In this document: positions 1 to 64,000 of the stretch, piece after piece
How positions within the stretch are numbered: the first letter of the stretch is position 1
Layout: every line of letters begins with the position of its first letter
From: Mizuhopecten yessoensis
Lineage: Eukaryota
Assembly: GCF_002113885.1 (NCBI RefSeq)
Contig: NW_018408752.1
Coordinates: forward strand, 413,624 to 477,623
Reading direction: 5' to 3'
Length of the DNA stretch: 64,000 nt
Notes under the pieces: model-generated
Told to the model about the DNA's origin: nothing
Databases searched by the model: none
Seen by the model: only the letters and a program-made list of their open reading frames with translations
Program-made: the position numbers and the translations under genes

Positions 1-580
1 TTCGTTCAGAATGTCTACTTGATCAGAAATTAAAGTGCCATTTTCTTTTACTATTCTTGGTATAATTTTGGATGTAAAATTTCTGTTTTCTAAATTAAAA
101 AAATAATTAGTTGGTTTTTCTCCTTCTTCTATCCATTTTGCTTTAGACCTGATTATGCTTCCTTTTAGTTTATGGAGTCGAATACTTTCTAGTTCTCTTT
201 TCTTCCTTTCTAACATTTCCCAATCTATTCTTTCTGAATCTTCAATATTCTTTATCTCATCTTTAAGATTATTTTCTCGAATGTTTTGTTGTTTTTTCCT
301 GTATGAAGAGTATGATATTGTTTTGCCCCTTATATCCATCAAAAGTGTCTCTAAAAACAGCTGTTCATTAATGATAAATTGGATATCTGTATCAGGAATG
401 AGATTAATGCTATCAATTTGGTACACTGGAATAGCATATTGCACTTTAATTTCCTCTAAAGACTTTTTGACAAGATCTAAGTATTCAAATTCCTGTAGTA
501 AAGAGTTATTGAACTTCCAAAGGCCCTTTCCTTTTTTGAAATCATTAAATTTTAGAGAAATAGTTGGTATCGAATGATCC
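1..580 (-). mobile_element. L1/Tx1-clade non-LTR retrotransposon ORF2 fragment (end of endonuclease plus linker), running off the left edge
   Basis: Minus-strand translation reads DHSIPTISLKF..KGKGLWKFNNSLL..RGKTISYS..IRSKAKWIEEGEKPTNYFFNLE..DQVDILNE, the typical L1/Tx1 EN-RT linker. Similarity stops abruptly near 580 (5' truncation). Confidence 0.88.
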
Positions 581-2447
581 CGTTCTTCTTTGTCATATAA
601 CTTGTTGGTAATTTTGTGGATTTCAAATCCCCCGTCACCTGGGATCTCAGTCGATCAGCCTCAGTAGCTTAGTTTCTTACATGCTTGTTCTGACGCTATA
701 TGTTTTGATAGAATTAAGAATGGGCTTTTAAATATGTGTAGCATTGTCTTACAAAGTAAGGTTTTTACGTATATTTGTAGGCAGTTATTATCATAGTATT
801 TGAATATAAAATAATATAAGTAGAAGATTTTTCAGTTGATATGACTAATTGAAATTTCTAATGTAAAATCAGTGCATCCCAAAATGTACAGCAGGCGAAA
901 TATCTGTCACGAAACACAGCGTGTATTTTTTAACGTTTAACAGTACATTGTAGGCATTTTCATACGCCTTGTTAACAGAAAATGTATCGAAATAATTGAT
1001 GATAACTTTCTCGGACTCTAGACACAAAGCAGAACTGTACGATAAAACATTAGGAAAATTACAGGTATGGTTACAATATGTATGTGTTAACTCATTTTGT
1101 ATACATTTTCCCAAAATCACATACAAGAAAAAAAAGTTGGTTACAGTTTTGTTCAACTCCTCAGATGAGTAGATTCTTAAGCTGATGCATAATCATATCA
1201 AATTGGAAATAAATTTATTAGCTCAGATTGTGTATATATATATATCTATTTCGTGTATGTAACAGCTTGTCAACCATTTACATTACGCTAAATCTTATCA
1301 GTGCTTATCTGTGCCGGGCGTTCTGTGCTGTACCCATGTTGCTTTTATTACTACTACTACACGTTGTTTACATATTGCATTGCACGAGACTTCCGGAGTC
1401 AGTGTTTAAGTATCTCAGAATCTCTGGCATCATCAAACCTTCATGTAGCATCGCATTACTATACGTTTGTAGGTGAAGCACTTGAATGTGTAAGTATAAG
1501 TATTGTCTTCCAGGCTTCTTATGTTACTTATCCGAGAAAGCTGACTGTCGTCCTTTCATTTTTGTATTGTGGCAGCAATAGTAATCATACTTCATATGAT
1601 CGTTATTTCGGACTTTATATGTAACGGGCGTGATTACTGAACATTTACGTTCTATTCGTGTGATTATGTTATTATTGTTATAAAGTAACCAACTACTCAA
1701 AACATATTTAACGTTTTATAAATGTACATGTATTCGCATACTGTAGAAAGATTACAATAACTCCGATAAAAATGAAACCTTAAGTTAATTTATAGCGCGA
1801 TTAAAATGTCGTTTTGGACAGGACTTGTAAGATCCACCCGATAATGGTGCAATATGAATGCCATCTAAAGCAGTTCAATACTTAATTACATTCATATGCA
1901 CACACACGTATGATAATACAATCTTTGTATTTCCATCTTATAGAAAATTAAATCATTTTAAATAATTGTATGTATAGTGTGTGCTAGTTTTTTCAATAAA
2001 TGAACAGCAATTATCTGTATGGAGGGTCAGCAATATTCAACATCAGAATATTATGATGTCATAATGATGACGACGTCATCACATGGTCCCTGGCATCTAT
2101 AATTGAAATGAATGTTATCTAAGTTTGATAGGGCTATATAGTTACAATGCCATTGAGTGGTGAATAGTATATGTCTATTCTTAATTGGTAAGATGCTGCT
2201 TATTTTCAATTAGCAAAAAGTTTATATACATGTAGTCACGGTTTATAAATTATGTATAAATATATATATTCGCGTCGCGACCGTTTCTCGGCTTTTATCG
2301 ACCAGAGCGCGAAATGGCTGAAACATTTTGTCATAACAATCACATCGTCCTAATTCATGTAACTTTATGAAACTTAACAAGTCTTCTATTGGTCATGAGT
2401 CTTTATCTATTTCTGTACACTAGGTTTGTGGCACTTGGTTGACAATA

Positions 2448-3116
2448 ATGGCGTCTGATCATATCCAAGGATGGCTCAACAACTGGGAGGATAACTGTAC
2501 CCCATGGCAGATGACAGGTGTCCACGAGGGGTTGGAGCGGTACTACAAGATGTTGACTAATAAGTCTTCCGTCCAAAATAAAATATTCATTCCGCTATGC
2601 GGGAAGTCTGTGGACATAAAATGGCTGGCCGACCGCGGGATTGAGGTCGTAGGCGTGGAAGCCTCAGAAAAGGGTTTGAAGGAATTCTTCACGGAACAAA
2701 ATATTGAATATTCCAAAGAAACCGCATCTTCTGTGAAAGGAACACTGTTCCGGTCACATGACAATAAAATCCGACTTTACTGTTGTGATATATTTGATTT
2801 CTCTGCCAAGGTTGAGTCGGGCTTTAGTGGGGTGTGGGATAGAGGTTCAATGGAAGCTATTGGACCTGGTGACAGGAAAAAATACGTGGACCTAATGAGA
2901 ACTCTTATTGGTCCAGAGACAGGTTATTTGACAGAGATCGTTGAACGTGATCTCGGTAAAGGACCGCCGTTTTGTATTCCGATAGATGAACTCGAGGCCG
3001 TTTTTGGGCCCGGATGTAAAGTTACGAAATTGATGACTGTTACGAACCTCCCAGAATATGCGTTCGGTATTCCCGATTTAATTGATTTCAACGTTTTCTC
3101 TATTTCGTCCAAATAA
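2448..3116 (+). CDS. TPMT: Thiopurine S-methyltransferase-like SAM-dependent methyltransferase, single coding exon (222 aa)
   Basis: Motifs IFIPLCGKSVDIKWLADRG.EVVGVE, YCCDIFDF, VWDRGS and GPPF. ATG at 2448 follows a splice acceptor (..tacactag, 2423). AATAAA overlaps the stop codon. Confidence 0.9.
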   Translation: MASDHIQGWLNNWEDNCTPWQMTGVHEGLERYYKMLTNKSSVQNKIFIPLCGKSVDIKWLADRGIEVVGVEASEKGLKEFFTEQNIEYSKETASSVKGTLFRSHDNKIRLYCCDIFDFSAKVESGFSGVWDRGSMEAIGPGDRKKYVDLMRTLIGPETGYLTEIVERDLGKGPPFCIPIDELEAVFGPGCKVTKLMTVTNLPEYAFGIPDLIDFNVFSISSK

Positions 3117-3420
3117 AATATCCTCTATTTCTTAATCTCATTAACATGGATAATTTGGTTTTAAAAACATAGTTCAGTATGTCATTATACAGTCATTTAA
3201 TGCGAGGGAGCCCGGATGTAAGTTTTTTCTTGTTTTCCTTGGACAGTAGTTTATATCAATCGTTTCATCATAGCAAAATAAAAATATATTTTCAAGAAGT
3301 ATCCGTTTTCTGTTATGAATATACTGACATCAATAATAGCACTGAAAATTATCATTGTCGTCATTGTTTATTACATATATATAAGGGAAACATTATAACT
3401 TGCTTCCCCTCTATCAATAA

Positions 3421-4301
3421 TGTTCATGGAAACATAACTAGGGGAGGGTCTTGGCGTAATAACCACCGACACAGGATTCTCTCTTCATAGATGTGTTTAA
3501 TGATGGACACGAGAATATAGACAAAAGTCCCTACAACAATAAATAGCTATATTCAATACACAGTACCGAAACTAACGCGCCCAACTATACAACAATAGCG
3601 CGTACTTTAAAATAACTCGAATAATACATTTACATAGATTCGATCACATATGTGTTGATTCTATTATCGTTTATCCACAGTTAAACCTATAAGAATATAT
3701 ATAACTGACAAAGTACCAATAGACCACAGGAAATATCACGACGAACATTATCTACCAATAAGTTACAATTATCAGTAAAATTACCGATCGCATCTTAATG
3801 TAATGATAACAAATAAATAAATAATAATGTTAAACTTACTTGGCATGTGGTGCCCAGGACGTGAATAAATAAATATAGATTAGATCTACATATGTGTAAT
3901 ATATTTATCGATCAGATATAAAAAATCATAAAAAGATTACCTTATTTTCACTGAATCCAGAACAAACATAAAATGAGGCTACCTAGCGTGGAAACGGGAA
4001 ACGAACGACCTCGATCTCCTAGCTATAACTGGAGACGGGTGTGAATACCAAACACGAGAAAGATCACGAGAACATTCACCTATAACCACGGAGCGTCAAG
4101 ATGTATTTTGAGGATATAATGTCAGTGTAGAGAAACAACTGTCAAAAACCATTACACATAATTGTATATCAGTAGTCACCAACAGAAAATATAACACAGA
4201 CATGACCGCCAACAAACAAAACCAGTATACAAATAGAAGGACGAAAGTCGATTTGTCGAGTCATGGATATTGAAAAGTTTGCATGGTATCAAGTTGTAAC
4301 A
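3421..4301 (-). mobile_element. Possible solo LTR
   Basis: Minus strand begins TGTTAC and ends TGAACA, with ATTAAA and a U5-like tract near the 3' end and internal GTAAGT donors. No matching TSD found. Confidence 0.3.
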
Positions 4302-4489
4302 CTATAGTACCTTGCTTTCCGTTGTTTTCATGTTGCGTTCCATGGAACTGAGGAGAAGAAATGTTTGCTTAAAGGATTTCAGGCTGGCGAAAACGGGGAA
4401 TATCACCATACCCTTATAGCTCCAAAGTAACTAAAACAATAGTAGATCCAAGTTCATCAGAGCAGAGTTATGCCCAGTATGGGTTGAAC

Positions 4490-4640
4490 TAGGGGAGTGG
4501 TGTATACGTAGCGGAACTGGACTGTGTCGGTCTCTGGCTCATCTGGTTAAAGCGTTCGTCTAGAGTTCGTAGGTTCCGGTTAGAGTTCTGGTTTGGCCGT
4601 GGGATTTATTTCCTTTCCTGTTACGTTTGCGCCCACGTAG
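4490..4640 (+). repeat. tRNA-tailed repeat family, degenerate copy followed by PBS-like sequence
   Basis: Shares TAGCGGAACTGGACTG, a tRNA-like body and TTTCC..TCCTGTTAC with the copies at 13628 and 40576. Confidence 0.6.
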
Positions 4641-4689
4641 AAACCCGAAAAAAACCGACGAGAAATATTCAGCCTTGCCATTACCATGT

Positions 4690-5490
4690 ACGGCATTAAA
4701 AACGTTACAGGACTAGATCAAATCCATGGCAGAATATTCAAAGAACACGGAGACACCACTTCATCAACATTTCCAAAAATATTCACAAAAGCACTTGACA
4801 CTGTGAACACTGTATACTACAACGCATCAACCACAGCCCCATATCGCTCACATGGACAGCATGCAACCCCTCAAACACGTTATCACCTGTGCTACCTTAC
4901 ACATTTAGGAGACGGAAAAATACTCTGTGGCTTGCCCTCCACAATTACCTTTAAAACACAACTTCTAACATTTATAAATACAAGACTTTGCCCAAAACAG
5001 CATAACATTCATCATCCTTTTGGACTCTACAAAATTCTTGCAATACAAGCTACGCTACTACGGCATCACGTGAAACACATTCACATGGATCACAGTTGTT
5101 TTAAAACAACGAACCGAAACAGTTGTACATACTTGCCAACTCTTCCTATTTAGGAGGGGGACTCCCGATTTTGGACCCCGGGAACAGGGCTGGCTTATGA
5201 ACCCAGACAAATGCACCATACTCACAATTTCAACAAAATGCTCTCAAAATACCAATAAGTAGTACAAGTAAATACCTTGGACGAACACGACAAAACAACA
5301 TTAAATTGGTCAAAGACATCAACAAGATTATTGTGTAAACAAATGCAAATAAATCACAAAGCTTTCTAAAACACAACCGCAAAGTGCAGAGGCCATTTAA
5401 TAGATAAAAACAATAATACTGCTCTTCAGTCTAGGATCCATAGGCTAATACATAAAAACATAAAAAAAAAGTGCAAAGACAGGCCGGACT
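4690..5490 (+). mobile_element. Highly degraded LINE RT-region remnants
   Basis: Patchy motifs GLDQIHGRIFKE (GPD..I..R.LKE-like) and IFTKALDT; no continuous frame. Confidence 0.35.
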
Positions 5491-5716
5491 AACGACATAA
5501 ACATGTATATTCAATGACCGATCCTTCATATACAAAATAAGAACACGCCGTTCTGATTAATCGGCCTGTTATCCAGTGAATTCGCCCGTGTAATATTTGT
5601 ACATATGTCACCAAGTGTAATATACCCTGGAGCGTTTTTGATTGGATGTGCAAGTCAGAAATCGATTATGACAATGACGTGACGTTATAAATTGTGAATG
5701 GCGCAACAAAATGGCT

Positions 5717-8700
5717 GTTTAGTTTAAACATATTTTATTGCCAAAATAGTGACAACAGGATTGGGCACAAGTTATTACAACATTATTTACGCCCTTTCCC
5801 CAAATATATACATCAGTTTTACAAACATGGCACAACTGGGTATCAAATAATATGTATAATAGTAGCATTACAACACCAGAAACAAAAAGAGAAAGAACAA
5901 CATTAAACAGTCTCACAAATTGAGTATAGAAATATAAAACGCCTTACGAATTAAAACCTACAGCTGGTCTTTATGAATTTTTGCACGTTACGAAAAATAT
6001 AATTATTTTGTTGAGAAGACAGATCCGGAATACCAGATAAAAAATATATCTAAGGAGATTTCATTAACAAAATTTAGATTTTGAAACAATTCAAACCTCT
6101 GGTGTGTATAAACTGGACATTCAAAAAAGAAATGATAGGCGTTTTCACATGGAGATCCACAGACACAGGCGGGACTATCTACGATGTTGGCTCTAAATAA
6201 ATCATAATTTAGGGAACTGCAGTTGTACCTTAATTTAGTGTGCATGATATTTAGTTTTCGTTCACCATAACCAAAATAACTGTGCGTCTTGGTGTCCAAT
6301 TCTCGAGAGATGGCTTTTTTTTAATCTTCCTAAAGTGACCGATGATCTTTTAGCAGTATCTAGATTGTTCCAAGAGCGAAGCGTAGAAGGTTAGAAGGAT
6401 GAATCTGTACTAGAAAATCTGAAATTTGGTATTACAAAGTCATTACTGTTTCTTAAAGGATATCTGACATTTTGGTTTACTGTATTGGGTAGAATTTTGT
6501 TTAAGAATTCAGGGGTGATACCATTTTTCATTTTGTACAATAAATGCAGTTTCCTTCTTTTTCTCCTGTTTGAGAGTCTTGCTAACCCCGATTCAAAATA
6601 GAGAGCATAATTATTAGCATAGGAAGGAAGACCAGTAATGATACGTGCGGCTTCACGTTGACATTTTTCTAACCTCTGACTTTCATTAATTGTACATCCG
6701 TCCCATAATTCACAACAGTAATCAAAAATTGGCAAAATAAGAGAGTTATATATTTAAAACAAAGTTTCTCTTTTAAGAATATGTTTCAGACTTCTAAGAA
6801 CATTTATTTTCTTCATAACGGAGGTATAAATAGCTAAAATATTATCCCCCCAATTACCTGCAGAATTGAAGACTACACCCAAATGTCTGTGTTGATCACT
6901 AAAATTCAATAATTAGTCGTTAAAACGTAATTCTAAATCTCCATTTAGTTCTATCGCATTAGAGATAAATAAAACATTGGTCTTGCTAGCATTGAAATCT
7001 ACTAAAAAAAAATGGCCCATTTACTTAAAGAATCAATGTCTAGGTTAAGGACAGTCTATTTCTTGACAGGAAGAAGATATGTGTAAGAGAGAAGTATCGT
7101 CTGCGAAATGTCCAGAGGCAGAAAGCAATACATCAGATATGTCATTAATATATACTAAGAATAATAATGGGCCTAAAATAGAACCTTGAGGAACTCCTGC
7201 TTTTATGAAACCAGCACGAGAAAGAAAATTCGATATAAAAACGTGTTGTTGATCCAATTCAATAGCTCGCCAGTTATCCCATAAGACTTTAATTTAATAA
7301 TGAGCCCTTTATGCCATACACGATCAAAGGCCTTAGAGATATCGCAGAAAACTAATCTGACATTTTTTTTGTCTTCTAAAGCTAGACAGATATTGTGATA
7401 GATTTCAATGAGTTGATATAAGGTCGAATGATTCGGCATAAAAGCGGACTGGTGTTGATGAAAGAAGGAGATTTCCAAAAAATAGTTATGGATATGTTTA
7501 AAAACAACCCTTTCAAAAACGTTCCCAACAGTAGATAACAAAGATATAGGTCGGTAATTTGAAGGAAGATGTCTGTTCCCCTTCTTGAACAAAGGCATTA
7601 CTTTCGCAAGTGTCCAGGCTTGTGGATATATACCACGAGAAAGAGACATGTTTTAAAAGATAATCATTAACGGATAACATACAGTACTGGCAGTTGCTTT
7701 TAACATATGGTTACTAATACCATCGAGACCAGAGGCTTTACCTAGTTTGAAGAATGTCTCATATTTCTTCAGAATTCGTACGTATAGAGATTATAATCTT
7801 GTCAGTCCTGTTCTGAACTTAAGGAATATCTGCTGATGAATCATCAAGACTAGTAATGGAACAAAAAAATCATTTAACATATTTGCTTTCTCCTTGCCAT
7901 TTGTAAAAAATTCATTTGATACAGGATCTTGAAGGGTTGGAACAGACTGGGATGAGCCTGAACACTTCATAAGTCTTTTAATAGGTCTCCAGTAAAATTT
8001 TGGATCTGAAGTTGAAAATTGGTCGATGAGACAATGGACATTTTCATAGAACTCTAGACGAGCATGTTTCTTAATGTTATTACAGTCGAACCTCGTTATC
8101 TCGAACTCGTATAACTCGAAGACCCCGTTTATCGGTCCCGGCCAAAACTCTTCTTAATCTTAGTAATAAAAACTCTGATAATTCGAACTCTGAAAATTCA
8201 AAAAACTCGGATATCCCGAAGTGAAATATCGGTCCCAACAACGTAAATCCTACATAAAAATGTCGCATAACTCGAATACTCGGATAACTCGAAGTTTCCA
8301 ACGATCCCGTCGACTTCGAGATAACGAGGTTCGACTGTAACTTTATTGCACTGAGACTTAAATTTGTTAATATCAGAAGGGTTTCCACGGGATCTATATA
8401 ATTTGTGCAATCTATCCCTAATCCTTATCTGTTTTCTAAGTTCAAATGACATCCAGGGTTTGTCGTTTGGCCAACTGTCACTTCTTTGGAAGGTATAAAT
8501 TCTGCGGCAAATTCTAAAAAATTCAATGTAAAAAGGTCACAGGCTTCGTCGACAGTATCACAGTTTGCAAAATTATTTTCCCAATCGAAATCTAAAATCT
8601 TATTATTAAAGTTACCAAAGTCGGCAGATTTATAAAGCCAGACTTTTCTCGTATACACTGTTTTAATAGCAAAACATATATTGATTGAAGCAATACATGC

Positions 8701-9814
8701 CTCATGATCACTGATCGAATCATCTACTGTAATAATAACATTACTTTCAACACAAGTCAAAGTTTCAGATATGAAGATGGGGTCCAGGAGACTAGCTCTG
8801 GTAGGACAGATACGAGTAGGTTCATTAATTAAACTTATCATTCCGTATGTATTGATGAAGTAGTTAACAAATCCACGTGAAGATCACCCGTGATTATCAA
8901 ATTGGGAGAAATAACTAGAGCACTGTCTATAGATTCACGTAAATTGTTCCAAAAGGGCTGGACAGAATTTTCGGGCCTATAAATGGTACATAGAATTAAA
9001 CATTAACCTGGGAAATCAACTTGAGTTCAAAAGACTTCGTCTCCTCTGTATTTAAGGTCACGTAGACGCTTGACTTTTAACATGACATTAAAATAAACAG
9101 GAATCCCACCCCCGGTGAAAGTTCTATATCTAAGCGAAATGGTTCGTGGGAATCGTTAATACGTACAAATTCAGAAGCAACATGCTCGTCTAGATGTGTT
9201 TCGGTGAGACAAATAATGTCATACTCGCCTGCTCTATCTTCGATGGCCTCAATTTTATTCCTAACACTTCTAACATTCAGATGGAAAAGAGATCATTCAT
9301 GTGGGCCTTGGTTTGATTCAATGTCCATATGTGATAATAAAAGAAGAATTAAAATAATAATAAATTCAATGTTGAGAAAACTAGAGTTCAGAAACCGGAC
9401 TACACCTAAAACTGTATTAGAAATTATGTTCCCTGAATACAGTAATTGACTAAAAATGTGACCTAAATGAACACTAAACAAGATAAATTCTGATTCCATC
9501 CAACATCTGCCATATACTCTAGTGTAGAGGCCTCCGATGGCCACTCTATACGACATTATATCATTAACCATTATCTATGGGATTTTTTTTATATAATCGA
9601 ATCGGCAAACCGAAGACTTCCACACTAACAAAAAGTAAAGACCAGCTATAGTGAAAATTTGTTTGACTGAAACACGAAGAAAGAACATTGAAAGAAGAGA
9701 CTAAAAAGAACATAAAAATCAGAACAGACAATAGCTTTAGAACAAATGTTCCTCTCAGAGCGATCATAAATATCGCAGTAATAGCGTTCGTTTGATCGAC
9801 TGACGGATTTAAGT
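5717..9814 (-). mobile_element. Full-length decayed CR1-type (Zenon-like, no recognisable ORF1) LINE with APE endonuclease and RT
   Basis: Frameshifted ORF pieces: EN (LINEPTR..LLDPIF..ISDH), RT ([45 protein letters not shown]) and C-terminal CVCG..E..HFFFECP. 3' tail AATAAAATATGTTTAAACTAAAC. TSD ATGGCT at 5711-5716 and 9815-9820. Confidence 0.92.
8083..8337. mobile_element. Tc1/mariner-pogo-type MITE nested in the LINE
   Basis: 23-bp perfect TIR CAGTCGAACCTCGTTATCTCGAA with TA on both sides. Removing it restores the LINE frame (SQCNKVNNIKKHA). Confidence 0.93.
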
Positions 9815-9820
9815 ATGGCT

Positions 9821-10050
9821 GTCTCCGTTTGATTAAGCCCTCTACATTTTGGCTTTAAAACCTGTCAAAATGTAAGTTTTCTGAGTTATGTGATAAATAG
9901 TATCTTAAATTTGTTTTCATTTCATAGAGCTTTTATGAAACTCGTCTCGACGTTTTAATTTTTGCTCGCCAAGGCTCGCAACAAAAAAACCCTCCTAAGA
10001 CTCGTTAGATAAAATCTCAAATGAAATGAAAACTTGTTTAAGATCCTACA
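9821..10050. repeat. Hairpin-ended non-autonomous DNA element (possibly Crypton-like), probably the host of the LINE insertion
   Basis: Imperfect inverted repeat GTTTTCATTTCAT../..ATGAAATGAAAAC around CTCGCCAAGGCTCG. Family assignment is inference only. Confidence 0.35.
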
Positions 10051-10571
10051 TGTATTGTTGTATATATATATATAGCACACCTTGATTTAATAGATTACTT
10101 TTAAACAAAATACGCTGAATACTTCTTTAAAATGCTTATTTACATGTAGCAATTATTGGCTAACGGCTTACATTAGTAAATTACACCAGATCTCATTACA
10201 ACAAGTAGAATGAAGAGCTACAACCAAAACACGTCCAATAAAGATTTATAAAGCTTCCTTTTATTGCTAGAGTAGTAAGGCGATTTCTAACAACAAATCG
10301 AATATTCCTCGACCTAGGGCCAGACAAATACAGGTGAATTGTAATATAGGATAGACTATAGAATGTACTGTATACTGAGTTCCATCTCTATATATATATA
10401 GATGGCTATGGCTAAGTATCTTTGAATTGCTGGTTTGAGAATATTTGCTTTTCATGTTGTGTCGTCAAGTAATTTGTCATTACTTCTGAGTGGTGGGTTG
10501 TTTTGGCCTTCACTTTTTTTTTTTAGATTTCTTATAAACATATAGTTTTTTGAGACTGTTTTTATTTCTTC

Positions 10572-11910
10572 TTTTTTTTTCGGTATAGGCCCTATAGGTT
10601 GTCCTGGTCTTTTTTTTCGGTATAGGCCCTACAGGTTGTCCTGGTCTTTTTTTCGGTATAGGCCCTATAGGTTGTCCTGGCCTTTTTTTCGGAATAGGCC
10701 CTATAGGTTGTCCTGGCCTTTTTTTCGGAATAGGCCCTATAGGTTGTCCTGGCCTTTTTTTCGGAATAGGCCCTATAGGTTGTCCTGGTTTTTTTTTCGG
10801 TATAGGCCCTATATGTTGTCCTGGTATTTTTTTTTCGATAAAGGCCCTACAGGTTGTCCTGGTCTCTTTTTCGGTATAGGCCCTATAGGTGGTCCTGGTC
10901 TTTTTTTCGGTTTAGGCCCTAGGTTGTCCTGGTCTTTTTTTCGGGATAGGCCCTATAGGTTGTCCTGGTATTTTTTTCGGTATATAGGCCTATAGGTGGT
11001 CCTGGTCTTTTTTTCGGTATAGGACCTATGGGTTGTCCTGGTCTTTTTTTCGGTACAGGTCCTATGGGTTGTCCTGGTCTTTTTTTTCGGTTTATAGGCC
11101 TATAGGTGGTCCTGGTCTTTTTTTCGGTATAGGGCCTATAGGTTGTTCTGGTCTTTTTTTCGGGATAGGTCCTATAGGTTGTCCTGGTCTTTTTTTCGGG
11201 ATAGGCCCTATAGGTTGTCCTGGTTTTTTTTTCGGTATAGGCCCTATATGTTGTGCTGGTCTTTTTTCGGTATAGGCCCTACAGGTTGTCCTGCTCTTTT
11301 TTCGGTATAGGCCCTATATGTTGTCCTGGTCTTTTTTTGCGGTAGAGGCCCTATATGTTGTACTGGTCTTTTTGCGGTATAGGTCCTATAGGTTGTCCTG
11401 GCCTTTTTTTCGGAATAGGCCCTATAGGTTGTCCTGGTTTTTTTTTCGGTATAGGCCCTATACGTTGTCCTGGTCTTTTTTCGGTATAGGTCCTATAGGC
11501 TGTCCTGGTCTTTTTTTCGGTATAGGGCCTATGGGTTGTCCTGGTCTTTTTTTTCGGTATATAGGCCTATAGGTTGTCCTGGTCTTTTGTTAGGTCTAGG
11601 TGCTATAGGGTGTCCTGGTCTTTTTTTCGGTATAGATCCTATGGGTTGTCCTGGTCTTTTTTTCGGTTTAGGCCCTAGGTTGTCCTGGTCTTTTTTTCGG
11701 TACAGGTCCTATGGGTTGTCCTGGTCTTTTTTTTCGGTTTATAGGCCTATAGGTGGTCCTGGTCTTTTTTTCGGTTTAGGCCCTAGGTTGTCCTGGTCTT
11801 TTTTTCGGTATAGGCCCTATAGGTTGTCCTGGTCTTTTTTTCGGTATAGGTCCTATGGGTTGTCCTGGTCTTTTTTTCGGTATAGGCCCTATAGGTTGAC
11901 CTGGTCTTTT
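10572..11910. repeat. 36-bp minisatellite, about 37 copies
   Basis: Unit CGGTATAGGCCCTATAGGTTGTCCTGGTCT(T)n. It explains the spurious ORFs with a 12-aa period. Confidence 0.97.
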
Positions 11911-12634
11911 TCTGTATTTTTGATTTCATTGATTCAAAATGTCTGGTTTGGAGTTTCTTTGCTTTTTCGTGTGCTTGTGCATTTTTTTCATATTTTCATT
12001 CATTTTCTTTGCTAGGATTGGGCTAACCCATGGTAAAAATCTCTAATGTTTAACTAATTTCGTGGTTTTATTTTCAGTGTAATTGCATTTTTTCTTGACG
12101 TATCCAATAGTTCGGATAAGACATTGTTTTAAATGTGCCTTTTTATGTCTTGTGTTTGGTGTCCCAAATTTATTTGCTATAAGCCTACCTTGTATTCTTT
12201 TCTTTCTTTCAAAATTCTCAGACCAAATGGTATAAATTGATTTATTTTTTTAGTTTTACTTGTTGATTTCGTAAAGATTTGTTTGTCACTTTGATTGGTG
12301 CATCTGCTGATGGAAATCACTTTAAATGTGACAGACCGATTTTGGCTGGTTGCCAGATAAAATCTTGAAGTAGACTGCATAGGCTACTTTGATACGAGTT
12401 GTTTCCCTTTGATCATTATGAAATATGCAATTTTACCTTGAGGTGGAATGCTATTAGTTCTCTTATTTTCACACTGAAACATATCTCCTATGGTTCTTAT
12501 TGACTTCAATGATATGTAGTGAGTCGATTTACGTAAACATCCCCGGCATAAAGCCAGATTTTACCAATTTCTTCCGATGTTTTTCCTACTTGTACGCATG
12601 CGCATTGAAAGAAGGCAATGGAGAGGCCATGAAA

Positions 12635-15600
12635 ATGGCGGAGCAAAAAAGGCGAAACGGGCTACTTTCAAAGGGCATGAAATTGCCCGTTACGATAGAA
12701 GAGGCTCTAAATGATGTACTCGTCGTATCCTTAGAAACTGGAAGCAAAGTTTTCCGTGGTATTTTATTAGATATGAAGAAGAGGTAATGGAATATAGCTT
12801 CGAAAATACAACCCGATTTCTGTACTTTTCTTCCGTTTACATCTGTCATTCATCAAGATTTTCCCATGCCACAGAATCGTTTGACACGTAGCATATTTTT
12901 CAGTCGAGAAATCTGTTGGTATTTGTGTCGTTATAACCATTGCCACGTGTAACCGACACGACCATCGGTGCATATTTTACAAATCCGATGTTCCAATCCA
13001 ACCCCCCCCCCCCCTCCATTATAAATTTTTCTGTTCTTTTTATGTGTTCCAAAACGACTGATTCATGCATTCGTGAAAATGAATATATGAGAAAATATTT
13101 CGTACAAATGCAAATGATAAAAACGCTGTTCCTCCTATTGATGGTATGATATGCATACATGTTGCTGCTCAGTATTTGAAATATTTGTATTTATTCTGAA
13201 AGTTTTCTAGTCTAAATAAAATATTAATTTAGGCTGTGATTTATTATTAAAAACTGGCTATGTCTACATACGAAAATACAGTTGAATTTTACCAGATCCG
13301 TGTTTTTATCATGGAGCTAAATTTTATGAAGGACAGTAATCACTCGGGTCACGTCTCCAAGTCATATTATGTACGTTCTGTTTTTATTGGACTTTTGAGT
13401 ATGCATCAATCCAATATTGTGTATCTGTAGCAGGACGAGGAATAGTGATAAAGATATTGCGTTCGCTGGCATGGGCTCTAACTCATAACCCTTGGCTCTC
13501 CAGCCCAATGCTCAGACGGCTGAGACTACCGCTGAGCTATTTAAATTCCCTACAGCTGGCACTAGTAAGGCAGTATACCTAATTATAATCAATGCACATC
13601 TTCATATTATGCTTTTTCCATGCATAGTGTAACAGGAGAGGAAAATTGTATGGTCAGACAAGTATTTGAACCTGGGGCCTCTTGAACTCTAGATTGACAC
13701 TTTAACTATAATGAAACCAAAGTGCACCAGTGTATGGTGATCCTCCCCGGCCCTGAGTTCCTCTACTGAATCCTTCTTCCTTTTCCTGGTCTTTGCCCCC
13801 AAAGACAACTTGTTCAGTACCGGTACACTATTTACAACCCAGGTTTGGGTATCCCCATTCCAGGCATTCACCCAGTACTTGAAACGAGGGTTAGTCACAG
13901 GCCATTACACATGTAAACGCTAGAAAAAATGCAAAGCCAAACCAGGATTTGAACCTCAGACCTTTGAACTCGATACTACTACTACTAATATTATACAACA
14001 TTTAACATAGTGCCCTTTCTAGCTAAATTTTAAGTCACTCTAAAGTGCTTTACAGTACACATAGATATACAATTAATACTACATGTATTAGCATATATAC
14101 ATTAATCAATACAATTTGTCCAGTACTGGTACACTATTTACAACCCAGGTTTGGGTATCGATCCCCTTTCCAAGCATTCACAATTCATCTTTAGAGATGC
14201 CCTAGCCTGGTTGTCAGCAATATTGGTCCATTCCACTCACTGTTCTGCTACATACAGCAACTAAACCGGGTTTGATAGGTCAGTTAATATTCCGTCTTTG
14301 CATATTGCAGAGTTATCTGCTCTTGTGAGCAGGTATTGATTGTTACATCATTTGTTAGTGAGAGTAACGTTAATGTCATCAATTTTTGAGAAAACAAGGT
14401 AATTTTCTAACACAGACCAACGACGTAACAATCAATACCTGCTCACAAGAGAAGATAACTCTTCAATACACAAAGAGGTAATAGAGCATTATGGTGAAGA
14501 ATTCACATGTTCAATCCATGCTTGACTCCATGCAAATCTACAATGTACCTCCACTGCATTTAAATATAATATAAAAAGTGATGGAAAACTGCAACAGATA
14601 GAACTCAAAACCTAGGACCTATTCATTCCAAACAACAATAAACAGCTTAGCTACATGTTGTCAAGCCAGCGACACATTTCTTTCAATAACTACTTAGAAT
14701 CAGATTATTGGCAAAACTTTGCAATGGTATTCTCTATACCACCTTAATCAATGCATGGTACGATTTGTATGCTTGGTCACAAAACAAAACATATCATTAA
14801 TTTTGAAGTGGCCAGACCAAGTTACATGCAGAAATTCCGTGCGAACTATTATCATAAGTGATCTAAAATGTAAGAATCGTGTAATATTTATGGCATAGCT
14901 AGAAGTCTGTTTTGTCAGTGCAGATAATATTCTTCGAATAGCTTAACATCAACAAAATGTTTTTTTGCTGCATATACATTGTCTCACATTATTTATGGCA
15001 GGAGATCTAGAAGTGTCAAAATGACACTGATCATCACTTTGTTCATAGCCCTAGGAATGCAATTTCTTTGTGAAGTCTTTATATTAGAACATGCAGTATA
15101 AATGGGAATATATGCAAATTAAATTTAAATTTGTGTCTTTCAGAAATTTACCGCATGGTGTCCCATGGCAATTTGACCAAAGTGGATCAAACAACGGTAA
15201 AGATGCCCAACATGTCGCTGAAGGTGATACCAGCTCACAACCAGAGTTAGCCGCCACATCAAACAGATACACATACCAAGAAGGGTCTAGTCAAAACAAC
15301 CGCCAGCCACCTCCACACCCAGTGGCCCTCACACGGGCACTGTACAAGGACAAAAATGTACGGCGGATTCGATTACGCCCTAGACAGACACTGTGCAACA
15401 AATGTAAGGCTGTGTGTACAGAAACAGACAAAGGTATTGTACCAGTCACAGCTGTAACAAAACAGCAAAAACCCACACCAGTACACCAACCTTCCCCTAC
15501 ACCAATTACACGCAGGCCGCTCAAGGAAGGGTTGAGGAAGAGAACGGCTACACAAGCTAGTTCACAGCCTGAAACATATCCGTCACGAAGGAAGTCTCTC

Positions 15601-17223
15601 ATTCAAAGCAAACCAGTAGCAGCAAGAATTTCATCAAGAACTGTTTTAACTCGTAGTGAATCACTACCAGTGAGTAGAGTTGTGTTATCGAGAAGAGTTT
15701 CACTGACTGAATCTAAGACTGTGTCTGCTCGAAGGGAATCTTCTTCTGAACTTGGGACTATGTTATCAAGTAGAGACTCCCTTCCAGAGAGTAGAATAGT
15801 GTTAACTCGTAGGGAATCTCTTACAGACAAAATAGTGTCATCTCGTAAAGACTCCACTTCAGAAAGTAAAGTTGTGACATCTCGAAGGGATTCAAACCCT
15901 GAAGCTAAACCTTTACCGTTACGAAAAGATTCTAATGGGGAAACAAAATTATTAACAACAGTTGTAAATGACAATAAAATACAGAAATTAGACAAATCAG
16001 CAGCTAATACTAAAGCAAGTCCATTGATAAAGATAACAATTGGAGAAGGGACAGTTATCAAGATCCCTCCCCGTATCCATGGTGATGAGGTAGATGGGGA
16101 GGGACAAAGTCCGACGAAGGTGCAGGAGACTGATTCTAATGACCAAACAAGTAGTTCTGAAGAAATGTGGCCATACAAAAAACCAAAAAAAGCATTTAAA
16201 AAACCTAAAGACAAAAAGGATTCGGAAAATAATTCCTCTGCAATGCAAATGTCTTACCTTGTATCTAGTCACCACAAAAAACACAAGCGGAAACATCGCC
16301 ACCGCCATGGGAGCCATAGCAATGATAGTGATGTGTTTCAACCAGAAGGTGATATGTTAGACATGTTCGATGAAAATGGGGAAACACATTCAGAAACAAC
16401 ACAAACTGAAGTTATCTCACAACGTCCCCGACTCCTCTACACATGGAGACAAAACAAAGGCCTCTCACCTAGACGAGATGTCAACAAAGGCTTGTCACCT
16501 AGACGTGATATAAACAAAGGGTTATCACCGAGACAGGAGAACACATCATTCAGTAACATTGATAGATCTATGTCGCCTAAAATTCAGTCCAACGAAAGTG
16601 TTCAAGTTCAGAAAAAGGAATACCGACTAAGAAGTCGAGAAAGAAATAGCACCGAGTCTGAATCGGTAGATTCCATGATAACGGACGAGTCAGATGACTC
16701 ATGTGATGATAACGACTTAATAGCTGATGGCTTTACTGTACAGACTGTCCCAGACAGCGAGGATGATCAGAGTGCTAAGTCAGAGGGGTGTTCGGGGACA
16801 GAAGAGGAGGAGGGGCCTCCTGGAGACACCAACATAGAGTCTTTACGCCCCCTGATGATGAAAATTCAGACTCACGATGTTACTAAATGTGTGGCAACTG
16901 ATGGGAGGAGTATTCATGTTGGGGACATTGTATGGGGTAAGATACAGGGCTTCCCCTGGTGGCCAGGACGGGTTCTTTCTATCACCGTTAGTCAGCGTGA
17001 CAATGGTATTATGATACGCCAGCTGGCTCATGTGTCCTGGTTCGGCTCATCCACAATGTCCCACATACAGTGCTCAGACCTCTACCCATTCCTTGAGGAC
17101 TTCAAACTCCGGTTTAACCGGAAGAAGCGAGGGCCATACAAGATGGCCATCAAACAGGCCACAATAGCTGCTCAGAGTATCACCAATACACACCATATTG
17201 ACTTCACAGAGTTTGACTTATGA
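12635..17223 (+). CDS. PWWP2A: PWWP domain-containing protein 2A/2B-like; coding exons 12635-12783 and 15144-17223 (about 742 aa; alternative ATG at 12629)
   Basis: Exon 1 IEEALNDVLVVSLETGSKVFRGILLDMKKR joins in phase 2 (GT..AG) to NLPHGVP. Contains RLRPRQTLCNKCK and a C-terminal PWWP domain GDIVWGKIQGFPWWPGRV..VSWFGS..PFLEDFKLRFNRKKRGPY, all PWWP2-family hallmarks. Confidence 0.93.
13428..13970 (-). repeat. Cluster of degenerate tRNA-like repeat copies in the PWWP2 intron
   Basis: TGTAACAGGAGAGGAAAA terminus at 13628 as at 40576; a second partial tRNA-like unit at 13912-13970; a more diverged unit at 13428-13545. Confidence 0.6.
14288..14483. mobile_element. MITE-like inverted-repeat element
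   Basis: About 60-bp imperfect TIRs (AGTTATCTGCTCTTGTGAGCAGGTATTGATTGTTAC / GTAACAATCAATACCTGCTCACAAGAGAAGATAACT). Confidence 0.75.
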
Positions 17224-20200
17224 CAGTAAGTTCTGGTGAGTTGAAAATCTAGATTTGGATGCAGCTTTAATATTCATTGAAGAGATTCTTTTTACTAAGG
17301 TTTCCCCGGTATTGTAGATTTTACACTACAAGCAGTGTTAGTGCTACATGTGTCATGAATGGAGTCCCTATCAACAGGGTCCTTTCTATAGTTGAATTGA
17401 TGCAGTCGTTTATCTTTTGATTATATATAAATTATATTTAGAAGATTCCTTGGATGATGTAAAAGATGTGATTTATGTAGATCTAGAGTGATCAGTGCTC
17501 TCATTGGGGTAAACCATTCCACTAGCCCAACAACATGAGCTAATAGATTTTATACCAGCGCTTAAGTGAAAATTGTCAATATTTGCTACGAAAATAAAAG
17601 CTGAGCTGGTATTATTTGTCTAAACCTGCCAACAGAGTACAAACAACTCTGGAACAAGTAAAATGTGAAATTGAGCACCCCTGCTTCCATCTACAAATAT
17701 ACAGGAGAAATATTTTAATTTACACATAATTCAGTACATGGACTTCATTGTTTGATTAAAATGACAAAATATACAGATGTTGAAATTTTATCTTAAACAA
17801 ATCTTCTGCAATAAATGATTGTGAAAGATAAAATTTCTTCGTGTAATGGCATTAGGTCAGTAAAAAAAATTCTGTTGAATTTAGATATACAGATTGTATG
17901 GACATTAGAGGCAGATGACAGGGAAAAGTGACGAGGTCTGCCCTTTTTCCATGGCTAGATATTGATGATGTAATTGCAGGAGAAAAATTGGGACAGCACT
18001 TTTACAGATACAGAAACAATAGCATTGCTTGTTTTTGATACCTGCTTGTTCTTGAATCAAGTACATTTTATAAATTTTCAATCTTTGGTTAAATGTATTG
18101 ATTGAATACACATTTAGGCATCATTTTGTGTATACCTGTAGAATTGGGGGAAAGTATTTGTATTGACTAACATACTTACAGTGTATTATTTAAGAGTATT
18201 TGCTGCACATTATACTTTTAAATAACAGTACCAGCCTTCTTGATTTTCCTATTGTGTATGAAATATTCAAAGTTGTCTAATACCTCATATACTGTACTTG
18301 TGAAGTATTCAATAAAACCATTTTACCTGGTTTGTTACATTGATATTAGGCCAGTAAGTTTGACATAGCTCTTATTAAAAACAAGTGCTGTACAGATTTC
18401 ATGTTAACCAATCCGCTAGTAATATAAATAAGGGATATTGCTACATACTACATGTACTACTTATATAATTATAAAAGGACTCTCTGTTAAATGATTTATG
18501 TATTCAAACAATCATATCTATAGTGAATTTTGTCAAGCCTTGTTATGACCATATTAGAATCCTTAATCATGAACCCATTCACCCATAAAGTCACATTTGA
18601 ACCTTACCAAATCAAAGACTGCAAACCCAGTTAAAATATGTAGGGGTGAATAAGTTTAAGAGATGTGCGAGTGTTCCACCAAGCCGTTTCTTTTACATTT
18701 TCACCATCAATATTAATTCATTGTTCTATAAATTTTCTTCTAAATTTGAAATTTTGTTTCCTAAAATGTGGGTATTTTATTTAATATTACTATAAATATT
18801 TGATTTTTATTCTAAAAAAATGTCAAAGTATGATTAGTTGTAGTCAGGTGTTCTTTCTTTATGCAAATTTATACAAGGTTAAATTTTAATTTATGTAGCT
18901 TGTGGTGACTTGTTTTTATTTTGATTTGGCTTTTTTTGAAGAAAAATAGAATTATATTCATAAATTGAATTAAAACATACTCGATTATCATCATATAGTC
19001 AACCTGTGTTACATGCACCATTCATGTAAAATATTGTGCAGTTTCCAGAATGCTCACTACCTTTCTACCAATATTAATATGATAAATATGATTGTAGGGC
19101 TTTCATGTGATTGTCTTTGAATTACTTCAGCTTGTACGTGCATGTTTTGTTCACTCAATCTGAGGGTTAGTTCAAATACTTAAAATATTGCTTTCTAGAG
19201 TGATTCTCAATATTTCCCTATCATGATATAATAAACATCTTAATGTTGACTAATGTACACATCGAAAGATGTACACAAACGTACCGGATCTGTAAATGTG
19301 GTGGTGATAATGAGGTATTGGTAATTTGTTAAATTACCACAGTTTATATGTGATTGCCCATGGGTTTTGATATAAATGCTCTGATGGCTTACATGTTTTT
19401 CCTGCAGCTATACATATGCATAAACATTCTTGCATATTGTGTAAAAGTCAGATAGTTACCTTCAAGCTTAGTGACTTACCATAAAACTATTGTTGAAAAG
19501 ATGTTTCGAGTCATTTGGTATTACATGTAAGTGAATCAGAAATAAAGGAGAGGTCACAACACAAGTACAGCCTTCTATTTACCACCTATAATAGCTTCAG
19601 GTTTACAAGAGCTCAAAATAATGAAGATACTAGCCAACCCACTGTTACCATAGTAAAATACATGTTCTTTAATTATTAAATTATTGAAATGCATTCGTCA
19701 CAAATTGATTATTCAAAGAATATATCAAAGCGTTTGTCCTCATATCTTATGAAAGTTGTTGAAAAGTGCTTTAATTCCTTAATTTCTTAATTTTGTAATG
19801 TGCCGGGCTGTTTTACTGAATGTCCATGTATCCTTTCTGCTATCAGGCACGACTACTACTATAATGTCCACATGAACTAACTCCAAATCGACTACCCTTG
19901 CTGATGTATGCTCCAGTGACTGCCTTAGCTGTGATGTTGTGATAAGTGATTTGAGATTTAAAAGGGACTTCTATTTGGATTCACTGTACCTGTATAATTA
20001 TGATATAAATGTTCACAGGTAAATTTTAACATATCTAATTTTGTTGCAGTTCTTATGAGTTTATTGTTATGTTTCATCATTGTATTTCTGTAATTGTTAA
20101 ACACGATATTTTTTTTGCATAAATGGTTTGTTTGAATATATTTGCACTACACGTAATAAGGGGAGATAATTTATTTTCCTGAATATTTCAATAGTTTCAA

Positions 20201-22190
20201 AATGTTCCCCTGTATATGTTCAGTATGTTTATCTAGTCTTGTGAAATGTAATTAAACAATTAGTTGTATGAAATCAAGTTATATCAAATTTTTCTTTGTA
20301 ATTTGTATAATGTTTAACTATTTTTTAGAAGAATTATTTATTGTTTATGGTATCAATTAATGGATAATGTCTTGATATGCTGAATAGTTCCTGATCCTGT
20401 GATTCTGTGTTAACAATAATTCATAACTTCTACTTATGTGAAATTCAAACAGACTAGTAATCGTAAAATGCGGACACAGGCCTAGAATTTATATTTGCGT
20501 AAAAAATGACCTGCAACTGGAATATATACTGGTAAAACCGAGTGATTTTGGCTGATATAATATTTTTCTGCAGAAAGAGTATTTATTATAGTACACTAGA
20601 AATTCATGCATGAGTGTACAAAAGCATAAATAGATGTGCAGTTAATACAGAAATAATTTTGATATACACCTGTAATGTTAGTTACATATATATGTACATG
20701 TTTTGTTCCAACAGTAAAATGTTTCAGCTAAGTTGCTGGACCAAATTGATTGAATTGGGAAACTTCATCAATTCCTGACATTGTACATGTACATAAATAA
20801 TAGTTTTTAAGTAAATTGTGTACTTTATATCTTAATTTCTTGAACTTTGATATATAATTTCATGAATGTTCATAAAACCTCTTGCCATCCGTGTTCAGGC
20901 ATATTCCACTGAAAATGTCAGTATGACTAGAATCAAGATATACATAAATAGGGCAAATTGATGTTTTGTTTTGATTTGTATTGTAGTTGTTCTGTACATG
21001 CATGTACCTTGTTGCCAAAACTTGTGGAATATGAAGCATTCTATTTTTGATCCCATACCTCTGACAAGAGAAATCTCGGTACTAGAATTTTGGTATCTCT
21101 TAGTTTGTTGTACGCAATTTTGGTGCCAATCTTTACTTGTACAGTTGTTCTATCATTTACCTGAATGAAAGTTAGTTTATCAAAATAATATCAAGTTTTA
21201 ATTAAAGTCTAAAATTTATAGGATTTTTAATTTATTTTATAGCAGTAAAAGTGTTTTAGAAGGAAAGGAATTAGGTGTCCTTATGGCTACAAGTAATCTA
21301 AATAGAGGCCAAATATAGGGAGAAAAACTAATGTATCATAGTATATATAGATTGGAGGAGGGGGGAATCTAAAATACTTGATCATAAATTTTGATTAATT
21401 AGTTACAATATTTCAGGTCAGTCTCTAGGTGAATATGCATATGTTACTATAGAGATTTGTCACAACACATGATCAGTAGAGAGACAAATTAGTGTAATTG
21501 AGTCATGATTGATCATTGGCATCATAGCCCTAGTATCGAGAGAAATTACATGTATCTGCAATTAAAACTACTAGTATAATTCAACAAATTTTACTCGCAC
21601 ACAGACGTACATTTGAATCCTCATATAACGTCACAAATCCAATGTCACTTTTACACAATTAAATATTTTGATATTTTTCATGCTCAGATAGATGGAGATC
21701 TTTTTGAAAGATATGTGATTTGAACCCACCTTTTCGGGGAGGGGAGTTGGGTATATAGGATCATAAGTCTCATATTGCTGTCCTGGAAACCCTGTTCTTT
21801 AGAATTATTCAATGCAATGATCTTTATACTTTTGTTAACCATATTCATTTAAGATCATAATACATATAGCATGGTTTTGTGATAGCCTCATCTGAAATTG
21901 GTAAATTGAAATAAAGAGAATCATAAAAAAGTTTACTTATTATGGCTGCAATTTGCATTGGTTTTCAAGTGCAACTCATTATGCCATGATATTTTTCTTA
22001 AAGTATTTGAAGTGTTTCATGGTTATAGAAGTATCTGGTTATGTCTGTCTACAGATTTTATATAATACGTACATCATGGTAAAGGATAGTTTCTATAAGG
22101 CTATTTTTACCTACGGTTTTCTTTTAGTCAAGTTGTGCTCATGTAGTGCTTGACCAGCTCATTGATTTTTGGCTCAATGTAGTTGTCTAA

Positions 22191-22254
22191 CCCCAACCCA
22201 ATTCAGATTGCTTTAATTTAGTACCAAATTAAAGCAATCTGAATTGGGTTGGGG
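22191..22254. repeat. Perfect inverted repeat, 29-bp arms with a 6-nt spacer
   Basis: CCCCAACCCAATTCAGATTGCTTTAATTT-agtacc-AAATTAAAGCAATCTGAATTGGGTTGGGG. Confidence 0.95.
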
Positions 22255-24522
22255 AAAGACAATGAAAATATTTTACTTTTTTTTTGTTAAAAAGTATAAA
22301 TAAGGAAAAATAACCATTACACTATAGCTATAATAAACGATTTGATTGTTCCTTCCTCATCAGGGAAGAAAACTATATATTAACATCCTTAATTTGTAGG
22401 TTTCTGATCTCTGGTGAAACTAAGGGGAAAGACGTTTAGTTTAATTTGCTTCATGGTATTTTTGTCTGATCTTATTTTATCATCCCAGTGCTTAGATTTC
22501 TTATAAATAGGTACATGTATTTCTAAATCAGTTTATATGAATACATAAGTTGATTTGTCTTACATATCTAGTTATGAAGTATTGTTTGAAAGAAAAGTTC
22601 TTTTCAGTTGAATTTGAATGAAATAATGAGTTAGCATTTTGACAGAATTATTTGACAGATATGTAATGATTGAATCGTATGACATATTGGAAGTTAAAAT
22701 AGATATTTTTTTTGCTTAAATTCAGTATAATAATTAAGAATTCTGCCCTAACTTGGTAGATGTGTGGAGAGATAGTGAAAGCTGTGATACAGTGCGACAG
22801 ACGGCCAGATAGTTTGACTATATTGTTATTACATTTCTGATGTCATTTAACTGTGCTTATATTAATATAAAATTGATGCGTATACATGAATGTATAAGAA
22901 ATGTATATATAAGTTGAAATTAAAAACAGCCTAAAGGCAGATTTTACATTGCTCACGTTTCTTTTCCTTTTCTCTTTCATAAATCCTGTCGTGCTCTAGC
23001 GTCACAATGCAAGGGGCTGATTAGAGGAATGTGTTCCCATTTCATGCATTAAAATATTACGGAATATATAAAGGTTCTGTCGCTCAACGTGGATGCTCGG
23101 AATTGCTAAGTAAGAAAAATAACGAATGTTTTGCATGTCTGTGTGTGCTGCCATCAATGGTCAGTTTTTTGTGTACAAAACTGCTACTTCAAAACAGTTG
23201 GCTGGGTTTTAACCAGAAAGAAACGTAGCAACGGTAATCATTTGGTACGAATGACAGCATTCTGGAAAAGGGGAGTGATAAATTTAAACTGCGTTCAATG
23301 GGAGACCTGCTGTAGTGATACAAATCTAAATTTTGGTATGAAGAATGCCTTCGGCAAGTGGAGACCATTTTGATATGAGTGAAGGACATGACCCATTTCA
23401 CTAGGGTACATTGAAGTAAACATTTACAATTGGTGCAGAAAGACTGATATCAACAAATTTGGTACAGAGCATTGTCGAACCACCATAACACAATCCATTA
23501 AATGTATAAAATTGTCTTGCATCGATATAGCCATGCATGTACACTGTGTTATCCTGCCTAAGCTGGTTTTGTATGGAACATCTATATCTGATAACATACA
23601 AATGGTATAACAACACGAGATCTTCAGTTATCCATGGATGGAATCGGCATTTCATGGTTTGTAAGTTCCAAATAAGTAAATATTGAATTATACAGGTCAG
23701 AAGATTCGCTCACATTGACATCTAATGAGATCAAATTAAGATTTGAAAGTAGGCTGTATTTGTAGTAATTGCTGTTCCAAGGCATCCTCTGGGAACCAGG
23801 TTTACTAAGCAGAACATGTGTGTTATTTAAAATGTGAGAAGTGGATTTTCTGTAACAAGTCATTTTACCCTGCCACCTAACATAGCTATACAATATATTT
23901 ACCGTGCCACTTAACATATCTATACAATATATTTGCAAATGGGTGTCATTATTTATACATACAGTATGCAAATGGTAATGAAACGGAAATTAGTTCTTTG
24001 TTATTACAACTATTTAACTCTCTTTTAAAACTAAGAAGAAACAACATACAAATAAAAGGTTTGAATTATAACGGCGGACATTACAGAAGTCCCCAGCACG
24101 ACCCCTGCAGAAGAATTTGATGTCCATTCATTTGGTGTTGTAATTGTCCTTCTTATTTCACTAACATATAATATATATCAAACTACAGAGTGCACAACCA
24201 ATGCCATATAAAACATTGGAGGTTTTGCAATTAAAGCTTTTGATACAGTATCACTGTTATAATTAGTGAGTGAGCTAATGTAACTTCTTTCGTTAATACA
24301 TGTAGTTTTACTTTTCAAATTTACAATTCTACACATTTGAACTGATGTGTCTTGATACAAACGAGTTGAGAGTATTTATGATAAATATGAACTAGCTGGG
24401 CTTTGGACAATGTCCTTGATGACATCCAAATAACATCCACGTATGGCTCAAAATTGAAACATTTAACAATTACTTTCAAAGAAGCCAGAGAAGATCAATG
24501 TGAAGGCCGAAGAACGGCCCTC

Positions 24523-26097
24523 ACAAGAAGCCCAGAAGGCCTATATTGCTCACTTGGATATCGAAAGCAATCCTGCAAACCAACTGGGTTTTTAAAAGTA
24601 ACATTATCTTTTGAGTCAAAAATCAACTAGCTAATCGAACACTATATGTGCACAATTTGACAAAAAGAAAGCTGTAGATGAAGATTTTTTTTTGTCACAT
24701 GTTAACCTCTTTGGCCAAATATCTTCATACTGGGCTTCCTGGTTATTTAGAGGAATTTGTTTAAATGTATACATGAAGCAGTAATTACAGTAATTTGACC
24801 CTTATGAACTTCAAAGTGGGTCAAGGTTATTTATTTGAAGAGATTTTACAACACTCCATCCAAGTTTGCTGCTGACCAAATATCATTTTCCCAGGACTTT
24901 TGTATATTTGAACCCTGTGAACACAGGTAAATGTCATTTATTTGAGGACATTTATAGCATCCCATCCTAAAAGACCCCTGTGACCTTAAATGTCATTCAA
25001 TGTCATTTAAGTGAGGACATTTTATAACACTTTTATAGCAAAATATCATTACCCTAGGCTGTTCACAGCTATTCAAAAGAAGTAGTTGGAACATGTTTGA
25101 CCCCTGTGACCTTGGTCAAGGTAATTAATTTCAGGAAACTTTGAAGCACTCTAACCAAGCATGACTCGATCTACTTAAATGGCATGATCCTAGGACGTTT
25201 GATTATTAAAAAGTAGTTTAAACGTTTTTCACATATTGGACCCATGTGGCCTTAAACGTAAGTCATGGTAATTTATTTCAGGAAACTTTGTACCACTTAC
25301 TCAATCAGAATACTGGCCAAATATCATCAACCTAGCTAGGCCATTTGGTTGTTCAAAAGAGTTGTTTGAAGGTTTAATATATTTGACTTATGTGACTTTG
25401 ATAGACCTTATAGCCATATATTATTATTTTGGACCTCTTGGTTATTGGACAGTTGTTTAAATAATTTTACGATTCTGACCCCTGTTACTTTGAAAGTAGG
25501 TCAAGGTGACTTATTTGAGGAATATTTATAGCACTCAATCCCTATAACCTAATGGGCAAATAACATCACCTTGCTTGGGGGGTTCTTTGGTAATTCAGGT
25601 GTTTTTTAAGGGTTTTTACATATTTGAATCCTGTGACCTTGAAAGTAGGCCAATGTCATGTGATTTTACCCCTGTGACCTTGAAAATAGGTCAAGGTGAT
25701 TTATTTAAAGAAAATGTATAGCACTCCATCCCTAGGCCTATTGCCTACTGAAAAAATATCTTCACCATGGGCCTTTTGGGTGTTAAGTCATTTATAGGGT
25801 TTGACATATCTGACTTCTGTGACCTTGAAGTAGGTCAGGGTCACAAGCTTTTTATATTAAAATGTGTGATCTTTGACCCTTAAGCTTTGACTGATGACAA
25901 CCAAAATCTAATCAGGTGTAGAACTTGATATTGCCATACTATGGTGTATATATGAACTAAATGTATTCAGTGGTTCACGAGATACTATGTAGGCAAGCTT
26001 TTTACTATGGATGGACACATGCACCAATACATACACCGACGGACACACAGACAAGGCGGCTTCTACTGGTTAATACAATGTAGGGAAGGGTTATAAC
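24523..26097. mobile_element. Non-autonomous Helentron/HINE-like element with an internal array of ~120-bp diverged subrepeats
   Basis: Recurrent TGACCCCTGTGACCTTGAAAGTAGGTCAAGG core, a terminal hairpin-like motif, and GGAC/GAC microsatellite-like sequence near the right end. Confidence 0.6.
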
Positions 26098-26972
26098 AAC
26101 AAATGAAAATGTAACAATTGAATTTGTCACAAAATTACCTGAGTTTTAACATGCTCATCTCATGCCCTAATCTAGATTTTTTTATATAATACAAACTACA
26201 TTTTTTTCAATTTATTGAGTTTATTGGTAATATACATTTTCTTCAGAATTACTTGCATTTTTTATCTGCCACATTCACACATTATAAAACATACAGAAAA
26301 GTAGCATTCATTTTAAACATCATCACTTTTATGTTTAATATTTGATTAACTAAAAGCCAAAATTGTGCCAGCTGAACATAATCTTTTACACTGCATTATA
26401 TCCAATTTTTTTCTCATCAAACAATTAATCTGAAATAAATAGGGAATTCAAAATCAAGTTTCCTTTACAACACGGGTTTGGCTTGCTACATGTCCTATCT
26501 CGATCTGCCGTCCTTCCCAACAGTGCATGTCAAAACGTTCTTTGCTGGTCTCTCCAACATTGGCTGATCTCACCAACCTTACTTATCATGATCTTCTGTA
26601 TCTCTGCTAACCTTACCAACTTCTGCTGGTTTCACCAATTTTTGCTAATCTCACCACAATGATAAGGACTCATCAATGTCTGCTTGTCTCACAAATTACT
26701 CTTGGTCTCAAACTGAAGATACACTGCCAGCACGCAACAATTACTCTTATCCTTTCTGTGGATAATTGCATTTACTAATAAAAAAAAATCATTAGCGATG
26801 AGAATGACGTAATATACAGGGTAGGTCAAGTACTTAACATGATTATCACAATTTCAATATAACTTAACTTTAATAGCTTACACACACATACATTTTCCAG
26901 TCTGGGTTGGTGTCTGGAACATTTGAAGACAGAAACTAAAAAAATGTGCTACATTTCCTAACCCCCATAGTG

Positions 26973-29900
26973 TTATTCTTTGCTTGCATTCTGTGCGAAG
27001 TTCACAGAATATCCACCAGTGTTCGGGTCCTGGTTGAGCTTGAAATTTTCCGTGGACAAGCCAAAGGGTTTAAGGATCATGTTTCCGAGGTCCTTTAGTT
27101 TACCTGTAAGTGAGAACACAAATTGGGTACACTGTGGTACTGTTACTGAAGTCACTGGTATACGTGCCTCCACTAGGAATCAGACTGTCAACTACAGATA
27201 ACAAGTTTAGTCCGGTGCTGTAACAATAGAATGATTGTAACGAGGGAATTCAGTCATGACCGGTAACAAGAGACTAGACTGAACATTCTATCATACACAA
27301 TACTGAGCTGTGTATATGGGTGTAAATATAACCAAGGTGTCAATGTATATGAGGAGTCAAACCCAAGACATCATATTACTAGTCCATAACCCTTCTGACT
27401 TTACCTTTTAGAGAGAATTTCCCCCTAGCCAATCACCGTTTTAATTAGGCAAGCATACAAATTGTGACTTTTTTATATATGATGTCATTGACCTTTATAA
27501 ATATCTTTTTTACAAGAGATAATTTGCATATTTTATTTCAAACAGTTACAGACACACTGATCGAGTTACCAATTTTAGTACTTACCCAACATTTCTTCTT
27601 TCATTTTCTCATTTCTTTCCTTTATTTGATCTGGTAGCCTCTGATAAATAAAACAAAATTACAACATAATTTTCAATTTGAATATCTACTTGCATTTCTC
27701 AGACAAGGAAATAATTCAACTTGAAATAAAAACATCAAGCAAACAAAAACTGACTTTGTTGATTCCTGATTTCCAGCTAGAGAATTACATTAGTTGGGAA
27801 TAAATGACAGTCATATAAAACTACTTTCAAATGTTCCATGATTTGCCAATGTTAAAATTAAATTGAAGTTTCTAATTGTTTGTGGTCTCTGAAGTATTAA
27901 TATGAAAGTTGTTTTATGGAAACAAATATTTGAGTTCTGAAATTCCTGTGGGGCTACTTAAATTGAGCCCATGATATTTTTTAAAATGATGTTCATGACT
28001 TGCCTGAATGCTTATAAAATCATATACTTTCTAAGCAACTACACATTGTCCTTTAGTATGCTTTTTACAAAAGTGATAGAAAGAATGAACTCTTAATAAT
28101 CAGAGATTATACTTTATTCACTAAACAGGTGGTACTAGATCTAGAGCCTTTAGTGTGGTACAGCCTATATTGTCATGACAGAAAGGGTGGTAACAGTGGT
28201 ATATTACAATACAGGTTACAGTGGTATCTTATACTACAGGTTTTACTGTAATTGATAAGAGAGATGGTCTTGTAATACAAGGTATACATGTATTGACAGG
28301 AAAGGTGGTACCTGTATCTTTATACAAAGTGCATAGTGGCCAAAGGGGTTGTCTTGGTATAGAGGTTAGACTATAGCAAAAGATAGCTTGTATGGTTAGA
28401 CTAGGGACATAACATATGGGTGTGGATTACATGTTATACAGTAGTGACAGTAGTCGTTGTTATTAGGTTATTCTACATGGACAACAGTTATCAACAATTA
28501 CGGGGCAATATTGGGTCTTTGTTCCAAAACAGCTCAAAGAAAGTCCTGTCCCTCCACACAGCTTTTACAGCATTCACAGAACCGCAAGTAGTGGAGAAAA
28601 AAATAACTGCTTATCGTGTCTCTCTATTGATTTGGTCCACTTACCATACAGGCGGCTCTAGCGGAGTGTTGACTAGGGTCGAGTTCCAGAACTTTCTGGT
28701 AGTCAACAAGAGCCTCATCTAGTTTATCTTCACCTTCGTACAGTTCAGCCCGCCTCAACAGGGCCTTCAGGTAGTGTGGGTGGAGATTTAGGGCATGCGT
28801 GCAATCCTTTATAGCATCCTCCTTGTGGTCCTTATAATAAAAATACCCAGGGTAAATTTGCATTTTGTCACAGATATCGCTTACTAATATAGAAAACATT
28901 TTCCTGGGATCATGGTTAAAATATTAAATGCAATTTGTCAACAAATATTGAGGCAGTCATTTACCAATATATGTCTCGTTATATAATTAAGTATGGAAGG
29001 CAACAGCATAGTTATCCTACTAACATGCATGAAACAAAGTCAGAACACTTAGTTTAAACATATTTTATTGATCAAAGATACAAAGGGATTGGACGATAAG
29101 TTATTTCAAGTCTGAACACTACAATGGGTACACAAGAAGTCATGCCAAGTTTTCTGCCATGATTAATTAATTCTGATGAATAAATTTCAAGAAAGCATGT
29201 CTTACCAGTTTAAGTTTACAGACAGCTCTGTTGGAAAACATGATAGCTCTGTCTTTTGGAAAGCTTAGCGGACATATATGCAGGGCTCTGGTGTAACATC
29301 GTATTGCTTCCTTGAAACTTTGATCCTTAAACAATTTGTTTCCTTCCTCTTTACAGCAACGTGCTTCATTCCTTTTTTCCTGTTGAAATAGTGAAAATAA
29401 TTTAACTTTAGATAATCTTATTAGCAGTGATGGGTTGTTATATATATATCAAACTACACAACATACAATCAGTGGATAATTTACCATGGCTGACAGTGGC
29501 TGTACATTGAAATACAGGAGTATGCACATATAAACTTAATGGCAAATTTGAATCTGTTCAAACTAGAACTGTAAGACAAAGGTTAACTAACACCCCCGCT
29601 CCTATAACTGGAAGCTAATTAAGGCTTACTAAGGCAAAGCATTGCAAAGTAATCCATATAGTCTCCCACCAGTAATGATTTCTTAATTGACGGAGCTATA
29701 CACTTATTTAATCATACAGGTCACTGACATACTTCCTGTACTCCCTCCCAATGCCAAAATGTAGTAGTGTATATTGTATATTGTGAACTTCCGGTATTTT
29801 ATTTTGTACTTCCGGTATTTTCTTTGTATTTCCGGTAAATATTGTGAACGTCCGGTAAACCATGGTACTTCCGGTATAACTTTAACTTCCGGTCGAATGT

Positions 29901-32900
29901 AACTTTCTGTATTTTCGTACTTCCGGTACGCTGTCAACTTCCGGTGACATTTTTGAAAAAAATCCAGTATTATTTAATATCTGTTATCAGCAAACATTTA
30001 TATTTGTATTGAGTTATTGTAGTAGAAAGTAATTGAATTATTTAATTGTATTTTTCAGTTATTCATTTTTTTTGTTCGCTTCAATATATTTCTAGTTTGA
30101 ATTGAATTTTGATTTCACTCAAGATTTATTGAAATGCTTTGATTGAATTTATTTTTTCCTCTCTTCAACTTTGATTATCTTGATTGTTTTCATATTGAGC
30201 TTTCATTTTTGATTTTGTTTAGTACAAATTGACGTTTCTTGGATTTTTCAAAATGTTTTTGTGAAAACAAATTGTGTATTTTTTTTGTTTGTTCTCGTGT
30301 CTTTAAATTAATTTATACGTGGTTGTCGGAAATATACTTTGCTTCAGAGGAGTCACTTGTTATTAATTTGACTTCGTGGTTTTATTTTGGAATTTATTTC
30401 TTTTGAAATTGGCTGGGTTTTTTTACTTAATTTTGGCTTAAGTTGTCTTATAGTGTTAAATTTCTGTTGTCATTGATAATTGATAAATTTACTTAGATTT
30501 TTGTTTTCATTTTTTCTTCTGTTTCGAAAGTTAACATGTAGGATTACTTAAGTAATTTTTTTTTCAAGTGGAATAGTTATTTTGTGGGTACATGCTTGGT
30601 CGCAGTTGATGTTGTTCTTTGTTACACGTGCTATGTGGATCTTTCTGTATTTATGTTGAATGGATGATGGTGCGTTAGATGCTATTTATCGCTAATCGGA
30701 TTGATTTTTTCGTTGACTTATTCGCGTGTATTTTGGCTGAACGCGACCGAATATCATTCTTCTTAGGATTTACATAGTTCTATTTCAGGTAAGTCATTTA
30801 ATTCATTGACGGTAGATGTGGCAGAGTTGGCTGGTTTTATTTGATTTATAAGTGTGTATATCTATGAGAACGAGAGTAAAATACTTGTTCTGTGTTTGGT
30901 GAGAACACATAGATGAACTTTGTTGGTTTGCTTGAATATTTTATTTGTGTTTTGTTGTGTTTATTGTGATACAGGTTTCGCGATGGCCGATTCTGAAGAA
31001 AAACTATCGCAGGCGGAAGCGATACTTCCACAAGAGGAAGCGGACTCTGTAGAGCATGTGTCTAAGTTGTTTTCTCAAATGGGTGCTAGACCTAAAGGTG
31101 ATAGTTTAGTTAAGTTAAGGAGTCAGATGATGGATTTCCTTAATTCAACAGGAGGATTGGACACTGCTAATCCGTCGATGGCTGGACAAGGGGTAAGTGG
31201 AAATGTTGTTTCTCAGGGTATTGGTTCTACCACAGGCACTCTGGACACGAGATTCTACAAGTTACCGTTATTTTCTGGAGATCAAGGAAAGGGTGAGGCT
31301 ACTTTCGATTTATGGAAATACGAAGTGCAATGTCTGATTGACACAGGTAAGTCACAGGATGTCATTGGGCAGTCTATCCGAAGATCTCTGAAGGGAACTG
31401 CAGCCAGAGTAGCCATGCGGTTAGGAGCTAATGCGACACCCGCACAGTTGATCGCCAAACTTAGAAGTCTGTATGGTATAGTAGATGACCAGGAGACTCT
31501 GTTGGAGAATTTCTATGCCGCACATCAGCAACCCAAGGAAAATGTGACTGAGTGGGCTTGTAGACTGGAAGACTTGTTGCTTAGAGCCGATTCTGGTATA
31601 GGACCTGCGGAACGCAATAAGCGGTTGCACAACAAGTTTTGGTCTGGTCTGAGGCAAGACTTAAGAGATGTTACTGGCCACAAGCATGACTCCATTGCTG
31701 ATTATGAAGAACTATGCATAGCAGTAAGATCTATAGAAAGGACAAGAGACAACGAGAAACCATCGAAGGCGACTGTTACTGTCAACTCAGCTGTTGAAGG
31801 GGAGGAGAAGGAGGATTTGAGGTCTGTGGTCAACCAATTGTCTGCTGCTATTCAGAGGTTAGAGAAGCAGATATCCGATGGTGGGACAACCTCGTGGAAG
31901 AACAACAGAGATCACAGGAACAGGAATAGAGGAAACTCTAACAACTACGGAGGAGGGTCTGTTTACCACTCTAAGCCGTCGCAAGAGAAGACTGACCAGG
32001 ATGACGCGTCTTGGGACAGGAAACCTGATATTATATGCTGGAGGTGCAGACAGCCGGGACATATCAGAGCGCGATGCAGGGTAAATATGGATCACTCGCG
32101 CAGTTCGGTAAAAGGGAAGGAGTCTATGAAGACGGACCACTCATAGATTTCCGAATTCAAGGTCCGAACAAGAGTACTAAGGCTACTAGGACAGGAACAC
32201 AAATGGTTGGCAATGCTAATGAAGTTGATGTCAACGTAGAAGGTAAGGGGACCAGGGCGTTACTTGATACAGGTGCGACCGTGTCTACGGTTAGCCAACA
32301 TTTTTATGAATGTCATCTGAGTCATTTGGACCTGCAGCCACTGGATGAAATTCTTTCTATAGAATGTGCTGATGGTCAACAGTTACCTTACTCCGGATTT
32401 ATCGAAGCGGGAGTCAGTTTTGAAGGACTATTTGGAAGAGATGAGCAGAGGTGTCTTTTGCTGGTAGTCCCCAACAGCAACTATAACTCCAAGGTACCAG
32501 TGTTGTTTGGAACCAACGTTCTGTCGGTATTGTTGGAAGGGTGTCGAAGCAGGAATGGACCGAAGTTCTTGCAGAAGGGATTGGATACTCCATGGTTTTT
32601 AGCATTTCGCTGTATGACATTGAGGGATCGGGATTTGGTGAGAAATCGCAACAGCATTGGCCTCGTCAAGAATGCAGGAAACATGGATTGCGTCCTTAGA
32701 CCGAACTCTACTATCACCCTGAAGGGATATGTAGACCAGCGGAGCGCCTATCCAACTACCTGTGCTATCATGCAGCCCACGGAACGATCCAAGCTGTCCA
32801 AAGATATTGATGTTACACCTACAGTGTTTTCATATGACTGCGACAGTACACATCCATTGGACGTTCAACTATCCAATCTGACAACACATACGTTTATCAT

Positions 32901-35900
32901 TCCTCCCAAGGCAATTTTATGTGAGATACAGCCAGTGATTGTCCAGGAACTTCCTACTGTTGATGGAGAGGTGGGAATACCGAAGTCATTTATGGATAAG
33001 ATAGACTTTACCAATTCAGCTGTTACGGAGGAGGAACTACAGCTAGGAACGAAACTCATAAAGGGATACGAGGATATATTTTCACACGGAGATACTGACC
33101 TCGGGTGTACTAATCTCGTGAAACATCGAATCGATTTGACGGATCCAGTTGCTTTTAAACAACGCCATAGGAGGATACCACCTTCTATGTATGACGAAGT
33201 GAAGACTCATCTTCAGCAACTTTTGTCTGCGGGAGTCATCAAACCATCATACAGTCCCTGGTCATCGAACATTGTTCTGGTGAGGAAGAAAGATGGATCA
33301 TTGAGGATGTGTGTGGATTTCCGACAGCTAAATCAACGCACCATTCGGGATGCATACGCGTTACCACGAGTAGAGGACATCCTGGATTGTTTAGCTGGAT
33401 CACACTACTTTACTGTGCTGGATTTAAAGTCGGGTTATCATCAGGTTGAGCTAGAGGAAGAACATAAGGAGCGAACTGCATTTACCGTCGGCCCACTGGG
33501 GTTTTATGAGTTCACGAGGATGCCTTTTGGACTTACGAACGCTCCTGCGACATTTCAGCGCCTGATGGAGAGATGCATGGGAGACCTACACTTAGCTATC
33601 TGCCTGATATATCTTGATGATTTAATCATCTTTTCGCGAACGTATGAGGAGCATCTGGAACGACTAGGAAAGGTTTTTCAGAGACTCAGAGACAACGGTT
33701 TGAAGCTTGCGCCTAAGAAATGCCAGTTCTTTATGAACAGAGTTGCCTATGTTGGACACATCGTCACACCGGAAGGCATTGAGGCAGATCCCAAGAAGAT
33801 TGAGAAGGTACGAGACTGGCCGACACCGTCTAATCCTGAAGAACTACGTCAATTCCTAGGTTTTGCTGGTTACTACAGGAAGTTTGTAAAGGATTTTTCA
33901 AAGATTGCGAGACCTTTAACTGACCTGTTACCACCGACCAGAGTAAAGAAGAACAAAGGAAGGGCAAAGACTAAGATAAATGGCGTTAAGTGGACATGGG
34001 CATCGGAGCATGATACAGCGTTCAACGGCCTGAAGGAAGCGTTATGCAATCCTCCTGTGCTTGGATATGCTAACTACAGTCAGCCGTTTGAGCTTCACAC
34101 CGATGCAAGTACCTTAGGACTAGGAGCCGTTCTATATCAAGAGCAAGATGGACAGTTACGACCTATTTGCTACGCCAGTCGAGGATTGAGCAAGTCGGAG
34201 AGGAATTACCCGGCTCATAAACTGGAATTCCTGGCGTTAAAATGGGCAGTTACCGAAAAGTTCCATGACCATCTATATGGACAGACGTTCACCGTTTTAA
34301 CGGACAACAACCCGCTGACCTACGTTTTGTCGAAAGCAAAGCTTGACGCGACGGGGCATAGGTGGTTGTCCGCTCTAGCGGCATACAACTTCGATATTAA
34401 GTATCGACCAGGACGGAACAACGCGGACGCAGACGCTTTGTCACGGCTTCCGGGATGTAACATATCATCAGAATCTGTCCAAGCCGTCTGTAAAGGAGCA
34501 ACGTTTTGTAAAGGTTCATTGGTGGAAAGCTTGAGCCTATCAACAGAGGTATTGGATATGCTTGACGTTGATGACGAACATGGTTTCCAAACCATGACAC
34601 CCCACCAGTGGCGAACTCTTCAGACGGAGGACGATGTTATAGGGGAATGGCTACCCATCATTAGGAGGAATCTGAAGCCAACACGGAAGAGGTTTTCAGC
34701 TATACCAGAAAACGCAACCCTTAACAGATGCTGGGATAGCTGGAAACTGAAACGTGGTGTGCTATATAGACGGGTATCTGATGGTGAGACCGATGTGGAC
34801 CAACTTGTACTTCCGGTTGCCATGCGAGAGAAGGTCCTGACGTCATTACACAATGACATTGGCCATCCTGGAAGGGATAGGACGTTATCTCTGCTGAGAG
34901 ATAGATTCTTTTGGCCTGGTATGACCAAAGATGTGGAAACGTGGTTGAAGGAATGCCAGAGATGTCTACTCAGGAAATCGTCGACTAGCATTAGGGCTCC
35001 GTTAGTCAACATTGTTACCACCCAACCTATGGAGTTGGTATGCATGGACTTCTTGAAACTAGAGGCGTCTAAAGGGGGGTTTCAAGATGTTTTAGTAATC
35101 ACCGACCATTTTACGAGGTATGCCAAAGCCATTCCAACTCGGAGTCAGTCGGCTAAAGCAACAGCGGAGGCTTTGCAGGGATTTATTGAACATTACGGAA
35201 TTCCGCGGAGATTACATTCCGACCAAGGAGCTAACTTCGAGGGGAAAGTAATAGAAAGTTTGTGCGAAACATTTCATATTACTAAATCGAGAACGACACC
35301 ATACCATCCTAGCGGAAATGGAATGTGCGAACGTTTCAACAGAACCCTGATCGACATGTTAGGCACATTGGAACCGCATCAAAAGAAAGACTGGAAGAGC
35401 TTTGTGGGTTCGCTCACATATGCGTACAACTGTACACGGCATAAGACAACGGGTTATTCGCCATTTCAGCTGATGTTTGGACGACAGCCACGATTGCCCG
35501 TTGATCTATTGTGTGGAGTAAACGAGGAAATTACCCCAACTAGCATGCCGGATTATGTCAAAAACATGAGGAACCGGATGTCACATTCGTTCAGCTTAGC
35601 GAGTAAGAAGGCTCGGGAATCGCAGAGTCGTCAGAAGGCAGGCTACGATCTACGTAGTAGAGAAGCCGTTTTGGAACCGGGTGACCGCGTTCTTGTTAAG
35701 GTACTTGCCTTTGAGGGACGTCACAAGCTAGCGGATCGCTGGGAGCCTGACGTATACATCGTACAGAGTCAACCCAACATTGACATTCCGGTATACACCA
35801 TACTTCGAGAGAGTGGTGAAGGAAAGAGTAGAACTCTTCACAGAAACCATCTACTTCCAATTGGAACTATACCGGTGGAAGTGGATACGGTACCCATTGC

Positions 35901-38656
35901 ACATCCACCTCGGCCGGTACCTCGTGTTAGGAGGTCGAGGATGGATAGTGGTCCGCATCATCGGAAGTCTGTGGCTGAGCCTGTTGTATCACCGCCTGTA
36001 AGTGACAGCAACGAGAGCTCGGATGAGGAATTTGTGGGTATGAACGTTCCTACTAACGTTCAACGGCCTCCCACACAGGACAAGGTGCAGCCGAGCAAGG
36101 ACATGACACCCGTACCTGGACCTCAGATCGACTTCAGTGATGAGGAGACATCGGAATCGGAACCGGAGGATGAACCTGCAGCTGCAGTACAGGGGAATAC
36201 TACTTCGCCTGATCCGGAGATTCCAATACCCCGACGATCGACAAGGAACAAACGACCGCCTAATTGGATGACATCAGGCGAGTTTGTTTGTTCACAACAA
36301 CCTGCTGGAGCGGAATGGAAGATGAAAGCCATGTTTCTGATGGACATAACATCTACAGCATCCTTCGGAGATATGCCAGCATCAGCCCAACAGGCATTGT
36401 TAAATATTTTAACTGGTTGAGTATGTGTGCCATTTTACGTAACGTTATTTGAACGTTAATATGCATTTGTATATGTAGTATGTATGTGTAAATGGAAACC
36501 CCATGGAAGATGAGGACATCTTTCATTTAAGCGGGGGAATACCTGATGAATTGGGGAGTTAATATATATTTTTTTGTTTTTTCCTCAGTTGCAGATTTTA
36601 TATTTGAATTGTGTGTAAATATTTTGCATGGACTTTTGTTATATTGTTTTATGTTTTATTTACATTATTTCCTGATCATGTAGATGAGGACATCTTCCAT
36701 CTAAGGAGGGGATAATGTAGTAGTGTCATTATTTGTCATTATTACTTTTAATATATTTGTGGTATTTAGCTATACGCGTTCGTATGTAACGGAAATCAGC
36801 CTTCCGTGTAATTTTGTACGTCACGCATTGCGGCAAAACTTTTAGCGCGCGCGCGGAAATAGCACGCGTAAATGCGAGTAAGGTACTGAGCGGATGTGAT
36901 GTAATGTGTTGTAAACCTGTTTGTCCAGTACGTATTGTCTATGTATAGAATACCTAGTATTGAATGTAGGGTAATTTACCTGGTGCACTGGTCACTTTGA
37001 ACAGAGCGGCCAGAGCGAGCACAGCGAACATTTGTACACCTATATCTTTACCTAGCCAGCATAGGAATTAAAAGAGGTAGCGGGCACTAGAGCCAAAAGC
37101 AAATAATGTAAGTACTCGCGTATAAATATAAGTTTAATTCATTATAGTATCTATTCAATAATATATTTAATTAACGTAATATTTTTGTTAAAAGTAAAGT
37201 TAATATTTTGAAAGTCTTTGTAAATTTAGAAATCGGGCGTGGTCAATTTAGTAGACAAGTGATTTCGAAGAAGCAAGTTTTTAATATATATTGTTTCCTT
37301 TTATAGCTTACATTGAACGAGTAAGACTGAGGACTCGGCGGACTTTGTCCGAGAAAACCCTCTTCACATTGAAGAGGTGGGTATTTTAATATATTTGTAA
37401 TTATGCTGTATTTCTATATAATATATAGATTGAATGTAACAGTTGTAATACGTATTCCATTATTGTAACTTATGTAACTCACTAGGCTACGGCCAGGTAG
37501 TTGTTTGACATGTCTTAGCTTATGTGATTGTATAAATGTTATATGTGTAGTAATATGATGTATTTCATGTTACAGGGTTTTTACTTACGTAATAAATTAA
37601 CTGAGAAAAGAACCCAGGAGTTGTCGTATATCCACGATAAAAGACGACTATTACAAAAACATACTTACATACCAAATCTTGTTAGCCCAGATCAGGGATG
37701 TGTAGTGGACCACTACACATCCCTGCCCAGATGCATCAGTTTTGCTGAAATTGTCCGACTACTACTAGTAAAGGAAGAGATGTCAGGACAAAGATTTTTA
37801 ATAAAGGGCAATAACTCCTTAAAAAGGGTAGAAATGAAAAAATACTAGCCTGATGCACGACATCAGGGGGTAATTACCATATCTGTAGTTTATGAGACAG
37901 ACAAAGATTTATTCAGCGAAGGGCCATAACTCCTTTTAAAAGGGTCCGAATGAAAAAGTATTACTTGGATGCACAACGTCGGGGGATGTATGCGATTCCA
38001 AGTTCAATTACCTCCTTTTCTTCTTCCGTCATTTTTTCTTCTAATTGTTTTAATTCATCTTCATTCGCCTCGCCTTCTTCCGCTGATTCATAGTTGTCAT
38101 CTTCTTCTGTTTCACTGTCAGAATCTTCATTTTCAAGAAGCTCCTCCAAGTTCACTCCTGCATTGGATTTGTTACCTTTGTCTTTAGAAAGTTCTTCGCA
38201 AAAGTCAAACTCGTTCACATCCGCACAGTTTGGTTCATCTGTTTCTTTCTTCACTTGTGAGTCTGACGTTTGACTAGTCACATCAAAAGATCCATTCGTG
38301 TTGATATCAGAGAAGTTAGCAGTTATGTCATCCATATCACTGCTATCTGTTACCTGGATTCCACGTTTTTCTATATCGTCATTGTCTTCCACCTGTACAC
38401 ATTTTCTATCCGTTCGGGAATGTCGCAGATCTACGTACCTTCCCTCTGTTTCCTTCTCACCTGTATTTTGCGGTGTCGCGATATTCGGCATATTATAACC
38501 ATCTGTTTCTTGAATTCCAGAACACATAACCGTATCGAAAGAATCGTGAAACTGTTCCTCCGTTTTGACGCCAGAAAAAGATGATTCATCACTGACATCA
38601 GACTCCCTTTCCACTTGTCGCACCACTGTGCCGACTTCCTCGACTGGGTTCGACAT
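26973..38656 (-). CDS. TTC1: Tetratricopeptide repeat protein 1; exons 38656-38012, 29379-29206, 28830-28645, 27640-27586, 27103-26973 (396 aa)
   Basis: Acidic N-terminus, three TPRs ([44 protein letters not shown]) and the TTC1 C-terminus [39 protein letters not shown]. All introns GT-AG and in phase. Confidence 0.95.
29787..29945. promoter_or_regulatory. Array of ETS-type motifs (ACTTCCGGT) at the Gypsy left terminus
   Basis: 6 exact and 3 variant copies spaced 17-21 bp apart. Confidence 0.65.
30983..32146 (+). CDS. gag: Gag, PNMA-like capsid with CCHC zinc knuckle
   Basis: [48 protein letters not shown] and [17 protein letters not shown] at 30983 follows an acceptor at 30974. Confidence 0.92.
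   Translation: MADSEEKLSQAEAILPQEEADSVEHVSKLFSQMGARPKGDSLVKLRSQMMDFLNSTGGLDTANPSMAGQGVSGNVVSQGIGSTTGTLDTRFYKLPLFSGDQGKGEATFDLWKYEVQCLIDTGKSQDVIGQSIRRSLKGTAARVAMRLGANATPAQLIAKLRSLYGIVDDQETLLENFYAAHQQPKENVTEWACRLEDLLLRADSGIGPAERNKRLHNKFWSGLRQDLRDVTGHKHDSIADYEELCIAVRSIERTRDNEKPSKATVTVNSAVEGEEKEDLRSVVNQLSAAIQRLEKQISDGGTTSWKNNRDHRNRNRGNSNNYGGGSVYHSKPSQEKTDQDDASWDRKPDIICWRCRQPGHIRARCRVNMDHSRSSVKGKESMKTDHS
32035..36420 (+). CDS. pol: Pol polyprotein (protease, RT, RNase H, integrase), in the -1 frame relative to gag
   Basis: LLDTGA protease, LDLKSGYHQ and YLDD RT, LHTDAS RNase H, HHCC and [16 protein letters not shown] integrase, GPY/F-like tail. No stops in 1461 codons. Confidence 0.97.
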   Translation: MLEVQTAGTYQSAMQGKYGSLAQFGKREGVYEDGPLIDFRIQGPNKSTKATRTGTQMVGNANEVDVNVEGKGTRALLDTGATVSTVSQHFYECHLSHLDLQPLDEILSIECADGQQLPYSGFIEAGVSFEGLFGRDEQRCLLLVVPNSNYNSKVPVLFGTNVLSVLLEGCRSRNGPKFLQKGLDTPWFLAFRCMTLRDRDLVRNRNSIGLVKNAGNMDCVLRPNSTITLKGYVDQRSAYPTTCAIMQPTERSKLSKDIDVTPTVFSYDCDSTHPLDVQLSNLTTHTFIIPPKAILCEIQPVIVQELPTVDGEVGIPKSFMDKIDFTNSAVTEEELQLGTKLIKGYEDIFSHGDTDLGCTNLVKHRIDLTDPVAFKQRHRRIPPSMYDEVKTHLQQLLSAGVIKPSYSPWSSNIVLVRKKDGSLRMCVDFRQLNQRTIRDAYALPRVEDILDCLAGSHYFTVLDLKSGYHQVELEEEHKERTAFTVGPLGFYEFTRMPFGLTNAPATFQRLMERCMGDLHLAICLIYLDDLIIFSRTYEEHLERLGKVFQRLRDNGLKLAPKKCQFFMNRVAYVGHIVTPEGIEADPKKIEKVRDWPTPSNPEELRQFLGFAGYYRKFVKDFSKIARPLTDLLPPTRVKKNKGRAKTKINGVKWTWASEHDTAFNGLKEALCNPPVLGYANYSQPFELHTDASTLGLGAVLYQEQDGQLRPICYASRGLSKSERNYPAHKLEFLALKWAVTEKFHDHLYGQTFTVLTDNNPLTYVLSKAKLDATGHRWLSALAAYNFDIKYRPGRNNADADALSRLPGCNISSESVQAVCKGATFCKGSLVESLSLSTEVLDMLDVDDEHGFQTMTPHQWRTLQTEDDVIGEWLPIIRRNLKPTRKRFSAIPENATLNRCWDSWKLKRGVLYRRVSDGETDVDQLVLPVAMREKVLTSLHNDIGHPGRDRTLSLLRDRFFWPGMTKDVETWLKECQRCLLRKSSTSIRAPLVNIVTTQPMELVCMDFLKLEASKGGFQDVLVITDHFTRYAKAIPTRSQSAKATAEALQGFIEHYGIPRRLHSDQGANFEGKVIESLCETFHITKSRTTPYHPSGNGMCERFNRTLIDMLGTLEPHQKKDWKSFVGSLTYAYNCTRHKTTGYSPFQLMFGRQPRLPVDLLCGVNEEITPTSMPDYVKNMRNRMSHSFSLASKKARESQSRQKAGYDLRSREAVLEPGDRVLVKVLAFEGRHKLADRWEPDVYIVQSQPNIDIPVYTILRESGEGKSRTLHRNHLLPIGTIPVEVDTVPIAHPPRPVPRVRRSRMDSGPHHRKSVAEPVVSPPVSDSNESSDEEFVGMNVPTNVQRPPTQDKVQPSKDMTPVPGPQIDFSDEETSESEPEDEPAAAVQGNTTSPDPEIPIPRRSTRNKRPPNWMTSGEFVCSQQPAGAEWKMKAMFLMDITSTASFGDMPASAQQALLNILTG
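32107..32166 (+). promoter_or_regulatory. Putative -1 ribosomal frameshift signal (G GTA AAA plus H-type pseudoknot)
   Basis: 5-nt spacer; stem 1 32119-32129/32141-32151; loop CGGACC pairs with GGTCCG at 32161-32166. Confidence 0.7.
36716..37655 (+). repeat. 3' LTR of the Gypsy element (940 bp, with no partner LTR)
   Basis: Starts TGTAGTAGT directly after the PPT, has AATAAA at 37591, and ends ACTATTACA. Confidence 0.85.
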
Positions 38657-39139
38657 TTTCACACACTGAATGTTCGTTATCAATATGTTATTTCAACAGC
38701 ATGCTATGCAAACCAATTAAATTACCGTTGTATATTCATCAATCAAACAACACTGCCAATATTTCTGACGTGAATTTCATGTTTCGTTTGCGCAATCTCG
38801 GTGTCAAATCATATCTTAACTGTAAAACCATTATCCTACCTCGCTTACAAAACATTTCGCTGACTACGATCAAATATACTCAAACTAAAATTAAGTAAGC
38901 GCACGGAGACAACTTTCCGGCTTTGTTAATTCCGGCTGAAATATTTTCTTAAAAGAATAAACGCGTCCTTATATTTGTGTGCGTTATTATGTTATTTTGA
39001 TAAAAAAATATTATCATCATTTGCTTTGTAACATTGAGTTTTAATCTGGCATATTTCTATTAACTCTTTCATGATATATGAAAAAATTTACATCGATCTG
39101 AAGTAGTTTATTTTATTAGTATTTGCATACCGGTTTCGT
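38657..39139. promoter_or_regulatory. Bidirectional promoter region shared by TTC1 and GATD3
   Basis: Divergent ATGs 483 bp apart; CpG-containing region with TTCCGG motifs near 38915-38935. Confidence 0.7.
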
Positions 39140-42100
39140 ATGGCTGGGACTTTGTGCAGCATCAGAAAGGCCCTGTTCTCAAGACACACAAGCATTGTCA
39201 GCAGTGCTCTACGGTGTCACTTCCATTCTTCTGGAATAATGAGTTCCAAAGTGGCTGTGGTAATGTCTGCAGAATGCATAAAATGGAATAATACTTTATA
39301 TTGTGTATATGCCCGTGTACAGTACACTGTGACTGTACAGTTGTCAGGTTGTAGTAGGATTATTTTTCTACTTCCAAATGTATTGAAGGGGAATTTACTT
39401 CCTGTTGAATTTTTGTTTGATTTCATTTATATTCATACGATTGTCTTATTAAGTTTCAAGGTCTTTTTAATTTTAACCAATGTGACCTGTCCACATTTAG
39501 TGGATAAGAACCCTGATTTACCTAACACCCTTAAAAGACGAGGAAACTTAATAAGACATTCGTATGTATATAAATGAAATAAAAAAAATCAACAGGAGGT
39601 AAATTCCCCTTGCAATTACATTTGAAAGTAGAAAAATAATCCTACTACAACTGTACACGGGCATATAACAGGTTGGGCACAATCACAGGTGCTCGGGTTC
39701 TGGAATATATGTGATATAATCGCACCCACTAGATATCGCACCCACTTATACTAATATATGATTTATTAGTATAAGGGGTGCGATATCTAGTGGGTGCGAT
39801 TATATCACATATATTCCAGAACCCGAGCACCTGTGGGCACAACGGCGCATATGGGTAATAATTCTGCATTTGGGTAACATCTTTGTATGTTATGGTTGAA
39901 TGCACGTCGAATCTACTTTCACTATCCTATATAAAAAATCAAAATTTTATGATGTATAATGTATAATGTTGGAAAAATATATATTGAATCCCTTTAAAAA
40001 AAAAAGGGATTCAATATATATTTTTCCAACATTATTGAAAGTTTGAATATCCCAGTTTTATTTGAATGTCAGGAAACTCCACTGACAGTCATCATATGCA
40101 GAAGTTGTGCACCTGTGTTTGTTTTTTCCCCCAGCTATTGTAGTTGGGAGAAAATATGCCACTTTACAAAATTCTCAACCAAATCTTGTCAGAAGTTCTC
40201 CCTACAGTACATTTTTTTTCAATAGAATTTTGCCAGCAGTGATCCTACTTACCTTCTTGAACAAGATGTATGTATAGTATGTATGAAACTTTTTAGACAT
40301 GATTGGGTACCGCATTACCTATAAAATCATTAAGTTTTGGTAAGATTGTCTTCCTAAGAATTGGACAGTCTCCAGGTTCAAAGACTTGTTTGATTCTTTT
40401 TGTATGGTATATCCGTGATCATTTGTCCTATCACAAGATAATTATTGCTGCCACCAATCCTTGTTAAATCTAGTGAGTTCCTTCAACGTTGTCTTTAGGA
40501 TTAAGACTTGGGGACTGACTGATGACCGCAAGTACACATGTAGGTCAAATCATGTGTTCGTTTTGACTGATAATTTGTAACAGGAGAGGAAAAATGCACG
40601 GCCAGACCGGGGTTCGAACCCGGGTCCCTCCAAACTCTTAGACAGATGCTCTACCAATTGAGCTATCTGGTCGCCGACGATCGACCCAGTCCAGTTCCGC
40701 TATATTCCTCCCTCCTTTAACAAAGTCTTCTACCCCGAAGACACACGAGACCCTATACCACCTTTCAATGATATTTTATTTTGCAGACTACATATGTATT
40801 ATGTTGCTGTTCTGTTTGTAGGTTTTGGCTGGGTGTGGTGTGTATGACGGAAGTGAAGTTCATGAAGCATCGGCGTAAGTGTCATTATTAATATGTTTTG
40901 CTTCTGTTTGATATCAAACCACTCTTAATGTTAGTTTTGCTGATACCTGTATGTACTTTTAAAACCAGCAAAGATTTAATATCTCAACATTTATCATACA
41001 TTTTCAGAAAAGTAAAACCATTGGGTATTCCACAATGTCACTGATGTGGATGGGATACCATACATTTGATCGGATAATTATCTACCGGTATGTCCATATA
41101 ACCTGTTAATCTATTTAACTTAAGCCACTTAAAGGCACCAGTATTTCATGCATGTTCCTTTACCGGTACATATACTGCTAAATCTATGTCTGTTTCACAA
41201 AACTGTCATGGGTTTTTGAAATTTAAATAAACAGCCTTCTTGGAGTTAAAATCAAGGAAAGAAATATCCTTATATATATATCCTTATATAGCAATACATT
41301 TTTATACGCCTGTCAAATTTGACGGAAGTATTATAGTATGGGGTTGTCCGTCCGGCGTAAACTTTTTTTGACCGATCTCTTTGAAACTTGGTATACATCA
41401 TAATCATGATATGAAGTTGTGTTTCCCTTAGAAGAATTTTGATTCAATATTTTTTCCAAAAGTTATTGCCCTTTGTTCATTTCAGTATTTGATTTTTGTC
41501 TGGCAATCCTCTCCTACATTTTTTAACGGATCTCTTTGAAACTTGGTATACATTATAATCATGATATGAAGTTGTGTCTCCCATTAAAGAATTTTGATTC
41601 GACAATTTCTGCAAAAGTTGTTGCCCTTTGTTCATTTCAGTATTTGATTTTTTGTTCAGAGATTTTCTCCTACATTTTTTATAGCATGTCAGCTAACCAC
41701 TCTTAAAATGATGCAGATCTTATTTCAATGTAAGAGAGTATATAACACTATATGGCATTCGACGGGCGTATATTGTTCTGCCCCGCAATTTCAAATTTTC
41801 GTTATTTATAAATAATGTATCGGTATTTTGAATGCTCGTCACACCTGTAATAACTGGAAACTTGTATAAACATGTATTTTTAGTCCAAATAGGAAAATAA
41901 AGACTGAAATTGGGAAAATGCAGTGTCATGTTTCGATTGGAAATTGGGGCCTGTATCGGTCCCTATAAACACCTGGCGAAAACCCTGCATGTGTTAAAAT
42001 CTTTGTTTGAATAACCAAAAGGCCCAAAGTGAGGATATTTTGGCCAAAAGCATGCTCGGATGAAGGGCTATCAAACAACTTTACCTGAATAACAAGAAGA

Positions 42101-45079
42101 CCATGGGTGGGTGATGATATTTGGCTAGTATCGTGCTGGGATGAAGGACTACAAAATAACGTTTGCTCAAATAAACATTAAGTAACAATTTTCAAGGTCA
42201 TAGGGATCAAATGTTTAATTAAACAGTTTCTTCTTAATAACCAAAAGGCCCATGCTGGTGATATTCAGCCTGTTGCTTAATTTAGCCCATTTTAATACAT
42301 ATGCTCTTTGTCAGCTTTGAATGTTATTGGTGTGAGAGTAATACAAGGTTACCGATTCAGGCCCATTGTGCCTCTTGTTTATGTGATGTTTTCAGGATGC
42401 TGAATCCAAATTCTGATCTGTAAGATAAAAGATAATATTTTCACATCATTAATTGGTGTATCCCATTTTCAGAACTTTGGTCCATTTGAGTCGTGGACAG
42501 GCAGAGGTGTCCATGTTTGCTCCAGATGTGGATCAGATGCATGTTATAAACCACACCAAAGGAGAACCCATGGAACCCAAGAGGTATTCCAATTGCTGAT
42601 GATGTGAGAAAGTGTGAATTGATATAGTTTATCAGGCCTATTTACCTAGAACAGGTGCTAGAGGCTACTGGGAAACAGTAGTAATTCTGTTTTTACTGCA
42701 AAATGGAAGGATCGATCATTTGAAATTTTAACTGTATGAGAATATTGTAAAGTTCATACCTGCCAACTTTCTGAAATTTCCATGGGGAAGAAATCATTAG
42801 ATTTTGGAATATAGGAACAGTTAAGCAATGTCACTGGTTGAAAGAACTTAATTTAAGGCTCCCTCCTAAATAGGGAGGGTTGGCCCTCATGGTGAAGTGT
42901 TTACAATTGTTGATTAAATTATTTTAATGGGTTGTATTCATTTTACGATTATGATGACAAATTTGATAAAATTGTTAAACAGACTTACTGGTACATGTAC
43001 CTATGGATCTTTATGTAGTTGGATCTGTATAGAGTCTGAATTATTATGAAACAGTTTTTACTTGTCAATAAATAAAATAAGTGAATGAATGCTAAAATAT
43101 CATGCACACTTCACTGAAGTTCACTCTTAAATTGAAGTGTATTTCCCCCGACAGGAATGTGCTTGTCGAGTCCGCAAGAATAGCCAGGGGGAAGATTGAT
43201 GCTCTGTCAAACTTAGACTCTTCCAAATTTGATGCTGTCATCTTCCCTGGTGGATTTGGTGCAGCCAAAAATTTGTAAGCTATTTTGATTTTGGATTTAT
43301 CCTTTATAAATATTAAAACATTTTTTTTATGAAATAAAAGTTTGCAGTAAGAATTGAATTTGAAAATCTGATGAGTATTACAAATACACAATTTTGTTTG
43401 TTAAATTTATGTTTAATGTGTTGAATAAATAAATTTGTATCATGGTTAAAAAGAATGGAGAATTGGGATTAAAGATAAATCTAAGACAGATCTATTAATT
43501 CCTGTTTTAACTGTGTATACCTATAGAGTCATTGGGGAAAAGATAATTTTCTGTTAATACAAAGTTCTCGTTGCGCTACATTTTGTAGGAGTACATTTGC
43601 GGTAGACGGAGCTGATGGTATGACGATTGAGAAGGATGTTCAAAGAGTGATAAAAGACTTCCATAAAGAAAGCAAACCCATTGGGTATGATTAAAACATG
43701 TCAGAATTGATAGAATTTCCTTGTTAACACAGCATAGGAGTGTCTGTTGTCAGTTTGAATTTCTTTGGGCATGTTTTTGTGTTTAAATCTACAATCGATT
43801 GGAACTTTTTATCACATTGTTTTTTTTGCCACCATAGTAACAATACATTTATCATGTTTCCCTGGAATGCTGCTGCCAAAAGCCTGTGTGGGCTGAATTA
43901 TGGATCCTGACAAGGTACTTGTATCTGTACATTCTAACACGTATATTATATATATATACTTTGGTTGTTTAGTGTTTCAAGTTGTGCTGTATGATCAGAA
44001 TTCTGCTGTAGTTAAAAATTGAGGTTTACATTTCAGTCTCTGCTGTATGATTATGAGTCTTCTGTAGTTAAAAGTTGATATTTATATTCCAGTCTGTGCT
44101 GTATTGCCCCTGTTCTCGTTGCCAAGCTGGTTCCAGGCTGTGAGGTCACAGTGGGGTCAGATAAGGAGGAAGGGGGACGCTGGCCGTACGCAGGAACAGC
44201 AGATGCCATCGAGTCCATGGGATCCAAACACATCAAGAAAAATGTCACTGTATCCTTACACACCTCAGACTAGTCTAGCTGCTTCACTAGTAGAAACCTG
44301 TGATTAAGTTTACTTTTGTTCAGAACATCTATCATACTAATACTTCAAGATGAATGATTATACACCCTCTTTAATAAAATCGGATGTTCAAAATTAAAAA
44401 ATTAGAAATAAAAAGAATAATCAAGAATTTTACATTACATTATTCATGTATCGATATATCCCATCCATAAAATAAATTACATGAATCAAAAATGCAATTA
44501 CCGATATTGTTAAATCCTCGATCACTGAAATATCATAACCTGTGTGGAATTTTACAAGAGTTGTCTACCTTCAGTTGGCAACGTCGGCTGCTTTTGTTCT
44601 CATGTTTCAAACAGTTTGACTGATTAGAGCAAAGTTGTTTGTTTATCAAATAGTTGCAGAACAAGTGAAAGCAGTCTGATGTTGGTTTCTGGCAAACACT
44701 TCAAATGGCTGCCTTAATATTTACATAGCGGCCTCGCTTTACCCCTGAACATTTTACATCTAAAAGCAGACAAGCTAAAACTATTCTGCTCTCTTCAATG
44801 AAAAGTCCTGTGGTGGTAGTGTAATACCTACTCTTAAGCAGTAGGGGTTATATATGTATTTCTATACAACAACAATAACCTTAAGTTGCACATTACAAGT
44901 ATATGCCACTCCTAACTTATTTCCTTAACTCTGACCAGGACGTCCATGTGGACGAGAAGAACAGAATTGTTACAACACCGGCCTACATGTGTGAAACTGG
45001 TCTCCACCAGATTTTTGATGGCATTGGGAAAATGGTAGAAAATGTTCTGTCCTTGGCCAATACTAAAAGTAAAATTTAG
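39140..45079 (+). CDS. GATD3: ES1/GATD3 mitochondrial DJ-1/PfpI-family protein; exons 39140-39259, 40822-40874, 42473-42583, 43155-43274, 43589-43684, 44093-44249, 44939-45079
   Basis: Arg/Ser-rich presequence, then KVAV|[54 protein letters not shown] and [10 protein letters not shown]. Phases are consistent. Confidence 0.96.
39306..39667. mobile_element. Long-TIR MITE/foldback element
   Basis: TATATGCCCGTGTACAG / CTGTACACGGGCATATA ends with more than 100 bp of imperfect inverted arms. Confidence 0.8.
39684..39835. mobile_element. 152-bp near-perfect palindromic MITE
   Basis: About 70-bp arms starting CACAGGTGCTCGGGTTCTGG, flanked by GGCACAAT / GGCACAAC (TSD-like). Confidence 0.85.
39963..40035. 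repeat. Perfect inverted repeat, 33-bp arms with a poly-A loop
   Basis: ATAATGTTGGAAAAATATATATTGAATCCCTTT followed by its reverse complement. Confidence 0.93.
40576..40750 (-). repeat. Best-preserved copy of the tRNA-tailed repeat (tRNA-like unit at 40672-40599)
   Basis: A box TAGCTCAATTGG and B box GGTTCGAACC; acceptor, D and T stems pair but the anticodon stem is poor; followed by a T5 run and CCTGTTACA. Confidence 0.8.
41300..41802 (+). mobile_element. HINE/DINE-1-like non-autonomous Helentron
   Basis: Starts in a T-run; subterminal IRs TATACGCCTGTC / GACGGGCGTATA; GTCC microsatellite; two ~155-bp internal repeats. Confidence 0.75.
41990..42380. repeat. Fragment related to the 24.5-26.1 kb repeat, in inverted orientation
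   Basis: Ends ..CAGGCCCATTGTGCCTCTTGTT and carries ATAACCAAAAGGCCCA subrepeats. Confidence 0.55.
44250..44938 (+). other. U12-type (minor spliceosome) GT-AG intron of GATD3
   Basis: 5' splice site GTATCCTT; branch site TTCCTTAAC at 44921-44929 just before the CAG; no polypyrimidine tract. Confidence 0.92.
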
Positions 45080-46118
45080 CACTGTAGTGCATGAAAAAAA
45101 TAAGTGTAATATGGGACTGGATATTATTCAAAATTATTTAACAAGTGATGATATGATCAGTCCCAAAACTAGTGTGATATTGTCTAGTGCTATGGTGTGT
45201 GATATTGTCTAGTTCCTCAGCCCTGACAAAAAGTTGAACAGTGAACCCTCATTGATTCCGCCACCTCTTTGCTAAAATGGCAGGATTGTGATGGCTTGGT
45301 CATCTGTTGGTTTATACAGCAGGACAATAGGCTACTGATTGCAGCGGATTTTACATATTCTGGAAAGAAGTGGAACTTTAATATACTGAGGCCAAGCCTA
45401 CATAATATTAATAAAGGTTGATCCTGTCGTTCAGTATCGCTTTCATTTTATGTTAGTACCTGTAACTCTAATACTTTTTAACACCTTGTTTTCTTTTACA
45501 TAAAATGTATCTCAAAACAGAAAACTTTTCAGTTGTACATTAAAAGGAATACCAAACGCAAGATCCAGTTGAATGAAACGCATGAAAAGGCATACGTTTA
45601 TAAACTTGCATTGCATGGTTGGAAATAAACCAGTGCTTTTAATAAAGGAAGAAGACATATATGTAAATGTACAAGAATTTATTTTATAGAATAAATACAT
45701 TTTGAATATATCAACATTTCATTATTTTATTTTTAAAAAAGGAAACAATTAAAAATGAATGCAACATGTTAAAAGCATGTTACAACACATCCATGTTACA
45801 GCACATATTGTAGAACATTTAACTTACACTTTATTCTTATTTTTACGTTTCTTGTTCATATTCATAAATTATAGTCAACACAAACTATGTGTTCACAACA
45901 CTTCAATCACCAATTGTACGACAACTTTCACATCACTTGAGGAGATGGAGTCAGTGTTATATGTGTACACTCCAGGAGTGTAGGCCTTGAACCAGTGTAG
46001 CTTGTCGATTGCACAATTCTGGTCCCTAGGTTTGAACATGCTTCCTATCTGCACTGTTGACATTTTTACATGTTATAAAGTACTGTTTTCTTACACATAC
46101 TGAAAAAGACCACACATT

Positions 46119-49100
46119 TTAAGGAGATCCGTCTTCAGCCACTTTATGAACTTTGTTGATTCTTCCAATAAGAACATTTTCCTTTTCTCGAAGTTTTGCT
46201 GCAATTTCACTCTGAAACGACAATAAAATGAGTTATTGGTGATCTACAGTTTAAAAGCAAATTGCCTCAATTTTGGGATATTGTTTATATTTTAAATATC
46301 GGATCAGAATTTCAGCTGCTATTCTGAAAGCTGTTTTTGTTACTATTTTTTTCCACAGCTGTAAAACATTGGGGTGACATTCTTGTTTACCTGTAATGGG
46401 TCCAGCAACTCCTTGGCTACACTTTCTATTACTGCTCGCACATCATCCACCGTGAGCTCGGAGAAAATGTCTGTGTCCAATTTTGTGTCTAGCTCCTCCA
46501 TCGCTTTGTCTCCCTCCTCCTGAATTCAGAAATAACAGTCAAATATGTGGCTATACAGAATTAAACAAATGATAATAGAGTTACCTCCCTTCCTCTACTG
46601 ACTACCCACGTTGTTCCTTAATCAAATTTCTCCATTCATAACAATTCAGTGTATCATTGTGAACATTTAAACATAATATTTGTTAGTATGACATAGAGCT
46701 CAAATTGTGTTACAAAGATTTTATAAAATTCTTTACACTAAAATACATACTTCTTTAATTTCCTAAACTGCAAAGTCAAGCTTAAGGATTACATATTTAT
46801 TATACTGGTAATAAATCCTTAGTAAATATACCTTTAATCCATTTATTAGTCATTAGAAATAACATGTTATCAATGTCATAACTATTAGATATGTTGTATT
46901 ACGCTTATTTATACTTAAGTCTTATATGGGCTAACCTGAAACCATTCAGAAAAAAAATATATGCAGTATAAGTATTTTCCAGTTGTTTGCCAGTGCCAAT
47001 CTGAAATTGAAGACACTTTAACATGGACAATTACAAGAACAACATGTCCAAATGATGCCTGTGCTGGTTATATATAATGTTTCAAAGGTGGTTAAATTCC
47101 AGTTTTCAGGGTACAAGTATAGTTAATTCAAAGTTACTGTAAGATAAAAATGTTAGTAAACGACCAAACGTGGTTAGACACACGACTTATGGGTGAGGAA
47201 ATGTTAGTAAAATACAAGCTAGTCCAATAAAAAGCTCTTCTAGAATGAAATCTCTTTATGAAATGTTTCTTTTGGGCTTTCCCACATTTTGAGCGGACAC
47301 GTATATAATGAAAATCAAACTAACATGATTAGGACGCAAACAAGGAAACCAATAAAACATTTTGGTCAGTTAAACAACCTGATTATAAACAAGGAGGTAG
47401 CGATTGTAGATATGTAATACTAAACAAAGAATCAACAGTACTTTCTGTTTGAGCATGATTAACTTAAGTGACTAGAAGGTAATATTTATGAACATTCTGG
47501 GTACATTACATGTGTAAGTAATACTGACATTTTACCATGTATTTTATGTGTACACAATACTTGAGTGTTTCAGGTCACATCGTCAGCAAGTCACATAACT
47601 ACTTACACAACAAAGGACTGGTAGGCAGTATGTCATATATACACCCTCATATAAGTGACTATTTTTGTCATGTTTTTCATTATAAATCTACTATGTATTT
47701 TTGTCATCATTTTTGTCTAAATTATACATGTGTAGCTGCTAACTTGAGGGAAAAAATTGACTGGAAGATTTTTTTTATCATTTTCATAAAAAGTCTTGAT
47801 TTTCCTCTTTTTTAAACACTAAACAGCACCAGACTTTAATTAACACTTAAGAATCGTCAAGTAGCCAGTAACTATAGGGCTGCCACTGACAGCTTTCTGT
47901 AGTCCAGGTCAAAAGGTAGCAGTCCTTTCAAGACCATACTCCTGAGATCATGTCAAACTAAAATTAATGTTTAAGTTCCACGAGTTTCAAGATGTAAATT
48001 TCCTTTGTGGGAAGAAGGGTAGAAAATGTTGGTTTTCTTGATTTCATTACCTACATTCTGGTGAACTCTAAATACAATTGACAACAGATTTTTATTTGCC
48101 ATTAAATTTATATTTCATTCTATGGCCCTTGTTTGATATTTAAAGGAGTACAGCTGGGCTACTTGTCCGGGAGATCTGAGTTGACCAGCTCTATTTTCGA
48201 ACTCTGGAGTAATTGTATAGAAGGTTATATTTACTTGCTTACATATAGTTACATACAGAGAAATGGGATGGTTGTCAATATGCATTTTCATTTCATTTGT
48301 ATCTCTTAACCTGGTATTACAAGATATTTTACCAATATATTATTGTAGAGGGAGGGTAAAGTGGGAGTGGAATATTCATAACATAAGAACCAGGAACAAT
48401 GTGTTATTGTAAAGAGATAATAATAAGATATTAGTTGCTGATCCTATCTTCTACAAGATGTTCAGAATGTATGTGATTTATTGAGAGTATTTTAAACTGC
48501 CAATGTGATCTAATAGGAACAGCCCATCCACATTCACCATAATGTACCGTTAATGTAGTGTAACAGAACCCTAGGACTAACAATAACATCAGGTGCAAGC
48601 TTCAGTGAGTGAATGAAAATATTACGGCAAATAATGAATCAAAACTTTTGCTTTAAATATTAAAATATGGTACTTTACACAGTCATCAATGTTTCACTTG
48701 GTGACTGACATTCAGTTCATTTGACGTGAAAGCCACCATGTCGCACATATGCTGAGGTAGAACTAACAATTAAAACAAAGAAATGTGGATGGGCTGAAAC
48801 ACTATGCTTTTTAACAGGAACTAGAGAGCTATTTAAGCATCTGTTCTTACCTCTCCAGCCAAACCACCTTCACTTTTAACTACCTGGTTAATGGTGAGAC
48901 AACAAAACTAACAAATGTAATGTGTGGACACCAGCCAGAGCATTAACATTTTTATTTTTTTTGACATTGCCCCAAATATATTCTAGAATATAAATTATCT
49001 TATGATTGATTTTCATTTGTTTGAAAATCAATCACATTTGAATTTCTTGAAGAAACTTAAAAGACCTAATTACACCATAATATGTACATACATGTAGCAT

Positions 49101-51979
49101 AAAAAAAGTGAATTTGTAATTGAAATAAAGTTTTCAATAGGAATTAATATCCAACTGCATCTTTATCAACTGTGCAAATAATTCCCCCAGAAGAGCCCCT
49201 GTCCAACTGTCATCCACTGGAGACATGTACATTCAAAGGTCAAAAATCTTTGCCATTAATATACAGACATTCACCACAAATTGATGTAAATTATAAACAC
49301 ATGTACACTGTCTAAAGGTCAGGGCTATCACAGAATTCCAGAAGTCAGTGTTCCGAGGGTACACAGGGAAGGACTTTTGTCTGTCCCTGCCTCTCTAGTC
49401 ACATGTTTTACAGTTGCTGTTTAGACTTCAGCTACATATTATCTATTGTAAGTGCCCTCTCTCCCATATATCATTTTGATTAGTCCTCATCAACTCAGAC
49501 AATTACGAGACATCAACATTAAACAGTCAATATGAAGACATTGTTTGCATGTATTAATTAATTAATTATGTATACATTAATTTCTGTGGTGAAACAAAAT
49601 ATATACAGGTATACACAGTTTACCAGTGTAATTGTTAAAAGTTTAGTTGTATTTCCACAGCCACAAAAATATATAATATATAAAACGCTGACATGTGATG
49701 TTAACCTGCTTGTCATCCTTCACAAATTATAAAACTTATTATACTGGGTCTATTATCGTTCAATATGATCTCTTATTGCTGTTGATCTGAGTGTGACTCA
49801 TGCACTTGCCATTAGTTGTCAGATGTGAAATATCATGAGCATGATGAACTAAATCAGTTTAAGTTGAGGATATTTGTATTCTGAAGGATAGCAAAACATC
49901 ACAAAATTTTATTATACAGAACTTCTGTCAATAATTAAAACATTTATAATTGTGACAAAAATTACATTCTATACAAATTATTTTTTTGTGAAATCATGCC
50001 ACTAGAGTAGGACAATGTTTAATGTGACCAGAGGGTGTCTAGTGCCAGTAGAAAACTCTGTACCCCACTACACTGTATTGTGCGTTGTAAAAATATAATA
50101 TTATTTCCATAAAAGAAACCCTCTTTTAAGGATTAAGGTGTAAAAGTACCTCAGGTTCTGGTGTTGGAGGAGGGGTGGCTATGTACGAGGCAAACATCTC
50201 TTGTGACACGCCCTCATCCAGGGGCGGGGGGAACGGTACACTTGCAGGCTTGGCTGTCTCTATCTCCAGCTGGTAAATGATAAACACACAAATGTAGAAT
50301 AATATTGATATACAAATGTAGAAGATGTGAAAATTTACCGTTAAATTTATTAACAATACACAGCAATGGTGACAGATTCTTATTAACGCCTATGAACATA
50401 TCTTATTATACATTATAACCTTCATCTTATGTACAAAATGGGTCAAGAAATTTCAAAATCTTATATTTTATCTGGACAAATGTTAACAACATTTTATTTC
50501 AAGTTGCCAATATCAACTTCAAATTAATTTTGTTTTAATGAGACATTAGTATGATGGAAAGAAAAAATATTTTAATGGTGTAAATTTAGTCACTCTGATA
50601 CTAAGTTTCACACATCATTAATCTATAATGCTAGACACCACTGGCTTGAAACGTGAATGTCTCTGACAGTCGGCTTCACTTCTACATGTGATCAATGCTA
50701 TGTTTTATAGATATATGATAAAGACTATACATGCATGAAAAATATGACAAACATGAAATGCCAATATTAGTTTGATTTCAGGATATCACACCTTTTGGGA
50801 AAAGTCATAAACGTTATCCAATATAGAATAAAAGTGCCCATTTTGCATTAGGAATATAGGGTCATTAAAGTGATAAACATGGTGTACACATATACTGCAT
50901 GTACTCACATCAGTGCCAATAATTTCCTCAGCTTGAGTTTGATTGAACATTAATTCATACAGCTTATAGTGTTGAAATAGACTGAAAGAACAAAAACAAA
51001 GCAACATTGGATTTTGATTTGCAAGGACAGGCTGCTCAAACATGTACAAATCTGTTCCTGATATTAAATTACACATAATTACACATTGGACTTATACGGA
51101 CTATGATCTGAATATAGAGGCAGGTATGTCTGCGTTCAGAATAAACTAAGTTAACTAAGTGAACTAAGTTAATAAACTAAGTTAATAATTAACTTTGGAC
51201 AGAATGTTAAATCCATAGCTTTTGAGATTGTTCCATATTGGAGGCTCCTCCCAGTCTAAAACACTCAGAGCTAGGGCCAAAGATTATTTTTCAACCGTCT
51301 TTAGTTTGTACAGAACACAAAGTTAATTTCCCTTTGGAGCCAATTAATGAAGCTAGGAGATAAAAGGTGGATCATACAGATGGTGAATACAGTGAAATCC
51401 CACTAACAAATATGTACAATAACTTTTGACGTAAAATTGGACTAACCTGTCCACAATAGTATTGTTTATACTTACCAAGTGGTCACATACGTGGTTACAG
51501 CTTTAGCCTGTTGTGTGTTGAAAAAATCTAAACCAGCAGACTTGATTTGTTGATACTCAGGTTCAATGCCAATTAACAATTTCTTAAACTCTTTCAAGTT
51601 GTCTACCATTGTCATATGTTGTTCTGTGAGAAGGAAAAAAGAACTTATGAATAATGAAAGCTTGTATAATCTTTTTTATTTGCCTGCCATTTTTGTTTTC
51701 TTGAGGGGGTGGGGTGGGGTATGTCATATTACCCCTTCTGTCCCATTGTGTCAGGTTCTCACAGTGCCTCCCAATTCAATGCCATCTCTCTAATGATGTC
51801 GTATTATAGCAGATTTTGATGAAACTTTATACAAAGGTCAAAAAGTAAATATATTATCTAAGTGTCGTGTGACTGTATTTCAGGAATCCTAGGTCAAGGC
51901 TATGGTCTATTTTACTATTTACTATTTATAGAAACTTGTTAACCAAATTAGTGACATCACCCTACCAATTTTATTTCTA

Positions 51980-52015
<36 letters not shown>

Positions 52016-55000
52016 TTTTTTTTTTTTTTTTTTTTTTTTTATAAAGGTCAAGTATGAGAAAACCTTGAGTTGAATAAGATCATATTTCATAGTTCCAAGG
52101 CCAAGGTCACTGTTACTATTTATAGGAATAAGTCAAACAATGACACTAATTTGGATAGGAGCAGGCGACATAATTTATATCTTACAGACGTTTTCAAGTT
52201 TCAACAATAGAACACCTTCAAATTTTGTTCAAAATAAAACTACCTAAAAAAACAAGATTCCTCGTCATGTAAAACAATAACTTTCATATGAAATAGAGCA
52301 ACAGTTCATCTGACCTCAATATCATTGTCTGGAATACCAAAATTAACTGATGAAGATTTAAGTTCTATATTTCATAAACAAATATTGATAGTAATACACA
52401 ATGTACAATATAGTTCTGAGCTTCTATAGTGTACAGGAACAAGGTACAGTTACCTGTGTGATCTATTGATTTCTAAAAACACATACTCATTATTTCTATT
52501 CATATTGTGCCCACCTGTCCTATTTTAAGTAACTTGTATCTATAAAATTAATTACTTTCTCTCCCCAAACCTTTGTATAATTTCACCATGTTATTGATAT
52601 CAAGTGAACAGGTGAGTCACAGCCTTTATACTGTACCTGTACATTTCATGAATATTGAAGTCACATCATGGTAACATATAATGGGTGTAAAAATGTATGT
52701 ACAGTACCAACACTTCGAATTCATTATAAACTCATAACTTTGTTAAGCTGACAGTTGATAATTGAACTTAGCATCAGTATTATGTATAGATTACAGTAGT
52801 CTGAATAAAAACACATTGAATATATATATACGAAATTGATAATTGTTTTCAAAGTTATACTGGGAACTTACAATGAATTCTTAACCATAGTTAAAACCAG
52901 ACAATTGGGGGGGGGGGGGAAATAGAATTCTGTCCCCCTAATTGAAAACTAGATGGTCATGACAGGTGGTGTTATATTACAGTCAAAATAGAATTAATTA
53001 TTTACACTGGTATATTTTACATTTAAATTAAGGTACCATGATATATCAGTTACACTATCTACAATTTAATTACCCTCAGAGAGAAATTTAAATTCAATTA
53101 TAGATAGCCACTGAGATAAATTAAATTGTTAAAGGCTTCTCCTAGCCGTTTGCTTTGTTTGATTTTCACCTATGTACTGTGAGTTTATGGAAATTAGATA
53201 AAATGTACTCATTGAAAATAGACGTATGTTTCCAACTTGTCACTGCATAAAAATGAGGCCAGATTCTATATGATTCATTCAAAGTTGTGAGTGTTTGAAA
53301 TCAATTTACAGTGTTAACAACCATTTTACTTCTTGATGTAACATCACAACTTTTTCCACCTAAGGCTCTTCATGTAGTAACATAACTAGACTCTTTGGTA
53401 AGAGAAACTAAACATAAGACTCTGAAAACAGCACTAGCAATATCAATCATTAACAATTTATCTAATATCTATCTTCTCTTTAAATCCATTTAGGTCAATA
53501 ATAACCTTCAAATTATGTTGTTGTTTGACCAAATATTACATTATTTTTCTTTGGTTAACATTTTGAAAATTGAACATTTTATTTATCATTTTAAAGTAAT
53601 AAAAATTCCTTGACATTTACCATATCATTTGGTGAGAAGACTGGGCCTGGGTAATGCAAACTTTGAGATCTGATTATAAATTTATATATACCAGTATATA
53701 TGGGGACTGCTTATTACAGTGACAATTGTTTAATGGTAATTAAAGCGTATATTATAACAAATGACAACATAAAGAAATAATAACTGGATCACTTTCATTT
53801 CACTGTCACATATATTTGCCTATTTACTGATAGAATTGATATGAAGACAAATGATGATTTTATCTAAATTCAGATTAAAAGAAATTTTTCTCATATAAAT
53901 GTATCGTACATTGAGCTATATTAAAAATTGGAGAGAGTTATTTTAATTGTTCTAGACACGACACTGATATTAAAGTTCAAGTGAGGATACATTAACAAAA
54001 CTGTATAACCAGCAGCTGAAGTGTGGGGTTTAGGGCAGTCTCTAGATCTCAGTCTCCTTTACACTGTATTTAGGACCATGAAGTTACAGGACTTTTTGAT
54101 ACCAGTAGACTATCACTTCCATAAAGCTGGGCTGACAATGCAAACATTTTAGGTACAAGTAGTTTCATTATATTATACATATCCTTCATACCTACTTATT
54201 TATATTAAGTGTTCCGAGTACCCAGTAAAGGGCTGTTGAAAGCCAGATCTAGAAATGATTGTGGAGCACATGAGGTCGCAGTCTTAAGGATCCCTGTCCC
54301 ACTGCAGGTGAAACACTAGAGAGTTCCACTGTGGATTTTCATTTTCACTCCCCTAGATTTTATTTTGGATATTGCTGTAGTCGGGTTATTCCAGGGAACT
54401 ACCAATGATACCACTGATGAAGGTAGCTGTTTGTTTGAGCAACGATATTGTGATCCGAGGTTCAGGGTTCAAATCTAAGCCTGCATGATCCCTTTGCATT
54501 TTCATTCTGGGAACAATTGTCGATATGTCATTTTTGTTTATTTATGATCTGATCATAACTTCAACATATTGATTATCAATTGATAATGTGTTAACATTGC
54601 AGTGCAAGACAACAATATCATGTGACCTCGGGGAAGTATGCGACTACAAACATTGCATAAATCCAATTTGAATGACACGTATTTGATAAAGTGGTGTGTT
54701 TTTTTTATCACACTGTGTCAAAGTTTATAAACTTTTTTGTGGGAATCCTGCCATCAAATGGGTAAAGAATTTTTGTTCAATTCTCACTTCATTGGAATCA
54801 ATTTAAGACTCCTAGAAAATATCTTAGCATTGCAGATGAGTATAAAATATGAGTAAAAGTAATGGAGTAAAAGGGGACAGGGAGGTGGGTACATTCAATT
54901 TCATTTGTCTTCTTAATTTGTTTACTAGACATAATAATTTGTCTGTGTTACACAAATACCTAGGTGATAGTCCTGTTTTATCACTTTTCCCTTGTTTTAT

Positions 55001-57979
55001 CAGTTTTTGTCTGATGATGTCAGTCATGTAAGTGTGACCGGAAATGTCATTTAATATTACTCTAATGAGTAAAGTGACAAGCGGATGATTAACTATGTTT
55101 TATACAGGGAGATTACAAAGCCTACCATAGCATTTAATGAATTGAAGGAACACCGGTGCAAGGAAAGTTTGATTGACTCTTTGTATAATGAAATGAACAT
55201 TACAATATTTGCACCAGTAGGAACCAACATAAACCAAATTAAACACCACCTGGACTAATAATTGTTTGGAAAAACAAATGTGGCTATTTGAATGTTTTCT
55301 TTATATAGTTACCAGAATTAACCATATATATTCTGAAGAATCTCCTTGACGAGATGAAAGTACTAAAGACTGGTTGTTGAGATGTTTTCTTTTTATATTA
55401 TTTCTTCGTCCAGAAGGATAATTTTTCTGCTTTTATAATATATAGGGGAGGGATGGGAGGAATGATTTCAGGGACCTCACCACTCATGAAATCTTAAAAG
55501 TGATTTTATTTAAGGAATGGTAGGCAGATCTGGTTTTATTCGCCACCACCTATAATACATGTACATGTATATCAATATCGGTGCCTCCCACCTCCCCATA
55601 CTATAAACTATGGAATAGTCCTTATCGATGAGTGGTGAGCAAGAACTAATTCTGAATTCTATATTCCAGTCAAAAATGGTATCCTATCAGCCAGAGCAAC
55701 TGCATTAATACATGAAAACATGATATACCCAGGGGAACGCGACAACAGCCATTATGGCAGTGCTTACCTTTTACATTATCTAGCAGTATGTGTATGACGG
55801 TGAAGAAGCCGGAGAGTTGTTGAGGAAGGAAGCCTTGTTCCTTGCCCCACCACACAGCCCCAGTGTAGTAGTCTAGCACTCCAGCATCACGCAGGTCTGT
55901 AGTGTAGTTGTGTAGTTTGAAAATATCACATAACGTCCTGAAAAAGATTGGTTGGATATGAATAACAATGAAAAAAAAAGGAGTAACAAGCATAACGAAT
56001 CAAGTAAAATGTAAATGCCTCAAATAAACTAAAAAAAAGGTTGGGATAACTTTATTTTCTAAATTTAAGCCTGTTTGTAATCCAGGAGTTCCTATACAAA
56101 TTTTCCTTGTCAAATCATCCATAGATGGGCAATGAGACATAACAACTACATCGTTTACTGGCTAGTCTAAAAACAACAGATGAAAGTGGGAAAAAAACTT
56201 ACGTCTGCATTTCGTCAACATCTTGACCAAGAAGTGTTTTACATTGATCTTCTGATAGAATTTTGTATGCTAAGCTTCCCTCTTTCTCATCAGCTTCATC
56301 ATCCTGAAAATGAATAACAATTTGCAGGTTAAAAATCATTTTTGTACAAGCTAATTATACATTCTGTATTTAACACTTATGATAAAATATGAGATTTTTA
56401 TATTAGAATGGATGCTTCAATTCAAAAGGCTCCTGTATCACATATTGTACTACTTATATTACACTGAAATTCGAAGAGTATTCTGGGTCCAACAGCTCAT
56501 CTGAAGAAGGTTCAACACTTTCATTGTCCAAAATGGTTTGTAACATGGTCAACATATTGCAATCACATCAAGGCTGCAGCTTTTACACCAGTTGTTCACA
56601 CAGGAAAATCCTAGTCAAGTATTGAACCTCAGCTCTTAAACATATTGTGAATCCTACTGATTTCATACACAAAACGTAATGACTTGCGACACAAATGCTT
56701 TTGTTGTATCCCTCCAATGAATGTCTCATCCTTTGAATGAGAGGTATTGATTAAAAACTATGATGCACATGCCACAATTAATAGTCTTTTCTTAACAAAA
56801 CTGCACACCAATTTAAATTGGTTACAAAGAAAATGATACAGTGGGGATACAAGGGGCCAAATAATCTCTTGTCATACATGCATGTATAATAGAAAGTTTA
56901 TAGATGTCCAAGAAAGCGAACGTTCATCAACACGAACTGTGTATCGATGATCAACAACCCCCAGAGGTAAACTTTGTATTCATTTCAACAACACAAAGCA
57001 CAAACATTGTTGACAAAAACAAAAGACGCATAGACAATGCTCTGACCATACTGTATAAATAATTAATGTTTTGGAATAAAAGCTGTCTGCCATCCATGAT
57101 AACAATGCACTGAATACCACTCACACTGACAAACAACTTTTCATACAATGTCAATATTTAAGCGTCGTAACATTTTTTTGTTTTTTGTTTGTTTTACTTT
57201 TAAAACAGTAAAATGTATTGATGCGGTGCATTTTTAATTTTATAGGTCTTTTGAAGTATTAGTAGAGTCTGGTCTGCTATGACTTCAAATGCAACATGTA
57301 GATTGCCATGTCGTATCTTTACTGTTAATATACTGTTGGAATAACCATAAATGCTCTGTATCAGAACGCTTACTGTAATAATATATATAGATTGCTATTT
57401 ATAGTGATATAAAGTAATAGTGTATTGTCACACAATACTATATATTCAAACAAAATTTAACAATACATTTTACACATCCTCACATTTCCTGATTTAATAC
57501 ATTCCCTGTCCTTTTTAATCGTAGTATCAACATCTACTTAACGCATCGATTTCTTTGGTTTATTCATTTTAAACAATTGTCATCACCGGGTTTGTTTACA
57601 TTTTGTAACTGTCATTAGTGTCTTTTGATAATTATCTTCCAAAAATATACCAATCGAATTATGCTTTTCCAACATTTCTAGATATATTTTAATCCTAACC
57701 AACATTATATTTACATTTAAGGGTCATAAATAAATACTGCTATCATGACCAAGCACCTGTTGTTGACATGTGTTCGCGTACAAGAACGAATGTCTACGTT
57801 TACAAAGACTGACTTAAAGAACAATAAACAGTGATAAACGATGGATATATAAATTATATAGTGCTTACTCCCTCAAGAGTAACTTTTTTCTTATTTTTAG
57901 GGTCGCCTTTCGCCTGTGATGAGTTAGAAAGGGCGCTTTTGCTCCCCTTTCCACCAACTTTTTGGCCTTTCGCCGCCAT
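46119..57979 (-). CDS. CABCOCO1: Ciliary-associated calcium-binding coiled-coil protein 1 (C10orf107-like); exons 57979-57869, 56303-56203, 55937-55768, 51623-51476, 50981-50909, 50269-50150, 48883-48851 (tentative), 46519-46391, 46211-46119 (about 325 aa)
   Basis: DLRDAGVLDYYTGAVWWG, LFQHYKLYELMF..EEIIGT and PFPPPLDEGVS match the CABCOCO1 family. All introns GT-AG and in phase. Confidence 0.9.
51675..52202. repeat. Degenerate HINE-like element containing long poly-T tracts
   Basis: Subterminal TTGCCTGC / GCAGGCGA, GGTCAAGGTCA-type subrepeats, T-runs at 51984-52040. Confidence 0.5.
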
Positions 57980-58423
57980 TTTGTTGCTATGTACGTTTTC
58001 ACTTTCCTACTCTCTAGTATTGAAGAGTTCTGATAAAGTTGTTACAACTTACCTGCTTCTTTCCCTTATCTTTTCCTCGAGACTGGAAATCAAAAAAGAA
58101 AATGTATATCATGTATATGTTATCTCTCGGTAAATGTCTACTTGATATCATACATTTTATTTTAGGTTATATAAATGATAAGGCTAAGCTAACAGACGGG
58201 TTATTGCATTTAATTTATCATAGAACTTAGAAGCATTAGAAATCAATGACATTATATGGATCTACAAATGTATATATATTGGTACCAGTTCTGATGTATA
58301 ACCCCTTACTTGCCGATTGCATAGACTAAAAACAACAAACTAAACAAAAACCTAATCGTACCCTATCCCAGATCCCATATAATTACACAAGATATGTGCT
58401 TTGTACCATTGGACAGACAGCTA

Positions 58424-58887
58424 GGGTGAAGGTACCCATAATAGAACACTTAATATGTATGATGCAGCATTTTATATTTTGCAAATATCATCTGTCTACC
58501 TCTTAAACATTGCTCATAAACTCGATTGAAATATTAAACAAATGAAATGGAAAAAATTCCGGGAAACAGTACGATACGAAAACATAAATATTCGATCATA
58601 TTTCAGTAAAATTTGTCAGAAATTGTCAAAACTTTTCTTAAAATGAAGAAAATAATTTAAATGCTGTCAGTCATTTTCATAAAATGACTTATATGATGAA
58701 GTGTTCCATTTTGGGTTCTCGACCAGCCAAATATTCCAATTGAATCTGACGCACTTTAATGAGCTCTATAAATAGACACACGTGCTGTTGATACCCAAGA
58801 AATACATAAGATGAAGGCTTTCAGAAACTTTATAGGAAATATTAATATGTTTCTTTAAAAAGTATTCCATTTTGGGTACCCTCACCC
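58424..58887. mobile_element. MITE with ~27-bp TIRs flanked by TA
   Basis: GGGTGAAGGTACCCATAATAGAACACT / AGTATTCCATTTTGGGTACCCTCACCC. Confidence 0.8.
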
Positions 58888-58891
58888 TATA

Positions 58892-59320
58892 CAGTACAGA
58901 TCTATATCCACAAGAAAATCAAACTGTATGTTTTACTGTTTATTTTAATCATCCGTTTTTTAATTAATTTTCATGAACAAAGTTAATGTTTGTTTTCTAT
59001 GTTATTCTTCAAAAACAAAATGATTTAGGCAACAGGCAAAGTCTAATTCGAACTTCCGCTAATATATAATACGAAGACGAACATGTATATCACCACAGCA
59101 CGGTCTTAATTCCGTGATGTCACCTACTTTATTAGTAACGTAATCATTATAACGTCTTTCATGCAAATTGAATAGTCAATGAACCTCATAACTTCACGAG
59201 TAGTTACAGCATTAACTTAATTGTTATGAAAATTAATTCAAATATGCATGGTTAATCAAAATAAACAGTAAAACATATATATATATATACAGTTTGATTT
59301 TCTTGCAGAGATATACACTG
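58892..59320. mobile_element. Second MITE directly adjacent to the first
   Basis: CAAGAAAATCAAACTGTATGTTTTACTGTTTATTTT is inverted at 59259-59305, with a (TA)n expansion. Confidence 0.75.
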
Positions 59321-59654
59321 TGATACGGTAGTAGTATTACAGTACTATACATGCACGTGAACATTATAATGTTTTTTCATGCATGTTAAATGTTCAATGA
59401 ACCTTAGAATTTCACGAGTAGTTATACAGTTCAGCTATATGAGGCTGCTCAAAGATTGTGAATTACCAAAAGATATCATATAAATACACTCAGATAACAG
59501 GGGTGGATCGAGGAATTTAGAAAAAAAAGTGTATACCCTCAGGGTGATGTTTTTGTAGTCTAACCCTCGGTAGAGCCTCGGGTTAGACAACCAAAAAAAC
59601 ATCACCCCTCGGGTTGGAGATTTCTCTGTCACACCCTCAAGGTTGGGGAAGATT

Positions 59655-60824
59655 CAGTGCGTACATGACACAAAAGTGACAATATTACAGTGCGTACATG
59701 ACAGAGAAGTGACAGTATAACAGTACGTACATGACAGAGTAGTGACAGAATAAAAGTACGTACATGACAGAGAAGTGACAATATTACAGTACGTACATGA
59801 CACAAAAGTGACAATATTACAGTACGTACATGACAGAGTAGTGACAGCATTACAGTACGTACATGACAGAGAAGTGACAGTATTACAGTACGTAAACATG
59901 ACAGAGAAGGGACAGTATTGCAGTACGTACATGACAGAGAAGTGACGGTATTACAGTACGTACATGACACAAAAGTGACAATATTACAGTACGTAAATGA
60001 CACAAAAGTGACAATATTACAGTACGTAAATGACACAAAAGTGACAATATTACAGTACGTAAATGACACAAAAGTGACAATATTACAGTACGTACATGAC
60101 ACAAAAGGGACAATATTACAGTACGTACATGACAGAGAAGTGACAGTATAACAGTACGTACATGACAGAGAAGTGACAGTATTACAGTACGTACATGACA
60201 GAGAAGTGACAATATTACAGTACGTACATGACAGAGAGGTGACAGTATTACAGTACGTACATGACAGAGAAGTGACATTATTACAGTACGTACATGACAG
60301 AGAAGTAACAGTACTACAGTAAGTATACATGACAGAGAAGTGACAGTATTACAGTTCGTACATGACACAGAAGTGACAGTATTACGGTATGTATACATGA
60401 CAGAGAAGTGACAGTATTACAGTTCGTACATGACACAGAAGTGACAGTATTACAGTACATACATGACAGAGAATTGACAGTATTACAGTACATACATGAC
60501 AGAGAATTGACAGTATTACAGTACATACATGACAGAGAAGTGACGGTATTACAGTACATACATGACAGAGAAGTGACGGTATTACAGTACATACATGACA
60601 GAGAAGTGACAGAATTACAGTACGTACATGACACAGAAGTGACAATATTACAGTACGTACATGACAGAGAAGTGACAGTATTACAGTAAGTATACATGAC
60701 AGAGAAGTGACAGTATTACAGTAAGTACATGACAGAGAGGTGACAGTATTACAGTACGTACATGACAGAGAAGTGACAGTATTACAGTACCTACATGACA
60801 GAGAGTTGACAGTATTACAGTAAG
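59655..60824. repeat. 33-bp minisatellite, about 35 copies
   Basis: Unit ACAGTACGTACATGACAGAGAAGTGACAGTATT; explains the ORFs with an 11-aa period. Confidence 0.97.
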
Positions 60825-62328
60825 TTGTTTTACCAGTTTAGGTAGGATGTGACAGAGTAATTATAATGATGATATACGCGATATAAGATATAACAATATG
60901 ACTAAACACAAAACCCATTTAACTTAAAAAATATAGAGGTTAATGATAATGCTATTTTAACTAGTAACAGAAATCCAGTTCAATGTCACAATGAAATGTC
61001 AAAAGAAAACAAAACATCCTTTTTGAAAAAATAAGTCCTTATCACAGAACGATCTCTCGATGTTATCTTGCGTGCCATTTGTTACCTTTCCTCGCTTCGA
61101 CATGTTCGTTGAGATATCCTAGTACTCCGAGGAAACAAATCTGTGAATAATGATTAAATCCAAACAGCGAACCACAACAGGGTCATGACATGTAAACTCT
61201 CTGTAACAAAAAATATGACCGTTACTTTTTCAGGTAAAACGCTCAGGTAAAGACTTCAGATATGGGGGGAAATCCCTGGTCAAAAATCAATTTAACAAAT
61301 ATCAAAGTATGTATATCCAATGCATTGTCGAAAAGGTATATTACACATAAAGTTAATCCCATGTACACCTGTATTTACCTGTACAATACAGGTAACACCG
61401 AGCCCTTAATCCCGTTCTTATAATAGGGAAGATAAACCCGTGGTTACCAGGCGATTTTACATCAAAGTATTTTAGGCCAATAGACTACGATATAGATTAT
61501 TTACCTACACGAGCCAATACCTGTAATTTGTTTAAAGCTCCAGAGGAGCCGGTGTATCATACTAGTCAGTATACTATAGGGTGTCCGCATGGGTTAACGG
61601 GACATTCAATTAAATTCCATCAGCAAGCACTCACCAAGGACCGGTTTTATAATGCTCAAAGGACGCGGTGAATTGAAGTCGTTAACATTTTGTAAAACTA
61701 TGTATATTCAGACGACGCGTCTTTTTTCAATTTTTGTTGTATTATAGACCGATAAAATTAATATAAACATCAATTTGTCGATGTCTTACCTTACTCCTGA
61801 ACTTGGTTGGCTGTGTATAGGGCCATATTGTTCGTGGGCACTGCTTTAGGAGGCACTGGAGTGTTAAAGATAATAGCGGTAATGAATGGAGAGGTTGATA
61901 GTATCGGTTTACTACGTATGACAATGGAATACGTAAATACGACTATTGTAGCCGATATCGACAGAGTATAATTAAACGCAGAGACACATCGCGTCGGTCT
62001 TACAAATGCTGGATTTGAAACAATTATAGGTGGACACGGTCTTTTCGTGTATAAGGTATATGTAGGTATTAGTACACACTTCTTTTGGAAAATAAGAAAC
62101 AGACGTTTTATACCCCTACCTAGGATTTAATATAGAACATTTATTCGTAGTGCACAGTTGTTTACATTTCTATCAAGTATATCATTGGATAAGTATGATC
62201 CAGAATGATTGATAATAAATTAAATATACTGATATCTCAGTCCTCCGTGGATCTGTTTTGGAGGGCCTTAACGACAACTATAAGGACTAGTCAGACGTAT
62301 AAGTAGGGTGTTATACCCACTGTTATAC

Positions 62329-62440
62329 CCACTTTATACCCACTTTATACCCACTGTTATACCCACTTTATACCCACTGTTATTCCCACTTTATACCCAC
62401 TGTTATACCCACTTTATACCCACTGTTATATACCCACTGT
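62329..62440. repeat. 11/12-bp tandem repeat TTATACCCACT(G)
   Basis: About 9 copies alternating between 11 and 12 bp. Confidence 0.93.
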
Positions 62441-63961
62441 CCCCTGTACATTATTTGATATAATGTGTGTAGTATCAGAGGGACACGATTATTAAGACAG
62501 TTTGTACATTGAGATTTTTTCAGATTTAAGGCATGCCTAATTTTTGTCTTTAGTCACACGAGTGCAAGGTGTTTGATACAACAGTCGTTTAACTTATTAA
62601 TAAGTTGCAAAATTTGACGAGTGTGAGTTTACATCAAACATCGTTATCAGGCGCTGATAATGTACAAACATAGCTGAAGTATAAAAACCAGCACGCCATT
62701 GATTTTGGTAGTCAATTTCTGGTTATTTCGGTATGTGACCAGGATACAATACCCAATCTATGCCACAGATCGTCATGTAGTCTCTCCTTGGCTCCAGTAT
62801 AATGTACCTCTCGATCAAAACAGCAGTGGTAGTTTCATGGTACTGAAGGGAGGGGCCGAAACTCGTTTATAACCCTTCACATGGAGGACTGTTTTGAGCC
62901 GTAGTGACATGTTTTTTTTTATAGTTGGTGCATGTGATTGGAATATGTGAAGTTTCAAGAAATACCGCGGCATACCGTAAAAGGGGGTTGCTGCGTTTAT
63001 TTTTGTAAGAAAGTTGTGTGACCCTTTGTGACTTAGCTTTTCCGCACCAGCAAGTGTGGGTTTGTGACCACAGCACAACTAGTCCCAATGTTAAAACGAA
63101 CCTTTTAAGATGAGTTATGTGGGACGATACTTTCAATACAAATATGAGTTTATAAGAAAATCGGGATGATGTATTAATTTTTAGGAGACCTATGGCCCTT
63201 TATGACATATTTTCTTCACAAGCATTACTATCGATATTACTTGAAGTTCACTAACATATCCATCATTCAAGGACTTAACGTCTACGAGTATAAGTAAAGA
63301 AGTGTATTACTCTACACACAATACAGTATGAAGTTCTCTGTTATTATCAGAACAACACTACACTAGTGTCCGTGGCGGACTCACTTGCCAGATACCAATG
63401 ACATTATGTCTTAAATAGTCATACTACTCCCTATATAGAGTAAGATATGTATTGAAATTCCCTTTGAGATTGCCTTTTTGAAATCTTGGGGTTTATATAT
63501 CAACCCAACCCTAACACTGACGTAGAATCCTTAACTCTTGGGATCTTTTACACTACATCTTCCCTTTCCAGATTACATTTATTTCACCAAAATACTAGTA
63601 ACCCAGGCGTATAACACTCCACTAGTTCTGTTATTTGTGTTGTTCTCTGTGTTTTCGTAGGGTGGATGAATTATGTTTAAACTTTAAAGAAAGTTTTTTT
63701 TAATAAACAGCTGGTATGGGCCAAAATGAAAATGCAACACATGCAGACAAAACACATAGGCTCACAATACAGTTTATACAACATGTTTTAAGCTAAAGCT
63801 TACCTCTACTTATGTCACCTCTCTATTAGATAGTGCTCATCCTTTAATATGTTTTGCTAAATGTTTATTGTGTAACTGTGCATGTCTTTTATATGTCGGT
63901 TTTAATAGCTCATTAGAGCTAATGTTGTATTGTTTTTGATCATACCGACGTTAACTAAAAC

Positions 63962-63982
63962 TTTTGATTTGATTTGATTTGA
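63962..63982. repeat. (TTTGA)n short tandem repeat, possibly a LINE 3' tail
   Basis: TTTTGATTTGATTTGATTTGA following a T-rich UTR-like stretch. Confidence 0.45.
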
Positions 63983-64000
63983 TGTGAGTGAAAAACACCG

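What the first reader, a model, noticed from the sequence alone, without database searches (positions are those of the whole stretch)
29756..37659. Intact Gypsy element with integrase-type ends and TSD but no LTR pair and no PBS
Seen: gag and pol are uninterrupted, suggesting a young copy. The outer ends are TGTAGTAGT..ACTATTACA with AAAA on each side, and the flanks look like two halves of one host repeat. The left terminus shares only 11 bp (TGTAGTAGTGT) with the post-PPT LTR at 36716, then becomes an unrelated ETS-motif array and T-rich leader. I find no U5 end followed by a TGG-initiated PBS anywhere in 29760-30983. Established: canonical LTR reverse transcription produces identical LTRs and needs a primer site. 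Inference: either a Gypsy lineage with asymmetric termini and non-canonical priming, or a one-off chimera, deletion or misassembly. The AAAA TSD is low-complexity, so it is weak evidence alone.
Basis: partly seen in the sequence, partly recalled or inferred. Interest (0 to 1): 0.85.

Follow-up and report, generated by a model that had tools for sequence, protein, structure and literature searches.

The report
Gypsy copy with deleted left LTR
This is an ordinary Gypsy-type retrotransposon copy that lost most of its left repeat and its primer site in one 1.45-kb deletion; sister copies in the same genome have two normal repeats and a tRNA-Lys primer site, so no new way of copying is needed.

Summary
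The element at 29760-37655 has open gag and pol frames and a 940-bp right LTR. Only 11 nt of that LTR remain at the left end. There is no PBS, and AAAA flanks both ends inside a split host repeat.

The lineage idea (asymmetric ends, non-canonical priming) is refuted. At least four sister copies in this genome are 99.2-99.7% identical to this one. Each carries, upstream of the point matching window 29778, a 5' LTR (full in three, lacking its first 255 nt in one). After it come one T, a 13-nt PBS that exactly matches the 3' end of the host tRNA-Lys(UUU), and about 520 nt more leader.

So this copy lacks LTR nt 12-935, the PBS and about 520 nt of leader, about 1.45 kb in all. A 7-nt duplicated filler sits at a junction that is unique in the 988-Mb assembly.

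The family makes 4-bp target duplications. Three paralogous empty sites show a single AAAA, so the 11-nt stub is the true integrated end.

Whether the deletion happened after integration (favoured) or during reverse transcription is open. A false assembly join is not excluded.

The ETS-like array is normal family leader. The intron-less LTR form seen in passing was also noted by the scan on another piece of this genome.

The parts
29560..29755 (.). Left half of the host interspersed repeat that was the insertion target
   Evidence: Query positions 201-400 of the left flank match many paralogues at about 82-85% identity. These are continuous with the right half in the empty paralogues L039-L041.
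29756..29759 (.). Left copy of the 4-bp target site duplication AAAA
   Evidence: Empty paralogues have one AAAA where this locus has two. Left- and right-flank matches overlap by 4 bp in C2300, C1046, C4108 and C5376. The family makes 4-bp TSDs elsewhere.
29760..29770 (+). Stub of the 5' LTR: its first 11 nt, the integrated U3 terminus
   Evidence: Identical to nt 1-11 of the 3' LTR at 36716 and of every sister LTR. It lies directly next to the TSD.
29771..29777 (+). 7-nt filler ATATTGT at the deletion junction, a duplicate of the next 7 nt
   Evidence: Not present in any sister copy. Homology to the others starts at 29778. The 25-nt junction word is unique in the genome at up to 2 mismatches.
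29778..30982 (+). Remaining 3' part of the family's long 5' leader (T-rich)
   Evidence: 98.8% identical to C76735, C4488 and C1686, and 85-89% identical to leader variants. In complete copies it is preceded by about 520 nt of leader, the PBS and the 5' LTR.
29787..29945 (+). Array of same-strand ETS-like sites (ACTTCCGGT, the reverse complement of ACCGGAAGT)
   Evidence: Six exact sites here against 0.31 expected per window. There are 7 TTCCGG cores here, 9-10 in complete copies and 5-8 in diverged leader variants, all in one orientation.
30983..32146 (+). gag (387 aa from the ATG), with a PNMA-like capsid region and a CCHC knuckle
   Evidence: Open frame. PF14893 at E=1.3e-7. A CX2CX4HX4C motif can be read at 32038-32079.
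32035..36420 (+). pol in the -1 frame relative to gag: protease, RT, RNase H, integrase, and a 326-aa tail with no known domain
   Evidence: Pfam RVT_1, RT_RNaseH_2, Integrase_H2C2 and rve. About 60-69% identity to unnamed metagenome and mollusc Ty3/Gypsy pol proteins. The tail gives no Pfam hit.
36703..36712 (+). Polypurine tract AAGGAGGGGA, 3 nt before the 3' LTR
   Evidence: Read directly. The same context precedes every 3' LTR of the family.
36716..37655 (+). Complete 3' LTR (940 bp, TGT...ACA). It holds two 199-nt GT-AG introns (37108-37306, 37377-37575) and an AATAAA at 37591
   Evidence: 46 LTR matches among 130 candidates, of which 40 were scored. The ends are shared by all copies. The introns are precisely absent from other LTR copies.
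37656..37659 (.). Right copy of the 4-bp target site duplication AAAA
37660..37985 (.). Right half of the host repeat. It carries a private 33-nt perfect palindrome at 37693-37725
   Evidence: Right-flank matches to paralogues cover query 1-37 and 70-330. The palindrome is missing from the paralogues.

Best explanation
The locus holds one copy of an ordinary Ty3/Gypsy family. Complete members are about 9.3 kb. In order they have a 935-940-bp LTR (TGT..ACA), one T, a 13-nt PBS for host tRNA-Lys(UUU), a leader of about 1.7 kb with an ETS-like site array, gag, pol in the -1 frame, a PPT and a second LTR, flanked by a 4-bp TSD.

This copy integrated normally into a host repeat at AAAA. It then lacks a single block of about 1.45 kb: 5' LTR nt 12-935, the spacer, the PBS and the first ~520 nt of leader. 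What is left is the 11-nt U3 tip joined through a 7-nt duplicated filler to the leader.

Shown: the canonical architecture of the sister copies, the exact breakpoints, the uniqueness of the junction and the reality of the TSD.

Inferred: the deletion was made after integration by error-prone break repair (end joining or replicative repair with a templated insert). I put that timing at about 60%. About 27% goes to a strand-transfer or template-switch error during reverse transcription before integration.

Without U3/R, U5 and the PBS, the copy cannot serve as a template for canonical replication, whatever the state of its reading frames.
For: - Sister copies C76735, C1686, C5411 and C4488 align to the window from 29778 to the 3' end at 99.2-99.7% identity. 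Upstream of that point they carry about 520 nt of leader, the PBS and a 5' LTR.
- The PBS TGGCGCCCACGTA equals the last 13 nt (with CCA) of a host tRNA-Lys(UUU) gene found at about 13 loci.
- The 5' and 3' LTRs within C5411 and within C1686 are 98.4% and 98.6% identical.
- 4-bp TSDs occur at seven other insertions: TATA x2, TTAC, AAAG and TTAA x3. Two more are TAAA and TTAG.
- Three empty paralogues of the host repeat show a single AAAA exactly at the insertion point (4-bp coordinate overlaps).
- The junction word is unique in 988 Mb.
- Other copies carry independent deletions with 0-6 nt of microhomology or short fillers. C1523 and C1021 also lost the distal 5' LTR and the PBS, at different breakpoints.
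- All six private substitutions and two of the three private small indels of this copy lie within 73-607 nt of the junction. The chance of all six substitutions falling there is about 2e-7. This fits mutagenic repair synthesis.
Against: - No reads were available, so the join itself is not independently verified.
- The right breakpoint lies in a 61-bp tandem array and the left one 11 nt into a high-copy LTR. Short-read assemblies tend to break at such places.
- The timing cannot be decided from sequence. A cDNA keeping an 11-nt U3 tip could in principle have been integrated as such.
- Three of the four other young copies (C1686, C76735, C4488) also carry a structural defect. That is easier to explain by errors made during reverse transcription.
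- The near-perfect identity of the interiors (100% over 2 kb of gag-pol) may be pooled sequence from gap closing. The 'intact, young' reading of gag/pol is then less certain than it looks.
Confidence: 0.86

Rival explanations
1. The same deletion derivative, but made before integration. An error at plus-strand transfer, or a template switch during reverse transcription, gave a cDNA whose left end kept only 11 nt of U3. Integrase still joined both ends and made the 4-bp TSD.
For: - The exact U3 tip and a perfect TSD are kept.
- C1021, with TSD TAAA, also keeps both extreme termini while lacking the inner LTR parts plus the PBS or PPT. So does C1523, whose flanks AAAA/ATAA match at 3 of 4 positions.
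- Three of the four other young copies are structurally defective, as is usual for products of error-prone reverse transcription.
- A retroviral precedent exists: HTLV-1 proviruses that lost the 5' LTR before integration yet carry the integrase-made short repeat (PMC6950816).
Against: - It needs several unusual steps in reverse transcription, whereas a chromosomal deletion needs one.
- Other copies lost a terminus outright: C4488 lacks LTR nt 1-255, and C5246 and C3345 are 5'-truncated. Deletions in this family therefore do not respect the ends.
- A templated 7-nt duplicate plus a one-sided cluster of point changes is a typical mark of DNA break repair.
Confidence: 0.27
2. Assembly artefact. 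The locus really holds a complete element, and 1.45 kb between a contig ending just inside the LTR and a contig starting in the tandem array was lost in a false join or gap closure.
For: - Both breakpoints sit where short-read contigs tend to end.
- Other copies of the family are interrupted by runs of N: L047, L052 and L053.
- The 7-nt duplicate could be an untrimmed overlap.
Against: - The window has no N.
- The sequence after LTR nt 11 is not LTR, so a word spanning stub and leader must have existed in the data.
- The two sides share no overlap long enough to merge.
- Elsewhere the assembler left N rather than abutting contigs.
Confidence: 0.08
3. A Gypsy lineage with naturally different left and right termini that primes reverse transcription without a tRNA PBS.
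For: Only the appearance of this single locus.
Against: - Every other leader-bearing copy that is not itself deleted has the LTR and PBS upstream.
- The junction is unique.
- The 7-nt filler and the missing two array units mark a breakpoint, not a designed terminus.
Confidence: 0.02

Closest known systems
Deleted or truncated LTR retrotransposon copies made by illegitimate recombination (plants: Devos et al. 2002; rice survey PMC1940013)
   Same: An internal deletion relative to complete family members. Junctions have little or no microhomology, or small fillers. They coexist with solo LTRs and other truncated copies, and TSDs are retained.
   Different: This is an animal genome. The deletion starts only 11 nt inside the element, so the copy mimics an element with one LTR. 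A cluster of point changes lies next to the junction.
HTLV-1 'type 2' defective proviruses lacking the 5' LTR, some formed before integration (PMC6950816)
   Same: The 5' LTR and adjacent internal sequence are missing, the 3' LTR is intact, and an integrase-type short repeat lies on both sides.
   Different: There the repeat abuts internal pol/env sequence with no LTR tip. Here the first 11 nt of U3 are kept. This is a retrotransposon, not an infectious retrovirus, and timing could not be established here.
Drosophila gypsy 5' UTR array of Su(Hw) binding sites (own knowledge, not tested here)
   Same: A cluster of repeated, same-orientation transcription-factor-like sites in the leader, downstream of the PBS and upstream of gag. 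It is conserved across variants of the family.
   Different: The motif is ETS-like (ACCGGAAGT on the opposite strand), not Su(Hw). No binding or insulator or enhancer activity is shown.
Elements with truly non-canonical ends or priming (DIRS/Ngaro with a tyrosine recombinase; self-priming Tf1-like elements)
   Same: Only the superficial lack of an LTR pair and of a tRNA PBS at this one locus.
   Different: This family has a DDE integrase (rve), paired LTRs, a tRNA-Lys PBS and 4-bp TSDs.

Membership tests
Ty3/Gypsy (Metaviridae) LTR retrotransposon | pol domain order protease - RT - RNase H - integrase | tested here: met
   Pfam: gag-asp_proteas 64-164, RVT_1 416-577, RT_RNaseH_2 655-754, Integrase_H2C2 927-983, rve 996-1092.
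Ty3/Gypsy (Metaviridae) LTR retrotransposon | Two direct LTRs with TG..CA ends | tested here: met
   Met for the family: C5411, C1686 and C76735 have both LTRs. In this copy only nt 1-11 of the 5' LTR remain.
Ty3/Gypsy (Metaviridae) LTR retrotransposon | PBS complementary to a host tRNA 3' end next to the 5' LTR | tested here: met
   Met for the family: 13 nt complementary to tRNA-Lys(UUU)+CCA, 1 nt after the LTR. Absent from this copy.
Ty3/Gypsy (Metaviridae) LTR retrotransposon | Polypurine tract just upstream of the 3' LTR | tested here: met
   AAGGAGGGGA at 36703-36712. The same context occurs in all 3' LTRs.
Ty3/Gypsy (Metaviridae) LTR retrotransposon | Short target site duplication of fixed length | tested here: met
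   4 bp at nine other insertions. AAAA here, confirmed by empty paralogous sites.
One-off deletion derivative (illegitimate recombination or repair) | A contiguous block present in sister copies is missing, and the junction is unique to the locus | tested here: met
   About 1.45 kb is missing. The junction word occurs once in the genome.
One-off deletion derivative (illegitimate recombination or repair) | An undeleted allele exists, or reads span the junction | not testable with these tools
   No reads or second assembly were available. Exact-protein look-ups found no other record.
Lineage with asymmetric termini and non-tRNA priming | The same left end in independent insertions, and no PBS in any copy | tested here: not met

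The most novel reading that the evidence does not exclude
The deletion arose during reverse transcription, and the integrase of this family joined a cDNA end carrying only the first 11 nt of U3. Two further copies keep both tips while lacking the inner LTR, PBS or PPT. Together these would mean that strand-transfer errors are a frequent source of integrated, TSD-flanked defective copies in this animal genome, and that an 11-nt tip is enough for concerted integration.
Probability: 0.27. Interest if true: 0.35.

Novelty: new member of a known kind. Interest (0 to 1): 0.15.

Why it matters
Little on its own. It removes a candidate for 'non-canonical priming' and shows how a deletion that starts a few bases inside an LTR can mimic a one-LTR element. 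It does fix the full architecture of an uncharacterised Gypsy family in this genome: LTR, a tRNA-Lys(UUU) PBS, a long leader with an ETS-like array, a -1 gag/pol arrangement and a 4-bp TSD. That gives annotators a reference for the other copies. The by-products are more interesting than the assigned finding: introns inside the LTR with an intron-less LTR lineage, and a point-mutation cluster beside the deletion junction.

Tried and rejected
- Splicing as the cause of the deletion. Neither breakpoint has GT/AG signals, unlike the two true LTR introns.
- A recombination patch as the source of the six private substitutions. None of them is shared with any other leader variant.
- Outer LTRs further away. 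No long direct repeat exists within 15-52 kb.
- An allelic undeleted haplotig. The unique part of the left flank matches only the window.
- Independent records of gag or pol in other assemblies. None is on record.
- Fetching more intron-less LTR loci.
- Pfam on the 326-aa pol tail and on the PR-RT linker gave nothing.
- A gag/pol slippery heptamer could not be named from the overlap.
- PMC3391691 lacked the statement I sought on the 5' LTR being lost before integration; I took it from PMC6950816.

Full report
**What is at the locus.** Between 29760 and 37655 lies a Ty3/Gypsy element on the + strand.
- gag runs from the ATG at 30983 to the stop at 32146. pol runs from 32035 to 36420 in the -1 frame. 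Both are open.
- pol has protease, RT, RNase H, the integrase zinc domain and the integrase core, in Gypsy order. gag has a PNMA-like capsid hit and a readable CCHC knuckle.
- A polypurine tract at 36703-36712 is followed 3 nt later by a 940-bp LTR (36716-37655) that begins TGTAGTAGTGT and ends ACTATTACA.
- At the left end only TGTAGTAGTGT recurs (29760-29770).
- No long direct repeat pairs the two ends, and none exists in 15-52 kb.
- AAAA flanks both ends.

**What the rest of the genome says.** I searched the whole assembly (988 Mb, 82,659 contigs) with the left 1.2 kb. This found seven other long copies, and all of them start matching at query base 19, which is window 29778. A search with the LTR gave 46 matches among 130 candidates, of which 40 were scored.

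In C76735, C1686 and C5411 a complete LTR lies about 520 nt upstream of the point homologous to 29778. In C4488 the LTR is there but lacks its first 255 nt.

Read directly, the complete copies run as follows: LTR ...ACTATTACA, one T, TGGCGCCCACGTA, then about 510 nt of leader, then the array that begins the window's left part. A pattern search followed by ARAGORN found a host tRNA-Lys(UUU) gene at about 13 loci. Its 3' end plus CCA is the exact complement of those 13 nt.

Within C5411 and C1686 the two LTRs are 98.4% and 98.6% identical. The family is thus canonical in LTRs and priming.

**The deletion.** Relative to its closest relatives (99.2-99.7% identity from 29778 onward) the window copy lacks several pieces. 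These are LTR nt 12-935, the spacer, the PBS and about 520 nt of leader, including the first two units of the ETS-like array. That is about 1.45 kb.

At the junction sit 7 nt (ATATTGT, 29771-29777) that duplicate the next 7 nt. The 25-nt word across the junction occurs once in the genome even with two mismatches allowed. Neither breakpoint has splice signals.

**The ends are real integration ends.**
- Seven other insertions have 4-bp duplications: TATA twice, TTAC, AAAG, and TTAA three times. Two further ones have TAAA and TTAG.
- The two flanks of the window element belong to one host repeat with roughly a thousand candidate copies.
- In C2300, C1046, C4108 and C5376 the matches to the left and right flank overlap by exactly 4 bp.
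- Three fetched paralogues read ...ATGCC[AAAA]CATACTTAC... with a single AAAA.

So no host DNA was lost, the 11-nt stub is the true U3 tip, and the deletion is entirely internal.

**How it most likely arose.** One deletion explains everything. Similar events are common in this family.
- C1523 keeps LTR nt 1-150 joined to the leader about 150 nt after the PBS. It also lacks the end of pol, the PPT and LTR nt 1-215.
- C1021 (TSD TAAA) keeps LTR nt 1-382 joined just after the PBS. It also lacks 3.7 kb up to LTR nt 821.
- C1686 lacks 746 bp of pol.
- C3345, C5246 and C4488 lost a terminus altogether.
- Junctions show 0-6 nt of microhomology or short fillers. This is the pattern described for illegitimate recombination in plant LTR elements (PMC1940013).

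I favour a post-integration break repaired with a templated insert, at about 60%.

A point in its favour, though unexplained in detail, comes from a comparison of five copies.
- The window copy has six private substitutions. All are at + strand T, and all lie at 29850-30384.
- It has two private small indels in the same stretch.
- In the other 7.27 kb it has nothing except one 5-nt LTR indel.
- None of the six substitutions is shared with diverged leader variants.
- The chance of that clustering is about 2e-7, and of six T positions about 0.01.

A one-sided, strand-coordinated cluster beside a junction fits error-prone repair synthesis.

The alternative is an error in reverse transcription followed by integration of a cDNA with an 11-nt U3 tip, which I put at about 27%. 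It has a retroviral precedent (PMC6950816). It is helped by the fact that three of the four other young copies carry some structural defect.

**Caveats on the assembly.** Several copies of the family are broken by runs of N, so this is a scaffolded assembly with gap closing.
- Interiors that are 100% identical between copies may be pooled sequence.
- The 'intact gag/pol, hence young' inference, and the absence of private changes away from the junction, are therefore weaker than they look.
- A false join is possible (about 8%). However, the bases after LTR nt 11 are not LTR, and the two sides share no mergeable overlap.

**The ETS-like array and leader.** ACTTCCGGT is the reverse complement of ACCGGAAGT. 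It occurs six times at 29787-29945, against 0.31 expected per window. Complete copies have 9-10 TTCCGG cores, and leader variants only 80-84% identical in this stretch keep 5-8, all in one orientation. The array is an ordinary, conserved part of the family's leader, about 470-680 nt after the PBS. It is not a terminus. By position it recalls the Su(Hw) site array in the Drosophila gypsy leader (own knowledge). No function is shown.

**By-products.** The LTR contains two 199-nt GT-AG introns (37108-37306 and 37377-37575).
- Both are precisely absent from the 3' LTR of C76735, whose 5' LTR keeps them and whose TSD TATA is intact.
- Both are also absent from a solo LTR in C4021 with TSD TTAG.
- The two exon-junction words occur at 7 loci each, against 0 for the controls.
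- Thirteen loci match the intron-less form at 79-100% identity.
- Another first-stage note on this genome describes the same thing (s1-517107).

C5411 and C1686 are mosaics, with all their private differences confined to one segment.

**Verdict.** This is a deletion-bearing copy of a canonical Gypsy family, a known kind of object, of low interest in itself. pol is about 60-69% identical to unnamed metagenome and mollusc Gypsy pol proteins, so the host is probably a mollusc. I did not verify the species.

Noticed in passing
window 37108-37306 and 37377-37575 (inside the 3' LTR); L027:8748-9289; L051:9034-9588: The LTR holds two 199-nt introns with canonical GT..AG ends. Both are precisely missing from other LTR copies. 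The exon-junction words occur at 7 loci each (controls 0). Thirteen loci match the intron-less form at 79-100% identity. One is a solo LTR with its own TSD, TTAG. So spliced LTR transcripts were reverse-transcribed, and an intron-less LTR lineage exists.
   Followed up: partly
L027 (G000:C76735:350150-360100), element 346-9289: A sister element with an intact TATA TSD has an intron-containing 5' LTR but an intron-less 3' LTR, and all 4 of its private substitutions lie in that 3' LTR. Canonical reverse transcription should give identical LTRs. This suggests gene conversion, cDNA recombination or an intermolecular strand transfer.
   Followed up: partly
window 29850-30384: All six private substitutions of this copy are at + strand T (T>G x2, T>A x3, T>C x1) and lie 73-607 nt from the deletion junction. 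Two private small indels (30157, 30380) lie in the same stretch. There are no private substitutions in the other 7.27 kb. This is either mutagenic repair synthesis or an artefact of how near-identical repeats were assembled.
   Followed up: partly
L042 (C1523) and L043 (C1021): Two other copies carry independent deletions that remove the distal 5' LTR plus the PBS (LTR 1-150 and LTR 1-382 retained). They also carry 3' deletions that remove the PPT plus the proximal 3' LTR. Both extreme tips are kept. C1021 has an intact TSD, TAAA.
   Followed up: partly
L025 (C5411) and L026 (C1686): These are mosaic copies. All 34 private substitutions of C5411 fall in the leader and the first 500 nt of gag. 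All 35 of C1686 fall in the 3' half, around its 746-bp pol deletion. This looks like recombination between subfamilies. The leader diverges much faster than the coding part between subfamilies: 85-89% against 93-99%.
   Followed up: no
L045 (C5557), around 1768-2004: In this copy an inverted fragment of the LTR (nt 264-501, opposite strand) is joined directly to pol at family position 4146, followed by a normal 3' half and 3' LTR.
   Followed up: no
window 37686-37732: A perfect 33-nt palindrome (16+1+16, 37693-37725) is flanked by a 7-nt direct repeat, CCCAGAT. It is absent from paralogues of the host repeat. It looks like a minimal TIR-pair remnant or a transposon footprint.
   Followed up: no
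window 29560-29759 and 37656-37985; G000:C5376:829260-831119: The target is an abundant host repeat with about 900-1100 candidate copies. In one paralogue its 5' part is amplified into a long 49-bp tandem array.
   Followed up: no
window 35440-36417 (pol residues 1136-1461): pol has a 326-aa tail after the integrase core, and a 250-aa linker between protease and RT. Neither has any Pfam match.
   Followed up: no
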